Shown here piece after piece: positions 1-64,000 of a DNA stretch of 64,000 bases. The first letter of the stretch is position 1; each line of letters opens with the position of its first letter. Source of the DNA: Actinomycetes bacterium (GTDB taxonomy: Bacteria > Actinomycetota > Thermoleophilia > Gaiellales > F1-60-MAGs149); NCBI GenBank assembly GCA_025360225.1, contig JANYCN010000042.1, forward strand, positions 112,302-176,301. Reading direction: 5' to 3'. The notes beneath the pieces are model-generated. The model worked only from the letters and a program-made list of their open reading frames with translations. It did no database searches and had not been told where the DNA came from. The translations under genes and the position numbers were made by a program.

Positions 1-612
1 TCCCTGCTCCGTCCCTGGCCGATAGCCGACGACAACGCAGTCGAGCGATCGAACAAGCTTGATCTTGTGCATGCCGAGCCGCTTTCCCGGCCGGTATGGC
101 GCGTCCAGCTCCTTCGCGATCACGCCCTCGATCGCCGACAGCCACGCGGTCGCCGTCTCCGGATCGTTCGTCGACGGCGTCGGCGCAAGGTCGAGCGTCG
201 CGAGCAACGCGCGCCGCTCGGCGAACGGACGGTCGAGCAGCACCTCGTCGTCGAGCGCCAGCAGGTCGAAGGCCACGAGGACCGCCGGCGTCTCGCGACT
301 CAGGCGCTCGATGCGAGACTCGGCCGGGTGGAGACGGGCCTGCAGCGTGCCGAAGCTCGGGTTGCCATCAGCGCCGAGGATGACGATCTCACCGTCGAGC
401 ACGTAACGACCCACCGGGAGCACGATCTCAGGGAAGTAGCGGTGCAGGGGACGCGAGCCACGCGACTGAAGGAAGACCTCCTCCCCGTCGACGAACGCGA
501 TCACCCGGAAACCGTCCCACTTTGGCTCGTAGACGACGTTTGGGCCGAGCGGAAGCACCTTGGCAGGGCGCGCGAGCTGCGGCTCCAGCGGAGGCACCAG
601 GGGGAGGTTCAC
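1..612 (-). CDS. ATP-dependent DNA ligase (LigC / LigD ligase-domain type), N-terminal 204 codons; gene continues past the left window edge
   Basis: Reverse-strand translation from GTG 612..610 gives VNLPLVPPLEPQLARPAKVLPLGPNVVYEPKWDGFRVIAFVDGEEVFLQSRGSRPLHRYFPEI... EPKWDG is nucleotidyltransferase motif I (KxDG). Not in the ORF track because it is open at the edge. Confidence 0.8.
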   Translation of the reverse strand, partial: MNLPLVPPLEPQLARPAKVLPLGPNVVYEPKWDGFRVIAFVDGEEVFLQSRGSRPLHRYFPEIVLPVGRYVLDGEIVILGADGNPSFGTLQARLHPAESRIERLSRETPAVLVAFDLLALDDEVLLDRPFAERRALLATLDLAPTPSTNDPETATAWLSAIEGVIAKELDAPYRPGKRLGMHKIKLVRSLDCVVVGYRPGTEQG

Positions 613-632
613 GCTGCGGATCGTACAGCTGC

Positions 633-659
633 GGAATAGGTTCGGGCACCCGCATCGTT
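633..659 (+). promoter_or_regulatory. candidate SigR/SigH-type ECF promoter (GGAAT-N19-GTT) upstream of the sigma gene
   Basis: GGAAT at 633-637 and GTT at 657-659, 12 nt before the ATG at 671. The published consensus for this sigma group is GGAAT-N18-GTT, so spacing is one off. Confidence 0.3.
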
Positions 660-670
660 TCGCAGAAAGG

Positions 671-1255
671 ATGAGCGCACTCCTCGACGCACCTTGGTAC
701 GCTCGCAGCGTGGTCGACGGACGCACCTCCGAGCGCGTCGCCTTCGAGGAGGACGTCCTCGCGCTGGCGGACGACGTCTGGCGCGTTGCGCGCCGCCTGG
801 GGCGCGACGTTACCGAGGCTGAAGACCTCGTGCAGGAGACCTACGCCCGGGCGATCCGTGCCTGGCACAGCTACGAGTCGGGCACGAACCTGCGCGCCTG
901 GCTCCTCAGGATCCTGCACAACCTGGCGATCGACCAGGCGCGCAAGCGTCAGCGCTCACCGGAGCCGGAGCCGCTGGAGGAGGGCGACTACTACCTGTAC
1001 AACCGGCTCGAGGCGTCAGGCGCCGACGCGATCGACCGCCTGATCGACCAGCTCAGCCAGGGCCCGCTGCTCGCGGCCCTCGGCGCGTTGCCGGTGATCT
1101 TCAAGGAGGTCGTCGTCCTCGTCGATCTCGGCGACTTCTCCTACCAGGAGGCGGCGGACGTCCTCGAGGTGCCGATCGGAACCGTCATGAGCCGGCTCCA
1201 CCGCGGCCGACGCGCGCTGAAGAAGGCGCTTGCCGACGGGAGCGTGCCCGCGTGA
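671..1255 (+). CDS. ECF sigma-70 family RNA polymerase sigma factor, SigR/SigH-like
   Basis: ORF 560..1255. Region 2 (DLVQETYARAIRAW, NLRAWLLRILHNLAIDQARKR) and region 4 (FKEVVVLVDLGDFSYQEAADVLEVPIGTVMSRLHRGRRAL). Start placed at ATG 671 after GAAAGG. Stop overlaps the next start (GTGA). Confidence 0.85.
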   Translation: MSALLDAPWYARSVVDGRTSERVAFEEDVLALADDVWRVARRLGRDVTEAEDLVQETYARAIRAWHSYESGTNLRAWLLRILHNLAIDQARKRQRSPEPEPLEEGDYYLYNRLEASGADAIDRLIDQLSQGPLLAALGALPVIFKEVVVLVDLGDFSYQEAADVLEVPIGTVMSRLHRGRRALKKALADGSVPA

Positions 1256-1506
1256 GCACGCACATCGCATCGTGCGCGGAGGCCGAGACACGCCTGCAGT
1301 CCTACGTCGATCGCGTGCTGACACCCGCCGAGGTCGCCCAGATCGAGGAGCACCTTCTGCTGTGTCCGCCCTGCGCACGTTGCTACCAGCTCGAGCGCGA
1401 CATCCGCGCGCAGCTGAAGCGCGTCTGCGACGAGCCGTGCCCGGAGAGCCTGAAGGTGCGGCTGCGCAACCTCTGCGCAGAGTGCGACTGCGCCGACGCC
1501 GACTGA
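1252..1506 (+). CDS. zinc-binding anti-sigma factor (ZAS), RsrA/RshA type
   Basis: 84 aa with C8-x25-H34-x3-C38-x2-C41 (CAEAE...HLLLCPPC), the same spacing as the RsrA C11/H37/C41/C44 signature. Translationally coupled to the sigma gene. Confidence 0.8.
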   Translation: MSTHIASCAEAETRLQSYVDRVLTPAEVAQIEEHLLLCPPCARCYQLERDIRAQLKRVCDEPCPESLKVRLRNLCAECDCADAD

Positions 1507-1511
1507 TCGAC

Positions 1512-1759
1512 CTAGCGGCCTGATGGCAAGGTCATTCGACTGCCCGGATCGTCCTGCGCCTGCTGGCTCCGCCACCCCTCGGGTGGCTGCGAAGCCCACG
1601 ACACCGCCTGGATCGTCCTGCGCTGGCCCGCTGCGCGACCCTGCGGGTGGCTACGCCGCCCAGGTCCGGCGACCACGCCCCGGCCCGCTCTGCGTGCCGG
1701 ATCATGGGCTTCGCTCCAGACACCCGAATGACGCCGCCCTTTGACAATCAGACCACTAG
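1512..1759. mobile_element. MITE-like element, copy A (248 bp), degenerate left end
   Basis: Right end tttgacaatcagaccactag (1740-1759). Left end ctagcggcctgatgg. Internal blocks shared with copy D, with the ggatcgtcctgcgc...gggtggc block duplicated. Confidence 0.75.
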
Positions 1760-2505
1760 CCGACGATCGCGGCGTAGCCCGAGTCGACCCGCGCGACGAC
1801 CTGGATCATCCGGCCATGGGCGATCGCTCGCTCGCGCAGATCGAGCACCGGTACGCCCGCAGCATCGTCCGTGGTCTGCAGGATGAAGCGGGCGGGGTCG
1901 GCGAGCCGACCGTCAAGCTCGGCAAGGTCCGTCGTCAGCTCGCAGCCAGCACGACGAGCCGCAAGCCGGAACAGGTCGGCTGGCGTGTCGACGTCGTCGC
2001 TTCCCGGAGCGAGATCGCCGCACTCAACGAGCTGCGCGTCGATCGTCGATCCGGCGCGCTCACCGGTTGCCGGGATCTGCTCCCAGAGCGCCCGCGGGAG
2101 GACGACGGGATGGCCGCGCTCGCCATCGTACGCCGCGGCGACCGCGACGTTCTCGCGTCGGTACGCCGTGCGCACCCGCTCGATCACCGAGGCCGGCAGG
2201 TCAGGGGCGTCGCCGAGGAGGATCAGGGCGGCGTCGCACTCGCGCGGCACGTGCGCGAGGCCGACCCGAAGCGAGGACGCGAGACCGTTCGACGGACGGA
2301 CGTTGCGCACCACGGCGAACCCGTGCTGGGCAAAGAGCGGGCGCAGCTTCAGCGTCTCTCGCCCAACGACGGCGATCCTCGGCCCGTCGGCCGGCGCCGA
2401 ACGCACCGTCCACTCGACGAGGGGGCGCCCCCACCACTCGGCGAGAAGCTTGGGGCTGCCGAAGCGCGTGGCGCCACCTGCTGCAAGAACGATCGTCGCG
2501 ATCAT
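1756..2505 (-). CDS. MobA/MocA-like nucleotidyltransferase (molybdenum cofactor cytidylyl/guanylyltransferase family) with ~70 aa C-terminal extension
   Basis: MIATIVLAAGGATRFGSPKLL... N-terminal NTP-transferase signature. ATG at 2505 overlaps the upstream stop. The stop TAG lies inside the terminal CTAG of element A. Confidence 0.7.
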   Translation of the reverse strand: MIATIVLAAGGATRFGSPKLLAEWWGRPLVEWTVRSAPADGPRIAVVGRETLKLRPLFAQHGFAVVRNVRPSNGLASSLRVGLAHVPRECDAALILLGDAPDLPASVIERVRTAYRRENVAVAAAYDGERGHPVVLPRALWEQIPATGERAGSTIDAQLVECGDLAPGSDDVDTPADLFRLAARRAGCELTTDLAELDGRLADPARFILQTTDDAAGVPVLDLRERAIAHGRMIQVVARVDSGYAAIVG

Positions 2506-3395
2506 GGAGCCACGGTAGCGAGCGAGCGCTCGACAAGGGTCGCCAGCACCGTTCGCTTCCACGCCGACTGCGGGTGACCGTCCAGACCGGCGAGGGGGTC
2601 GACGGGATCGAGGACGTGCGGCGTGTTCGCGACGCCGACAGCGCACATCGAGACGCGTTCACCGTGACGCGCGGCCGCGAGCCCGACGAGAGGGAACGAG
2701 AAGCCCTGACGCTCGCCCGCCCGCAGGTAGACGGAGCTGTCCGGCGGCGCCGGGAGCGTGACGGAGAGAATGATCTCGCCCGGCTCGAGGTCGACCAGCG
2801 AACGCTCGGTCGCGGTCGGACGCCGGTACAGGTCAGCCAGGTCGATGTCGCGATCGCCCCACGCTGAGCCGAGCTGCACCGTCGCCGCGCAGGCGATCAA
2901 CGCCGGGGCGAGATCAGAGGGGTGAGCGGAGATGCAGTCGCCCGCCTGAAGGCCGTGCTTTCGATGGTCGCCGACCTGCGCGTAACACGTGTCACCACCG
3001 CCAAGCCAGCACGTCCACTCAGGGCCACGATAGTACCAGCAACGCGTGTGCTGACACAGGTTGCCGGCGACCGTGCCGACGTTGCGCAGGAGCGGCGAGG
3101 CGGCCTGCGCCGTCGCTTCGAGCAACGCGGTGTACGGAGCGAGCATGTCCTGGGCGTCGAGCAGGTCGCTCAGCGTCGTCGTCGCGCCGATCACGACGCG
3201 CCCCTCCTCCCCGCGGATGCCACCGAGCGCGAGCGCCTGCAGGTCGACGATCGTCGCCACCTGGCCGATGCCGCGGTCGATCAGGCCCGCCAGGTCGGTG
3301 CCGCCGCCCATTGGCCGCGCACCCGGCTGGGCGAGCAGCTGGAGGGCCTCACCGAGGGAGGTCGGACGCACGTATCCCGAACGGAGGACGCTCAC
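2502..3395 (-). CDS. FAD-binding (medium) subunit of a xanthine dehydrogenase / CO dehydrogenase family molybdo-hydroxylase
   Basis: 297 aa. PMGGGTDL and ...GTVAGNLC... motifs typical of CoxM/XdhB-type FAD subunits. 4-nt overlaps with both neighbours. Confidence 0.8.
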   Translation of the reverse strand: MSVLRSGYVRPTSLGEALQLLAQPGARPMGGGTDLAGLIDRGIGQVATIVDLQALALGGIRGEEGRVVIGATTTLSDLLDAQDMLAPYTALLEATAQAASPLLRNVGTVAGNLCQHTRCWYYRGPEWTCWLGGGDTCYAQVGDHRKHGLQAGDCISAHPSDLAPALIACAATVQLGSAWGDRDIDLADLYRRPTATERSLVDLEPGEIILSVTLPAPPDSSVYLRAGERQGFSFPLVGLAAARHGERVSMCAVGVANTPHVLDPVDPLAGLDGHPQSAWKRTVLATLVERSLATVAP

Positions 3396-5638
3396 GCGAG
3401 GGTCTCCACCACACGAGCCCTGGTCAGGGGCAACGCGAGCGCCCGCCGGCCAGTGGCGTGGCGGAAGGCGTTCGCGATCGCCGCCGGTGTCGGGATGATC
3501 GGCGGCTCGCCAAGGCCCTTGGCGCCGACGTTGTTCAGCGCCGTGTCCGGCACGTCGACGAAGGCGATCGTCATCGCCGGAACGTCGGCGATCGAGGGGA
3601 TCTTGTAGTCGTCAAGCCAGGCGTTGGTCGGCACGCCCGTCGTCGGGTCGAACGCGACCTCCTCGGATAACGCGAAGGCCATCCCCTGCAGGATGCCGCC
3701 CTCGACCTGCGAGCGCGCGCCAAGCGGGTTGATCACGCGGCCGATGTCGTGCACGGCCCACACGTGCTCGACCCGTACCTCGCCGGTTCCCGGATCGACA
3801 GCGACCTGCGCCACCTGGCACCCGAACGTGTTCGCTCGCATCCCGTCCGGGTTCGCCCCACGCATGCCTGAGCCGTCCACCGTCGCGTTCCCGAGCTTCC
3901 CCGTGACCTCCGTGTACGGCTCATCGAGGGCGCCGTCGCTGGAGCGGAACCGCCCGTTGACGAGATCCAGGTCGGCGGGAGCCGCCTCGAAGACGTCGCC
4001 AGCGAGCTGGAGCAACGTCCGCTTAACCTCGGCAGCGGCACCACGAACAGCCGGCAGCACGGACGGAGAGGTCTGCGAGCCGCCAGCAACCGGGCCGTAG
4101 ACGTTCGGGCGCGTGTCGCCACCCGTCACGCGGACGCGGTCGAGCGGCAGCCCGAGCTCCTCCGCCGCCACCATCTGCGCTGCCGTGAGGGTGCCCGTAC
4201 CGATGTCCTGGATCCCGGTGACGACGGTCGCGATGCCGTCGCCGCCGATCCGGATCGTCGCGTGGCTCGGCGGGCCACCGCCGCCCCACCAGATCTGCGT
4301 CGCACATCCCATACCGCGCAGCAGCCCGTCCTCGGACGGCTCGAGCAACGCATCGCGGCCAACCCAACCCGACAGCTCGGCCACGCGGTCGTAGCAGGCC
4401 AGCAGCTGGTTCGACGTGTACGGCAACCCGGACGGCTGGTCGACGTCAACGAAGTTGCGGCGGCGTAGGTCGAGCGGATCGATGCCGAGCGTGATCGCGA
4501 GCTCGTCCATCGCCTGCTCAACGGCCGTCACGCCCTCCAACACCATCGGCGCGCGAAACGCGTTGCCCTGACGCAGATGAAGCTTCAGGTTCGCCTCAAC
4601 GCCGCGCGCGTTCGCACAGCGGTACAGCGTCATCGCCGGGGTGTTGACCGCCCGCCAGCCCGTCATGCCGAACGACGTCAGCACCTCGGAGTCGATCGCG
4701 ACGAGATCACCCTGGCCGGTCGCGCCAAGGCGCACGGTCTGGCGCGTCGCGGGGCGCGAGCCTGCATCGAGCTGCTCGCCATGACGGTCGTTGATGAACC
4801 GCACCGGTCGGCCGGTACGGCGCGAGAGCTCCACAGCAAGAAGAGCCTCAACGCCTGCGCCCTGCTTGGCACCGAACCCGCCACCGATGAAGTCAGCGAC
4901 GACCCGGACCCGTTCGGGTGCGACCGAGAAGCGCTTCGCGAGCTCGCTGCGCGCATCGAAGATGCCCTGGGTCGACACCCAACAGGTGAGCTCGCCCTCC
5001 GTCCACCAGCCGACCGCGCCGTGCGGCTCGAGCGCCGTCTGCAGCTGCGTCGGCGTCTCGACCGTTAGCTCAACGCGAACGTCAGCGCCGGCAAGCGCAG
5101 CGTCGACGTCCCCGCGCGACTCCTCGGCGATCTCGCCGTCGATGCGCTGGTCGCGGAACGCCTCGTCGACATCGATCACGAAAGGCAGCGGATCGATCGT
5201 CAGAGCGAGCGCCTTGACGCCTGCCCGCGCGGCCACAAGCGTGTCCGCGGCGACGACGGCGAGAAGCGCGCCGGCATGTTCGGGCTCGGCGTAGAGCGGG
5301 CCGGAACGAGACCGGAACGACAGCGTGTCCGTGCTATCGAGGACGGCTCGCACGCCGGGCACGGCGAGCGCCGCCTCGCGGTTCAGGCCGGTGACGCGTC
5401 CGTGGGCGAGCGGTGAACGCAACGCGGCGACGTGGAGCATCCCGGGCAGCGACACGTCGGTCGTGTAGCGCGCCGCGCCGGAGACGCGCGTCGGGCCGGT
5501 CGTGCGTGGCGTCTCGTGCCCGACGATCGCGAGCGGGCGGTCGCTCGCCCAGGCCTCTGGCTCGTCGTCGGAGACGAGGACCCACTTCTCCTCGAAACGC
5601 CCTTCCATCTCCGTGATCGAGCGAACGAGACGGGTCAC
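3392..5638 (-). CDS. molybdopterin-binding (large) subunit, aldehyde oxidase / xanthine dehydrogenase family
   Basis: ORF 3392..5809. Start set at GTG 5638, overlapping the small-subunit stop (GTGA). Typical a/b-hammerhead and Mo-binding blocks (GGGFG, ...GGSQTS..., ...NPLGARSQVEGG...). Confidence 0.85.
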   Translation of the reverse strand: MTRLVRSITEMEGRFEEKWVLVSDDEPEAWASDRPLAIVGHETPRTTGPTRVSGAARYTTDVSLPGMLHVAALRSPLAHGRVTGLNREAALAVPGVRAVLDSTDTLSFRSRSGPLYAEPEHAGALLAVVAADTLVAARAGVKALALTIDPLPFVIDVDEAFRDQRIDGEIAEESRGDVDAALAGADVRVELTVETPTQLQTALEPHGAVGWWTEGELTCWVSTQGIFDARSELAKRFSVAPERVRVVADFIGGGFGAKQGAGVEALLAVELSRRTGRPVRFINDRHGEQLDAGSRPATRQTVRLGATGQGDLVAIDSEVLTSFGMTGWRAVNTPAMTLYRCANARGVEANLKLHLRQGNAFRAPMVLEGVTAVEQAMDELAITLGIDPLDLRRRNFVDVDQPSGLPYTSNQLLACYDRVAELSGWVGRDALLEPSEDGLLRGMGCATQIWWGGGGPPSHATIRIGGDGIATVVTGIQDIGTGTLTAAQMVAAEELGLPLDRVRVTGGDTRPNVYGPVAGGSQTSPSVLPAVRGAAAEVKRTLLQLAGDVFEAAPADLDLVNGRFRSSDGALDEPYTEVTGKLGNATVDGSGMRGANPDGMRANTFGCQVAQVAVDPGTGEVRVEHVWAVHDIGRVINPLGARSQVEGGILQGMAFALSEEVAFDPTTGVPTNAWLDDYKIPSIADVPAMTIAFVDVPDTALNNVGAKGLGEPPIIPTPAAIANAFRHATGRRALALPLTRARVVETLA

Positions 5639-6096
5639 GCCGGAGCCACCTGCCCGAGTCGCAGGATCGCCCGCTCGATGCCAGGGTAGGCACCGCACCG
5701 GCAGAGGTTGCCGACCATCCCGGCTCGCACGTCCTCGACCGTTGGCGACGGGTTCACCGCGAGCAACGCCGTCGCAGCGACCACCTGGCCGGCCGTGCAG
5801 TAGCCGCACTGGAGGGCGTCCTCGGCAATGAACGCCTGCTGAAGAGGCGTCAGACCGTCCCGCGAGATACCCTCGATCGTCGTCACCGAGTGGCCCTCGG
5901 CAGCCGCCGCTAGCAGGAGGCAGGAGTTCACCGCGCGCCCGTCAACCAGCACCGCGCAGGCGCCACACGCTCCCTCGCCGCAGCCGATCTTCGTCCCGAC
6001 GAGGCCGAGCTCGTCGCGGAGCACGTCGGCGAGACGCGCCGTATGCGCGATCTCGAGCTCGTGTCGCTCATCGTTGACGAGAAGGGTCAGTCGCAC
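5635..6096 (-). CDS. (2Fe-2S)-binding small subunit of the molybdo-hydroxylase
   Basis: 153 aa. CGEGACGAC and CGYCTAG...CRCG cysteine clusters. Confidence 0.9.
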   Translation of the reverse strand: MRLTLLVNDERHELEIAHTARLADVLRDELGLVGTKIGCGEGACGACAVLVDGRAVNSCLLLAAAAEGHSVTTIEGISRDGLTPLQQAFIAEDALQCGYCTAGQVVAATALLAVNPSPTVEDVRAGMVGNLCRCGAYPGIERAILRLGQVAPA

Positions 6097-7235
6097 AACA
6101 GCACCCTACCCGCGTCCGGGCAGAGGCACGCAACCATCGCGAGCTGGAAGAGGCGGAAGACCGGGAGGATCTCGCGACGTTCGGCACCCGGGTCGGTCGC
6201 GGCCCAGAGGTCGCCAGCGGCCTCGATCAGCGCGCCGATCTCCGCCATCCCCTGCTCGCCGTTGACGCACGCCCCGGACGCCAGTCCGCAGAAGCCGACA
6301 ACGTCCAGTTGCCGGAGCCAGAGCAGCGGGATCGCGCCAGACAGGTAGCTATAGACGCGCAGTCGGTCGTAGCCGACCGTGAGCGCCGGCTCGCCGAGCG
6401 GGCTCGAGAGCGTCGGCAGCCGAGCCTCGAGGATCCCCTCGAACCCGCCCCCGAACGCGTGGCGCGTCGTCGCCTCGTCGGCGCCGAGCTGGTGGAGCAC
6501 GGCCGCAAGCACCGCGATCGAGCTGGCGTGGTGCCCGTACGGCACGTCGGTCGCCCAGAGCACCTGCTCGGGCGGCACACGCGCGAACAGCCCGAGAAGG
6601 TCGGCGGCGCCCCACGTCGAGGTGTCGAAGAAGACGTTCGGCATCCCCGCCACGAGCGTCGCGATGCGGGCCTGATCGACGATCGCGGCGTGGGCGAGGA
6701 TCAGGATCGCCCCAGGATGGCGCTCGGAGACGCGGGCGAGGTGCTCGCCGATCGGCGGCATTCCACGACCGGCGTGGATCAGCACGGGCAGGCGATGCTC
6801 CTCGGCGAGCGCGAAGACCGGCTCGAGACGCCGGTCATCGACGTCGAACCGCTGGGCGCGGGGGTGGAGCTTGATGCCGCGTGCGCCGAGCGCGAGACAC
6901 CGGCGGGCCTCCTCGATCGGCTCGTCAGCGAGGTCGAGGCGCGCCAACGGGACGAGGCGGCCCTCGCTCGCTGCCGCCCAGGCCAGCACGCGATCGTTCG
7001 GTGCGCGGTAGGCGGGAGCGCGGTCAGCCTCGTGGAGCGGGAAGACGAGAGCCCGGCTCACACCCCACTCGTCCATCGCTGCGATCGCGTCGTCGACCGC
7101 GAGCGTCATCCCATCCTCGTCCAGCCCGAGATGGGTGTGGGCGTCGTTCACCACGAGGCCGGCTGGCAGGAGCCGACTCACGCCCTCCTGCGCCTTCGCG
7201 AGCAACGCCATCGCCCGATCACGCTCTGCACCCAT
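6087..7235 (-). CDS. amidohydrolase family (TIM-barrel metal-dependent hydrolase) protein
   Basis: ORF 6087..7349, start set at ATG 7235 (MGAERDRAMALL...). NDAHTHLG metal-binding motif. 10-nt overlap with the 2Fe-2S gene suggests one operon. Confidence 0.7.
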   Translation of the reverse strand: MGAERDRAMALLAKAQEGVSRLLPAGLVVNDAHTHLGLDEDGMTLAVDDAIAAMDEWGVSRALVFPLHEADRAPAYRAPNDRVLAWAAASEGRLVPLARLDLADEPIEEARRCLALGARGIKLHPRAQRFDVDDRRLEPVFALAEEHRLPVLIHAGRGMPPIGEHLARVSERHPGAILILAHAAIVDQARIATLVAGMPNVFFDTSTWGAADLLGLFARVPPEQVLWATDVPYGHHASSIAVLAAVLHQLGADEATTRHAFGGGFEGILEARLPTLSSPLGEPALTVGYDRLRVYSYLSGAIPLLWLRQLDVVGFCGLASGACVNGEQGMAEIGALIEAAGDLWAATDPGAERREILPVFRLFQLAMVACLCPDAGRVLLCD

Positions 7236-7337
7236 GCGGGCAATGTAGCGATCACCACCACGAGGCCGAGCTCGACCGGCTCGCCGTCCATCGTACATCC
7301 TACGAGCACGACACCGACCTCGACCTCGGTGAGGTGG

Positions 7338-7523
7338 ATGCTCGGGCATGGGAGACGCCGCCGAAGATCGGCGAATTGGTGGGCTGACGGCCCCGACGTG
7401 AGGATCCGTCCGGTCCTGATCCTCACGCGCCGCCGGGCTGGCAGCCGTCTCACCCTCGTGCTCGTCGCTCCGATCGCGTCGACCGACCGCGGCATCCCGA
7501 CCGAGCCTGCTCCCTTGATGTGA
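7338..7523 (+). pseudogene. MazF/PemK-like toxin remnant (frameshifted near the N-terminus, truncated after about half of the fold)
   Basis: ...SANWWADGPDVRIRPVLILTRRRAGSRLTLVLVAPIASTDRGIPTEPAPLM* resembles the MazF core (GEvWwaD...RPvLVls...VaPiTSt.rgiPtEv). The expected PKIGE part lies one frame off just upstream (7360-7387). Confidence 0.4.
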
Positions 7524-7544
7524 CCGGATCGACGCAGCGGGCGG

Positions 7545-8810
7545 TCAGTCCGCGAGCGGCGCGGCGAGCGCGGCGACGTCGTCGAACGGCCCGATCACGG
7601 CGAGCGTCGCCCGCTCGGGCGTGATCAGCTCCTCGGCGACCCGGCGAAGGTCGTCGATCGTGACCGCCTCGATGCCGGCGAACACCTCCTCCAGCTCAGC
7701 GGCACGGCCCTCGGCCAGCTCACGACGGAGGCCGTGGAGGATCATCCCGCGCGGGTCCTCGACGCCGAGAACCGTACGCCCAACGAGGTAGCGCTTCGCC
7801 TTCGCGAGCTCGGCCTCGTCGACCCGCTCGACCGTGATCCGTCGCAGCTCCTGCCAGATCGTCCCGATCGCCAGGTCGATGCGCTTGATGTCGACACCAG
7901 CCTGAACCTGGAGGGAACCGGCATCGCTGTAACCTGCGTGGGCAGCGAAGACGTAGTACGCGAGCCCGCGACGCTCGCGCACCTCGGTGAAGAGGCGCGA
8001 GGACATGCCGCCGCCGAGGATCGTCTGGAGGACGCTGACGACGTAGCGATCCGGATGGCCCGTCGCGAAGCCGCCGACGCCGAGCACGAGGTGCGCCTGG
8101 TCCGAGTCGCGGCGCTCGATGCGCACGACCGGCCCGGCAAGGGCAGGCAGGTCGGTCTCGGGCCGGACGGGCGTCGCGACCGCCGGCAGGTGCGCAAAGC
8201 GAGCCGCGACGTCCTCCACCATGGCGTCCGTGACGGCTCCACCGAGGCCGATGACGAGCCGCTCGGGCCGATACCAGGTGTCGAGGTAGTCGGTAAACGT
8301 CTCCCGGGTCGCCGCCTGTACGGTCTCCTTGAAGCCGATGATCGGCCGGCCAAGCGGCGTCTGGCCCCAGCGCACGTCGTCGTGCACCTGTCCGATCATG
8401 TCGCGCGGCGTGTCGAGGTACATGTTGATCTCCTCGACGATCACGCCCTTCTCGCGCTCGATCTCATCGCCGTCGAAGCGGGAGTGCAGCAGCATGTCGG
8501 AGAGCACGTCGATCGCGACCGAGGCCGAGCCGGCGGCGCACTTCACGTAGTACGCCGTCAGCTCCTTCCCTGTGAAGGCGTTGAACTCACCACCGATGCC
8601 ATCGATCTCGGCGGAGATGTCGCGCGCCGTCGGTCGGCGCTCGGTGCCCTTGAAGAACAGGTGCTCGGCGAAGTGGGCGATCCCTGCCGACTCGGGGCGC
8701 TCGTAGCGTGACCCGGCGGCGACGCCCACGAACACCGCAACGGAGGGCGCCCCGTCCATCCGTGCGGTGAGGATGCGGGTGCCGTTCGCCAACGTATCTC
8801 GGTGAAACAT
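7545..8810 (-). CDS. M16 family (pitrilysin/insulinase-like) zinc peptidase
   Basis: ORF 7545..9212, start set at ATG 8810 (MFHRDTLANGTRIL...). Inverted zinc motif HFAEH plus downstream E. Confidence 0.85.
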   Translation of the reverse strand: MFHRDTLANGTRILTARMDGAPSVAVFVGVAAGSRYERPESAGIAHFAEHLFFKGTERRPTARDISAEIDGIGGEFNAFTGKELTAYYVKCAAGSASVAIDVLSDMLLHSRFDGDEIEREKGVIVEEINMYLDTPRDMIGQVHDDVRWGQTPLGRPIIGFKETVQAATRETFTDYLDTWYRPERLVIGLGGAVTDAMVEDVAARFAHLPAVATPVRPETDLPALAGPVVRIERRDSDQAHLVLGVGGFATGHPDRYVVSVLQTILGGGMSSRLFTEVRERRGLAYYVFAAHAGYSDAGSLQVQAGVDIKRIDLAIGTIWQELRRITVERVDEAELAKAKRYLVGRTVLGVEDPRGMILHGLRRELAEGRAAELEEVFAGIEAVTIDDLRRVAEELITPERATLAVIGPFDDVAALAAPLAD

Positions 8811-8828
8811 CGCCTCGCAGCGTACCCT

Positions 8829-10148
8829 GTGGGTGTGGGGACCGCCCGGCGCACCGTGCTGTTGCTCGTCCTCGCGATCCTCGCGACGACCGCCGCGGCA
8901 CCGGCGAGCGCCACGCCAACGGTGACGATCAGCGGCCACGGCAACGGGCATGGCATCGGCCTCAGCCAGTGGGGCGCTGAGGGGCTCGCGCGCGGCGGCG
9001 CGACCTACCAGCAGATCCTGCAGCACTACTACCCCGGCACGACGCTCGAGGTGCAGCCGAGCACAGGGATCCGCGTGCTCGTGCTCGAACGATCGCGGCT
9101 GAAGCTGGGCGTGGGGACGCTTGGAGCGGCAACGGCCGACGACGGCGACCCGATCGCGGTCAGGGGCGGGCTCACGGTCGTTCCACGCGCCGTAGGCGGC
9201 GTCGAGGTCCACGACGCATCGGGCGGGATCGTCACCGGCGGGCTCTGGATCCGGGTTCGCGCCGTGGAGCCGATCACGATCGGCGGCAACCCGTACCGGG
9301 GAAGCGTGCTCGTCCGTCGTGCCGGGTCGGTCGTCCAGGCGATCGACGACGTGGCGATCGACGACTACGTCCGCGGCGTGATCTCGTGGGAGGTGCCGTC
9401 GAGCTGGCTCCCGGACACGCTCGAGGCGCAGGCGGTCGCCGCCCGCTCATACGCCCTCGCCGAGCGGCGGCCAGGGCGACCGTTTGACGTGTACAGCGAC
9501 ACGCGCAGCCAGATGTACGGCGGGATCCGCGCCGAGCGGCTATCGACGGACGCCGCGGTCGCTGGCACCGCCGGCGTAACGGTGATGTACGCCGGCGAGA
9601 TCGCGACGACGTTCTTCTCCGACTCGAACGGCGGCCGGGTCGCCGCGATCGAGGACGTCTGGGGCGGCGCGCCGGTGCCCTACCTCCTCGCGACGCCCGA
9701 CCCGACCGACGCGATCGCGCCGTTCAACCACTGGACACCGCGAACGCTCTCGACGGCCGCCCTTGGGCGCGCGCTCGGGATCGGGCGCGTCACCGGCATC
9801 GCCATCGTCCGGAACGCCTCGCGGCGCGTCGCGAACGTCACCTTCACCCAGGCTGGGGGTGCCCAGACGACGCTCTCCGGCTCGACCGTGCAGAGCCGTC
9901 TCGGACTCCGGTCGAGCTGGTTCGGGCTGACGCTGCTCGACCTCCGCTCGGCACGGCGCAGCGGCAGGCGCGTGACGGTGCTCGGGACGATCTCACCCGC
10001 GGGCCCGGTCCGCGTCGAAGGACTGGTCGACGGCCAGTGGCTCTTGCTCGGCACGATCACGACGACGACCGGCGCGCTCCGCTGGCGTGGTCTCACCCAC
10101 GACGCGTCCGCGTTCCGGCTCCGCGCCGGAGACGCGGTGTCAGGCTAG
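8829..10148 (+). CDS. SpoIID/LytB domain-containing secreted protein
   Basis: Signal-like RRTVLLLVLAILATTAAAPASA. GHGIGLSQWGA and EAQAVAARSYAL...FFSDSNGG blocks. Start ambiguous (GTG 8802, 8829 or 8835). Stop TAG 10146-10148 is inside the CTAG end of element B. Confidence 0.75.
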   Translation: MGVGTARRTVLLLVLAILATTAAAPASATPTVTISGHGNGHGIGLSQWGAEGLARGGATYQQILQHYYPGTTLEVQPSTGIRVLVLERSRLKLGVGTLGAATADDGDPIAVRGGLTVVPRAVGGVEVHDASGGIVTGGLWIRVRAVEPITIGGNPYRGSVLVRRAGSVVQAIDDVAIDDYVRGVISWEVPSSWLPDTLEAQAVAARSYALAERRPGRPFDVYSDTRSQMYGGIRAERLSTDAAVAGTAGVTVMYAGEIATTFFSDSNGGRVAAIEDVWGGAPVPYLLATPDPTDAIAPFNHWTPRTLSTAALGRALGIGRVTGIAIVRNASRRVANVTFTQAGGAQTTLSGSTVQSRLGLRSSWFGLTLLDLRSARRSGRRVTVLGTISPAGPVRVEGLVDGQWLLLGTITTTTGALRWRGLTHDASAFRLRAGDAVSG

Positions 10149-10277
10149 TGGTCTGATTGTCAAAGGACGGCGTCATCGGGTGTCAGGAGCGAGCGGGGGC
10201 GTTGCGCGTCGCGCAGGGCTTGCCGGGGCAAGCGCAAGTGGCGCGCGACGCTCCCGCGAAACACAAAGCACTGCTAG
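10145..10277. mobile_element. MITE-like element, copy B (133 bp, short form, opposite orientation to D)
   Basis: ctagtggtctgattgtcaaagg... at the left. The interior matches the reverse complement of D blocks (ggagcgagcggg.gcgttgcgcgtcgcgcagggcttgc and gcaag.ggcgcgcgacgctcccgcgaa). Degenerate right end cacaaagcactgctag. Confidence 0.7.
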
Positions 10278-10336
10278 TGGTCGAGCGCGAGTTGAACAGC
10301 CGAGAACACCCATACGCAACGCCATCGATCGCCGAG

Positions 10337-10804
10337 GTGATCGCGGGGTCAGCCGAGGCCACGCACGTTCCCGTCACGTTCGAGCGCTGCGATCACGTTC
10401 CGGGCCCCTTCTTCCACGGCACGAGGAATCGCATCACGATCGGCGAGCGCCTGGCCGCGGGCCACCCCTCCAACTATCACCAGGGTCGGATCGCCAATCA
10501 CGTCTACTTCTCCTCGCTGCTCGAGCCCGCTGTGTGGGCGGCCGAACTGGCAGTGGCGCTCGCCGGGGGCGAGGAGATCGGCAACGTCTACGTCGTTGAA
10601 CCGACCGGCCCGTTCGAGGACGACCCGAACGTCACCGACAAGCGGTTCCCCGGCAACGTCACCCGCTCGTACAGGACACGCCAGCCGATGCGCGTCACTG
10701 ACGAGGTCGGCGTCTGGGAGCGCCACGCCCCTGGCGTGTTGCAGGCGATGCTCGAGAACCTCGCCGGGCTGCGCGAGCAAGGGCTCGATCTGATCGAGGA
10801 CTAG
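10337..10804 (+). CDS. arr: NAD(+)--rifampin ADP-ribosyltransferase (Arr family)
   Basis: GPFFHGT...SNYHQGRIANHVYFSSLLEPAVWAAELA...VYVVEPTGPFEDDPNVTDKRFPGNVTRSYRTRQPMRV matches the Arr signature blocks. Start uncertain (GTG 10337 preferred by length; GTG 10277, TTG 10292 and ATG 10157 are also in frame). Confidence 0.85.
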   Translation: MIAGSAEATHVPVTFERCDHVPGPFFHGTRNRITIGERLAAGHPSNYHQGRIANHVYFSSLLEPAVWAAELAVALAGGEEIGNVYVVEPTGPFEDDPNVTDKRFPGNVTRSYRTRQPMRVTDEVGVWERHAPGVLQAMLENLAGLREQGLDLIED

Positions 10805-11457
10805 TCCAGATCCGCCAAGAGCTCGTCATCGGGCACGTCGCGCAGGTACCGCGCAGGGCTGCCGACGACGACCGCCCGCGGGGCAACGTCCCGCAGCACC
10901 ACGGCGCCGGCCGCGACGAACGCCTCCGCGCCGATCTCGACGCCCGGCAGCAACGTCGCTCCACCACCCACACGCGCGCCCCGACGGATCGTCGCGCCCC
11001 GGATCAGCTCGTGCCGGCGCTCGGTGCGACCCATGAAGTTGTCGTTCGTGGTGACGACGCACGGGGCGATGAACACGTCGTCCTCGAGCAGGCAGTACGC
11101 CGTGATGTACGCGTTCGACTGGATCCGGCAACGCGCGCCGATCGTCGTGTCGTTCTCGACGCACACGCCGCGACCGATCACGCTGCCTGGACCCACCGAG
11201 CAGCGCTCGCGAACCGAGGCAAGGTCGCCGACGATCACCCCGGCCCCGAGCGTCGTGCCTGCATAGACGATCGCGCCGGTGGAGATCACGCAGCCCGCAC
11301 CGATCACCAGCGGTGCGAGCGGCTCGCGCCGCGCCGTCGAGGACCTGCCGAGCGTTGGCTGCTTGCCAACCACGGCGTTGTCGCCGATCCGTACGCCATC
11401 GCCAATCACCGTGCCGGGATGGATCACCACGTTGACGCCAAGCTCGGGAAGGCTCAT
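10801..11457 (-). CDS. hexapeptide-repeat (LbH) sugar N-acetyltransferase, WbpD/PglD-like
   Basis: 218 aa of imperfect [LIV]-G-x4 hexapeptide repeats. Adjacent to the sugar dehydrogenase/oxidoreductase genes. Confidence 0.75.
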   Translation of the reverse strand: MSLPELGVNVVIHPGTVIGDGVRIGDNAVVGKQPTLGRSSTARREPLAPLVIGAGCVISTGAIVYAGTTLGAGVIVGDLASVRERCSVGPGSVIGRGVCVENDTTIGARCRIQSNAYITAYCLLEDDVFIAPCVVTTNDNFMGRTERRHELIRGATIRRGARVGGGATLLPGVEIGAEAFVAAGAVVLRDVAPRAVVVGSPARYLRDVPDDELLADLD

Positions 11458-12458
11458 AGCTGCACCGTCGCGCCACCGGCGGCGAGCGAGCGCGTCAACC
11501 CGTCCAGCACCTCGACCACAGCGAGACCCTCCGCGCCGCTGGCGATCGGGTCGACACCCGTGCGGATCGCCTCGATGAACGCGCGCACCTCAAGCTGGAG
11601 AGGCTCGTCGCCCGCGATCCGGGGGATGCGGACATCTCCCGATCGCAGCGCCTGGAACTCGCCCCACGTCTCAAAACGGGCAGGCAGGGACGCGCGGTCG
11701 TACACCGTCACCTTGCGATCCGGGTCGGTGTCGTCAAAGACGACCATCCTCTCGGTGCCGACGACGGTGAGCATCCGCCGCTTGTGTGGGTCGAGCCACG
11801 ACAGGTGAAGGTGGGCGATCATCCCCGATGGGAACTGCAGGTAGGCGAAGACGACGTCCTCGATGCCGGGCTGGAGGTAGCACTCACCGCGCGCCGAGAC
11901 CGCCACGGGACGCTCGCCGGCAAGCGCCAGCGCCATCGAGAGATCGTGCGGGGCAAGGCTCCAGAGGGCGTTCTCGTCGGCACGGACCTTGCCGAAGTTC
12001 TGGCGGTTCGCATAGAGATAGAGCACCCGCCCGAGCTCGCCGTCCGCTGCCATCCGTTGCACCGCTTGAAAGCCCGGGTGGAAACGGAGCAGGTGGCCGA
12101 CCATCAGCCGCCGGTTGGCGGACCTCGCGGTGGCCACCAGGTCGGCCGCATCGGCGACGGTCAGCGCGAGCGGCTTCTCTACCAGCACGTGCTTGCCCGC
12201 GTCGAGCGCACGGCGAGCGAGGCGGTGGTGGGTCGACGACGCCGTCGCGACGACGACCGCGTCACACGTGTCATCGGCGAGAACCTCGTCGAGGTCGTCA
12301 GTGAACCGCGCCGTCGGGAACTGGCCGGCGAACCGCGCACGGTTCGCGGCGTCAAGGTCGCAGGCCCAGGCAAGCTCGCACCCTGGCACCCGTGCCAGGT
12401 TTCGTGCGAGGTTCGGTCCCCAGTAGCCGAGCCCGACGATCGCTACCCGCACGGGCAT
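11454..12458 (-). CDS. Gfo/Idh/MocA family oxidoreductase (WbpB-like UDP-sugar 3-dehydrogenase candidate)
   Basis: N-terminal Rossmann VRVAIVGLGYWGPN. Start uncertain (ATG 12458, 12479 or 12503). Confidence 0.75.
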   Translation of the reverse strand: MPVRVAIVGLGYWGPNLARNLARVPGCELAWACDLDAANRARFAGQFPTARFTDDLDEVLADDTCDAVVVATASSTHHRLARRALDAGKHVLVEKPLALTVADAADLVATARSANRRLMVGHLLRFHPGFQAVQRMAADGELGRVLYLYANRQNFGKVRADENALWSLAPHDLSMALALAGERPVAVSARGECYLQPGIEDVVFAYLQFPSGMIAHLHLSWLDPHKRRMLTVVGTERMVVFDDTDPDRKVTVYDRASLPARFETWGEFQALRSGDVRIPRIAGDEPLQLEVRAFIEAIRTGVDPIASGAEGLAVVEVLDGLTRSLAAGGATVQL

Positions 12459-12462
12459 CGGG

Positions 12463-13725
12463 TCAGAGAAGGTGGACATGTTCAGCCGCGCGACCGTCGG
12501 CACCTGTCGCGTTGCGCAGGTCGACGACCAGCGGTGCGTGCTCGATCACCAGAGCGATGTCAATCGCCCGGTGCGCCGTCACGATCACGGCACAGTCGGC
12601 CGAGGCGAGCTCTGCCTCGGTGAGCTCGACGGAGGTCTCGCCGTGGTGGCTCGCGACGTGCGGGTCGTGGTATACGACCTCGGCACCCTCGGCGCGTAGG
12701 AGCTCGATGAGCTTCAGCGCAGGCGACTCGCGCACGTCGTCGATGTCTGCCTTGTAGGCGATGCCGAGCACCAGGACACGCGCACCGTTGACGCTCTTTC
12801 GATGAGAGTTCAGGGCACGCTGCACCTTCGTCATGCAGAAGTACGGCATGTTCTCGTTCACCTTGCCGGCCAGCTCGATGAACTCCGTGTAGTAATCGAA
12901 CTCGCGGGCGCGCCAGGAGAGGTAGAACGGGTCGAGCGGCAGGCAGTGTCCGCCGAGACCGGGGCCGGGCAGGAAGCGCATGAACCCGAACGGCTTCGTC
13001 GCCGCCGCGTCGATCACCTCCCACACGTCGATCCCCATTCGATCGCACATCAGCGCCATCTCGTTGATGAACGCGATGTTCACCGAGCGGAAGATGTTCT
13101 CGAGGAGCTTCGAGAGCTCGGCGACCTCCGGCGAAGAAACCTGCACCACGTGGTCGCACGCGTCGGCGTACAGCGCGGCCGCGCGCTCGGTGCACGCCGG
13201 GGTGACGCCACCGACGACCTTCGGCGTGTTGCGCACGGTGAAGTCTGTCCGACCCGGATCGATCCGCTCAGGCGACATCGCAAGGTGGAAGTCGACGCCA
13301 GCCTTCAACCCGCCAGCCTCGAGGATCGGGCGGATCAGCTCGTTCGTCGTGCCGGGATAGGTGGTCGACTCGAGCACGACCAGATGTCCAGGTCGTAGAT
13401 AGCGCGCGATCGACTCCGCCGCGCTCGTCATGTAGCTCGTGTCCGGCTCGCGGTTGGGGGTCAACGGCGTTGGGACGCAGATCACGATCGCGGCCGATGC
13501 GGCGATCGCCGCGAAGCTCGTCTCGGCCGTAAGCATCCCTGACACGACGAGCGCCGCGAGGTCCTCCGTCGCCACGTCGTCGATGTACGACACGCCGGCG
13601 TTGATGCGATCAACCTTGAACGGGTCCGGGTCGACCGACACGACGGACGAGCCCGACTGGGCGAAACGCACGGCAAGGGGGAGACCGACGTACCCGGCGC
13701 CGATCACAGCGACATCCCGATTCAC
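12463..13725 (-). CDS. nucleotide-sugar 6-dehydrogenase (UDP-N-acetyl-D-glucosamine/mannosamine dehydrogenase, WbpA/WecC-like)
   Basis: VAVIGAGYVGLPLAV Rossmann motif, ICVPTPL, catalytic GLGGHCLP. Start set at GTG 13725 because the upstream MFS gene ends at 13781. Confidence 0.8.
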   Translation of the reverse strand: MNRDVAVIGAGYVGLPLAVRFAQSGSSVVSVDPDPFKVDRINAGVSYIDDVATEDLAALVVSGMLTAETSFAAIAASAAIVICVPTPLTPNREPDTSYMTSAAESIARYLRPGHLVVLESTTYPGTTNELIRPILEAGGLKAGVDFHLAMSPERIDPGRTDFTVRNTPKVVGGVTPACTERAAALYADACDHVVQVSSPEVAELSKLLENIFRSVNIAFINEMALMCDRMGIDVWEVIDAAATKPFGFMRFLPGPGLGGHCLPLDPFYLSWRAREFDYYTEFIELAGKVNENMPYFCMTKVQRALNSHRKSVNGARVLVLGIAYKADIDDVRESPALKLIELLRAEGAEVVYHDPHVASHHGETSVELTEAELASADCAVIVTAHRAIDIALVIEHAPLVVDLRNATGADGRAAEHVHLL

Positions 13726-13780
13726 GGAGGTGATGGTACTCGTGCGCCCGCTCCGAGGCTCCCGCAGGAGCGAGGCAGTC

Positions 13781-15217
13781 CTACGCTGGTTCGACCGCGG
13801 GCGTCGACGCGACGGTGTTGATCGCCGCAACGTCGGCGTTGCGGATCAGCACCACCGTCATCACGAGACCAGCGACCATCAGCGCGGCGGCGGCAGCGAA
13901 CCCGGCGCGGTATCCCGCGACCGTCGCAACGAGCGGCCCAGAGCCGGTGGCCGCGTTCGCGGCAATCGTCGAGAGGATCGCCAGCCCGAGCGCCCCACCT
14001 ACCTGCTGGGAGGTGTTAAAGAGGCCCGACGCGAGGCCCGCGTCGTCGGCGTCCACGTTCGTCGTCCCGATCAGCGTCATCGGCACGAACACGCCACCAA
14101 GACCGAGGCCCATCACGGTGATTCCGGGAAGCACATCCGTCACGTACGATCCTCCGACGCTGACGCGGCTCAGGAGAAGCAGGCCGATCGCGCCGACGGT
14201 CATGCCGATGATCGCGATCGTCCGCACGCCAACGCGGCCGATCAGCCCTTGCGACGCGCCGGAGGAGAGGATGATCGCCGCCGTCAGCGGCAGGAACCCA
14301 CACCCCGCCTGCACCGGGCTGAGGCCAAGGACCTGCTGCACGTAGAGCGTCGCGAAGTAGAAGACCGAGAACATGCCACCGGCGACGACGAGCATCGTCA
14401 GGTTTGCCGCCGTCAGCGATCGGGTGCGGAAGATCCCGAGCCGGAGAAGCGGCGAGGCCGTCCGCTGCTCCCACACCACGAAGGCGACGAGCAGCACGAC
14501 CGACAGCCCGACGAGGCCGAACGTCGTGCCGGAGATCCACCCGGCGGACTGCGCCTTGACGATGCCGTAGACCAGCAGCACGAGCCCGGCGGTGACGGTG
14601 AACGCCCCGACAAGATCGAAACCCTGAGCCCCCTCGCCCTTCGACTCGGGCACGAGACGGATGCCGAGCGCGAGCGTGATCAGGCCGACTGGGAGGTTGA
14701 CGAAGAACACCCAGCGCCAGTCCGCGTACTCCGTCAGGATGCCGCCGAAGATCAGACCCATCGCGCCGCCACCGACGGCGATCGCCGCCCAGACGCCCAT
14801 CGCCTTCGCGCGCGGCTTGCCGTCCGCGAAGCTCGTCGTCAGGATGGAGAGCGCGGCTGGCGACACCAGCGCGCCACCAAGCCCCTGCAGGCCGCGGGCG
14901 ACGATCAGCACGCCGGCGTTCGGAGCGAGGCCGTCGATCACCGAGGCCGCGGTGAACACGACGACGCCTGCGAGGAACAGGCGGCGGCGCCCGAACAGGT
15001 CGGCGGCGCGCCCACCAAGCAGGAGGAACCCACCGAAGACGAGGGTGTACGCGTTGATCACCCACTGCAGCGAGCTGACGCTGAAGCCAAGGTCCTTCTG
15101 CACCGTCGGCAGGGCGACGTTGACGACGGTCGCGTCGAGGACGACCATGAACTGGCCGAGGCACACCACGGCGAGGACGATCCAGGGGTTCACACGCGGC
15201 TTGCTGCTCGGGTTCAT
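13781..15217 (-). CDS. MFS transporter, DHA2 (EmrB/QacA, 14-TMS) drug:H+ antiporter family
   Basis: ORF 13781..15580, start set at ATG 15217 (MNPSSKPRVNPWIVLAVVCLGQFMVVLDATVVNVALP...). Motif GRAADLFGRRR. Confidence 0.85.
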   Translation of the reverse strand: MNPSSKPRVNPWIVLAVVCLGQFMVVLDATVVNVALPTVQKDLGFSVSSLQWVINAYTLVFGGFLLLGGRAADLFGRRRLFLAGVVVFTAASVIDGLAPNAGVLIVARGLQGLGGALVSPAALSILTTSFADGKPRAKAMGVWAAIAVGGGAMGLIFGGILTEYADWRWVFFVNLPVGLITLALGIRLVPESKGEGAQGFDLVGAFTVTAGLVLLVYGIVKAQSAGWISGTTFGLVGLSVVLLVAFVVWEQRTASPLLRLGIFRTRSLTAANLTMLVVAGGMFSVFYFATLYVQQVLGLSPVQAGCGFLPLTAAIILSSGASQGLIGRVGVRTIAIIGMTVGAIGLLLLSRVSVGGSYVTDVLPGITVMGLGLGGVFVPMTLIGTTNVDADDAGLASGLFNTSQQVGGALGLAILSTIAANAATGSGPLVATVAGYRAGFAAAAALMVAGLVMTVVLIRNADVAAINTVASTPAVEPA

Positions 15218-15254
15218 GCGACGCAGGCTACCCGGCCGGCTAGTGTAAGCCGGC

Positions 15255-15737
15255 ATGGCGCCGACCGACGACCAGGATGAGCTGTTCGAGGTCGTCGACG
15301 AGAACGACCGGCCGACCGGACCGCGGACCCGCGCCGCGTGCCATGCCGACCCGACGCTGATCCACCGCTCCGTCTGGGTCCTGGTTGGGACGCCCGACGG
15401 GATGCTGTACCAGCGCCGCGGCCTCGGCAAGGACTCGAACCCCGGGGCGTGGGACCTCGCCTGCGCAGGGCACGTGACGACGGGCGAGTCGTACGCGGAT
15501 GCGGCTCGCCGCGAGCTCGCCGAGGAGGTCGGGATCACCGACGCGGTGCTGGTGCACGCCGGCACGTTCCTGATGCGCATGCCACACGAGACCGAGATGG
15601 CCGCCGTCTACACGACCGAACACGCTGGCCCGTTCCTCGTCCGACCGCCGGAGGTGATCGGCCTCGTCGCGTTCGCCGAGCCGCCGTCACCGATCACGCC
15701 ATCCGCGCGCCGGGTGCTCGAGCTCCTGCGCCGATAG
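15255..15737 (+). CDS. NUDIX hydrolase
   Basis: Nudix box GHVTTGESYADAARRELAEEVGI. Confidence 0.85.
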   Translation: MAPTDDQDELFEVVDENDRPTGPRTRAACHADPTLIHRSVWVLVGTPDGMLYQRRGLGKDSNPGAWDLACAGHVTTGESYADAARRELAEEVGITDAVLVHAGTFLMRMPHETEMAAVYTTEHAGPFLVRPPEVIGLVAFAEPPSPITPSARRVLELLRR

Positions 15738-15777
15738 GGGGATGCGTCGCTACCACACCGGCTCGTAGGCTGGTGCG

Positions 15778-16809
15778 ATGGCGATCCTCCGCGAGCGGCA
15801 GAGCCGCCTGGACCGGCTGGCGACCTCTCGCTGGGGCCAGCTCGTGGCGGCCGCGCGCCGCGCGGGCGCCGGCGCGGATGCCGAGGACGCCGTCCAGGAC
15901 GTGCTGACCCGCCTTGCCGCCGGCGCGGGCGACGTTCCGGACGGTGAGGCGCGCCTCGTTGCGTACGCGACGGTTGCGGTCCGGCGGCGAGCGTACGAGC
16001 TCGCAGGTCGCCATGGCCGGGAGGTGGCGGAGGAGGACGGTGCGGCGCCGTCCGACCACGCCGGCGATCACGAACGCACGCGCGCGATCCGCGCCTACCT
16101 CCGCGCCACGGCCGAGCTGCCAGCACGCGCACGGGCGGTCGTGGTGCTGGACGCAGCGGGGTGGAGCCGCGGCGACGTCGCCGCGCGCCTCTCGCTGTCC
16201 GAGCGGGCCGTGCGCCGCGACCTCGAGGAGCACCGCACGGTCGTCCTTGCTGCGACGGCGCGCGCGCTTGACGGCTCGGACTGCGAGCGCCTCGCGGGAA
16301 CGCTGTCTGCCTACGGCCAGGGCGCAGGCCGGCCGCGAGCCGGCGGACCGGTCGCCCGTCACCTCGAGGTCTGCGACGCCTGTCGAGCGGGACTCGTCGC
16401 CGCGCGTCGTGCCCGCACCCACCTGCGGGCGCTGTTCCCGCCGCCCGTTGCGTTCGGCATCAGCGGTATCCCCACGCCGACGGCCCTTGCCCCGATCTTC
16501 GCGAAGGGCGCCGTCGCCGCCCTGATCGCGGCAGCGACGGTCGGCGGCGGCGCGTTCGCCGTTCCGTCCGCCGGTCCGCCAGCTGCACCGCCGCGGCTCG
16601 TTCCGGTCGTTGACGTCCGCCTGACGTTGGCCGCGCTCGACCCGTCCTCAACGGTGACCATGCTCGGGCCGGTCGCGACGCGCCTGCACCGCGCCGCGGA
16701 GTCGGCGCGCCGACGCGTGGCCGCCCGTGACCCGTTCACGAAGCGGGTCCCGCCAGGAGGCTGCGACCTCGGCACCCTTGGCGTCTGCGGGCTCGGGGCC
16801 GGCCAGTAG
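15778..16809 (+). CDS. ECF sigma factor fused to a ZAS-type anti-sigma motif and one transmembrane helix
   Basis: Region 2-like AEDAVQDVLTRL..LVAYATVAVRRRAYE. Region 4 LPARARAVVVLDAAGWSRGDVAARLSLSERAVRRDL. Then C-x25-H-x3-C-x2-C (Cys codon 16282, His 16360, Cys 16372, Cys 16381). Then hydrophobic GAVAALIAAATVGGGAFAV. Confidence 0.7.
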   Translation: MAILRERQSRLDRLATSRWGQLVAAARRAGAGADAEDAVQDVLTRLAAGAGDVPDGEARLVAYATVAVRRRAYELAGRHGREVAEEDGAAPSDHAGDHERTRAIRAYLRATAELPARARAVVVLDAAGWSRGDVAARLSLSERAVRRDLEEHRTVVLAATARALDGSDCERLAGTLSAYGQGAGRPRAGGPVARHLEVCDACRAGLVAARRARTHLRALFPPPVAFGISGIPTPTALAPIFAKGAVAALIAAATVGGGAFAVPSAGPPAAPPRLVPVVDVRLTLAALDPSSTVTMLGPVATRLHRAAESARRRVAARDPFTKRVPPGGCDLGTLGVCGLGAGQ

Positions 16810-16838
16810 ACCGCTCGGCCGCCGCCGAAACGCGGGCA

Positions 16839-16995
16839 CTAGTGCAGTGTCTGTCAGATGGCATGGTCATCGGGTGTCTGGAGCGAGCGGAAGCGTGCGG
16901 TCTGGTAGAGCCACCCGACGGGTGGCGGAGCCGGCAAGCGCAGGACGATCCAGGCGCACGAATGAGCACGCCATCTCACAATCAGACCAGTCTAG
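16839..16995. mobile_element. MITE-like element, copy C (157 bp, opposite orientation to D)
   Basis: ctagtgcagtgtctgtcagatggcatggtcatcgggtgtctggagcgagcgg ... gccacccgacgggtggc ... cacaatcagaccagtctag. Lacks the middle blocks of D. Confidence 0.75.
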
Positions 16996-17696
16996 GACTG
17001 CAGCTGCGCAGTGATCTGGGTGAGCTGGCCGGTGGCGAGGAGCACGCCGACGGTGATCAGGACGACACCTGAGACGCGGTTCACAACGCCCGCGTGCCGC
17101 TTGAACACGCCGAGCACGGCGAGCGTGGAGCCCATCGCGAGGCCCGCAGCGAGGAACGGCACAGCGAGGCCGAGAGAGTAGGCGCCCAGCAGGATCCCCC
17201 CACCGGTCGGGCCGGTCTGCGCCGCGAACGTGAGGATCGCCGTCAGCACGGGCCCGATACATGGTGTCCAGCCGATCGCGAACGCCGCGCCGGTGAGGTA
17301 GGCGCTGCCGAGGGAGGCGCGCCGCGTGCGCTTGTGCAGCCGCCACTCCCGTCCGAACACCCGCGATCCCATGCCGAGAAGCGCGAGGCCCATGACGATC
17401 ACGAGCGCGCCGCCGACGCGGTCAAGGAGGATCTGGTGGCGCTCGATCAGTCCACCCGCCCAGCCAGAGCCGGCGCCCATGCCGGTGAAGATCGTCGTAA
17501 AGCCAGCAGTAAAGAAGCCGGTGGCGAGCGTCACACGCCGCGCGTTCGCCTTCAGATCACCGTACGCGACGCCGGAGACGAACGACAGGTACGCCGGCAC
17601 GAGAGGCAGGACACACGGCGAGATGAACGAGGCGAACCCGGCGGCGAACGCCGTCGCGAGGCCCACCGGCGTGAGGCCGATCGCGGCGACGATCAC
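16992..17696 (-). CDS. ccdA: cytochrome c biogenesis / thiol-disulfide transfer membrane protein CcdA (DsbD family)
   Basis: FISPCVLPLVPAYLSF motif, multi-pass. Start set at GTG 17696, overlapping the tlpA-like stop (GTGA). Stop TAG lies in the CTAG end of element C. Confidence 0.85.
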   Translation of the reverse strand: MIVAAIGLTPVGLATAFAAGFASFISPCVLPLVPAYLSFVSGVAYGDLKANARRVTLATGFFTAGFTTIFTGMGAGSGWAGGLIERHQILLDRVGGALVIVMGLALLGMGSRVFGREWRLHKRTRRASLGSAYLTGAAFAIGWTPCIGPVLTAILTFAAQTGPTGGGILLGAYSLGLAVPFLAAGLAMGSTLAVLGVFKRHAGVVNRVSGVVLITVGVLLATGQLTQITAQLQS

Positions 17697-18226
17697 GAGG
17701 GCTTCACGAGCGACGAGAGCTCGGCGCTCGTCGTCCCACCAACCTTGCGCCACGTGACGATGCCCGCAGGCGAGATGACGACCGTCATCGGCAACCCCGT
17801 CGCGATCCAGGTCTGCTTGGTCGCGTCGTCGCCCACGAGGATCGGCCAGCTCCAGCCGGCAGCGCGCGCGAAGGTCCGCGCGGCGGGCAGCGAGTCGTCG
17901 ATGTCGACCGAGAGCATCTGCACGCCGGGATGGGAACGCGCGAAGGCACGGAGCTCAGGCGCCTCGGCGCGGCAGGGCCCACACCACGAGCCCCAGAAGT
18001 TCACGACGACGGTCTTCCCAGCAAACGAGGCGAGGCTCACCGTTCCCGAGCCGGCCAGCGCCGGGCCTGAGAGGCCTGGTGCCGGATGTCCGTCCCGCTC
18101 GACCGTCAAGACCGGAAAGGGTCCGGGCGCCGAGGCGTCCCCCTGGTGCGTGAAACCGACCATGAGCAGGCTACCGAGAGCGGCGCCGCCGATGATCGTG
18201 AGGACAACGGCGACGGAACGCCTCAT
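17693..18226 (-). CDS. TlpA/ResA-like membrane-anchored thioredoxin-fold thiol:disulfide oxidoreductase
   Basis: N-terminal anchor plus the WCGPC active site. Confidence 0.85.
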   Translation of the reverse strand: MRRSVAVVLTIIGGAALGSLLMVGFTHQGDASAPGPFPVLTVERDGHPAPGLSGPALAGSGTVSLASFAGKTVVVNFWGSWCGPCRAEAPELRAFARSHPGVQMLSVDIDDSLPAARTFARAAGWSWPILVGDDATKQTWIATGLPMTVVISPAGIVTWRKVGGTTSAELSSLVKPS

Positions 18227-18235
18227 CCCCTCACG

Positions 18236-19063
18236 TTAGCGCAGGCGAGCACGGAAGTCAGCGGGCTCCATCGGCGACCGGCCGACGGCCTGCGCAAGGC
18301 GGACGGCGATCTCGACGAGCTGCGCGTTCGACGTGCACTCCGACCCGTCCGGCAAGGTCGCGGAGTCCTGGAAGCCAGTGCGGACGTGGCAGCCAGCGGC
18401 GGCGGCCACCGCCCCGACGATGGCGCTCGACTCGTCCTGACCGCTCATCACGACGTCGAACCGCGCGAAGGTCGACTTCGAGGCGTCCGCCATCCGAAGA
18501 ACGTTGTGCGGCGTCCCCGCCATCCGGTCAGAACCTCGACCATCCGACGGACCGAGCTCGACGATCACATACGGCGCGCGCGCGAGAAGCGAGTCGTTGT
18601 AGAGGACCTCGTGGTCACCGAGCGAGTCCACGCCGATCACCACCGGTTCGGGCCGCACGCCCGCGCGGTCGAGAGCCTCGAGGATCTGACGACCCTCCTC
18701 CCTGTGTGCCGGCAGGTCGACCTCAGTCGAGCGAACTGCGACCGTCGCCATGTCGGGCGGCGTCCGCAGCACGTCGAACAGCGCCGTGATCGTGCCGAGG
18801 GAGGTCGCGCGGGTGCGCTGGGTCGTGATCGAGATCGGCACGTCCACCACCGCTCGGATCGCCGCGACGATGTCATCGAAGGAGAAGTCGAACGCGGGAA
18901 GCCCGTCCTTCTTCCGCGCGTGCACGTGCACGACGCCAGCGCCAGCCTCGACGGCGCGCTTCGCCTCAGCCGCGATCTCGTCAACGGTCAGCGGCAGGCT
19001 CGGGCACTCGAGTCGCGAGCGCATCCCGTTCAGCGCAGCGACGATCAGCATGGCGTCGTTCAC
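18236..19063 (-). CDS. 3-keto-5-aminohexanoate cleavage enzyme family (BKACE/DUF849) protein
   Basis: 275 aa. LIVAALNG...LPLTVDEIAAEAKRAVEAGAGVVHVHAR is typical of the BKACE N-terminus. Confidence 0.7.
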   Translation of the reverse strand: MNDAMLIVAALNGMRSRLECPSLPLTVDEIAAEAKRAVEAGAGVVHVHARKKDGLPAFDFSFDDIVAAIRAVVDVPISITTQRTRATSLGTITALFDVLRTPPDMATVAVRSTEVDLPAHREEGRQILEALDRAGVRPEPVVIGVDSLGDHEVLYNDSLLARAPYVIVELGPSDGRGSDRMAGTPHNVLRMADASKSTFARFDVVMSGQDESSAIVGAVAAAAGCHVRTGFQDSATLPDGSECTSNAQLVEIAVRLAQAVGRSPMEPADFRARLR

Positions 19064-19190
19064 GAGCGAGGCCTCTTTCGGTCAACCAACGTCCGCCGGC
19101 GCGCCCGGCGTTCACGCGCATAGTCCGGTATCTTCGCATCGAAGGCCGCAGACCCTCCCCGTTAGGAGCCCGTCAGGGCCCGACGGGACG

Positions 19191-20381
19191 TTAGAGGTTG
19201 GTCGGGCGCTGCCCGAGGGTCACGTCCACCCCGACGTGCTGGCCGGACCGGACGACGTCGAGACGGACCACCGCACCGGGCGACCAGGCGGCGACGGCGA
19301 CGGAGAGGTCGGTCGACGAGCGGATCGGACGACCCGCCACGCTGACGATGATGTCGCCGTCCGGGTGAACCGTTCCGGCATCCTGAAACACCGCCGTACG
19401 ACGGCCGGCGGAGAGGCCAGCGCGCTCGGCCGGCCCGCCGGAGGAGACCCCGTCAACGAGCAGACCGCTGGTCACGGCGAGGTGGAACTGGCGCGCCAGC
19501 TCGCGCGTCACTGGCTCGGTGGAGACGCCGAGCCAGGCATAGCGCACCGACCCGCTGCTGACGATCTCCGCCAGCGAGCGTTGCGCCGCCTCGGACGGGA
19601 TAGCGAAGCCGACGCCCTCCCCACCACCGCCGGTGCTCTCGATCTGTGCTGCGACGCCGACCACCCGGCCGCGCGCGTCGAAAACCGGTCCGCCTGAGTT
19701 GCCGTGGTTGATCGCAGCATCCGTCTGGATCGCGTTCGGCGTCGAGAAGCTGACGGCAGGCGCCTGGATCTCGCGGCCCAGCGCGGAGACGACCCCGACC
19801 GACAGGGACTCCGCCTGGTCCTTACCGAACGGCGAGCCGATCACCGCGAGCGGGTCGCCGACCTGAAGCGGCGCCGACGGGCCGAACACCAGGGCGACGA
19901 GGGGCTCGCGGCGCGGGTCGACGCGCAGGACCGCGATGTCGTCAAAGAGGTCGTACCCGACGATCGTCGCCGGGAGCGAGTTCCCGTCGGCGAAACGGAC
20001 GAAGACGCGCCGCGCCTTCTTCACGTCAGCGGCTGTTCGAGCGTCGGGTGATGAGGTGACGACGTGCGCGTTCGTCAGCAAGAGCCCCTTCGTCGAGACG
20101 ACGAATCCCGAGCCGGACACCGAGTCCGCACCGAACGACGCGGTGACGGTGACGACCCCGGCCATGCGTTCGCGATAGATTCGGCGCGGGTCGAAGGCAG
20201 ACGCTGGAAGGTCGGCGACGGTCTCCGCGACGGTCGGCATGATCGGTAGGCCAACCGTCACGGTGTGGGCCGGGGCCTCGTCCCGGAGGGCGCCGCTCGC
20301 GCCCACGCCGACGATCACGCCGGCGGCGCCGACCACGCCCGCGAGGCACGGCAGCCCGAGCCCTCTTGCAGATACCCCCAC
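19191..20381 (-). CDS. HtrA/DegP-type S1C serine protease with C-terminal PDZ domain
   Basis: Catalytic blocks TNAHVV, DIAVLRV and GNSGGPVF, followed by a PDZ-like region. Confidence 0.85.
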   Translation of the reverse strand: MGVSARGLGLPCLAGVVGAAGVIVGVGASGALRDEAPAHTVTVGLPIMPTVAETVADLPASAFDPRRIYRERMAGVVTVTASFGADSVSGSGFVVSTKGLLLTNAHVVTSSPDARTAADVKKARRVFVRFADGNSLPATIVGYDLFDDIAVLRVDPRREPLVALVFGPSAPLQVGDPLAVIGSPFGKDQAESLSVGVVSALGREIQAPAVSFSTPNAIQTDAAINHGNSGGPVFDARGRVVGVAAQIESTGGGGEGVGFAIPSEAAQRSLAEIVSSGSVRYAWLGVSTEPVTRELARQFHLAVTSGLLVDGVSSGGPAERAGLSAGRRTAVFQDAGTVHPDGDIIVSVAGRPIRSSTDLSVAVAAWSPGAVVRLDVVRSGQHVGVDVTLGQRPTNL

Positions 20382-20404
20382 GATCGAAGCATAGGGACGG
20401 CGGG

Positions 20405-21787
20405 TTACGGTGGTGGTGGCAGCGCCAGCACGAAGGACTTGCCGATCCCCTCGTCCTGGAGCAGCAGCAGCTTCCCGCCCATCCGACCCGCGAGCTCGTG
20501 GGCGATCGCCAGACCGAGCCCCGACCCCTCGCCGCCGCCAACGCCGCGGAAGAACCGGTCGAACAGCCGCTCGACGACGGCCGGCGGTACGGGCGCACCA
20601 TCGTCATGGACGACGACGCAAGGCTCGCCGCTGAGCGCTCGCACCGAGACGGTGACCGTCGTCCCCGGCGGATTATGCCGTAAGGCATTGTCGATCAACG
20701 CGCGGCCGATCTGTGCGATGCGCCCCTCGTCGCCGAGCACCATCGCGCCCTCACCGTCGCCACGCAGCACGCGTGATCCGCGGCGCTCAGCGGCAGCGGC
20801 GAAGTCGGCCACCAGGGTGTCGGCGAGGGCCTCTAGACCTACGTCATCCAGGTTCAACTCGACACCACCGGCATCGAGGCGAGAGAGGTCGAGGAGGTCC
20901 GTCGCAAGACGGGTCAGTCGCCCCATCTGGGCACGCATCGTCACGACGTACTCGCGCTGAGCGGTCGGATCCTCCTCGTCCTCGAGCAGCTCGAGGAAGC
21001 CGCCGAGGGCAAACAACGGCGTCCGGAGCTCGTGCGAGGCGTTGGCGATGAACTCGCGCCGTGAACGGTCGGTGCGCTCCAGCCGGCGGCGCATCGCGTC
21101 AAACGCGACGGCGAGATCGAAGATCTCATCGCGACCACTGTCGATGACTGGGGTGATCAAGTCGCCGGCGGCGATCCGCCGTGCCGCACGGTCGAGACGG
21201 CGGATGCGCTGCGCGAGAGCCATCGCGGCGATCGCACCAACGAGCCAGGTGGCCGGTAGGGCGATCAGGGTGGCGAGCAGGATGTCGTGACGTACCGTCG
21301 CGACCGTCCGGTCGACGTCGTTGAGGGGCGAGGCGAAGAGCAGCACGTAGCGAGGATCGCTCGTCGGCACCGCCACCTCGGCGGCGTAACGGCCAGCGAC
21401 CGAGGCGGTGCCCTCCCGAATGCCCCGGGTGCGCAGCGCCGCGCCTACCACCGGGTCGACGAGCGACCCGACGAGCGTCCCGCCCACCTGGGTGAACGTC
21501 CCGTTCGTCTCGACATGAAGCACGCCGACCTGGTTGCCGGTCTCCCTGCTGTACTCGACAGAGAACGACGAGAGCTGATCGAGCGTCGCGCTCGGGATCC
21601 GCGCCAGCACGTTCGAGGTGCTCTTGCGGACGTCGCCGATGCGATCACCAACGAGGTTGTCGCGCAACGATGGAACGACGATCAGCGCGGACAGCCCGAC
21701 ACCGAGACACGTGACGCCGAGAAGCAGGACGCTGAGCCACGTGAGGAGCCGCCGGAACGGGAAGACGGCCGCGCCAAGACTCACCAC
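20405..21787 (-). CDS. two-component sensor histidine kinase (TM-HAMP-HisKA-HATPase)
   Basis: H-box FIANASHELRTPL. N, G1 and G2 blocks (DNALRH, DDGAPV, GSGLGLAIA). Confidence 0.9.
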   Translation of the reverse strand: MVSLGAAVFPFRRLLTWLSVLLLGVTCLGVGLSALIVVPSLRDNLVGDRIGDVRKSTSNVLARIPSATLDQLSSFSVEYSRETGNQVGVLHVETNGTFTQVGGTLVGSLVDPVVGAALRTRGIREGTASVAGRYAAEVAVPTSDPRYVLLFASPLNDVDRTVATVRHDILLATLIALPATWLVGAIAAMALAQRIRRLDRAARRIAAGDLITPVIDSGRDEIFDLAVAFDAMRRRLERTDRSRREFIANASHELRTPLFALGGFLELLEDEEDPTAQREYVVTMRAQMGRLTRLATDLLDLSRLDAGGVELNLDDVGLEALADTLVADFAAAAERRGSRVLRGDGEGAMVLGDEGRIAQIGRALIDNALRHNPPGTTVTVSVRALSGEPCVVVHDDGAPVPPAVVERLFDRFFRGVGGGEGSGLGLAIAHELAGRMGGKLLLLQDEGIGKSFVLALPPPP

Positions 21788-22485
21788 TCGTCCGCGAAGC
21801 GGTAGCCGACGCCGCGTACCGTCTGGATGTGGCGTGGCTCGCTCGGGCTGGGCTCGATCTTCTCTCGGAGGTGGCGCACGTGGACGTCGACGGTGCGCGG
21901 CTCGCGGAAGTCAGATGAGCCCCACACCCCGTCGAGCAGCTGGGCGCGGGAGTAGACGCGCCCGCGGCTCGCCATCAACATGTGCAGCAGCTCGAACTCG
22001 ACGTACGTCAGCTCGACGACGCTCCCGCCGACCGTCACGATGCGACGTGCCGGGTCGAGCGAGACGCCGTCCAGCTCGAGGCGATCGCCGACGCCGGCGC
22101 CGCTCGCCGGCGCCAGTGACGCCCGCCGCAGTGCCGCCTTCACCCGCGAGCGGAGCTCACGCATGCCAAACGGCTTCGTGATGTAGTCGTCCGCGCCGAG
22201 CTCGAGGCCGACGACCTTGTCGACCTCGTCGTCCAGCGCCGACACCATGATGATCGGCACGGCCGAACCGGCACGGATCCGCCGACACACCTCGCGGCCC
22301 GACAGGTCGGGCAGCATCACGTCGAGCAGCACGAGATCGGGACGATCGCGCTCCACGGCAAGCAGGCCCGCGGCGGCGTCGCGCGCGCCAATGACCCGGT
22401 ATCCGTCCCGCTCGAGCGCGGCCGCGAGCAGCTGCTGGATTGACTCCTCGTCATCGATCACGAGCACGACGGGCTGGTCCGACAC
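21781..22485 (-). CDS. OmpR/PhoB-family response regulator
   Basis: Receiver VLVIDDEESI...DLVLLDVMLPD plus a winged-helix C-terminus (VHVRHLREKIE...IQTVRGVGYRF). Confidence 0.9.
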   Translation of the reverse strand: MSDQPVVLVIDDEESIQQLLAAALERDGYRVIGARDAAAGLLAVERDRPDLVLLDVMLPDLSGREVCRRIRAGSAVPIIMVSALDDEVDKVVGLELGADDYITKPFGMRELRSRVKAALRRASLAPASGAGVGDRLELDGVSLDPARRIVTVGGSVVELTYVEFELLHMLMASRGRVYSRAQLLDGVWGSSDFREPRTVDVHVRHLREKIEPSPSEPRHIQTVRGVGYRFADEW

Positions 22486-22612
22486 GCTCGAATGCTACCG
22501 TCAGGCCGCTCTGGACCCCGAACACCACCGTACACGGCGGCGGAGGCGGCGCGCACGGCGGCGTCCCGGGCGCTCCACGCTCGTTTCTGGGCGCGCGTAT
22601 CGGGCAGGGCTC

Positions 22613-24181
22613 GTGGCGTTCGCGCTGACCGCGTTCATCGCGCTGATCGGCATCTCCACCCCAAAGGGACTCGATCTGACGGCGACCTCCCCGCCGGCGT
22701 TCGACGGCAACGACGCGCTGCACCTCGCTGAGGACGTCACGGCAGCGGCCCAAGGCTCGGGGGGTGACGTCGCCGTCACCGCCCTGATCACCCGTGCGCT
22801 CACCGAGGTAGGCTCGCCGCCGGTGGTCGAGCGGTTCAGCGGCACCGCACCGGACGGGTCATCGACGACCGAGACGAACCTCGTCGCGACGCTCCCTGGC
22901 GCGTCGCACGGCACGATCCTGATCGTCGCGAGCCGCGACGCCGGCCCGCTCGGCACCGCGACGCTGATCGAGCTGGCGCGGGTGTTCGCGGTGGAGCAGC
23001 ACACCCGAACGATCGTGCTGGCATCGCTCGGCGGCGGCGCAGACGGGGACGCAGGCGCCCGCTTTCTTGCCAGCCACCTCCCTCGGTCGCTCGGCAAGCC
23101 AGTGATGCTGCTCGGCATCCGCAGCATCGGTGGCGGCCGGGTAGCGATCCACGATCGCGGCAGCCGTTCGGACCACACGAGCGCGGGGCTCTGGGCGGGC
23201 GTCCAAGCGGCGTTCGCCGGCGTGCCGGGTGCGAGCAGCGTCACCCGACCCGGCATCCTGCGCGAGCTCGCTGAGGCCGCAGCGCCGCCACGCGCGACCG
23301 GCTCGCAGGCTCCGTTCATCGACGAGCGGATTCCCGCCGTCGAGCTCGAGAACGTCGACCCACCAGCGACGACCCTACGAGCCGAGCGCTTGACAGCGGA
23401 CGGGCAAGCGCTCAACGATCTCGTCGGCGCCTTGGACTCCGGTGCCACCGCCGGCGGCGCAGAGGGCTCATACGTTCGCTCCGGCGACAGCGTCGTGACG
23501 CGCTGGCTGCTGGCGCTGCTGGCGCTCGGGCTCGTCGCGGCGCCTGCGCTCGCAGCCGTCGACCTGGTGTCGCGCGCGTGGCGGGAACACCTCCCGGTGG
23601 CTGAACGAGCCCTCGCCGCCGCGACGATCGTCGTGCCGCTCACGGCAGCCGGCCTCGGCATCCGCACCGTCGCCCTCCTCGGCGGCGACGCGGCTGAGTC
23701 CTGGGCGTACCCGTACACGCGGGATCGGTGGCCTGATCGAACGGAGGTCACGGCTGCCGTGCTCGGCGCTGGGCTCGGCTGGCTCACGCTTCGCCTCGTG
23801 CGCCGACCGCGACGGCCGCCAGAGGACGGCGCTGCGCGCGCCACGATCGCGCTTGCCGCCGCTCTTGGCTTGGGCACTGGTGGCGCGACGCTGGCGATCC
23901 TCGTCAGTCCCGTTGCAGGGCTCCTCCTCGTGCCGGCGTTGCACGGATGGGTGGCGATCGAGCGGATCCGACTCGGCGGCGCCCCGGCCCGCGCCGTGCT
24001 GATCTGGTTTCCTCTCCTCGCGCCGGCGGCGGCCGTCGCGGTCGGCCTCCAGCTAACTCCCGGCGAGCTCGTTCGGATGGTCGCGGACGGGCGCATCCCG
24101 GCCGCGATCGGCGTCGGGGCGATGGTCGTGGTGGGAGGCGCCGCCGTCCTCACCGCCACCTTCGTTCGTCGAGTAGGGTGA
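22613..24181 (+). CDS. hypothetical multi-pass membrane protein with a degenerate M28 aminopeptidase-like extracytoplasmic domain
   Basis: Frame of ORF 22217..24181. The upstream part overlaps the response regulator, so the start is set at the first canonical start after it (GTG 22613), which is uncertain. NLVATLPGASHGTILIVASRDAG...TATLIELARVF resembles M28 but the metal ligands are not evident. Several C-terminal hydrophobic helices. Confidence 0.5.
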   Translation: MAFALTAFIALIGISTPKGLDLTATSPPAFDGNDALHLAEDVTAAAQGSGGDVAVTALITRALTEVGSPPVVERFSGTAPDGSSTTETNLVATLPGASHGTILIVASRDAGPLGTATLIELARVFAVEQHTRTIVLASLGGGADGDAGARFLASHLPRSLGKPVMLLGIRSIGGGRVAIHDRGSRSDHTSAGLWAGVQAAFAGVPGASSVTRPGILRELAEAAAPPRATGSQAPFIDERIPAVELENVDPPATTLRAERLTADGQALNDLVGALDSGATAGGAEGSYVRSGDSVVTRWLLALLALGLVAAPALAAVDLVSRAWREHLPVAERALAAATIVVPLTAAGLGIRTVALLGGDAAESWAYPYTRDRWPDRTEVTAAVLGAGLGWLTLRLVRRPRRPPEDGAARATIALAAALGLGTGGATLAILVSPVAGLLLVPALHGWVAIERIRLGGAPARAVLIWFPLLAPAAAVAVGLQLTPGELVRMVADGRIPAAIGVGAMVVVGGAAVLTATFVRRVG

Positions 24182-24185
24182 GGCG

Positions 24186-24881
24186 ATGCGGCGGGTACGA
24201 CGACACCTCGGCACGACGATGGTCGCGGCGGGCCTGGTCGTGCTCGGCTACGTCGGCGTGATCCTCGTCTGGGGCGACCCGGCAACGCGCATCTACACCG
24301 TCGTCAAGCAGGTCGGGCTGCAGGGGCAACTGCAGCGCGAGAACCGCGAGTGGGAACGTGACGTTCGCGCCACGCCCGCGGCGACGCTAGCTCCCGGCGA
24401 GACGCGCGCAGCGGCGGAGGCGGCCGTCGCCCGAAGGCTTGCGATCGCCTTCGCTCGCCGCTACCGACACCACGAGGGGACGGCGATCGCCCGCATCCGC
24501 ATCGCCCGCCTGGGACTGAACATGGTCGTCGTCGAAGGTACCGGGACCGCGGCGCTCGAGACGGGACCCGGGCACTACGCGAACACTGCCTTCCCTGGCG
24601 TCGGACGGACCGTCGCGGTCGCAGGGCACCGCACCACGTTCGCGGCACCGTTTCGCCACATCGACGACCTCGTCGCCGGCGACCGCGTCGTCCTCGAGAT
24701 GCCCTACGCGACCTTCACCTACACCGTGACGGGCCACCGCATCGTCGACAACAGCGACTGGTCGATCATCAAGGACAAGGGCTATGACCGGCTCGTTCTG
24801 AGCGCGTGCCACCCGATCTACTTCGCGAGCCAGCGCTACGTCGTCTTCGCGCAACTGACGTCTGTCGCGCTGCCTACCTAA
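24186..24881 (+). CDS. sortase family transpeptidase (class E-like)
   Basis: N-terminal anchor, AVAGHRTT (His block), LVLSACHP (TLxTC-type Cys), conserved Arg near the C-terminus. Confidence 0.8.
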   Translation: MRRVRRHLGTTMVAAGLVVLGYVGVILVWGDPATRIYTVVKQVGLQGQLQRENREWERDVRATPAATLAPGETRAAAEAAVARRLAIAFARRYRHHEGTAIARIRIARLGLNMVVVEGTGTAALETGPGHYANTAFPGVGRTVAVAGHRTTFAAPFRHIDDLVAGDRVVLEMPYATFTYTVTGHRIVDNSDWSIIKDKGYDRLVLSACHPIYFASQRYVVFAQLTSVALPT

Positions 24882-26095
24882 CGCCCATCGAGGGACACCA
24901 CCGGGACGGTCGTTCCGGTCTCCACGAAGCCCACGCCGGCGTCGATCAGCACCAGGCCGTTCGAGGTTGCCGCGCGAGCGATCTGGTGGCTCCCCTCGGC
25001 AACGGCGAGGGCTCGTCCGCCGGTCACGCGGGCCGGGAGCGCTCGGGTCCTTCCAGGCAGGCGACGAACCGGCTCGGCGAGCGCCGCGAACACCGGGTCG
25101 GGCTCCGGGCCCCCGACGAGCGCGCGCACCACGGTGGCAACGATCAGATGCAGCCCAACGAGGGTGGAAAGCGGGTTACCCGGGAGGCCAACGACGATCG
25201 CCCCCGCCGGGGCGCGACCCGCCCACACTGGCTTCCCCGGCTGGATCGCGACCCGCCAGAACAGCTGCTCGACGCCGAGGGAGGCAAGCGCAGGCTTCAC
25301 GTGATCGCGCGGCCCGACCGAGACACCGCCGGAGCTGACGACGATATCGGCGTGCGCGAGCGCGTCGGCGGCGACCCGTGTGGTCGCAGCTAGCGAGTCG
25401 GGGACGTTACGAACCTGAACGACGACGCAGCCGAACGCCTCGAGGGTGCCCGCGATGAGGAGCGAGTTGGAGTCGTGTACCTGCCCACGCCTCAGCGACG
25501 TTCCCGGAGCGACGAGCTCGTCGCCGGTGACGAGCACGACAGCCCGCGGCCGGCGGACGCACGAGGCGGTGCCGTGCCCAGCGGCAGCGATCGCTGCCGC
25601 CAGCAACGGGGTGACGCGCTGCGCGGCGACGGCGATCGTCGCGCCAACCGAGACGTCAGCGCCAACGCCGCGCACGCCGTTGCCGGGCGCCACCGGCCCG
25701 TCGGCGCGCACGAGCCCGCCATCATCGATCGTCGCCCGCTCGATCGGCACGACCGCGTCAGCACCGACCGGCAGGATGCCGCCGGTCGCGATCGCTGCGA
25801 CGTGCTCCTCGGGTAGCGCGCCCGGGTCGTTCCCGGCGGTGACCTCGAAGGCGATCGGCAACCCGCGCTCGGCGTCGCGAGCACGGACGGCGAAGCCGTC
25901 GAGCGCCGAGTTCGGCCAGGCCGGCAGATCGGCGACCGCGAGGACGTCCGCGCCGAGGACCCGGCCGACCGCGGCGGCGATCGTCACCTGCTCGACGCCG
26001 AGCGGAGCGGTCGCCGCACGGAGAATCGCGCGCGCCGCCTCCAACGAGGCTAGTGTCTGGGTTGTGTCGACGTCCACGGCTGGTCGAAGGAGCAT
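24878..26095 (-). CDS. moeA: molybdopterin molybdenumtransferase MoeA
   Basis: ORF 24878..26203, start set at ATG 26095. PNSALDGFAV, ...SGGVSVG..D... and GLPGNP blocks. Confidence 0.85.
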   Translation of the reverse strand: MLLRPAVDVDTTQTLASLEAARAILRAATAPLGVEQVTIAAAVGRVLGADVLAVADLPAWPNSALDGFAVRARDAERGLPIAFEVTAGNDPGALPEEHVAAIATGGILPVGADAVVPIERATIDDGGLVRADGPVAPGNGVRGVGADVSVGATIAVAAQRVTPLLAAAIAAAGHGTASCVRRPRAVVLVTGDELVAPGTSLRRGQVHDSNSLLIAGTLEAFGCVVVQVRNVPDSLAATTRVAADALAHADIVVSSGGVSVGPRDHVKPALASLGVEQLFWRVAIQPGKPVWAGRAPAGAIVVGLPGNPLSTLVGLHLIVATVVRALVGGPEPDPVFAALAEPVRRLPGRTRALPARVTGGRALAVAEGSHQIARAATSNGLVLIDAGVGFVETGTTVPVVSLDGR

Positions 26096-26133
26096 GCTAT
26101 AAACGGCGAGCCGATGCGTGAGCGAGCCTCCAC

Positions 26134-27240
26134 ATGATCGCCGGTCGGTACGAGCCGAACGACGATCTCGAGCCAGCTGGCGGCGCGCAGCGGGTCGGTG
26201 CAACCGACACGACGAGCGGCGCTGCCGTTGTCGTCACGACGTTTCCGCGAGGCGCCGGGGCCGGTGAGTTCGCCGCGATCGCGGCGCGCTACGAGGCGGT
26301 CCGTCACCCGAGCCTCGCGGCGGTCCTTGCATGGAGCGACCCGGGCTCGGACGAGACGGTCGCGCCGATCATCGTCACGGCGCGGATCGCGGGACGCGCC
26401 CTCAACAGCGATCCGCCGCGCCCACGCAGCGAGGCGCTCGCCCTGCTTGCCGACGTCGCGGACGCCATCGCCGCGCTCCACGGCGCCGGGCTCGCCCACG
26501 GCTGCCTGGCGGACAGCTCGATCGTCGTGCCCGACGCCGGCCCCGCGACCGTCGACGGCGCCGGCGCCGTGGCGCTCCGTGACGCCGCGCTCGGCGGGTC
26601 GCCGACCGTATCCGACGTCACCGCCGATGTCCGTTCGATCGGCGAGATCCTGTACCGCACGTTGACGGGGCACCCCTCGAGCGGCGAGGCGACGATCGCA
26701 CCGACGCAGCTCGATCCGACGATCGGCGCGTCGCTCAACGGACTGACGCTGGCGCTCCTCTCGACCGACCCGTTGCGCCCGCCGCCACCCGCGGCGGCCG
26801 TGGCACTCCGTCTGCGCGCCCTTGCGGCCGACGACGAGGCCGACAGGGGGGCGACCACAGCTCGACCCACCGGCCTTGGTGCCGCTCGACGGCTCCTTCC
26901 GCGCGGCGACGTCGGCCTCGTCGCCGCCGCTGGCGCGATCGCCCTCGCCGGGATCGGCGTCTCGTTTGCCGTCGCGCGCGGCGAACGCGCTGCCACCGGG
27001 CGGACGAGCGTCCGCACCGTGACGATCATCTCGCAACGGGCCGGGATCCCGTCTCCGCCCGTGACGCAGTACGTCACCCAGGAGGTCACGCTGCCCGGCG
27101 CCGCGGCAACGGTCACCATCGGCGGGAGCACCTTCCCCGGCACGGTCGTCTACACGTTTCGGCTGATCCCGACGACCATCGCCCAGGCTGGCCCGACCAC
27201 GCTAAACATCCCGCTCACGGTCACGATTCCACCGCCGTAG
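26134..27240 (+). CDS. membrane-anchored Ser/Thr protein kinase-like protein lacking catalytic residues (pseudokinase)
   Basis: Kinase-fold landmarks are present (RY...HPSLAAVL...LHGAGLAHGCLADSSIVV...SDVTADVRSIGEILYRTLTG). But VAIK Lys is replaced (VVVTTF), HRD is HGC, DFG is DGAG. One TM (VGLVAAAGAIALAGIGVSFAVA) and a ~90 aa T/V/P-rich ectodomain. Confidence 0.6.
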   Translation: MIAGRYEPNDDLEPAGGAQRVGATDTTSGAAVVVTTFPRGAGAGEFAAIAARYEAVRHPSLAAVLAWSDPGSDETVAPIIVTARIAGRALNSDPPRPRSEALALLADVADAIAALHGAGLAHGCLADSSIVVPDAGPATVDGAGAVALRDAALGGSPTVSDVTADVRSIGEILYRTLTGHPSSGEATIAPTQLDPTIGASLNGLTLALLSTDPLRPPPPAAAVALRLRALAADDEADRGATTARPTGLGAARRLLPRGDVGLVAAAGAIALAGIGVSFAVARGERAATGRTSVRTVTIISQRAGIPSPPVTQYVTQEVTLPGAAATVTIGGSTFPGTVVYTFRLIPTTIAQAGPTTLNIPLTVTIPPP

Positions 27241-27256
27241 AGCGGCTAGCCCAGGG

Positions 27257-29371
27257 CTAGCCCGTCGTCGTCGGCGGCGGCAGCGGCAGCGTGTCGGTGG
27301 GCGTGCTCGTGTCCGTCTGGGCGGCCTTGCTCGAGGCGGCGGCCGCGTTTGAGGCGGCGTTCGCGGCTGCCGCCGCCGCGGCGATCTGGGTGTACCGCGT
27401 TGACCAGGGCTTGGCAACGAACGGGTGGCGAGGCGGTGGCCAGTCGTGCGGGAGGACGCGGCCGACGAGCACGGACTGCATGAACTGGTGCCAGATCTCC
27501 GCCGGAAGCGTCCCGCCGAAGACGGGGCTCGCCCCCTCGACCGACGACATCGGATAGCGATCGTAACGCGGGTAGCCGACCCAGACGCACGCCGCGATGT
27601 CGGGTGTGTACCCGCAGAACCAGGCGTCAACCTCATGATCCGTTGTCCCCGTCTTGCCGGCCTGTGGGCGCCCGTCGCTCGTCTGCGCCCGCACGCCGGT
27701 GCCGTAACGGATGTTCTCGCCAAGGATGCGGTTCACCTCTGATGCGATCCCATCGCTCAACACCCGTTGCGCTGGCGCGGTGAACTTCAGCTGCTGGTTC
27801 GAGCCGGCGTAGTCGATCTCGGCGATCGCGTGCGCGCGGTGGTAGGTGCCCATCGCTGCGAAGGTCGCGTACGCGGACGCCATCTCCAGCGGCTTGACGG
27901 AGTACGCCCCGAGCGTGATCGAGGGGCCCGGGTTCTCGTCCGCGTTCAGGGACTGCGTGACGCCAAGACGCTGCGCCATCTCGCGAATCTGACGCGGGCC
28001 GACATCGATCGCAAGCTGCGCGAAGATCGTGTTGTCCGAGGCAACGGTTGCGGCCTCGACCGTCTTCGGACCGACCCCGGTCGGCTCGGCGGTGTGCACC
28101 TGCCAGGTGCCGAACTGGAACGGACCCGACTCGTACAACGTCGTCGACGGATCCATGCCCGCCTCCATCGCCGCTGCGAGCGTGAACGGCTTGAAGGTCG
28201 ACCCGGGTTGGCGGACGGCCTCGGCGAGGTTCACCTGGCTGCGCGAGAACGACTGCGTCGCAGCCATCGCTCTGATCTCGCCGGTCCGCGGGTCGATCAC
28301 GACCATCGCCGCCGCCGGGTCGCAGGTCGGCAGCGGCTGGTTGGCGCACGGCGGAAGCCGCATGATCGTGCGCAACGCGGAGTAGGCCTGCTTCTGCATG
28401 CGCCCGTCGATCGTCGTGTGCACCCGGAGTCCACCGTGGCGCACCGCATCGGCACCGAACTGCGGATCGGCGTTGAGCGCGTTCACGACGTACTGCACGA
28501 AGTACGGCTCGGCAGTGCGCAGCTGGACCTTTGCGTGTTGCAGGGCGAGCGGCGCCGCGACGCCCGCGGCGTACGCTGCGTCGCTGATCACCCCTGCGTC
28601 GCGCAGTGCCGCGAGGACCTCCTCGCGGCGGATGGTTGCCGCCACCGGGTGCAGCCAGGGGTCAAACCGCGAGGGCGCCTGCGGTAGACCGGCGAGCAGC
28701 GCTGACTGGATCATCGTCAGGTCGCGCGCGTGGATGCCAAAGTAGGCCTGGGCGGCCGCCTCGGCGCCGTACGCGAAGTGGCCGTACGGCACGGTGTTCA
28801 GATACTTCTCGAGGATCTGGGCCTTCGTGTGGGTCTTCTCGTACTCGAGCGCGAGGTACGCCTCCTTGACCTTCCTGTCGAGCGTGTGACGGTCATCGAG
28901 GTAGAGGGCGCGCATCAGCTGCTGCGTCAGCGTCGAGGCGCCCTGGGTCGCATGTCCAGCACGAACGTCCGCTGCGACGGCACGGGCGACCGACCGCCAG
29001 TCGACGCCGTTGTGCTCGTAGAAGCGGCGGTCCTCGATTGCGACCGTCGCCGTCTGCAACCAGGGCGACACCGCGTCGAGGGAGACCTGCGTCCGGTTCT
29101 CCTCGCTCGGGACGACCTCGAGCACGCTGCCGTCCCGAGCGTAGATCACCGAGTTCTGAGCCAGCTGGCGCTCCGGTAGACCGGTCACCGCTACACGCAC
29201 GCCATCGATGTAGGAGGACACCGCGACCGACCCGCCGGCGAGCACCAGGAACACGACCGCCACCGAGACGATCACCAGCGTCAGCGCAGCGCGACCGCGA
29301 CGCGACCGCCGTGCGTCGCGACGACGGCGGTGTTTTCGCCGGCGGACACCGGCGGGATGCCCCTCAGGCAT
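27257..29371 (-). CDS. class A penicillin-binding protein (glycosyltransferase GT51 + transpeptidase)
   Basis: EDRRFYEHNGVD and GASTLTQQL (GT51). STFKP, SDN, KTGT (transpeptidase). Start set at ATG 29371 just after the mscS stop. Confidence 0.9.
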   Translation of the reverse strand: MPEGHPAGVRRRKHRRRRDARRSRRGRAALTLVIVSVAVVFLVLAGGSVAVSSYIDGVRVAVTGLPERQLAQNSVIYARDGSVLEVVPSEENRTQVSLDAVSPWLQTATVAIEDRRFYEHNGVDWRSVARAVAADVRAGHATQGASTLTQQLMRALYLDDRHTLDRKVKEAYLALEYEKTHTKAQILEKYLNTVPYGHFAYGAEAAAQAYFGIHARDLTMIQSALLAGLPQAPSRFDPWLHPVAATIRREEVLAALRDAGVISDAAYAAGVAAPLALQHAKVQLRTAEPYFVQYVVNALNADPQFGADAVRHGGLRVHTTIDGRMQKQAYSALRTIMRLPPCANQPLPTCDPAAAMVVIDPRTGEIRAMAATQSFSRSQVNLAEAVRQPGSTFKPFTLAAAMEAGMDPSTTLYESGPFQFGTWQVHTAEPTGVGPKTVEAATVASDNTIFAQLAIDVGPRQIREMAQRLGVTQSLNADENPGPSITLGAYSVKPLEMASAYATFAAMGTYHRAHAIAEIDYAGSNQQLKFTAPAQRVLSDGIASEVNRILGENIRYGTGVRAQTSDGRPQAGKTGTTDHEVDAWFCGYTPDIAACVWVGYPRYDRYPMSSVEGASPVFGGTLPAEIWHQFMQSVLVGRVLPHDWPPPRHPFVAKPWSTRYTQIAAAAAAANAASNAAAASSKAAQTDTSTPTDTLPLPPPTTTG

Positions 29372-30152
29372 GGGCGAGCTCCCCGTTGCGTGCAAGCTCC
29401 GTCGCAGCGCGAAGGCGAAGCTCCGAGCCGACGGACTGTGCAGACGCACCATCGGTCACCCAGGCGGTGATCGACGCGGTGATTGCGAGCTCGTCCACGC
29501 GCACGAACAGGACGACCGGCTCGGGAGACGCGACGCGACCGGGGATCGCGAAGGCGATCTCCAGCAGCCGCCGACGCACCGAGTCGAGGTCGGCGCCGTG
29601 CGCGACCGGGACCGTGACGATCTCCGCTCGCGTCGGGTCCTCGATCGTGGCGTTGATGATCGAGGACCCGATCAGCTGCTCGTTCGGCAGGTAGACACGA
29701 CGTCCGTCGTCGCGACGCAGGACCGTGTAGCTGAGCTTGATCTCCTCGACAACGCCATCGAGATCATTGACGGTGATTCGATCGCCAAGCCGGAACGGCT
29801 GCGTGAGGGCGAGCTGCACGCCAGCAGCGATGTTCGCGAGCGGGGTGCGGACGGCGAAGCCGGCGATCACCGCAACCACGGCGCCGCTGGCAAGCAGCGT
29901 CCGCGAGAAGCCCTGGCCCCACGGCGTTGCCTCAAGGCCCGCGATCGCCGCAATCAACACGGCAGCAGCGGTGACGACCCGTCGGATCAGCCGCAGGCGC
30001 GTACGCGTGCCGGCGAAGTCGCCGCGATAGCGAGCTGCCAGCGCCAGCTCCTGCCGCCCGATCAGACGGCGCGCTCCGACCGCTCCGGCGACCGCCAGCG
30101 CGACGCTGCCGCCGGCGATTGCGAGCGCGTGAAGGGATTCGTCGGAGGTCAT
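29364..30152 (-). CDS. small-conductance mechanosensitive channel (MscS family)
   Basis: ORF 29364..30548, start set at ATG 30152. TM3/beta-domain block NIAAGVQLALTQPFRLGDRITV. Confidence 0.8.
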   Translation of the reverse strand: MTSDESLHALAIAGGSVALAVAGAVGARRLIGRQELALAARYRGDFAGTRTRLRLIRRVVTAAAVLIAAIAGLEATPWGQGFSRTLLASGAVVAVIAGFAVRTPLANIAAGVQLALTQPFRLGDRITVNDLDGVVEEIKLSYTVLRRDDGRRVYLPNEQLIGSSIINATIEDPTRAEIVTVPVAHGADLDSVRRRLLEIAFAIPGRVASPEPVVLFVRVDELAITASITAWVTDGASAQSVGSELRLRAATELARNGELAHA

Positions 30153-30237
30153 CTCAGGACCGTTCGGCTCGGCGGGCACGAGCCCTTCCGCGACCAGATG
30201 AGCCGGTCGGCGACCACCGCAACCTATCATCCCGCTC

Positions 30238-31047
30238 GTGCCTGCCCCGTTTCCGATGATCCGCGTGACCACCCTGACCGTCCTTGCGATCCTCGCCGCC
30301 GGCTGCGGCGCGCGCGCCGAACCGACCGGATCGCTCGGCATGCAGCCGGTCTCGGTCGTCGACGGAACCGGCGCGACGATCGCGCTCAGCCGCGCCGCGC
30401 GGCATGTCGCCTCGTCCGACGCCGCCGCGACCGCGACGCTCCAAGCCCTCCACGTCGACGTTGCGGCCTTCGCGCCGGGTGGTGCGGTCCCGGCCGGAAC
30501 CGACCTCGTGATCATCAGCGGCGCCACGGGAGGTGGTGGTGAGATCACGGACGTGCCGGTGTTTCACTGGGGCGTCGGTAACCTCGCTGACGCCGGCTTC
30601 CAGATCGCGCAGGTGGCGCTCGCGACAGATCGCGGTGGGGCAGGAGTCGTCCTTGGGCGCACGGTCGATGCCGCCGTCAAGACAGCGCTCGCTCGGTCTC
30701 TAAGCGAGCCGATGACGACCGTGTTCATCGAGAGCTCCGCCCTCACGGAGGCGGCGGCGGACGACCCTCTCGTCGTGCTCGTTCGTCGCCTCGGCAGCAA
30801 GCCGGCCGTCGCCCCCGGCACGTCAATGTCGTTCCCGCAGCTCCGACGGCTCGCGCCGGCCGCGTGGATCGCCGTCGAGCCAGCAACGTCGACGCTTGCG
30901 GCGTTGCGCCTTGCACCCGGCCTTCGCCCCGTGCCAGCGGTGCGCGACGGGCGGGTGCTGCGACTGCTGCGCAGCGATCTCGAGCCGTCCCCGAACCTCG
31001 CGACGAGGCTCGCGGCGATCATCCACGTGCTCCACCCGGCGGCATGA
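30238..31047 (+). CDS. lipoprotein, periplasmic-binding-protein (Fe/B12 type, class III SBP)-like
   Basis: Lipobox LAAGC. General similarity of the C-terminal part (...VPAVRDGRV..L...) to ABC substrate-binding proteins. Weak call. Confidence 0.45.
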   Translation: MPAPFPMIRVTTLTVLAILAAGCGARAEPTGSLGMQPVSVVDGTGATIALSRAARHVASSDAAATATLQALHVDVAAFAPGGAVPAGTDLVIISGATGGGGEITDVPVFHWGVGNLADAGFQIAQVALATDRGGAGVVLGRTVDAAVKTALARSLSEPMTTVFIESSALTEAAADDPLVVLVRRLGSKPAVAPGTSMSFPQLRRLAPAAWIAVEPATSTLAALRLAPGLRPVPAVRDGRVLRLLRSDLEPSPNLATRLAAIIHVLHPAA

Positions 31048-31718
31048 GCGCCACCCGGCGACCGAAGGCGCGCGCGCTCGGCCTCAGCCTGGCCGCGTAC
31101 CTCGCGTTTCTCGTCGCTACGGTCGCCGCGACCGTGCCCTTCTTGCAGCACGCCAGGGCGGCAACCCTCACCTCACCGGCGCTCGGCGTCGCCGGTGGTC
31201 TCGGGTACATCGTGCTCATCCTCGTCACGATCCGGTTCGCGCGGGATCCATCGCTCGGCCGCGAGGTGCTCGCTGTCCGCGCGACGCCGCTTCGCCGTGC
31301 TGCGAAGGCGGTGGTCGCAGCGATCGGCGCGGGGGCGGTCGGCGTGCTCGTTCTCGAGCCGATCTTCCATGGCGGCAGCGCCCAGCGAATCACCGCCGGC
31401 GTCGCGCCGCAGAGCACGGGCTCGTACGTGCTCGCAGGCCTCTCGATCGCCGTCATCTGCGTCGTCGGCCCTGTTGCCGAAGAGCTCTACTTCCGCGGGC
31501 TGCTGTTCGGCGCTCTTCTTCCCTTGGGTCAGACGCCAGCGGTGCTGCTCTCGGCCGGGCTCTTCGCGGTCGTGCACTTCACGCCGGCCGCGATGCCGGT
31601 GATCGCGGTGCTCGGCGTGCTCTTTGGACTGCTGCGCGTCCACACCGACTCGATCTGGCCCGGCATCGTTCTTCACGTGCTGAACAACACGCTTGCGGTG
31701 CTGGTCACCATCTCCTGA
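31044..31718 (+). CDS. CPBP family intramembrane glutamic endopeptidase (CAAX protease-like)
   Basis: EELYFRG motif 1, FAVVH motif 2, HVLNN motif 3. ATG 31044 overlaps the upstream stop (ATGA). Confidence 0.8.
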   Translation: MSATRRPKARALGLSLAAYLAFLVATVAATVPFLQHARAATLTSPALGVAGGLGYIVLILVTIRFARDPSLGREVLAVRATPLRRAAKAVVAAIGAGAVGVLVLEPIFHGGSAQRITAGVAPQSTGSYVLAGLSIAVICVVGPVAEELYFRGLLFGALLPLGQTPAVLLSAGLFAVVHFTPAAMPVIAVLGVLFGLLRVHTDSIWPGIVLHVLNNTLAVLVTIS

Positions 31719-31750
31719 CGCGGTTCGTTCGCCCGGTAGGATCCAGGGCG

Positions 31751-32050
31751 ATGGCAGACCCGAACGACCCGTTCGTCCAGCGGCAGCGCGCGATCATCGA
31801 CGCCGCCGACGATCAGATCCTCGAGGCGCTCAACGCACGCATCGACGCCGTCCTCGCGCTACACGAGCATAAGGTTCGCGCCGGCTATCCGCTGTTTGAT
31901 CCCGGGCGCGAAAAGCTAATCACCAGTCGTTTGCTTGAACAAAACGCCGGCCCGCTCGCCGCGGACGCCGTAGCGGGCGTCGTCGACGCGATCCTCACGC
32001 TGACGCGAGCAGAGGTGACGCGGGTCCGGCAGCAGGGCTGGGGATCATGA
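31751..32050 (+). CDS. chorismate mutase (AroQ class)
   Basis: 99 aa. RQRAIIDAADDQILEALNARIDAVLALHEHK...DPGREKLITSRL is typical of AroQ helices. Confidence 0.75.
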   Translation: MADPNDPFVQRQRAIIDAADDQILEALNARIDAVLALHEHKVRAGYPLFDPGREKLITSRLLEQNAGPLAADAVAGVVDAILTLTRAEVTRVRQQGWGS

Positions 32051-32539
32051 GCGAAAGTCGTCCGGCCTGACGTCCTCAAGAAACCGGCGGAACTCCGCGA
32101 CGGCGTCTTCCGCGACGGCGTCGACACCACTCGCCTGCTCTTCCGCCTCAACCGACCCGCGAGCAAGGACCTCGTCGGCGACGTAGATCGAGGCGTTGCA
32201 GCGCAGCGCGAGAGCGAGCGCATCGCTCGGCCGTGCGTCAAGCTCGGTCGGACCATCGGCCGCCCTCAGGCAGATCCGCGCAAAGTAGGTGTTGTCGCGC
32301 AGGTCGACGACCTCGACCCGCTCGACCGTGGCGCCGAGGTCGCCAAGGACCCGGGCGAGCAGATCATGGGTCATCGGGCGCGGCGTCTCCTTGCCCTGCA
32401 GAGGCAGCAGGATCGCCTGGGCCTCGGCGTGCCCGATCCAGATCGGCAACACCCGTGCGCCGTCGACCGTGCGGAGCAGCACGATCGGCTGCCTGCCCAC
32501 CGGATCCAACGACAGCCCGTAGATGGTCACCCTGCGCAC
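32045..32539 (-). CDS. bifunctional nuclease (BFN/DUF151) family protein
   Basis: QPIVLLRTVDGARVLPIWIGHAEAQAI...RPMTHDLL...ARPSDALALAL blocks. Confidence 0.7.
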   Translation of the reverse strand: MRRVTIYGLSLDPVGRQPIVLLRTVDGARVLPIWIGHAEAQAILLPLQGKETPRPMTHDLLARVLGDLGATVERVEVVDLRDNTYFARICLRAADGPTELDARPSDALALALRCNASIYVADEVLARGSVEAEEQASGVDAVAEDAVAEFRRFLEDVRPDDFRS

Positions 32540-32647
32540 GGCCCGACCATTCTACCGCCGTATGCAAGCGCGGCCCGGCCCCGGACGCCGGCTTCGCGGC
32601 ACGCTCGGCGACGTCCCAGACGCCGCGGGGATGCGGCGGGTTGACGC

Positions 32648-33952
32648 TCAGACGAGCCGGGCGTCGACCGCCGCGAGGTGACCGGGAAGGCCCTCGCTCG
32701 TCGCCCACGTGGCGATCGTCGGACGGAGCCGCGAGAGACCATCGCGCGTGATCCGCTCGAACGATTGACGGCGCCTGAAGTGGGTCACGGAGAGACCTGC
32801 GCTGTGACGGGCAGCGCCACCGGTCGGCAGCACGTGGTTCGTGCCCGCAACGTAGGAGCCCGCGACCGATGGCGTCATCGCGCCGATGCAGACCGTGCCG
32901 GCGCTGCGCAGCTCGGCGGCGACGCCGTCCGGGTCGGCGGCGTGGACGATGACGTGCTCCGCGGCGACCTCCTCGCTGAACGCGATCGCTGCCGCGTTCG
33001 ACCCACAGACGACGATCGCCGACCGGCCCTCGCGGCCCTGACAAAGGATCGCGTCGCGCCGCATCACCGGGAGGGCCGCGAGACGACGTGCGAGGTGGGC
33101 AGCAACGCGCTCCGCGAGACCCGCGTCCGTGACAACGACAACGCCGCACGACGTGTCGCCGTGCTCTGCCTCCGAGATCAGGTCGGCAGCAAGCAGGTCC
33201 GGGTCGGCGTCGTCAAGGCCGAGCACGAGCACCTCGCTCGGTCCCGCGTCGAGGTCGACGCCAACCACCCCCCGCACCAGCTGCTTCGCGGCTGCCACGT
33301 ACGGTCCCCCGGGGCCGGCGATCACGTCGACGCGACGCAAGGTCGGTGTCCCGTAGGCGAACGCGGCGACGGCAGCCGTTCCCGAGAGCCGCCAGACCTC
33401 CGTCGCACCACCGATCGCGGCGGCAGCGCGGACGGTGGCGGGGATCTCCCCCGTCGCCGGATCGACGCCGCTGGCGAGAACGATCCGCTCAACACCCGCC
33501 ACGCGAGCCGGCACGCAGAGCATCAGCGCGCTCGAGGGGTACGTCGCGGTGCCGAATGGCACGTACAGCCCCGCCGCACGTACAGGGGGGAACCGCTCGC
33601 CGATCACCACGCCCGGCTCGACCTCGAGCGCGAAGTCCTCGACCAGCTGGGCGCGGTGGTAGCGCTCGAGGTTGCGGGCGGTGTGGTCCATCGCCGCGCG
33701 CAGCGCGGGGTCAAGCGCCGCGACCGCCTCGTCGAGTGATGCACGCTCGACGATGAACCGATCTGCCGCGAGCTCGACGTGGTCGACGGCGCGGAGGAAG
33801 CCCGAGACGGCCTCGTCGCCGCCTTCCCGGATCGCCGAGAGGACCGGCGCGACGACCGCGCTGGGCTCGACGAGCCGCTCCGTGTCGCGGTTGCCGATGC
33901 GCGTGCGCTGCGATCGATCAAGCGTCGCGAGGTGGACGATCGGCACGCTCAC
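32648..33952 (-). CDS. hisD: histidinol dehydrogenase
   Basis: ORF 32648..34393, start set at GTG 33952, overlapping the KAS stop (GTGA). SEAEHG and GSYVAGTNHVLPTGGAARHSAGLSV blocks. Confidence 0.8.
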   Translation of the reverse strand: MSVPIVHLATLDRSQRTRIGNRDTERLVEPSAVVAPVLSAIREGGDEAVSGFLRAVDHVELAADRFIVERASLDEAVAALDPALRAAMDHTARNLERYHRAQLVEDFALEVEPGVVIGERFPPVRAAGLYVPFGTATYPSSALMLCVPARVAGVERIVLASGVDPATGEIPATVRAAAAIGGATEVWRLSGTAAVAAFAYGTPTLRRVDVIAGPGGPYVAAAKQLVRGVVGVDLDAGPSEVLVLGLDDADPDLLAADLISEAEHGDTSCGVVVVTDAGLAERVAAHLARRLAALPVMRRDAILCQGREGRSAIVVCGSNAAAIAFSEEVAAEHVIVHAADPDGVAAELRSAGTVCIGAMTPSVAGSYVAGTNHVLPTGGAARHSAGLSVTHFRRRQSFERITRDGLSRLRPTIATWATSEGLPGHLAAVDARLV

Positions 33953-35178
33953 GCGCGGGCGAGGACGAGCGCCGCGTTCTGGCCGCCGAACCCGAACGCG
34001 TTGACCATTGCCGCGTCGAGCTGCCCCACCAGCGGCGCGCCGTGCACGACCGCGAGCGGGCAGTCGGGGTCGGGCGTCTCGTAGTTCAGGCTCGGCGGAA
34101 CCAGGCCGTAACGGATCGCGAGCGCCGCGGTCGCGACACCGAACGCTCCCGCAGCGCCAAGCGTGTGCCCAACGGACGACTTCGGCGCCGTCACCGGCAG
34201 ACGGCTGCTCTGGCTGAAGACGCGGCAGATGGCGGCAGCCTCGGCGGAGTCGTTCAGCCGCGTTCCCGTTCCGTGCGCGACGATACAGGACACGCGCGCA
34301 GCATCGACGGCGCCGTTCGCCAGCGCTCGGCGCATCGCGAGCTCGGCGCCACCGCCGCTCGGCTCGGGCGACGTGATGTGGAACGCGTCGCACGAGAGAC
34401 CTGCGCCAAGCATCTCGCAGTAGATCGTCGCGCCGCGCGCGAGGGCAGCCTCGAGCGGCTCGAGGACGACGATCGCAGCTCCCTCCGCCGGCACGAAGCC
34501 GGTGCGGTTGAGGTCGAACGGGCGCGAGATCGTCGCTGACTCGCCCTCGGCGACGGTGAGCGCGCCGGCGTTCGCGAGCGACGCGACGAGCGGGGCCGTG
34601 AGCGCCGCCTCGGTGCCGCCGGCAAGCACGAGGTCGACCTCACCGCGGCGGAGCATGTGGAACCCCTCGGCAACGCCGATCGCACCGGCGGCGCAGGCAC
34701 CGACACCGGCGGTGGTCGGGCCGGTTACGCCGAGATGGATCGCGACGTTGGCGGCCGCCATGTTCGCTGACAGCTGCGGCACGTAGAGCGGGCCGATCCG
34801 ACTCGGGTCGTCGCGGCGCGCGGCGACCTCGCGGTCACCCTCACCGACGCCGCCGGCACCCGTGTGGACGGTGATGCCGGTTCGCGGTCGATCGAGCTCC
34901 TCAATCCCCGCGTCACGCAGGGCGAGGACGGATGCAGCGACGGCCATCTGCGCGAATCGTCCCATCCGGCGGGCGGTGCGCTTCTCCATGAAGGTGGTTG
35001 GATCGAAGTCGAGCGCCTCGCCGGCATGGTGCGCCGGGAGACCTTGGAGCTCAGGCGAGCGCACACGGCGGATCCCCGATCGTCCGGCGACGAGGGCATC
35101 CCAGAAGACGTCGGTACCGACGCCATGCGGGCCGATGACACCGATGCCGGTGATCGCGATGCGAGGCGGAGAGCACAC
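33949..35178 (-). CDS. beta-ketoacyl-ACP synthase II-like condensing enzyme (second copy in the window)
   Basis: ORF 33949..35313, start set at GTG 35178 (VCSPPRIAITGIGVIGP). Active-site GACAAG, HGTGT, GHTLGAAG (Cys-His-His). Confidence 0.8.
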   Translation of the reverse strand: MCSPPRIAITGIGVIGPHGVGTDVFWDALVAGRSGIRRVRSPELQGLPAHHAGEALDFDPTTFMEKRTARRMGRFAQMAVAASVLALRDAGIEELDRPRTGITVHTGAGGVGEGDREVAARRDDPSRIGPLYVPQLSANMAAANVAIHLGVTGPTTAGVGACAAGAIGVAEGFHMLRRGEVDLVLAGGTEAALTAPLVASLANAGALTVAEGESATISRPFDLNRTGFVPAEGAAIVVLEPLEAALARGATIYCEMLGAGLSCDAFHITSPEPSGGGAELAMRRALANGAVDAARVSCIVAHGTGTRLNDSAEAAAICRVFSQSSRLPVTAPKSSVGHTLGAAGAFGVATAALAIRYGLVPPSLNYETPDPDCPLAVVHGAPLVGQLDAAMVNAFGFGGQNAALVLARA

Positions 35179-35269
35179 GCGCCCTAGTGTGCCGGATCGC
35201 ACGCCAGCGGTGCGCCGGAGACGTTGCGGAAGGTGCGCACGCCACGGCTGCCGCACCCCTACCGGCGCG

Positions 35270-36077
<808 letters not shown>

Positions 36078-36132
36078 GCGAACACCACTATACCGGTCCC
36101 GGAGACCCATCTCCCCCGCAACCGGGAGGACC

Positions 36133-37023
36133 TCAGGAGCGAAGGATGTGGGTCTCCGCGAGCCCCGCGACCGCTTCGAGCCGATCGGCAAGCCGGACGA
36201 GCTCGTCGTGGGAGCTGATCCGCAGCTGTAGGGTGGCACCGTCAGTCGTCGACGTGACGCGGGCGTGGAGACCGAACGCGCGGTAACACGCGTCGACGGC
36301 GTCGGTCGCGACCTCGGCGTCGAGCCATGACGGCGCGGACGCATCCGTGCCGGCGCGGCGCCGCGTCGACGACGCCCGCGCAAGCGCTTCCGTCTGCCGC
36401 ACCGACAGCCCGTCGCGCACCGCTACGCGCGCGATCGACCGCTGCGACTCGACGCTCGTCGCCTGGAGGATGGCACGACCGTGGCCCTCGCTGAGGGCAC
36501 CGTCCTCGAGATGAGCGAGCACGTCGTCGGGCAGATCGAGAAGCCGCAGGGTGTTCGTCACGGTCGTCCGGCTCTTGCCGACCCGCTCCGCGATCTCGGA
36601 GGCCGCGAGCCCGAACTCGTCCGCGAGCGCGCCGTAGGCACGAGCGATCTCAACGGCATTCAGGTCCTCGCGCACCACGTTCTCGACGATCGCGAGCACG
36701 AGCGAGCCGCGATCGTCGATCGATCGGATCACCGCGGGGATCGTGCCAAGACCCGCCGCCTGCGCCGCGCGCCATCGGCGCTCGCCGGCAATCAGCTCGT
36801 ACGTGCCGTCGCCACGGTCCCGCACGGCGATCGGCGCGACGACGCCATCGCTGGCGACCGAGCGTGTCAGATCGGCAAGGGCCCCCTCGTCGAGCCGTCG
36901 CCGCGGTTGCCGGGCATTCGGGACGATGCGCGAGACATCCAGATCGACCATCGACGACCCGCCGGACGATGGATCGATCATCGCGACGAGCCCGCGCCCG
37001 AGACCACGCACGGGGCTAGCCAC
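36133..37023 (-). CDS. parB: chromosome partitioning protein ParB (Spo0J)
   Basis: Start set at GTG 37023 (VASPVRGLGRGLVAMI). GERRWRAA box and an HTH region. Confidence 0.9.
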   Translation of the reverse strand: MASPVRGLGRGLVAMIDPSSGGSSMVDLDVSRIVPNARQPRRRLDEGALADLTRSVASDGVVAPIAVRDRGDGTYELIAGERRWRAAQAAGLGTIPAVIRSIDDRGSLVLAIVENVVREDLNAVEIARAYGALADEFGLAASEIAERVGKSRTTVTNTLRLLDLPDDVLAHLEDGALSEGHGRAILQATSVESQRSIARVAVRDGLSVRQTEALARASSTRRRAGTDASAPSWLDAEVATDAVDACYRAFGLHARVTSTTDGATLQLRISSHDELVRLADRLEAVAGLAETHILRS

Positions 37024-37771
37024 GCTCGACGACCTCGAGGGCGAGCTTGTAGTAGGCCTCCGCGCCAGCCGAGTCCGGATCAAACGAGGTGATCGGCACG
37101 CCGTGAGAGGGCGCCTCAGCGAGCCGAACGGAGCGCGGGATGACGCTCTCAAACACCTTTGGGCCGAAGTGCGCCCGCACCTCACGCGCGACGTCTGCCG
37201 CGAGGCGGGTGCGGCCATCGTGCATCGTCAGCAACAGGCCAGTGAGCGCAAGCTGCGGGTTGACCCGGGCGCGGATGATCTCGACCGACTCAAGCAGCTG
37301 GGTGAGCCCCTCTAGCGCGTAGTACTCGCACTGGACCGGCACGATCAGACGGTTCGCGGCCGCGAGGGCGTTGAGGGTCAGCATGCCGAGCGACGGCGGG
37401 CAGTCGACGATCACGTAGGGATACTGCTCGCCGACCTCTGCGAGCGCCCGACCAAGCACCCGCTCGCGATCCTCCCGTCCAGGCAGCTCGACGGCCGCGG
37501 CCGCGAGGTCCGGGTGCGCCGGCGCGAGGTCGAGGTTCGGCACGCACGTCGCAACCGTGATCTCCTCAAACGTCGCGCCATGCAGGAGCTGGTAGGTCGA
37601 GCGGGCACGCGAGGGCCGGTGACCGAGCCCCGTCGTCGCGTTGGCCTGAGGGTCGAAGTCGACGAGCAGCACGCGTGCGCCCCCCTCGGCGAGGCACGCC
37701 GCCACGTTGATGGCGGTCGTCGTCTTGCCGACGCCGCCCTTCTGGTTCGCAAGTGCGTAGATGCGGGACAT
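37016..37771 (-). CDS. parA: chromosome partitioning ATPase ParA (Soj)
   Basis: Deviant Walker A KGGVGKTT. 251 aa. Confidence 0.95.
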   Translation of the reverse strand: MSRIYALANQKGGVGKTTTAINVAACLAEGGARVLLVDFDPQANATTGLGHRPSRARSTYQLLHGATFEEITVATCVPNLDLAPAHPDLAAAAVELPGREDRERVLGRALAEVGEQYPYVIVDCPPSLGMLTLNALAAANRLIVPVQCEYYALEGLTQLLESVEIIRARVNPQLALTGLLLTMHDGRTRLAADVAREVRAHFGPKVFESVIPRSVRLAEAPSHGVPITSFDPDSAGAEAYYKLALEVVERG

Positions 37772-37812
37772 TCAGGCGGTAGCGTAGTGGACGGGTCGGT
37801 CGGAGCGGCACC

Positions 37813-37828
37813 TGTTTCACGTGAAACG
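37813..37828. promoter_or_regulatory. parS centromere-like site (TGTTTCACGTGAAACG)
   Basis: 15/16 match to the ParB-binding consensus TGTTTCACGTGAAACA. Lies in the 3' end of rsmG, 42 nt upstream of parA. Confidence 0.85.
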
Positions 37829-38464
37829 GACGAAGGGACGCTTCAGCGCCACCGGTCCGTCGCGGGAACCGCTCGGGCGTCGGCCCCGTCTTGCGGAGCA
37901 CCACCAGATGGCGCCGCTCGCTGCCAGCGACCCGATCGAGGTGCTCCACCTCAGCGCCGAGCATCGCCGCGGCGGTGGCGAGCGCACCACCGTCGAAGGC
38001 GCCGGTGTACAGGATGACCGCGCCGCCTTCGCGGACGAAGGGAACGCAGAGCTCGGCCGCCACGACGGGGGGCGCGAGGGCCCGCGCTGTCGCGATCGCG
38101 TACAGCTCCCGCCGCCGTGTCGCAAACACCTCCGCGCGCTCGCAGACCACCGAAACCGTGGCGAGCGCGAGCTCGCTCACCGCTCGGGCGAGAAACGTCG
38201 CCTTCGTCCCGGTGGCCTCCAGCAACGTCAGCTCGCGGTCCGGAAAGCGGATGGCGAGCACGAGGCCTGGAACGCCCCCGCCGGACCCAACATCGATGAC
38301 GGGCCCAGGCCCCTCGGGCTCGATCAGGGGGCGGCGACGAGCGCGCCTTCGACGTGTCGCGCGTACGCATCGGGGTCCGATACGGCAGTCACACGTGTCG
38401 CCGACGCGGCCATCAGCGTGAGAAGCTGGCCGTAGCGCGGGTCGTCAGGCGAGACGGCTGGCAT
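37817..38464 (-). pseudogene. rsmG: 16S rRNA (guanine527-N7)-methyltransferase RsmG/GidB; reading frame interrupted twice
   Basis: Frame A from ATG 38464 reads MPAVSPDDPRYGQLLTLMAASATRVTAVSDPDAYARHVEGALVAAP, then TGA. The SAM-binding core (LIEPEGPGPVIDVGSGGGVPGLVLAIRFPDRELTLLEATGTK...ERFPRRTG) is in the -1 frame. The conserved tail ALKRPFVRFT* (stop 37817) is back in frame A. Confidence 0.7.
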
Positions 38465-38487
38465 CTCAGGCTGCTCGCCCCGCCATC

Positions 38488-38503
38488 TGTTTCACGTGAA
38501 ACG
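38488..38503. promoter_or_regulatory. parS centromere-like site (TGTTTCACGTGAAACG)
   Basis: Identical 17-mer (ctgtttcacgtgaaacg) to the site at 37812-37828. Lies between the jag stop (38504) and the rsmG start (38464). Confidence 0.85.
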
Positions 38504-39268
38504 CTACTCGGTGGAGGCGCCAGCGGGCGCGACCACGATAAACCGGTACGGCTCGCGCCCGTCGCTCGAGGTCTCGACGTCACCCTGGCCCTTGAGGAAC
38601 AGGTGGACGATCTTCCGCTCGACGCTCGTCATCGGCTCGAGCGAGACCGGCCGACCCAACCGCACCGCGTCGCTGGCGGCCCGGGTCGCCGTCTCATGCA
38701 ACGCCTGCTCGCGGCGACGGCGATAGTTCTGCGCGTCAATCACGACGTGCTTCCCGTCGTCGCCGCGCGTCAGGATCGCGTTCACCAGGTACTGCAGGGC
38801 ATCGATCGTCTTTCCGTGCTTGCCGATCACGAGCCCGAGGTCCTCGCCGCTCAGCGTGGCCGTCAGCTCCGTGTCCGACTCCGCGACGTGTACGGCGGCT
38901 TCTAGCCCGAGGCCGGACGCGATCGATACCACGAGGTCGCGAACCGCCGTTGCCTCGGCCGTATCGCTCTGCGGCGTCGAGGGGGCAGCGACGGCCCTGC
39001 GCGGTGCCTCGCTGCGTCGTGGTGCGCTGGGCCGCGGCGACGGCGAATCGGACTGCTCGCCCGCTCCGGACGGACGCTCGCCGAGCGTCGCGACGACGCG
39101 AGCAGGCTCGCGGCCGATGCCCATCAGGCCGCGCTCGCCCTCGGTCAGCACCTGGAACGCTACGCCCGTGCGGTCGAGGCCTGGGAAGCGGCGCTCGAGC
39201 TCGCGCAGGGCGGCCCACTTCGCCTCACCAACCGTCTCGCCCGTTGCCTCGTACGTCAGGTCGTCCAT
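38504..39268 (-). CDS. jag: Jag/KhpB-like RNA-binding protein (Jag_N, KH, R3H)
   Basis: Start set at ATG 39268, overlapping the yidC stop (ATGA). LIGKHGKTIDALQYL (KH) and SLEPMTSVERKIVH (R3H). Confidence 0.85.
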   Translation of the reverse strand: MDDLTYEATGETVGEAKWAALRELERRFPGLDRTGVAFQVLTEGERGLMGIGREPARVVATLGERPSGAGEQSDSPSPRPSAPRRSEAPRRAVAAPSTPQSDTAEATAVRDLVVSIASGLGLEAAVHVAESDTELTATLSGEDLGLVIGKHGKTIDALQYLVNAILTRGDDGKHVVIDAQNYRRRREQALHETATRAASDAVRLGRPVSLEPMTSVERKIVHLFLKGQGDVETSSDGREPYRFIVVAPAGASTE

Positions 39269-40047
39269 CAGCGACCCTTCCCCTTCGGCTCGGTCGGCGC
39301 TTTCGGCTTCGTCGACGCCATCTTCTTCGCGGGCGCAGGCGCAGGCGCAACGATCGGCGCGGGCGGCGGGTACCACTTCTTGATCACCGCGGCCTGACCG
39401 ACCGTCCAGATGTTGGTCGTGATCCAGTACAGCATCAGGCCGGTCTTGAAGTTCTGGTTGATGATGAAGAACGCGAACACGATCGGCAGTGCCGCGAAGA
39501 TGTACTTCTGCTTCGGGTCGACCGACGAGGGCATGAGCAGCGTCGAGCCGACCTGCGATCCAACGTAGATCACCATCAGGACCGCCAGCGTGAAGTTCGG
39601 CAGGTGGTTCAGCGGCGTCGTGATGTCGTGGATCGCACCGAACAGGAACGTCTTGTCGTCGCTCTCCGCGATGAAGCCCTTCGTGTCGCGCAACAGCAGA
39701 AAGAGCCCGAGGAAGATCGGCATCTGGGCGAGGAGCGGCAGACACGACGCGAACGGGTTGACCTTGTTGTCGCGGTAGAACTCCATCGTCTTCTGCTGGA
39801 GCATCTGCTTGTCGCCGCGGTACTTCTCCTGCAGCTTCTTGATCTCAGGCTGCACCGCCTGCATCCGCCGCATCGACTGCTGCTGCTTGACGGTGAGCGG
39901 CACGAGCGCAAGGCGGACGATCACCGTGAGGATGATGATCGACCAGCCCCAGGAGACGCCGGAGACCGTGTGGATGTGCTCGAGCAGCCATCGCAGCGGC
40001 CCGGTGACGGGCGAGAGAATGGACTCGTACAGGCTAAGCGTCGTCAT
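39268..40047 (-). CDS. yidC: membrane protein insertase YidC (short, Gram-positive type)
   Basis: IIILTVIVRLALVPLTVKQ...KVNPFASCLPLLAQMPIF blocks. Confidence 0.9.
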   Translation of the reverse strand: MTTLSLYESILSPVTGPLRWLLEHIHTVSGVSWGWSIIILTVIVRLALVPLTVKQQQSMRRMQAVQPEIKKLQEKYRGDKQMLQQKTMEFYRDNKVNPFASCLPLLAQMPIFLGLFLLLRDTKGFIAESDDKTFLFGAIHDITTPLNHLPNFTLAVLMVIYVGSQVGSTLLMPSSVDPKQKYIFAALPIVFAFFIINQNFKTGLMLYWITTNIWTVGQAAVIKKWYPPPAPIVAPAPAPAKKMASTKPKAPTEPKGKGR

Positions 40048-40271
40048 CGTGGCACCGGGTCATATCCGCCGTGGCTCCATGGGTTGCAGCGCAGCAGGCG
40101 CCAGAGGGCGAGCAGACCACCGCGCACCAGGCCGTGGGCGCGGAGCGCGTCCTCGGCGTAGGACGAGCAGGTCGGCTCGTAACGACAGACTCGACCCGCG
40201 GACGCGCCGCCGGGCCAGAGGGGGCGCAGAACATAGCGATAGAGCCCGCGAACGACACGAAGGAGGATCAT
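40044..40271 (-). CDS. yidD: membrane protein insertion efficiency factor YidD
   Basis: CRYEPTCSSYA...CNPWSHGGYDPVP signature. Confidence 0.9.
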   Translation of the reverse strand: MILLRVVRGLYRYVLRPLWPGGASAGRVCRYEPTCSSYAEDALRAHGLVRGGLLALWRLLRCNPWSHGGYDPVPR

Positions 40272-40633
40272 GAAGGACCAGCCTCGCCCGCGATCAGAGC
40301 ACGGAGCTCGTCGACCAGCCAGACGAACCCCTGCGTCTCGATCGCCTCGGCCGCGCCGGATCGAGCAACGATCACGACGTCTGAGCCAAGAGGTAGCGCG
40401 AACCCCGGCGAGGCGACGGCCTCGCGGAGCTGCCGCTTGACGCGGTTACGCACGACGGCGTTGCCGACCTTCTTGGGCACGGCGACGCCGACGCGCGGTG
40501 CCTCAGCATCCTCGCGCGGGAACAACGACACGACGAGGTGACGGCTCGACCGCGAACGGCCGCGCCGGTAGACGGCGTCGAAGTCGGCCGACCGGGTGAG
40601 CCGGCGGCGCGCAGCGGTCGACGGCGCGTTCAC
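40268..40633 (-). CDS. rnpA: ribonuclease P protein component
   Basis: RLTRSADFDAVYRRG...VGVAVPKKVGNAVVRNRVKRQLRE (RNR motif). Confidence 0.9.
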   Translation of the reverse strand: MNAPSTAARRRLTRSADFDAVYRRGRSRSSRHLVVSLFPREDAEAPRVGVAVPKKVGNAVVRNRVKRQLREAVASPGFALPLGSDVVIVARSGAAEAIETQGFVWLVDELRALIAGEAGPS

Positions 40634-40638
40634 GGTGA

Positions 40639-40773
40639 TCAGGCCGAGAGGTTCTTGCGGCCTCGCGCGCGGCGCTTCTTGATCACGGCGCGGCCGGCGG
40701 CAGTGGCCATGCGCTTGCGGAATCCGTGCGCCTTGGCACGCTTGCGGACGTTCGGCTGGTAGGTGCGCTTCAT
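40639..40773 (-). CDS. rpmH: 50S ribosomal protein L34
   Basis: [44 protein letters not shown] (44 aa). The ORF-track entry 40639..40947 is an upstream extension. Confidence 0.95.
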
Positions 40774-41092
40774 TGGCTCGTCAGTCGCAGGGATAAACGA
40801 CCGCGGGAGGCGGCCGGAGGCGCAGTATACGTGGTCGCGCCGTGCGGACCGCCAGGCACCGTGCGCGTTGGGACAACGATGCCACCTCAGCCGCTTGAAT
40901 TCCTGCCAGATACAGGAAAGACGCGTTATCCACAGCTGGGGATACATCTGGGGATAGCGTCTTTTTCCTGCAAAATGCGCACTTTCCTACGAGCGCACTG
41001 GCGACGAGAGCGACGCAGCCTTGCTATCGTCTCTCGGCGTTGGAGCGTGGCTCCAGCGAGGCGAGGGATGACGGCCGGAGGCTGGCGTACGC
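40774..41092. other. oriC, rpmH-dnaA part: DnaA-box cluster plus a relatively AT-rich stretch
   Basis: Perfect TTATCCACA at 40926-40934. Box-like sites on the reverse strand: TTATCCCTG (40788-40796), TTGTCCCAA (40868-40876), GTATCCCCA (40937-40945), CTATCCCCA (40949-40957). AT-richer gtctttttcctgcaaaatgcgcactttcc at ~40958-40987. Confidence 0.8.
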
Positions 41093-42508
41093 GTGGACGA
41101 AGGGCAGAGAGCATCGGCGGTATCCGCGTGGAGCGACGTCGCTGGGCGCCTGCAGGAGACGCTCAACGAGACTGCCTGGTCGGCCTGGTTCGCCGGCGCT
41201 GTGCCACACGGCCTCGCTGATGCGACGCTCGAGGTGACGCTCCCGAACGAGTTCACCCGTCAGTGGATCGAGGGGCATTTCGCGTCGCTCGTCGCCGCTG
41301 CAGCCCACGAGGCGGCCGGTGGCCCGCTCGACATCTCCTTCCGTGTTGCACCACAGCCATCGGTTCGACCGCGTCCGGTGGCGCGCGAGGACGCCCAACG
41401 GCCGGCCGTTGACACGACGACGGCGACACGAGCCCGGCGTCCGTACCCCGACCGAGACGACCGCCGAGAACGGCGGTTCGACGTCCACCCGCTCAACCCG
41501 AAGTACACGTTTGATCACTTCGTCATCGGGTCGTCGAACCGCTTTGCGCACGCTGCAGCGTTGGCCGTCGCCGAGGCGCCAGCGCAGGCCTACAACCCGC
41601 TGTTCATCTATGGACCGACAGGCCTGGGGAAAACCCACCTCCTGCAGGCGATCGGTCACTACCTCCGAGCCGAGACTCCCGGACTGCGTTGTCGCTACGT
41701 CACGAGCGAGTCGTTCGTCAATGACTTTATCGGCGATTTGCAGGAGAAACGCCTCGAACAGTTCAAGGCGCGCTATCGCACGTACGATCTTCTCCTGGTC
41801 GACGACATCCAGTTTCTGGGTGGCAAGGAGCGTATCCAGGAGGAGTTTTTCCACACCTTCAACAGCCTGTACGAGGCCGGCGGGCAGATCGTGCTCAGCT
41901 CCGACAGGCCCCCGCGTGACATCCCGAAGCTCGAGGAGCGCCTCCGGTCACGGTTCGAGTGGGGCCTGATCACCGACGTCCAGCCACCTGATCTGGAGAC
42001 AAGGATCGCCATCCTGCGGAAGAAGGCGCAGCGCGATGCGATCCGCGTGGCCGACCAGTCCGTGCTCTCAGCGATCGCCTCGCGGATCCAGACGAACATC
42101 CGTGAGCTTGAAGGCGCCTTCACACGGGTCGTTGCATACGCCTCGCTGAACGGCGTCGGCATCTCCGAGGAGCTCGTTCGGGACGTCCTACGCGACCAGT
42201 TCCCGGAGGGAGCACGTCCGGTCACTGCCGAGCAGATCCAGAAGGTCGTTGCCGACGCGTTCAACGTCTCCATCGCCGACCTGAAGGGTGACCGTCGGAC
42301 GCAGCAGTTCGTGTACCCGCGACAGCTCGCGATGTACCTGTGCCGAGAGCTGACGGACCTCTCGCTGCCGAAGATCGGACAGCGCTTCGGTGGCCGCGAC
42401 CACACGACGGTGCACTATGCAGAGTCGAAGATCACGCGGCTCCTCAGCGAGGACCGCCAGGCCTACAACCTGGTGCAGGACCTCACAGCGCGTATTCGCC
42501 GCATCTGA
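41093..42508 (+). CDS. dnaA: chromosomal replication initiator protein DnaA
   Basis: GTG start. Walker [12 protein letters not shown]. Domain IV ...[34 protein letters not shown]. Confidence 0.95.
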
Positions 42509-42823
42509 GCGTGCCGTTGGGCGCTCGCCGGTTCGGGGACTCCGGAACGGGGACGGTAGACGCCGCCTGCAACGCCTGGGGATAGCCGTGGGATGACCTT
42601 GGGGGGCGTGCCCTTCGTTCCCCAGACAGGGGCAGCTCACCGCCGTTTCCGAGTCTTGGCTCCACATCATCCGACACTCGCTCCCATGGTCATCCCACGC
42701 GCTCTACGGCGTCAACCGGTGGTGGGGAGGCCGATCGGATGGTTATCCCAACGCTCCCCGGTACCTACTACGAGGACGAGGGTACGTAAACTACTCGTGT
42801 CCTTATTGGAGGCTCCTGAGACC
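42509..42823. other. oriC, dnaA-dnaN part: second DnaA-box cluster and AT-richer segment
   Basis: CTATCCCCA (rev, 42577-42585). TCATCCCAC as an inverted pair (rev 42588-42596, fwd 42690-42698). TTATCCCAA (42743-42751). AT-richer gtacgtaaactactcgtgtccttattgg at ~42782-42809. Confidence 0.65.
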
Positions 42824-43930
42824 TTGAAGATCACCTGTTCGACAACCCACCTCGCTGACCGTCTGGCGATCGCCTCGCGTGCCACCTCAACGCGGGCGTC
42901 AATCCAGGTTGCGTCGGGGATCCGAATCAGCGCGCCCGACGCTGAAGGGCCCGTCGAGCTCGCTGCCACCGACCTCGAGCTGTCTCTCCGCGTGCCGCTT
43001 GACGCCGAGGTGGAGGAGCCAGGGTCGGTCGTCCTTCCGGCGCGGGTCGTGCACGACATCGTGCGCCAGCTCCGTACCGATCGGGTGACGATCACCTCCA
43101 CGAGCGGCGATGGTCGCGCGAAGATCACCTCCGGCTCAGGCGAGTACGGCGTGCACACGCACCCCGTTGAAGACTTCCCTCGTCTACCGGAGATCGACGC
43201 GGAGCGCACCTTCGAGCTCGACCGTCAGGTGTTCGGCGGCACGGTCGACCGGGTCATCCGCGCGGCCTCGAAGGACGAGTCGCGTCCCGTGCTCACCGGC
43301 GTGCTCGTGCACCTCGAGCCAGGTCGTCTGACGATGGCAGCGACGGACTCCTACCGCATGGCGGTTCGCGAGACGGCGCTTGCGGACGTCGTGCCGGAGC
43401 CGGTTGAGGCGATCGTCCCGGCGCGCGCGCTCGCAGAGCTCGGCCGGCTGCTCGGGTCGTCGAGCGGAACGCTCGCGGTCTGCGTCGACCGCAATATGAT
43501 CGCGTTCGGTGTCGACGGCGTCTGGCTCACCGCGCGACGCATCGAGGGCCAGTTCCCGAACTTCCGCTCGCTGAGGCCGGCAGCGTTCGAGCATGAGGTT
43601 CGCCTGCCGCGGGCTGAACTGCTCGACGTCGTTAAGCGCGTCGGGATCTTCGCTCGGAACAACGCGCCGCTTCGGCTCTCGTTCGCGCCCGGCGAGCTGA
43701 CGGTCTCCGCGTCGACGCCCGACGTCGGCGATGCGCAGGAGACGATCCCCGCATCGTTCGGCGGCGACCCGTTCTCGATCGGCTTCAACGCCGACTTCTT
43801 CCGCGACGGCCTCGATGTGACCGAAGGCGACGACACGACGGTGCAGATGATCAACCCGATCCGCCCCGCCGTGCTCGGCGGCTCTGACGACGGCTTCTGG
43901 TATCTGATCATGCCGATCCGCCTGTCGTAG
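42824..43930 (+). CDS. dnaN: DNA polymerase III beta sliding clamp
   Basis: Frame of ORF 42593..43930. Start set at TTG 42824 (LKITCSTTHLADRL), 11 nt after GGAGG. 368 aa. Confidence 0.9.
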   Translation: MKITCSTTHLADRLAIASRATSTRASIQVASGIRISAPDAEGPVELAATDLELSLRVPLDAEVEEPGSVVLPARVVHDIVRQLRTDRVTITSTSGDGRAKITSGSGEYGVHTHPVEDFPRLPEIDAERTFELDRQVFGGTVDRVIRAASKDESRPVLTGVLVHLEPGRLTMAATDSYRMAVRETALADVVPEPVEAIVPARALAELGRLLGSSSGTLAVCVDRNMIAFGVDGVWLTARRIEGQFPNFRSLRPAAFEHEVRLPRAELLDVVKRVGIFARNNAPLRLSFAPGELTVSASTPDVGDAQETIPASFGGDPFSIGFNADFFRDGLDVTEGDDTTVQMINPIRPAVLGGSDDGFWYLIMPIRLS

Positions 43931-43950
43931 CGGCAGGATCGGCCGCCGAC

Positions 43951-45042
43951 ATGCAGGTCGAACGCCTGCGGGTGACGCAGTTTCGCTGCTACGAGCGCGC
44001 TGACGTGACGTTCGCCGCAGGTGTGACGGCCATCGTCGGAGCGAACGGCGCCGGAAAGACGAGCCTGTTGGAGGCGGCGCACCTTGCCCTCACAGGCTAC
44101 TCGCCGCGTACAACGAACGACGCTCGCTGCGTGCAGGAAGGAGCGGCGTTTCTCCGCGTCGAGGCAGAGGTCGTTGCGCGCGGCTCGTCACACGACGTCA
44201 GCGTTGGCTTCGAGCCAGGTGTCCCGAAACGCGTCACCCTCGACGGCAAGAGCCTTCGATCGAGGGACCAGCTCGACGCCTGGTGGACGTGTCTCGTCTT
44301 CCTTCCCGACCGCCTCGCTGTCGTGAAACGTGCGCCAGCCGTGCGACGCGCCTACCTCGACCGCGCGACGAGCCGCCTGGAGCCAGCCCATCTCACCGAG
44401 GTGCTCGCCTACACCCGGGCCCTGACGCAGCGCAACGCCCTCCTGAGACGGGTCAGAGCTGGCGTCACGCCTGGAGCGGCGCTGGACGTCTGGGACGTCG
44501 TGCTCGCGAAGCACGGTGCGGCGATCATCGCTGCTCGCTCCCGGACGTGTGCCGCCCTCGCCCCGCTGTTCGCGGAGCGCCTTGTGGCGCTCGGCGGTCC
44601 CGGAGGTAGCACCCTGACCTACCGACCGCGCCTCGACGGTGGGGAGAAGGATCTGCTCGCCGCCCTCGAGGCACGCCGTGGTGTTGACATCGACCGTGCG
44701 GTGTCCGGCACCGGGCCGCACATGGACGACGTCCTGCTGAGCGAACGCCGGCGCGATCTCCGCGTCTACGGCTCACAGGGCGAGCAGCGCACGGCGGTCC
44801 TCGCCCTCCTCCTAGCCGAGGCGCGACTGATCGTCGAGCGGCGAGGGGAAGAGCCGATCCTGCTGCTCGATGACGTCCTCTCCGAGCTCGACACCGGCCG
44901 TCGCCGTCGGCTCATCGAAACGGTGCGCGAGCACGGTCAGGCGTTGATCACGACGACGGAGGTCGCTCACCTGCCGGAGCCACCGGATGGCGTGCTGGTG
45001 GTCTCCGCGGGCTCCGTTGCTCCGCTCGTCGAGCGCGGATAG
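43951..45042 (+). CDS. recF: DNA replication/repair protein RecF
   Basis: Walker A GANGAGKTSLLEA. Signature GSQGEQRT. Walker B ILLLDDVLSELD. Confidence 0.95.
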   Translation: MQVERLRVTQFRCYERADVTFAAGVTAIVGANGAGKTSLLEAAHLALTGYSPRTTNDARCVQEGAAFLRVEAEVVARGSSHDVSVGFEPGVPKRVTLDGKSLRSRDQLDAWWTCLVFLPDRLAVVKRAPAVRRAYLDRATSRLEPAHLTEVLAYTRALTQRNALLRRVRAGVTPGAALDVWDVVLAKHGAAIIAARSRTCAALAPLFAERLVALGGPGGSTLTYRPRLDGGEKDLLAALEARRGVDIDRAVSGTGPHMDDVLLSERRRDLRVYGSQGEQRTAVLALLLAEARLIVERRGEEPILLLDDVLSELDTGRRRRLIETVREHGQALITTTEVAHLPEPPDGVLVVSAGSVAPLVERG

Positions 45043-45051
45043 CCTGCTGGC

Positions 45052-45525
45052 GTGACGCGCCCACGCAGCCTCGTACCGGTCGGTGAGCTGGTCGGCGCCC
45101 TCGTTCCACCGTCCGCGGGCGGCACGAGCCTCGTGCCGATCAGCCGCGCCTGGGCGTCCGTCGTCGGGCCCGTGATCGCGCGGGAGAGCTGGCCGGCGCG
45201 GATTGGAGCGGATGGCACCCTGCACGTTCACGTCACGAGCTCGCTGTGGGTGAGCGAGCTCACGCTGCTCGGAGCGGACATCCTTGGGCGACTGGTCGCG
45301 GCGGTCTCGGTGACGGGAGTGAGCAGCGTCAGCTTCCGCGTTGGCACCGTCCCGGTCGCGCCCGTGAGGAGAGAAGCACCGCCGCCGCCCGTCACCAGTC
45401 CGGCCGCGATCGCGGCTGCTCGCGAGCTTGCCTCGGTGATCGCTGACCCGGCCCTCCGCGAGGCCGCGCGGCGGGCGATCGAGCGGGCGATCGTGCGGTC
45501 CATCAGCACCCCTGATTCGGGATAA
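45052..45525 (+). CDS. DUF721 / DciA-like protein
   Basis: Conserved recF-gyrB position. ...W..VVGPVIARESWPARIGADGTLHVHVTSSLWVSELTLL is typical of DUF721. Confidence 0.75.
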   Translation: MTRPRSLVPVGELVGALVPPSAGGTSLVPISRAWASVVGPVIARESWPARIGADGTLHVHVTSSLWVSELTLLGADILGRLVAAVSVTGVSSVSFRVGTVPVAPVRREAPPPPVTSPAAIAAARELASVIADPALREAARRAIERAIVRSISTPDSG

Positions 45526-50587
<5,062 letters not shown>

Positions 50588-50981
50588 CGGCGGCGATCGC
50601 GGCGGACAGGGAGAGACCGCGATCCTTGGCCTGCTTGATCAGCAGGACCGTCTCGATCGCAGCAACGTCGTACGTCCGTCGCTTGCGACCTCCCGTCGGG
50701 ATCAGCGCCCGCTGCGTCCAGTAGTCGAGCTGCATCTTCGTCACGCCGGTAACCAGGCAGACCTGTCCAAGCGTCAGCTCGACACCGCGAAGATGTTCGA
50801 GGACGTCGATCGGGTCGAGCAGGTCGGCACTCGTGACCATTGGCGCGAACGTAGCAGGTTCGCTCCCCGGCGTAAAGTCCGCGACGGGTCATTGAAGCTG
50901 TCAGCAGGAAACGGCGGGTTCGTGCGCGAACGCCGTGGGAGTCGCCTAGTGTTCGGCAGGGCGGTCGATCGTCCCTCTCGC

Positions 50982-53231
50982 ATGACGTTGCGTACCCCCC
51001 TCATCCGAGCGGCAATGGTCGCGGCCACTCTCGTGGTGCTCGTCGCCCCGAACGCGCTCGCCGCGGACGCGTCCGGTGGCGTCCAGCAACATCGGCTCTC
51101 TCTCCCCGCCGCGCGAGGCGCTGGCTGGGTGACCCTCCCGACGACGTCCGGTCGGCGGTTCTCGATGGTCGGCCTCCGCTGGGATGGCGGCAGCAGCGCG
51201 CGTTTCGCGGTACGCGCTCGCCTGGCGAACCGCGCCTTCGGTCCGTGGACGGAGCTTGACGTTGCCGGCATGCGCTCGTCGCCTACCGCGTCGCCGGCAG
51301 CGACGTGGATGGCCGACCCCGTATGGGTCGGACCGTCGGACGCCGTCCAGGTGCGCTTCGCCGGCCAGGTGCGTCGCCTGGTCGTCGTGCTGGTGAACCC
51401 TGGCCCAGACCCGGCGCTTCGCCCGTCGCACCGGCGGGCCGCAACCCCTGACCCGACGATCATCACGCGTGCTGATTGGGGCGCCGACGAGACGATCCGG
51501 AAAGGGACTCCCGTCCTCGCGCCGAGGCTCACGGCGGCGTTCGTGCACGCCACGCTCACCCCGAACGGCTACGCCCCCGGCAAGGCGACGGAGATCGTTC
51601 GCGGCATCTACCTGTACCAGGTGAAGGGCAACGGCTGGGCGGACATTGGGTACAACTTCCTCGTCGACTCGTCGGGCCGCGTCTACGAGGGGCGCTACGG
51701 CGGCGTCGGACAGAACGTCGTCGGGCAACAGACGACCGGTTTCGACGCCGGTACCGTTGGCATCGCGCTGATCGGTGACTACCGGACGACCGCGCCGCCC
51801 GCGGCGATGATCACCTCGCTCGAGGCGCTGCTCGCCTGGCGCCTAGACGTTGCCCACGTCGACCCGAGCGGCCACGCGACGCTCGTCTCGACGGGCAACG
51901 AGCGTTTCAAGAAGGGCGTCAAGGTGACGTTCAACGTCATCAGCGCGCACGCCGACGCCGGGCGGACGGACTGTCCGGGCGCGAAGGTCGTCGCGCGGCT
52001 CCCGGCGATTCGACTCGCAGCAGCGATGGGCGGGCTCCACGTGTGGAACCCGACGCTCACGCCGGCGACGATCCGGGCAAGCGGGGCGGCGATCGTACCG
52101 ATCCGCTTCCGCGCAACGCTGTCGGCGAGCGCTGCCTGGACCGTGACGATCAAGACGACGGCTGACGTGCCGATCGCCACCCTGACGGGCACCGGAACCG
52201 CGCTCGACGCCACCTGGGACGGCACCACTCTCGTCACGCCGCTACCGCGCGCTGACACGCTCGTCTGGGAGATCTCGGCCGTTGCCGGCGGCGTCCAGGC
52301 GCGTGTTGCCAACGGGGCGTTCGATGGCTCTGGCGCGCCGCTCGGTGTAGGTGGCGGGACGACGGGGAGCCCGGCGCTCACGAACCTCGCCGCGACGCCG
52401 AAGGCGATCGCTGCGTCCGCAACCGGTACCGTCTCGGGCGCCGTCGGCTGGACGCAGGGCCAGGCTGGTACTGCCAGGGTGACCGTGATCGGCGCAGCCG
52501 GCGCCGTCGTGGCGGTCGTGCACGAGGCGTCCGAGCTTCCCGCGGGCGCCCAGAGGTTCACGTGGGACGGCACCGGGATCGCCGGGCCAGTCGCCAGCGG
52601 TCACTACCGCTACCGGATCGAGATCCAACCGGACGGTGCGGTTGCGGCGACGGCGGCGACGGTCGCGGTCGACCTCCGCCGACAGGTCGGTCCGCTCACG
52701 GTGACGACGGTGATCGCGCCCGGGAAGGCCGGCCACGACGTCGCGACGATCGCCTTCGCCCGCTTCGAGCGCGGCCCGGTGACGATCCGCCTTCTCAAGG
52801 GTGCGACGGTGGTCGCAAACGTCGCGCTGCTCTACGACCAGATGCCGGCGCCCTTCACGTACGCGTGGGGGGGCGGTGGTGTCGCGGACGGCGCCTACCA
52901 GCTGGAGGTGCTCGCGCCTGGCGCTGGCGGGGTGCTCGACCTGAAGGCGCCGATCACCGTCGACACGACGGGCCCTGTCCTCGGCGCGAAGACCGTCACG
53001 CGCACCGCGAGAGGGACGATGGTCGCCATCCTTCGCGTCTCTGAGCCCGGCACGCTCTCGGTCACGGTCGGCTCGAAGGTGGTGCGCACGATCACCGTTG
53101 CGAAGGCAGGGCTCGTGACGGTTCGGGTCGCGATCGCGGCGCTCGGTGCTCGGCGCACCGCCACGATCACCGGCACCGACGCGCTCGGCAACCTGACACG
53201 CAAGCCCTTGCGCGTGACCGCTCCGCGGTAG
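50982..53231 (+). CDS. secreted N-acetylmuramoyl-L-alanine amidase (Amidase_2/PGRP domain) with C-terminal Ig-like (FlgD_ig-type) repeats
   Basis: Frame of ORF 50457..53231, start at ATG 50982 with signal peptide (...LVVLVAPNALA). ADWGADE, GWADIGYNFLVDSSGRVYEGR, HADAGRTDCPG. Repeats with GHYRYRIEI / GAYQLEVLA. Confidence 0.8.
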   Translation: MTLRTPLIRAAMVAATLVVLVAPNALAADASGGVQQHRLSLPAARGAGWVTLPTTSGRRFSMVGLRWDGGSSARFAVRARLANRAFGPWTELDVAGMRSSPTASPAATWMADPVWVGPSDAVQVRFAGQVRRLVVVLVNPGPDPALRPSHRRAATPDPTIITRADWGADETIRKGTPVLAPRLTAAFVHATLTPNGYAPGKATEIVRGIYLYQVKGNGWADIGYNFLVDSSGRVYEGRYGGVGQNVVGQQTTGFDAGTVGIALIGDYRTTAPPAAMITSLEALLAWRLDVAHVDPSGHATLVSTGNERFKKGVKVTFNVISAHADAGRTDCPGAKVVARLPAIRLAAAMGGLHVWNPTLTPATIRASGAAIVPIRFRATLSASAAWTVTIKTTADVPIATLTGTGTALDATWDGTTLVTPLPRADTLVWEISAVAGGVQARVANGAFDGSGAPLGVGGGTTGSPALTNLAATPKAIAASATGTVSGAVGWTQGQAGTARVTVIGAAGAVVAVVHEASELPAGAQRFTWDGTGIAGPVASGHYRYRIEIQPDGAVAATAATVAVDLRRQVGPLTVTTVIAPGKAGHDVATIAFARFERGPVTIRLLKGATVVANVALLYDQMPAPFTYAWGGGGVADGAYQLEVLAPGAGGVLDLKAPITVDTTGPVLGAKTVTRTARGTMVAILRVSEPGTLSVTVGSKVVRTITVAKAGLVTVRVAIAALGARRTATITGTDALGNLTRKPLRVTAPR

Positions 53232-53291
53232 CGCCCTCCTGGCTTGAACGATCGCGTCTGGGGCTCAACGGGCTTTGCTTAGGGAGCTCTC

Positions 53292-53915
53292 ATGATCAGC
53301 CCGTATCGTCCTCCCGTGGGCGAGGCAGGGGTTGAGGGGAACGAGCGGCTTACGGGCGCCGTGGCGGCGGTTCTGTTCGTGTTGCTGGCGATCGAGGGCG
53401 TGACGATCATCACGCTCGACCAGACGATGCCATGGCACGTCTTCATCGGGGTGCTGCTGATCCCGCCGGCCCTGCTGAAGGTCGTCTCCACCTCCTACCG
53501 GATGATCCGGTACTACACCGGCGGCGCCGCCTACGTGGAGCGGGGCGTACCAGCCACCTACCTCCGTCTCCTCGGCCCGGTCGTGGTGTTGGCAACGATC
53601 GGCGTGCTTGGGAGCGGCGTGGTGTTGCTTGCGTTCGGCGAGAGCGCACGCTGGGCGCGCGACCTGCACCAGGCGTCCTTCATCGTCTTCCTGTTCAGCA
53701 CCGCGGTACACGTGCTCGCCCACCTGCGTGAGACCCCTCGCCTGGCACGAGCCGACTACCGCCGCGCGCCTCGCCTCAAGGGCGCCCCGGCTCGGCGGTT
53801 CCTGGTCGTCGTCGCGCTGCTCGGTGGTGTCGCGGCCGGCTCGATCGCCGTTGCGTACGACGGCGCGTGGGTTCATCGACAGCACCGCGACCGTGGTGGC
53901 AGGAACGACGGATAG
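53292..53915 (+). CDS. hypothetical integral membrane protein (4-5 predicted helices)
   Basis: Hydrophobic segments AVAAVLFVLLAI, VFIGVLLIPPALL, LLGPVVVLATIGVLGSGVVLLAF, ASFIVFLFSTAVHVLAHL, FLVVVALLGGVAAGSIAVA. No family recognised. Confidence 0.55.
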   Translation: MISPYRPPVGEAGVEGNERLTGAVAAVLFVLLAIEGVTIITLDQTMPWHVFIGVLLIPPALLKVVSTSYRMIRYYTGGAAYVERGVPATYLRLLGPVVVLATIGVLGSGVVLLAFGESARWARDLHQASFIVFLFSTAVHVLAHLRETPRLARADYRRAPRLKGAPARRFLVVVALLGGVAAGSIAVAYDGAWVHRQHRDRGGRNDG

Positions 53916-53930
53916 CCGCCGCGCTCACGC

Positions 53931-54554
53931 TCATTGCTGTGCCGGCACCGTCGTCCGCGTCGCGTCAAGCGGGATCGACTCGAGCACCGTCGCGATGCGC
54001 GCCAGCTCGGCGCGGGCGCTGCGCTCAGCGAGGTCTGGGCGGTGCACGCAGCCGTTGATGACGATGCCGGCGAGCTCGAGACCGCGGCGCTTGATCGCCT
54101 CCGCGGTGAGCGCCGTGCGGTTCAGGCATCCCAGCGTCGGGCGAACGACGATCACCACCGGGAGGGCGATCGCCACGGCAAGGTCGGCGAACGTGAGGCT
54201 ACCGGCGAGCGGTGTCAGGAAGCCTCCCGAGGACTCCACGATGACACCGTCGGTCGCTGCACGCAGCTCCTCCGCCGCCTCGACCATCGCCTCGATCGTC
54301 GGCTCCTGCGCGTGTTGCAGACGGGCCGAGACGGCGGGATCGAGGGGTGCGAGGTAGCGGTAGACCGTTGCGCAGACCGTGCCGGGAGCCGCCGCGGCGA
54401 CGATCCGCGCATCATCCTGGCCACCGGTCTCGACCGGCTTCAGGTAGCCAGGCTTGCGTCCCCGCGCGAGCGCGTGAAGGGCGGCGAGCCCCGCCACGCG
54501 GGTCTTCCCCTCGCCGGCGTCGACCGCAGTCAAGAACACGTCGAGCGGCGTCAT
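53931..54554 (-). CDS. bioD: dethiobiotin synthase
   Basis: P-loop-like TAVDAGEGKT, KPVETGG, VESSGGFLTP blocks. Confidence 0.8.
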   Translation of the reverse strand: MTPLDVFLTAVDAGEGKTRVAGLAALHALARGRKPGYLKPVETGGQDDARIVAAAAPGTVCATVYRYLAPLDPAVSARLQHAQEPTIEAMVEAAEELRAATDGVIVESSGGFLTPLAGSLTFADLAVAIALPVVIVVRPTLGCLNRTALTAEAIKRRGLELAGIVINGCVHRPDLAERSARAELARIATVLESIPLDATRTTVPAQQ

Positions 54555-55315
54555 CGGACCCTCGTCACCTCTCCAGCCTCGAACGCCCGATCCTCGCCAT
54601 CCGCGAGCCGGACGACGAGGCGTCCCGACCCGTCGACGCCGCGTCCAGTGCCGGCGATCGGCCCGGTCGGCGTCTCGATCTCCAGCTCGACACCGGCGAG
54701 CTCGTCGAGCGCGGCGTAGCGATCGAACAGGGCGCGGAAGCCGAGCGCCTCGAACTCGCGGTACGCCGCTTGCAGGCGGTCGACCACCGCGTGCAGGAGC
54801 GCGAGGCGATCGGTCGTCGCGCCGGTCTCGACGAGCAGCGACGTTGCCGGCAAGCGATCGGTGTCGGGGAGGTCAGCTGCCGGAACGTTGACGTTGATGC
54901 CGATGCCGAGGATCACGTACGGGTCGCGGTCGGCCGGGGTCTCGAGCTCGGCAAGGATCCCCGCAAGCTTCGCGCCGCCGATCACGACGTCGTTTGGCCA
55001 GCGCAGGCGGGCGGGCACGGGCAGCGCCTCGGCGACGGCGATCCCGGCGACGAGCGTGAGCGGTGCGAGGGCCTCGATCGGCGTGTCGGGCCGCAGGAGC
55101 AGCGAGAACATCAGACACTGCCCGGGTTGCGACACCCACGTGCGTCCGCGCCGGCCACGACCCGCCGTCTGCTGATCGGCGACGGCGATGAACCCTTCCG
55201 GCCCCAGCGTGCCCGCAGCGGCGCGGACGATGTCCTGCGTCGACGGCGCGTCGGGCAGGAACGAGCCGAGCTGACCGAACCGCGCTGAGGTCATGGGGCT
55301 TCCCGGACGTGCCAC
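54551..55315 (-). CDS. birA: biotin--[acetyl-CoA-carboxylase] ligase
   Basis: QTAGRGRRGRTW signature. No N-terminal HTH is evident (group I type). Start uncertain. Confidence 0.85.
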   Translation of the reverse strand: MARPGSPMTSARFGQLGSFLPDAPSTQDIVRAAAGTLGPEGFIAVADQQTAGRGRRGRTWVSQPGQCLMFSLLLRPDTPIEALAPLTLVAGIAVAEALPVPARLRWPNDVVIGGAKLAGILAELETPADRDPYVILGIGINVNVPAADLPDTDRLPATSLLVETGATTDRLALLHAVVDRLQAAYREFEALGFRALFDRYAALDELAGVELEIETPTGPIAGTGRGVDGSGRLVVRLADGEDRAFEAGEVTRVR

Positions 55316-55335
55316 GTCGCCTACAATAGCCGCCC

Positions 55336-55779
55336 GTGCCCGCTATGGATGTTGCAGCGATCGAAGCGGTGATCCCTCACCGCCACCCATTCCGGTTCGT
55401 CGACGAGATCGTCGCGATCGTTCCGGGAGTCTCAGCGACCGGGCGGTACGCGATCACCGGCGAGGAGTGGTACCTCAAGGGGCACTTTCCCGGCAACCCG
55501 ATCGTTCCCGGCGTCGTGATGGTCGAGGCGCTCGCCCAGACCGCGGCCCTCTGTGCGCTCACCCACCCCGATCACGCCGGCAAGTTCGGCGTGTTCGCAG
55601 CGATCGACGACACGCGGTTCACGCGGATCGTGCGGCCTGGCGACGTTCTCACGCTGAACGTGACGATGGACCGCCTCCGCGGCCGTCTCGGCCGTTGCTC
55701 GGCCGAGATCCGTGTCGGTGACGAGGTAGCGGTTCGCGGCATGCTCACGTTCGGGCTCCTTGAGGAGCCGCCGACGTGA
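55336..55779 (+). CDS. fabZ: 3-hydroxyacyl-ACP dehydratase FabZ
   Basis: IPHRHPFRFVD...GHFPGNPIVPGVVMVEALAQ hot-dog signature. Confidence 0.9.
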   Translation: MPAMDVAAIEAVIPHRHPFRFVDEIVAIVPGVSATGRYAITGEEWYLKGHFPGNPIVPGVVMVEALAQTAALCALTHPDHAGKFGVFAAIDDTRFTRIVRPGDVLTLNVTMDRLRGRLGRCSAEIRVGDEVAVRGMLTFGLLEEPPT

Positions 55780-56765
55780 TCGGTGCGCTGCGCTCGTCGA
55801 TGGGCGTGATCGGTGTCGGCGCCGCTGTGCCCGAGCGCGTGATGACGAACGCCGAGATCGCCGCGCGGATCGACACGTCCGACGCCTGGATCCGTGAGCG
55901 CACCGGCATCGGCGAACGCCGCATCGTCGCCGAGGACGAGTTCTGCTCCGACCTCGCGCTCGCCGCCGCGGAACGCGCGCTCGAGCGCTCCGGGATCGCC
56001 CCGGCGGAGATCGATCTCGTCCTCGTCGCGACGTGCACGCCCGACGCCTACTTCCCCTCCGTGGCAGCGCTCGTCGCCGACCGTCTTGGCGCGCACGCCG
56101 CTGCTGCCAACGACCTCTCGGCCGCGTGCACGGGGTTCGTCTATGGGATGGCGAGTGCCGTTACCCACGTGCAGTCCGGCATGGCGGAGAACGTGCTGGT
56201 GATCGGGGCGGAGACGATGTCGCGCATCCTTGACTGGGACGACCGCGGCACCTGCATCCTCTTCGGCGACGGCGCTGGCGCCTGCGTCGTCTCGGCGAAC
56301 GCCCAGAGCGAGCGGGTCGTCGCGCTCGAGCTCGGCTCCGACGGGTCACGGGCTGACGACCTCGTGGTGCGCGCGCTGCGCGCGAACCCGAACGTGATTG
56401 AGATGAACGGCCGTGAGGTGTTCAAGTTCGCGACGCGGGTGATGGTCGACTCGGTTACCCGCGTGCTCGACGTCGCCGGTGCGACGATCGACGACGTCGA
56501 TTGGCTCGTGCCGCACCAGGCGAACATCCGCATCATCGACCACGCGACGAAGAAGCTCGGGATCGACCCGTCGAAGGTGTTGTCGAACCTCGACCGGTAC
56601 GGCAACACGTCGTCCGCCTCGATCCCGCTCTGCCTCGACGAGGCGTGGGCTGACGGGCGGCTGCAGAAGGGCGACCGGGTGTTGATGGTCGGCTTCGGCG
56701 GTGGCCTCACGTGGGGCTCGTGCTTGATGGACTGGGCCGCCGAGCCCGCAGGGAAGGTCCAGTGA
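55776..56765 (+). CDS. fabH: beta-ketoacyl-ACP synthase III
   Basis: AACTGFVYG (Cys), PHQANIRI (His), GNTSSASIP (Asn). Confidence 0.9.
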   Translation: MIGALRSSMGVIGVGAAVPERVMTNAEIAARIDTSDAWIRERTGIGERRIVAEDEFCSDLALAAAERALERSGIAPAEIDLVLVATCTPDAYFPSVAALVADRLGAHAAAANDLSAACTGFVYGMASAVTHVQSGMAENVLVIGAETMSRILDWDDRGTCILFGDGAGACVVSANAQSERVVALELGSDGSRADDLVVRALRANPNVIEMNGREVFKFATRVMVDSVTRVLDVAGATIDDVDWLVPHQANIRIIDHATKKLGIDPSKVLSNLDRYGNTSSASIPLCLDEAWADGRLQKGDRVLMVGFGGGLTWGSCLMDWAAEPAGKVQ

Positions 56766-57688
56766 TCGGCAAGGTCGCGTTCTGCTTCCCCGGCCAGGGC
56801 TCGCAGGAGGTCGGCATGGGAGCCGCGATCGCAGCCGCCTACCCGGCCTCCCAAGCGGTGTTCGACACCGCCGCCGCCGCGCTCGGGTTCGACCTCGCGG
56901 CGCTCTGCTTCGACGGTCCGCTCGATGCCCTCTCGGCGACAGACGTGACGCAGCCGGCGCTTCTCGCAGCGTCCCTTGCCTCGCTCGCGGCGGTTCGCGA
57001 GGCGGGCGTCGCGGCCGACGTCGCCGTCGGGCACTCCGTCGGCGAGTACGGCGCGCTCGTCGCCGCCGGCGCGGTTGAAGCTGCTGACGCTTTCCGGCTC
57101 GTGCGTGCCCGTGGCATCGCCACCGCCGCCGCCGCCGAGGCCTCTCCCGGCGCTATGGCGGCGATCCTCGGGCTGGATGACGGCGTCCTCGAGCGCCTCT
57201 GTGCCGGTATTGACGGGGTCTGGGCGGCGAACTACAACTGCCCGGGGCAGCTCGTGGTATCCGGCACCGGGCCGGGTGTCGACGCGCTGATCAGCGCTGC
57301 CACGGAGGCCGGTGCGCGACGCGCGATGCGCCTCAACGTTGCTGGCGGGTTCCACTCACCGCTCACCGCGACGGCCGCGACGACGCTCGCACCAGCGATC
57401 GCCGCGACCGCCTTCAGCGAGCCATTGATCGGGTTCTTCTCGACGACGACGTGTGGCTACGAGACCGCCGAGACGATCCCTCGCGTGCTCGTCGAGCAGC
57501 TCTCTGCGCCCGTCCGGTTCACCCAGTCGGTGCAGGCGCTCGTCGCCGATGGCGTCACGCTGTTCGTCGAGCTCGGCGCGGGATCGGTACTCTCCGGACT
57601 CGTGAAGCGCATCGATCGCAGCGTTCAGGCGGTCTCGGTGTCCACGCCCGAGCACGTCACGAGGCTCCTGGAGGTCGTTCGTGGCTGA
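56762..57688 (+). CDS. fabD: ACP S-malonyltransferase
   Basis: GTG 56762 overlaps the fabH stop (GTGA). FPGQGSQ and GHSVGEY motifs. Confidence 0.9.
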   Translation: MIGKVAFCFPGQGSQEVGMGAAIAAAYPASQAVFDTAAAALGFDLAALCFDGPLDALSATDVTQPALLAASLASLAAVREAGVAADVAVGHSVGEYGALVAAGAVEAADAFRLVRARGIATAAAAEASPGAMAAILGLDDGVLERLCAGIDGVWAANYNCPGQLVVSGTGPGVDALISAATEAGARRAMRLNVAGGFHSPLTATAATTLAPAIAATAFSEPLIGFFSTTTCGYETAETIPRVLVEQLSAPVRFTQSVQALVADGVTLFVELGAGSVLSGLVKRIDRSVQAVSVSTPEHVTRLLEVVRG

Positions 57689-58430
57689 CCTGACCGGTCG
57701 CGTGACGCTCGTCACCGGTGGCTCTCGTGGCATCGGGCGGGCGATCTCCCTCGAGCTGGCCCGTGCTGGCGCCCGCGTCGCCGTCAACTACGCGGCTCGC
57801 CCTGACGCCGCCGAGGAGGTCGTTGCCGCGATCAGGGCTGCGGGCGGCGAGGCCGTTGCGCTGAAGGGCAACGTCGCTAACCCTGACGAGGCAGCCGCGC
57901 TCGTGGAGCAGACCGAGGCGGCGTTCGGCGACGACCTGTACCACGTCGTCTGCAACGCCGGCATCACTCGCGACAACCTGATGGCGCGCATCGACACGGC
58001 GGCGTGGGACGAGGTGATCGACGTAAACCTTGGTGGCACGTTTCACGTCTGCAAGGCGGCCTCGCGTCGGCTGTTGCGTAAGCGCCGTGGCGCGATCGTG
58101 ACGATGGCGAGCGTCGTCGGCGTCCATGGCAACGCCGGACAGACCAACTACGCGGCGTCAAAGGGTGGCGTGATCGCGCTCACCAAGGCGCTCGCGAAGG
58201 AGGTCGGCTCGCGCGGCATCCGCGTGAACTGCATCGCCCCTGGGTACATCACGACCGAGCTGACCGACGTCTTGAACGAGACGGTGCGCGGAGGGATCCT
58301 CGCCGCGACGCCGCTCGCGCGGCTCGGCGATCCGGAGGACGTCGCTCGCGTCACGCGGTTCCTGCTCTCCGACGACGCGGCGTACATCACCGGTGCGGTG
58401 ATCCCGGTCGACGGTGGGATGGGAATGTGA
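57681..58430 (+). CDS. fabG: 3-oxoacyl-ACP reductase
   Basis: TGGSRGIG, NAG, YAASKGG (YxxxK). Confidence 0.9.
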   Translation: MADLTGRVTLVTGGSRGIGRAISLELARAGARVAVNYAARPDAAEEVVAAIRAAGGEAVALKGNVANPDEAAALVEQTEAAFGDDLYHVVCNAGITRDNLMARIDTAAWDEVIDVNLGGTFHVCKAASRRLLRKRRGAIVTMASVVGVHGNAGQTNYAASKGGVIALTKALAKEVGSRGIRVNCIAPGYITTELTDVLNETVRGGILAATPLARLGDPEDVARVTRFLLSDDAAYITGAVIPVDGGMGM

Positions 58431-59671
58431 CCGTGCGGCGTCGCGTCGTCATCACCGGCATCGGCGCAGTGAACGCCGTTGGCAACGGCATCAGCGATCT
58501 GACGGAGGGCCTGCGCACGGGTCGGCCGGGCGGCTCGCCGATCACGACCTTCGACGTGTCCGAGAGCCCTGTGAAGATCGGCTGCTCGGTACAGGAATTC
58601 GACCCCGGCCTGGCAATGGACCGCAAGGCGGCTCGCCGGTCCGATCGCTACAGCCACTTCGCCGTCGCTGCGGCGAGGGAGGCGGTGACCATGGCGGGCC
58701 TCGAGATCGCGCCGATCGCCGAGCGCGTCGGCACCTCGATCGGGTCGGGCATCGGTGGCATGCACACGCTCGAGGTCGCTCACAGGCACCTCTTCGACAA
58801 GGGGATCGACCGTTTCTCGCCGTTCTGGGTGCCGGCCCTGATCCCGAACATGGGCGCGGCGACGGTGTCGATGGAGCTCGGCACCCGCGGTCCGCTGATC
58901 GCCTCGTGCACCGCGTGCGCCGCGAGCACCATGGCGATCGGCGACGCGACGATGTACATTCGCGCTGGCATGGCGGACGTGATGCTGGCGGGAGGCGCCG
59001 AGGCAGCCGTGACACCGATGGGTCTTGGCGGCTTCAACGGGATGCGCGCGATGTCGACGCGAAACGACGATCCAGCTGGCGCGAGCCGACCGTTCGACGC
59101 GGACCGCGACGGGCTCGTGATCGGCGAGGGTGGCGCGGTGCTGGTGCTCGAGGGGCTCGACCACGCCCAGGCGCGTGGCGCGACGATCCTCGCCGAGGTC
59201 GTCGGCTACGGCCTCTCCAGCGACGCGCTCCACGTGACCGAGCCCGACCCGACCGGGCAGAACCCGGCGCGGGCGATCCTCATGGCGCTTGCGGACGCAG
59301 GTCGGACCGTCGCTGAGGTTGACTACGTCAACGCGCACGGCACCTCCACCCCGGTCGGTGATGCTGCTGAGACGCGCGTTCTGAAGCGGGTCTTCGGCGA
59401 CCGTGCGTACGACGTGCCGGTGTCGTCAACGAAGTCGATGACCGGCCACATGCTCGGCGCGGCTGGGGCCACGGAGGCCGTGATCTGCGTCATCGCGATG
59501 ACGGAAGGGTTCCTGCCGCCGACGATCAACCTGGAGACGCCCGACCCGGCGTGTGACCTCGACTACGTCCCCAACGTGGCGCGCCCAGCCCGGCCGAACG
59601 TCGTGATCTCGAACGGCTTCGGCTTCGGTGGTCACAACTCGTGCCTCGTGCTCGAGCGCTGGGCGGGCTGA
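58427..59671 (+). CDS. fabF: beta-ketoacyl-ACP synthase II
   Basis: CTACAAS (Cys), NAHGTSTP, GHMLGAAG. GTG overlaps the fabG stop. Confidence 0.9.
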   Translation: MTVRRRVVITGIGAVNAVGNGISDLTEGLRTGRPGGSPITTFDVSESPVKIGCSVQEFDPGLAMDRKAARRSDRYSHFAVAAAREAVTMAGLEIAPIAERVGTSIGSGIGGMHTLEVAHRHLFDKGIDRFSPFWVPALIPNMGAATVSMELGTRGPLIASCTACAASTMAIGDATMYIRAGMADVMLAGGAEAAVTPMGLGGFNGMRAMSTRNDDPAGASRPFDADRDGLVIGEGGAVLVLEGLDHAQARGATILAEVVGYGLSSDALHVTEPDPTGQNPARAILMALADAGRTVAEVDYVNAHGTSTPVGDAAETRVLKRVFGDRAYDVPVSSTKSMTGHMLGAAGATEAVICVIAMTEGFLPPTINLETPDPACDLDYVPNVARPARPNVVISNGFGFGGHNSCLVLERWAG

Positions 59672-59679
59672 CGGCAGCC

Positions 59680-60618
59680 GTGGCCGAGATCTCGGTCAAC
59701 ATCCAGCGGGACGGCGACGACCCGCGTCCGACGACCGCGCGTAAGGACCCGAACACCTGCCCGACCTGTCGCTCGCACTACCGCGCAGACGAGCTCGTGG
59801 CGCTCCTGCGGGTCTGCCGGCAGTGCGGCCACCACTTCGTCGTCGGCGCCCGCGAGCGGATCGCTCAGCTGTGCGACCCCGGCTCGTTCGTCGAGCACGC
59901 TGCCGATCTGCGCAGCGCCGATCCGCTCGCCTTCATCGACCTGAAGGCGTACGCCGACCGCCTCACCGACGCGGAGCTCGCGACAGGGCTTGGCGACGCG
60001 ATCACCGTCGGCGTCGGGACGATCGGTGGAAGCCCGACGGCGCTTGCGGTGATGGACTTCGGGTTCCTCGGCGGCTCGATGGGCAGCGTCGTCGGCGAGA
60101 AGCTCGCGGTCGCCTCCGACCTCGCGGTCGCGCGCGGCGTGCCACTGATCGCCGTCGCCGCATCCGGCGGCGCGCGGATGCAGGAGAACATCCTCGCCCT
60201 GATGCAGATGGCGAAGACCGTGATGGCCATTGATCAGCTTCGCGACGCTCGCCTGCCGTTCATCTCGGTGTGCACGCATCCGACGACCGGCGGTGTGATC
60301 GCGTCGTTCGCCGCGCTTGGCGACGTGACGCTCGCCGAGCCGGACGCCTTGATGTCGTTCGCGGGCCCGCGGGTCGTGCAGGACACGACGAAGGAGCGGC
60401 TGCCTGACGACTTCGGACGGTCGCACGCGAACCTCCGACTTGGCCACGTCGACGCGGTCGTTCCGCGCTCCGAGCTGGCTGCGACGCTCGCCCGGCTCCT
60501 GCGTCTGTTCGCCGGGTCGATCCCCGAGCCCGTCGTTCCCGCCCCGCCGAGGGCCGCCCCGCCGTCGTTGGGCCAGCGCCTCGCCAGCCTCTTCCGTCGG
60601 GGAGCGAGCCGTGGTTAG
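59680..60618 (+). CDS. accD: acetyl-CoA carboxylase carboxyltransferase beta subunit
   Basis: Zn ribbon CPTC...CRQCGHH. Start GTG 59680 (or GTG 59641, overlapping fabF by 31 nt). Confidence 0.85.
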   Translation: MAEISVNIQRDGDDPRPTTARKDPNTCPTCRSHYRADELVALLRVCRQCGHHFVVGARERIAQLCDPGSFVEHAADLRSADPLAFIDLKAYADRLTDAELATGLGDAITVGVGTIGGSPTALAVMDFGFLGGSMGSVVGEKLAVASDLAVARGVPLIAVAASGGARMQENILALMQMAKTVMAIDQLRDARLPFISVCTHPTTGGVIASFAALGDVTLAEPDALMSFAGPRVVQDTTKERLPDDFGRSHANLRLGHVDAVVPRSELAATLARLLRLFAGSIPEPVVPAPPRAAPPSLGQRLASLFRRGASRG

Positions 60619-61513
60619 GGTCACCGACGAGGTGCGCCGTCTCCGGCGCCGGTTCCAGGAACGCGGCGAGGAGTCGCAGATCTGGGATGCCGTGCTGCTG
60701 GCGCGACACACCTCGCGGCCGTACACGCTGGACTACGTCGGCGGCCTCTTCTCGGACTTCTACGAGCTGCATGGCGATCGGGCGTTCGCCGACGACCCGG
60801 CGATCGTCGCGGGGATCGGCACCTACCACGGGCGACCGGTCGTCTGTGTCGGCAACCAGAAGGGGCGCGACACGGTTGAGGAGCGGATCCGCCGCAACTT
60901 CGGCATGGCTCGGCCCGAGGGATACCGGAAGGCGATCCGCGCCTTCGAGCTCGCGGACCGGCTCGGCTTTCCGGTGCTGACGTTCGTCGACACACCCGGG
61001 GCGTACCCTGGCGTGGGCGCTGAGGAGCGGGGCCAGGCCGGCATGATCGCGAGCTCGATCCTTGCGATGGCGCGGCTCGAGGTGCCGGTGATCGCCACCG
61101 TGATCGGCGAAGGGGGCTCGGGCGGCGCGCTCGCGCTTGCCGTCGGCGATCGGGTGCTGATGCAGGAGAACGCGATCTACAGCGTGATCTCCCCCGAGGG
61201 GTGCGCGTCGATCCTCTGGAAGGACGCCGCCCAGGCCCGGAAGGCGGCGTACGCCTTCCGGCCGACCGCGGCCTCCTGTCTCGACCTTGGCGTGATCGAC
61301 GCCGTCGTCGCGGAGCCGTCGGGTGGTGCGCACAAGGATCACGAACGCGCGATCCGGCTGGTCGACGTGGCGATCAGCGCGGCACTAGACGAGGTCCTCG
61401 CACTGGCGCCGCGCGACCGGCGCCTCGCCCGCCGCGCGAAGTTCAGACGGATGGGCGTCTGGGGTACCGCAGAGCCCGACACGACCGCGTCGGGTCTCGC
61501 CGCCGAGCGCTAA
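60611..61513 (+). CDS. accA: acetyl-CoA carboxylase carboxyltransferase alpha subunit
   Basis: GTG 60611 overlaps the accD end. FVDTPGAYPGVGAEERGQ and GEGGSGGALA blocks. Confidence 0.9.
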   Translation: MVRVTDEVRRLRRRFQERGEESQIWDAVLLARHTSRPYTLDYVGGLFSDFYELHGDRAFADDPAIVAGIGTYHGRPVVCVGNQKGRDTVEERIRRNFGMARPEGYRKAIRAFELADRLGFPVLTFVDTPGAYPGVGAEERGQAGMIASSILAMARLEVPVIATVIGEGGSGGALALAVGDRVLMQENAIYSVISPEGCASILWKDAAQARKAAYAFRPTAASCLDLGVIDAVVAEPSGGAHKDHERAIRLVDVAISAALDEVLALAPRDRRLARRAKFRRMGVWGTAEPDTTASGLAAER

Positions 61514-61639
61514 CCGGGCCGCCCCACGTGCTACCAAGGTACGACCCGTCGTACCGCGCGACAACAAGCGGCCGCGCACTTCCCGGCGTTCCGCCGTTGC
61601 GCGTGTCGTGTCGGCTTGTCGGCTGTGTACGGTCGGACG

Positions 61640-62359
61640 GCGTTCCCGCCCAACTCCCCGTGTTCGAGGTCGAGGCATCAGACACGGTTCACGCCACCGT
61701 TCGTGACGAGGTGTTCAGGCGCGCTTGCTCCGTGCCCCGCGGGACGCGATCACCGTGGGCGCGATCCTTCTGTTCGGGCGAGCGCCGCAGTCGCGGCTCC
61801 CGCAGGCCTACGTCCGCGTGACGCGTTTCCGCGGCACGGAGCTCGGCACGGGCGAGCGCCTCGAGGTCCTGACTGACGTCCGGTGTGAGGAACCCTCTCC
61901 GAGCAGCTGGAGGCCGCGCGCGCGGCCGTTCTCGGTGCCGTGCCGACGCGGCAGGCCCTGGGCGCGGATGGCCGGTTTGGTCGAGTGTCGCTCATCCCGC
62001 ACGATGCCTGGCTCGAGGGACTCGTCAACGCCGTCGTGCATCGGTCATACAGCAGTGGCGGAGACCACATCCGCGTCGGCGTGTTCGATGATCGAATGGA
62101 GATCGAGAGCCCTGGTCGGTTCCCGGGACTGGTCGAGATCGGCGATCCCTCAAGCGTCACGCGGCTCGCCAGGAGCCTCCGAATTGCTCGCGCGCTTGCT
62201 GGGTTGCGGTTTGGCGTGGAGCGGGGCGAGGGCGTGCGCGGGATCTTCGACGAGATGCTCCGCGCCGGTCTGGGTGACCCGGTGTACTTCCAGACTGCAG
62301 GTAGCGTGCGACTGACCCTCAGGACTTCCCGTGTTGAACGTGAGCGGCTAGTGGTCTGA
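61640..62359 (+). pseudogene. decayed AlbA_2 (Schlafen-like) / HATPase_c_4 'putative ATP-dependent DNA helicase RecG-related' type gene; N-terminally truncated, at least 2 frameshifts
   Basis: Three successive frames read PVFEVEASDTVHATVRDEVF (to ~61715), AITVGAILLFGRAPQSRLPQAYVRVTRFRG...TDVRCE (to ~61885), then LSEQLEAARAAV...IPHDAWLEGLVNAVVHRSYSSGGDHIRVGVFDDRMEIESPGRFPG...ERGEGVRGIFDEM. The stop TGA lies inside element D. Confidence 0.6.
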
Positions 62360-62664
62360 TTGTGAAATGGCGTGGTCATCCGACTGCCTGGATCGTCCTG
62401 CGCTTGTCGGCTCTGCCACCCGTCGGGTGGCTACGCCGCTCAGCTCCGGCGACCGCGATCCGGCCCGCTCTGCGTGCCGGATCGTGGGCTTCGCGGGAGC
62501 GTCGCGCGCCGCTTGCACTTAGCGTGTCAAGGCCTTCGCCTTGACACGCGTGCGAGCGGGCGCGCTATCCAGCACGCCCGCGATCAGCAAGCCCTGCGCG
62601 ACGCGCAACGCTCCCGCTCGCTCCAGACACCCGATGACCATGCCATTTGACAATCAGACCACTA
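62347..62664. mobile_element. MITE-like element, copy D (318 bp, longest and best preserved)
   Basis: Left end ctagtggtctgattgtgaaatggcgtggtcatc versus the reverse complement of the right end ctagtggtctgattgtcaaatggcatggtcatc (31/33). Internal hairpins at 62415-62431 and 62524-62547. Confidence 0.8.
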
Positions 62665-62857
62665 GCGGCGCTTCCGCATGGTGGCGAGGAGATCCCCTCG
62701 CTCCGTCGCGACCGCGGCGAAGCACGTACGGGGGACGTCGTCGAGCTCGGCGGGATGTCGCGTCCCGCCGCCAGCCGCCGTCGCCGCGCACTCGAGGCCC
62801 TCGGGCTCGTCCGTTGGTGTGGCACGAGCCGTCGCGATCCGCGCGCGTCGTGGCGCC

Positions 62858-64000
62858 TTAGCGGCTGAGGGCTTCCTCGGCGAGCATCCGCCCGAGCAGC
62901 AGCAGGGCGCCGTCGCGGGAGAGGTGCTCGTTCAGGTTGCCGCACTTCGGCGACTGCACGCAGCTCGGACATCCATCGGTGCAGGCGCAGTCGCGCAGCA
63001 GGTCGCGGGTGTCGCGCACGAGGTCCTCGAAGCGCCGGTAGCCCTGGCGAGTGATCCCGACCCCGCCCGGGTGCCCGTCGTAGATCGTGATGCTCGGCAC
63101 CGTCGCGCCGGAGCGGTCGACGACGGAGAGGCCACCGATGTCCCACCGGTCGCACATCGCGTGCAGCGGTAGCAGCGAGATCATCGCGTGCTCGGCCGCG
63201 TGCAGGCAGTCGAGCGGGTCGCCGCAGCCGGCGGAGAGAGCGCCTGGCACCTCGAACCAGAGCGCGCGTGTGCTGAACGTCTGCGCCGGGAGGTCGAGCT
63301 CGACGTGGGCGAGCACCTCGTGGTCGGGGAGGCGGACGCGCTGGTAGCCGACGACGCGCTCGGTAACGGAGACCGCTCCGTAGCGCAGGCGCACGCCGAG
63401 CGTGTCGCGCTCCTGCTCGATCGCATCGACGCTCGTTGCCTCGAGCGACTGGACGCGCGTGTACTCGGCGCCGTCGAACGGCTCGACCACCGCGACGAGC
63501 TCGTCGAGGTCGAGCGACGCCACGCGGTAGCTCTCACCGAGGTGCAGGTAGATCGCACCGTCATGCACGGTCCGACCCGCCCGCGAGCGCTCGACGGTGC
63601 CGAGGAGCAGCCCGGTCTCGCCATCGATGATCGAGACCGTCTCCAACGTGCCCGAGCGCAGCGAGACGGCGGCGGCCGGGTACCGCCTCCCGGTGTGCGC
63701 GATCCCGGCTGGTGTCACCGCGAGCTCGCCGCCCTCGGTCAGCCGCAGGGCGGCGGCGTACGCGCCGGCGCCGAGGATGGCGTCGTCTGCCTCGCGGATC
63801 GGTGCCTCGTAGGCAGCGCAGAGGAGGTGGCCGTGGCGTACATCGGGCGCCGCGTGGTCAAGCAGCGCCGCCTCGACCGGGCGCTCGAGGAGCCGCTCGG
63901 GGTGGCGCAGGCAGTACTGGTCGAGCGCGTCGGCGGTTGCAACCATCATCGCGAGCCCTGCCCCGGACCGGCCGGCGCGTCCCCACTGCTGCGTCAGGCT
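62858..64000 (-). CDS. DEAD/DEAH-box helicase, C-terminal part with DUF1998 (MrfA/YprA-like) zinc domain; 5' end lies beyond the right window edge
   Basis: ORF 62858..63949 is open upstream to the edge (...SLTQQWGRAGRSGAGLAMMVATAD..., helicase motif VI QxxGRAGR). C-terminal CxxGCPSCVQSPKCGN four-Cys cluster. Confidence 0.75.
   Translation of the reverse strand, partial: SLTQQWGRAGRSGAGLAMMVATADALDQYCLRHPERLLERPVEAALLDHAAPDVRHGHLLCAAYEAPIREADDAILGAGAYAAALRLTEGGELAVTPAGIAHTGRRYPAAAVSLRSGTLETVSIIDGETGLLLGTVERSRAGRTVHDGAIYLHLGESYRVASLDLDELVAVVEPFDGAEYTRVQSLEATSVDAIEQERDTLGVRLRYGAVSVTERVVGYQRVRLPDHEVLAHVELDLPAQTFSTRALWFEVPGALSAGCGDPLDCLHAAEHAMISLLPLHAMCDRWDIGGLSVVDRSGATVPSITIYDGHPGGVGITRQGYRRFEDLVRDTRDLLRDCACTDGCPSCVQSPKCGNLNEHLSRDGALLLLGRMLAEEALSR

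Follow-up and report, generated by a model that had tools for sequence, protein, structure and literature searches.

The window (the whole 64-kb stretch of DNA analysed here) contains four related non-coding segments, A, B, C and D, which have terminal inverted repeats (TIRs) and hairpin modules in common. All four had been picked out in an earlier note on this DNA, and the TIR core TGGTCTGATTGTSARAKG bears out the grouping, with five occurrences in the window against 0.07 expected. Element D is the fullest copy (62348-62665, forward strand). It comprises a CTAG, the left TIR, the modules M1, M2 and M3, the right TIR and a second CTAG. The note had its length right at 318 bp, and its coordinates (62347-62664) have to be moved one base to the right. 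With the CTAG included, the left TIR of D lies at 62348-62380 on the forward strand and the right TIR at 62633-62665 on the reverse strand. The two repeats are identical at 31 of 33 positions, and weaker similarity continues out to about 45-50 nt, much as the note had described.

The other three elements are shorter. Element A (1512-1759, forward strand, 248 bp) has a degenerate left TIR with a deletion of about 8 nt, two copies of M1 whose hairpins lie in tandem with a 64-nt period (1571-1587 and 1635-1651), M2 (1666-1714) and a right TIR (1727-1759), and it is without M3. Element B is inverted (10145-10277, reverse strand, 133 bp) and is without M1 and M2; a right TIR (10145-10177) is followed by a short M3 and by a remnant of the left end, a degenerate TIR tip of about 17 nt that ends at the CTAG at 10274-10277. 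Element C, also inverted (16839-16995, reverse strand, 157 bp), consists of a left TIR (16955-16995) with a 2-nt insertion beside the CTAG, M1, what is left of M3 (its final ~14 nt) and a right TIR (16839-16871) that carries a cluster of substitutions.

The two ends of an element are of different types. L-type ends contain GTGAAATGGCGTGG and then CCGACTGCCTGGATCG, R-type ends contain GTCAAA and then CGGGTGTCTGGAGCGAGCG, and the two types are distinct in every copy. Searched with an nhmmer profile of the ends, the window yields exactly seven and none besides. The element termini read CTAG-TGGTCTGATTGT...ACAATCAGACCA-CTAG. CTAG is present at all ten ends examined, eight of them in A-D, for which the note had claimed it, and two in a further copy, E, from another assembly. 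The TIRs of C and E match at 24-25 of 33 positions and the ends of A and B are still recognisable. Similarity between the copies is 85-91% and several ends have suffered damage, which suggests that A-D are old insertions that are probably immobile today.

The interiors are built from modules, none of which is found in the window outside a TIR-bounded element. In D, module M1 (62384-62445, forward strand) consists of a GGATCGTCCTGCGC box and a hairpin with a 7-bp stem, GCCACCCGTCGGGTGGC (62415-62431); as previously reported, the box and hairpin occur twice in A and once each in C and D. Module M2 (62446-62494, forward strand) is a hairpin block, CCGGCGACC...GATCCGGCCCGCTCTGCGTGCCGGATCGTGGGCTTCGC, which D has in common with A and copy E. 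Module M3 (62495-62615, forward strand) is a long imperfect palindrome, GGGAGCGTCGCGCGCC ... GCGCGACGCGCAACGCTCCC, whose apex hairpin lies at 62524-62547. B and E contain a short version of M3. The block common to A and D spans 112 nt at 87% identity, and that common to B and D is 80-91% identical. The apex hairpin had been called specific to D; it is unique in the window, and the same peptide-coding stretch occurs in two ORFs on other contigs (P0008 and P0138).

Three of the elements in the window share a terminal CTAG with the stop codon of a neighbouring gene. The TAG stop of a MobA-like NTP-transferase gene (1756-2505; exact match, P0009) lies at 1756-1758 on the reverse strand, in the right terminal CTAG of A. 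That of a SpoIID-domain gene (8829-10148; exact match, P0011) lies at 10146-10148 on the forward strand, in the left terminal CTAG of B. That of a CcdA/DsbD_TM gene (16992-17696; exact match, P0013) lies at 16992-16994 on the reverse strand, in the right terminal CTAG of C. In copy E the stop codon of the neighbouring gene is likewise in a terminal CTAG (L092:10488-10490). A, B, C and E thus directly follow stop codons, and A, C and E are located between convergent gene ends. The tetranucleotide CTAG is depleted in the host genome, which has 70% G+C, and several of the remaining sites are TAG stop codons. With CTAG so scarce and partly confined to TAG stops, insertions fall exactly at gene ends and the stop codon is rebuilt. 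Regeneration of the stop would make such insertions nearly harmless.

Element D is found in a different setting. All four segments had been described as intergenic; this fails for D, which is within a decaying HATPase_c_4/wHTH gene. The upstream half of this remnant (61889-62347, forward strand) matches the Pfam family HATPase_c_4 at 4.9e-15, changes frame near 61889 and has lost its N-terminal domain. The downstream half (62662-62868, forward strand) encodes a winged-helix domain and ends at a stop codon at 62866-62868. Excising 62348-62661, which leaves a single CTAG, joins the two halves in frame. The joined protein has more than 100 matches among intact HATPase_c_4+wHTH proteins at 97-100% coverage, and across the D junction it aligns without gaps to eight intact homologues at 55-65% identity.

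An empty site is available for element A. At a locus from a related population (L061) the anti-sigma and MobA-like genes lie 16 nt apart, without the element, and the site reads CTAC, not CTAG. The CcdA locus of a relative (L060), considered as an empty site for C, has another stop codon and another downstream gene and is uninformative. Evidence for insertion is thus direct, with one clean empty site (A) and one gene interruption (D) documented. The repeats also interrupt short-read assembly, with contig breaks located in A, C and D; among Logan contigs, four break inside A and three inside C.

Copies of the family are also found beyond the window, as the earlier note had expected of a transposon family. 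Copy E (L092:10254-10491), in assembly GCA_043763365.1, is 88.6% identical to D. With the six-frame translation of D as the query, a HMMER scan identified ORFs on other NCBI contigs that read through further copies: P0008, P0137, P0138 (on four contigs), P0139 and P0140, all from NCBI assemblies. A word-indexed search with the D translation had returned P0008 alone, and the full HMMER scan added the other four; one of the five ORF-bearing copies was examined as DNA. A scan of the genome collection with an 18-nt degenerate TIR core, a loose pattern, gave 49 chance matches in unrelated taxa, none of which extended. In JGI metagenome contigs a 28-nt degenerate TIR had no match, and a 19-nt TIR tip had three chance matches and no copy. 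Plasmids searched by blastn at E values up to 10 contain nothing relevant to D or to a 51-nt TIR, and viral contigs gave chance matches only. Relatives have GyrB proteins that are 82-93% identical, and a GyrB from a JGI source in the protein collection is 93% identical; the lack of a copy in the JGI contigs despite this closeness suggests that the family may be very narrowly distributed, or old. The literature searched contains no description of the TIR string, nor of CTAG-targeting MITEs in Actinobacteria.

The elements do not encode protein, in agreement with the note. The GC3 of their reading frames is 0.58-0.74 as against 0.8-0.9 in real genes, and no frame is gene-like. An autonomous element carrying the same ends was sought and not found: there is no transposase among the ~70 window ORFs scanned with Pfam, tblastn detects none in the window or in the two flanking loci, and the plasmids searched have no similar ends. 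At 133-318 bp the elements are below the ~500 bp of MITEs and, like MITEs, non-coding.

From the TIRs, the CTAG ends, the reading frame restored by excision, the empty site and the further copies, A-D very probably represent a MITE-like family of non-autonomous transposons in the chromosome of a soil-type actinobacterium that is uncultured and Thermoleophilia-like, one of the two readings that the note had offered. The copies are dispersed (four in 64 kb, E and the ORF copies) and, in the case of A, present at one locus and absent from its counterpart. The full element, as in D and E, has a left end of ~33 bp, up to three GC-rich hairpin modules and a right end of ~33 bp, which repeats the left end imperfectly and in inverted orientation. 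In the model that we propose, the shorter copies arose from the full form by tandem duplication of M1 (A) and by internal deletion (B and C). A transposase from another locus of the genome would bind both ends and insert the element at CTAG. The CTAG on both sides would be either a 4-bp duplication of CTAG, in which case the element has TG...CA tips, or a duplication of TA within a preferred CTAG; a target duplication is present, and its 2-bp and 4-bp forms look identical in sequence.

The position of A, C and E between convergent genes, and of A, B, C and E right after stop codons, would also be expected if the elements were functional RNA or DNA structures under selection, whatever their origin, acting as terminators, insulators of convergent genes or stabilisers of 3' ends. 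D folds strongly relative to shuffled sequences (z -16 and -20, both strands) and the M1 hairpin is retained in most copies. We consider this explanation unlikely. Strong folding on both strands is expected of DNA palindromes, and the two strands fold alike. Scans of all four copies found no promoter or intrinsic-terminator consensus. Nor is a conserved non-coding RNA with covariation, a possibility that the note had raised, borne out by the comparisons: none of 17 hairpin pairs is compensatory, the five copies of M1 compared show no compensatory change, substitutions break pairs, and there is no covariation between the two ends within a copy. Rfam 15 has no family match at the gathering score, and a permissive Rfam search gave chance matches to miRNA hairpins only. 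Moreover, module content varies between copies, D lies inside a dead gene, and the element is missing from the site orthologous to that of A in a relative.

The GC-rich palindromic modules, placed at gene ends and varying in length block by block, also recall REP/BIME-like repeats, the other reading in the note, which owe their spread to a RAYT-type (Y1/HUH) transposase or to recombination and not to a DDE transposase acting on inverted ends. A different short palindrome, AAGTGCACGGCGCGCGCSGTGCACTT, is found twice beside copy E, and this lineage may accordingly have REP-like repeats. REPs are single palindromes of 20-40 nt without long TIRs or target duplications, whereas the present elements are 133-318 bp long, with 33-bp TIRs, a constant flanking CTAG and the logic of precise excision. 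Their modules never occur in the window outside a TIR-bounded element, and the ~70 window ORFs checked revealed no Y1 transposase. We therefore regard a REP/BIME origin as highly improbable. It is just as hard to credit that each of A-D goes back to its own insertion of a full-length insertion sequence, later reduced by internal deletion, a non-autonomous element never having been mobilised. B and C do resemble deletion derivatives, and the interior blocks retained differ by copy. However, A, C, D and E have non-coding hairpin modules in the same order, no trace of transposase-coding sequence is present, and all copies carry the same diagnostic differences between L and R ends. Given these three observations, multiplication of one non-autonomous ancestor is the simplest explanation.

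The MITE-like family is new, but it is a well-known kind of element. The nearest documented case is MITEPsy1 of Pseudomonas syringae, which is 100 nt long with 18-nt TIRs and a 4-nt duplication of CTAG or YTAA, and which is thought to be derived from the IS5-family element ISPsy2 (PMC3189936). Both are small, non-coding, TIR-bounded, multi-copy elements that insert at CTAG with target duplication. The present family differs in its longer TIRs (33-50 nt), its structured and modular interior and the phylum of its host. The heptamer GGTCTGA near the tip is common to both (p about 0.02), and similarity between the tips is weak. Members of the IS5 group have a 4-bp YTAR/CTAG duplication and inverted repeats of the GG... 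type. The duplication seen here is compatible with this group; the tip is TGG..., not GGAAGG....

ISRe46/TnRErm46, an IS481-family element of Rhodococcus (Prescottella) equi, also targets CTAG, and its TAG supplies the stops of target genes (PMC6794481). The present family resembles it in the CTAG target, in the use of TAG as the stop of a neighbouring gene (A, B, C and E), in TG...CA tips and in an Actinomycetota host. The references were drawn from ISRe46 and ten IS481-family elements of Actinomycetota plasmids, and 12 ends, belonging to six elements, were compared. All read CTAG-N-TGT..., that is, a 6-bp NCTAGN duplication, and their inverted repeats follow the consensus TGTnnTGTCCnGGGAGGTTGG in five of the six; that of ISRe46 is TGTTGCGGGTCATGACGTTG. 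The present ends, CTAG-TGGTCTGATTGT..., differ in both register and sequence. The left end of D reads GCTAGT and the right end ACTAGC, which is not a 6-bp duplication. CTAG is always followed by T and preceded by A, which assigns both bases to the element. Similarity in sequence is not significant: in Smith-Waterman comparisons with 10 ends of five IS481-family elements from Actinomycetota plasmids, z is about 0 in 19 of 20 and one outlier has z = 3.6. The end that we take to be that of Bordetella pertussis IS481 resembles the present ends at p about 0.015-0.02. Membership of the IS481 family was rejected on the duplication and on the inverted repeats, the CTAG target being a feature that agrees.

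The target of IS630 is the TA within 5'-CTAG-3', and this dinucleotide is duplicated on insertion, according to the work of Tenzen & Ohtsubo (1991) as cited in PMC2170065. A TA duplication of this type would give CTAG...CTAG around an element that starts with G and ends with C. No IS630-type transposase is present among the ~70 window ORFs checked. The IS630/Tc1-mariner group typically has TIRs of 20-30 bp to which an HTH domain binds. Elements of the IS3 family have TG...CA tips and 3-5-bp duplications, and the present family has such tips if the duplication is CTAG. The terminal repeat of the IS3-family element ISPsy24 is TGTAGTGGTCTAATGAAACCGGACAC (PMC3189936). It has TAGTGGTCTnAT in common with the present tip, at p about 0.001 before correction for ~30 comparisons; without TAG, which here is the target's own, p is about 0.08. 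The host phylum of ISPsy24 differs, and we take this likeness in sequence as a lead only.

Correia elements (CREE/NEMIS) of Neisseria and BOX elements of Streptococcus pneumoniae are also short, hairpin-rich, non-coding sequences at gene borders. As here, they are TIR-bounded or modular and form length variants by internal gain or loss of modules. They have no sequence relationship to the present family, which in addition lacks a promoter consensus. The Correia TIR, 26 bp long, reads TATAGTGGATTAA... (PMC5039591), and the elements are confined to Neisseria. Identity with Correia elements was rejected: the hexamer TAGTGG alone is common to the two TIRs (p about 0.13) and the host differs.

The element ends match none of the IS481, IS5, IS3 and Correia ends compared. 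An IS630/Tc1-like enzyme is only a tentative candidate for the parent transposase; an IS5-like and an IS3/IS481-like parent are each somewhat less likely, and a parent of some other kind a little less likely again, in what is a rough division. The note had suggested the IS630/Tc1-like and IS5-like candidates, and the IS3/IS481-like one is added here. There is a small chance that the transposase belongs to an undescribed lineage of Thermoleophilia-like hosts with strict CTAG specificity, or, alternatively or additionally, that the hairpin modules now serve, by co-option, as 3'-end structures between convergent genes. Co-option comes into consideration since insertion at TAG stops puts the modules where terminators act.

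The family does not open up a new kind of system. In practice, it causes short-read assemblies to break at predictable points in this uncultured lineage, and it creates spurious or fused ORFs in MAG annotation (P0008, P0137 and P0139). A consensus would aid genome finishing and annotation, and would provide a marker for strain-level insertion differences. The family is a clean example of a rare tetranucleotide, CTAG, steering a mobile element to gene ends where the stop codon is rebuilt. The same logic is known from an IS481-family transposon in Rhodococcus; here it is found in a miniature element and in a distant actinobacterial class.

Four non-coding elements in the window, A (1512-1759), B (10145-10277, inverted), C (16839-16995, inverted) and D (62348-62665), are all mutually related. 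Segment reading, repeat finding and blastn of each against the window agree on this, so that the single family proposed in the earlier note was recovered; D itself is real, but measured from CTAG to CTAG it had been placed one base too far left. The window has a G+C content of 70%, and in it the terminal core TGGTCTGATTGTSARAKG occurs five times (0.07 expected) and a sub-terminal 25-nt block three times (0 expected). An nhmmer profile of the ends found exactly seven ends in the 64 kb and zero stray matches. The two terminal inverted repeats (TIRs) of D match at 31 of 33 positions, as first read.

The interiors are built from three modules, and repeat finding and blastn confirm the blocks listed in the earlier note. 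M1 comprises a GGATCGTCCTGCGC box and a GCCACCCnTCGGGTGGC hairpin, M2 is a hairpin block GATCCGGC...GCCGGATC, and M3 is a long imperfect palindrome whose apex varies. D is arranged M1-M2-M3 and A is arranged M1-M1-M2 (a 64-nt tandem duplication of M1), C carries M1 plus the M3 tail, and B carries a short M3 and a degenerate left tip of only ~17 nt. The apex hairpin of D had been thought peculiar to it, but it is also encoded by P0008 and P0138, ORFs on other contigs. The diagnostic differences between left (L-type) and right (R-type) ends are identical in every copy, which points to the descent of the family, as read from these sequences, from a single asymmetric ancestor.

One line of evidence for insertion comes from D. 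It had been described as intergenic like the others, but D interrupts a gene: the ORF running into its left TIR encodes the HATPase_c_4 domain (Pfam) of a 'RecG-like ATP-binding' regulator. Deleting 62348-62661, with one CTAG kept, joins this ORF in frame to one ending at 62868. The joined 221-aa sequence has 416 homologues; among the best 120 of these most cover 97-100% of it and many have a C-terminal winged-helix domain. The alignment is gapless at the junction against eight homologues (VERERL/AALPHGG against VDRELEARLPPGG). The interrupted HATPase_c_4/wHTH gene (61725-62347 and 62662-62868) is also a pseudogene independently of D, with a frame change near 61889 and without the N-terminal (AlbA_2-type) part of longer homologues.

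The search for empty sites yielded one, for A. In L061, an ENA metagenome contig from a related population, the zf-HC2 anti-sigma and MobA-like genes are convergent and 16 nt apart, without the element. CTAC stands at the position of the window's CTAG, a synonymous GGG/GGC change in the last Gly codon, and on sequence comparison L061 is the orthologous empty site.

Further copies lie outside the window. Copy E, the sixth copy (L092:10254-10491, assembly GCA_043763365.1), matches D at 88.6% identity across 175 nt. CTAG is present at both of its ends and at all eight ends in the window. When 1.84 billion representative proteins were searched in full by HMMER with a six-frame translation of D, five ORFs reading through copies emerged (P0008, P0137, P0138, P0139 and P0140), all from NCBI assemblies and P0138 on four contigs. 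Some of these are artefactual MAG proteins made by the element: P0008 (698 aa) is a fusion of MFS-like, element and LytR sequence, the C-terminus of P0137 extends 59 aa into the element, and P0139 is a 202-aa ORF of mostly translated element. Logan short-read contigs of the same organism end inside A (four), C (three) and D (one), an effect of a dispersed repeat on de Bruijn assembly.

Every confirmed copy is on an NCBI MAG contig or in a metagenome assembly of the same organism or one very close to it. There were zero copies in plasmids (blastn), viral contigs or JGI metagenome contigs, and in the genome collection a loose TIR-core pattern gave nothing but chance matches. The density, a local figure, is four per 64 kb in the window and 0 in an additional 8.7 kb upstream. 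Just upstream of E, a 200-nt stretch contains two copies of a different GC-rich palindrome of 26 nt, AAGTGCACGGCGCGCGC[G/C]GTGCACTT (L092:9971-9996 and L092:10142-10167); it is absent from the window and could be a REP-like repeat belonging to that genome.

A conserved structured RNA was considered in the earlier note as an alternative. D folds strongly compared with shuffles on both strands alike (z -16 and -20), and B folds no better than shuffles (z -1). None of 17 predicted pairs in M1 shows compensatory changes among five aligned copies, and substitutions break pairs. L-L and R-R identity between copies (27-31/33) equals or exceeds L-R identity within copies (24-31/33), so the ends evolve as two orthologous sequence sets and not as a maintained stem. 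Rfam gave zero families at gathering score, and permissive Rfam searches of D and A gave only chance matches to miRNA-precursor hairpins. Gene-like third-position G+C is absent in every frame, and the copies contain no sigma-70-type promoter or intrinsic-terminator consensus. The elements are neither RNA genes nor coding. A MITE-like family is supported by gene interruption, an empty site, CTAG ends, further copies and the absence of coding signal.

These elements are TIR-bounded, non-coding and multi-copy, and insert at CTAG with target duplication. Either CTAG (4 bp; tips TG...CA) or TA within a preferred CTAG (tips GTGG...CCAC) could be the duplicated sequence, and the result would read the same in both cases; the T that always follows the left CTAG and the A that always precedes the right exclude a 6-bp NCTAGN duplication. 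A DDE transposase acting in trans would bind the ~33-bp ends and mobilise the element, and replication slippage and deletion between hairpin modules could account for the interior variation. The copies are probably old, given their 85-91% identity and the damaged ends of A, B and C.

No transposase was seen: Pfam found none among ~70 window ORFs, and six IS481-family transposases plus an IS5-family fragment gave zero tblastn matches in the window or two flanking loci. The IS481 family was attractive because of the CTAG target, the TG..CA tips and the actinobacterial host. ISRe46 and ten IS481-family elements from Actinomycetota plasmids were compared; all six with definable ends read CTAG-N-TGT, five having the consensus TGTnnTGTCCnGGGAGGTTGG in common and ISRe46 a different IR, TGTTGCGGGTCATGACGTTG. 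The window ends are in another register and the similarity is not significant, leaving IS481 membership unsupported. An apparent likeness to the B. pertussis IS481 end reaches only p ~0.015-0.02. The IS3-like ISPsy24 IRL has TAGTGGTCTnAT in common with the element ends (p ~0.001 before correction for ~30 comparisons), a likeness that depends on the target TAG and falls to p ~0.08 on its removal. Correia elements have only TAGTGG in common (p ~0.13). IS5-like MITEPsy1, which duplicates CTAG or YTAA, 4 nt (PMC3189936), contains the heptamer GGTCTGA also found in the element ends (p ~0.02). The IS630 target is given as the TA of CTAG in a passage of PMC2170065 citing Tenzen and Ohtsubo (1991).

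In four copies one terminal CTAG includes the TAG with which a neighbouring, confidently identified gene ends: a MobA-like gene (A), a SpoIID-domain gene (B), a CcdA/DsbD_TM gene (C) and a 415-aa gene (E). P0137 appears to be a fifth instance, whose ORF now extends into the element after mutation of the stop. CTAG is depleted in the window: counts of CTA, TAG and TA predict ~54 sites, and 25 are present. Element ends account for eight of these, and stops of confident genes for at least three of the others. Of 39 likely genes, 20 stop at TGA, 11 at TAG and 7 at TAA. Since CTAG is depleted and partly found in stops, an element requiring it will often land on a stop codon, which is rebuilt because the target is duplicated. 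The same behaviour has been described for TnRErm46, an IS481-family transposon (PMC6794481).

The neighbours of the copies are ordinary chromosomal genes (Pfam, ~70 ORFs). The chromosomal replication-origin gene cluster lies at about 36.1-50.6 kb (36136-50587), with parB (36136-37227), parA (37019-37771), jag/KhpB (38507-39745) and yidC (39271-40059) on the minus strand, and dnaA (41072-42505), dnaN (42593-43930), recF (43951-45042), gyrB (45643-48036) and gyrA (48029-50587) on the plus strand, dnaN and gyrA being assigned by position only; tRNA-Ile(GAT) is at 36004-36077 (minus). The best named matches of GyrB are Gaiellales (Thermoleophilia; 59-61% identity), with metagenomic relatives up to 93%, and several metagenome assemblies (Logan, ENA) contain exact matches to window proteins. 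These results identify the source as an uncultured actinobacterial MAG. The rifampin ADP-ribosyltransferase gene arr (10157-10804; Arr-ms, Pfam 8e-40) is directly downstream of B, which therefore occupies its upstream region; neither candidate start, 10277 or 10337, fits the deposited protein. CTAG at 10801-10804 is a double stop for convergent genes, arr (TAG, plus) and a hexapeptide-repeat transferase (CTA; 10804-11589, minus). The flank after the right CTAG of B is TGGTC, which makes CTAGTGGTC (10274-10286) a direct-orientation copy of the canonical TIR over its first 9 nt; it may be coincidental (~1 in 1000), or it may be what is left of a second element that was inserted at this CTAG and later deleted.

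The family is previously undescribed, the kind of element is well known, and precedents exist for its pattern of insertion at CTAG and stop codons. It is chiefly useful for assembling and annotating genomes of this uncultured lineage, and it provides an example of placement at gene ends driven by target site.
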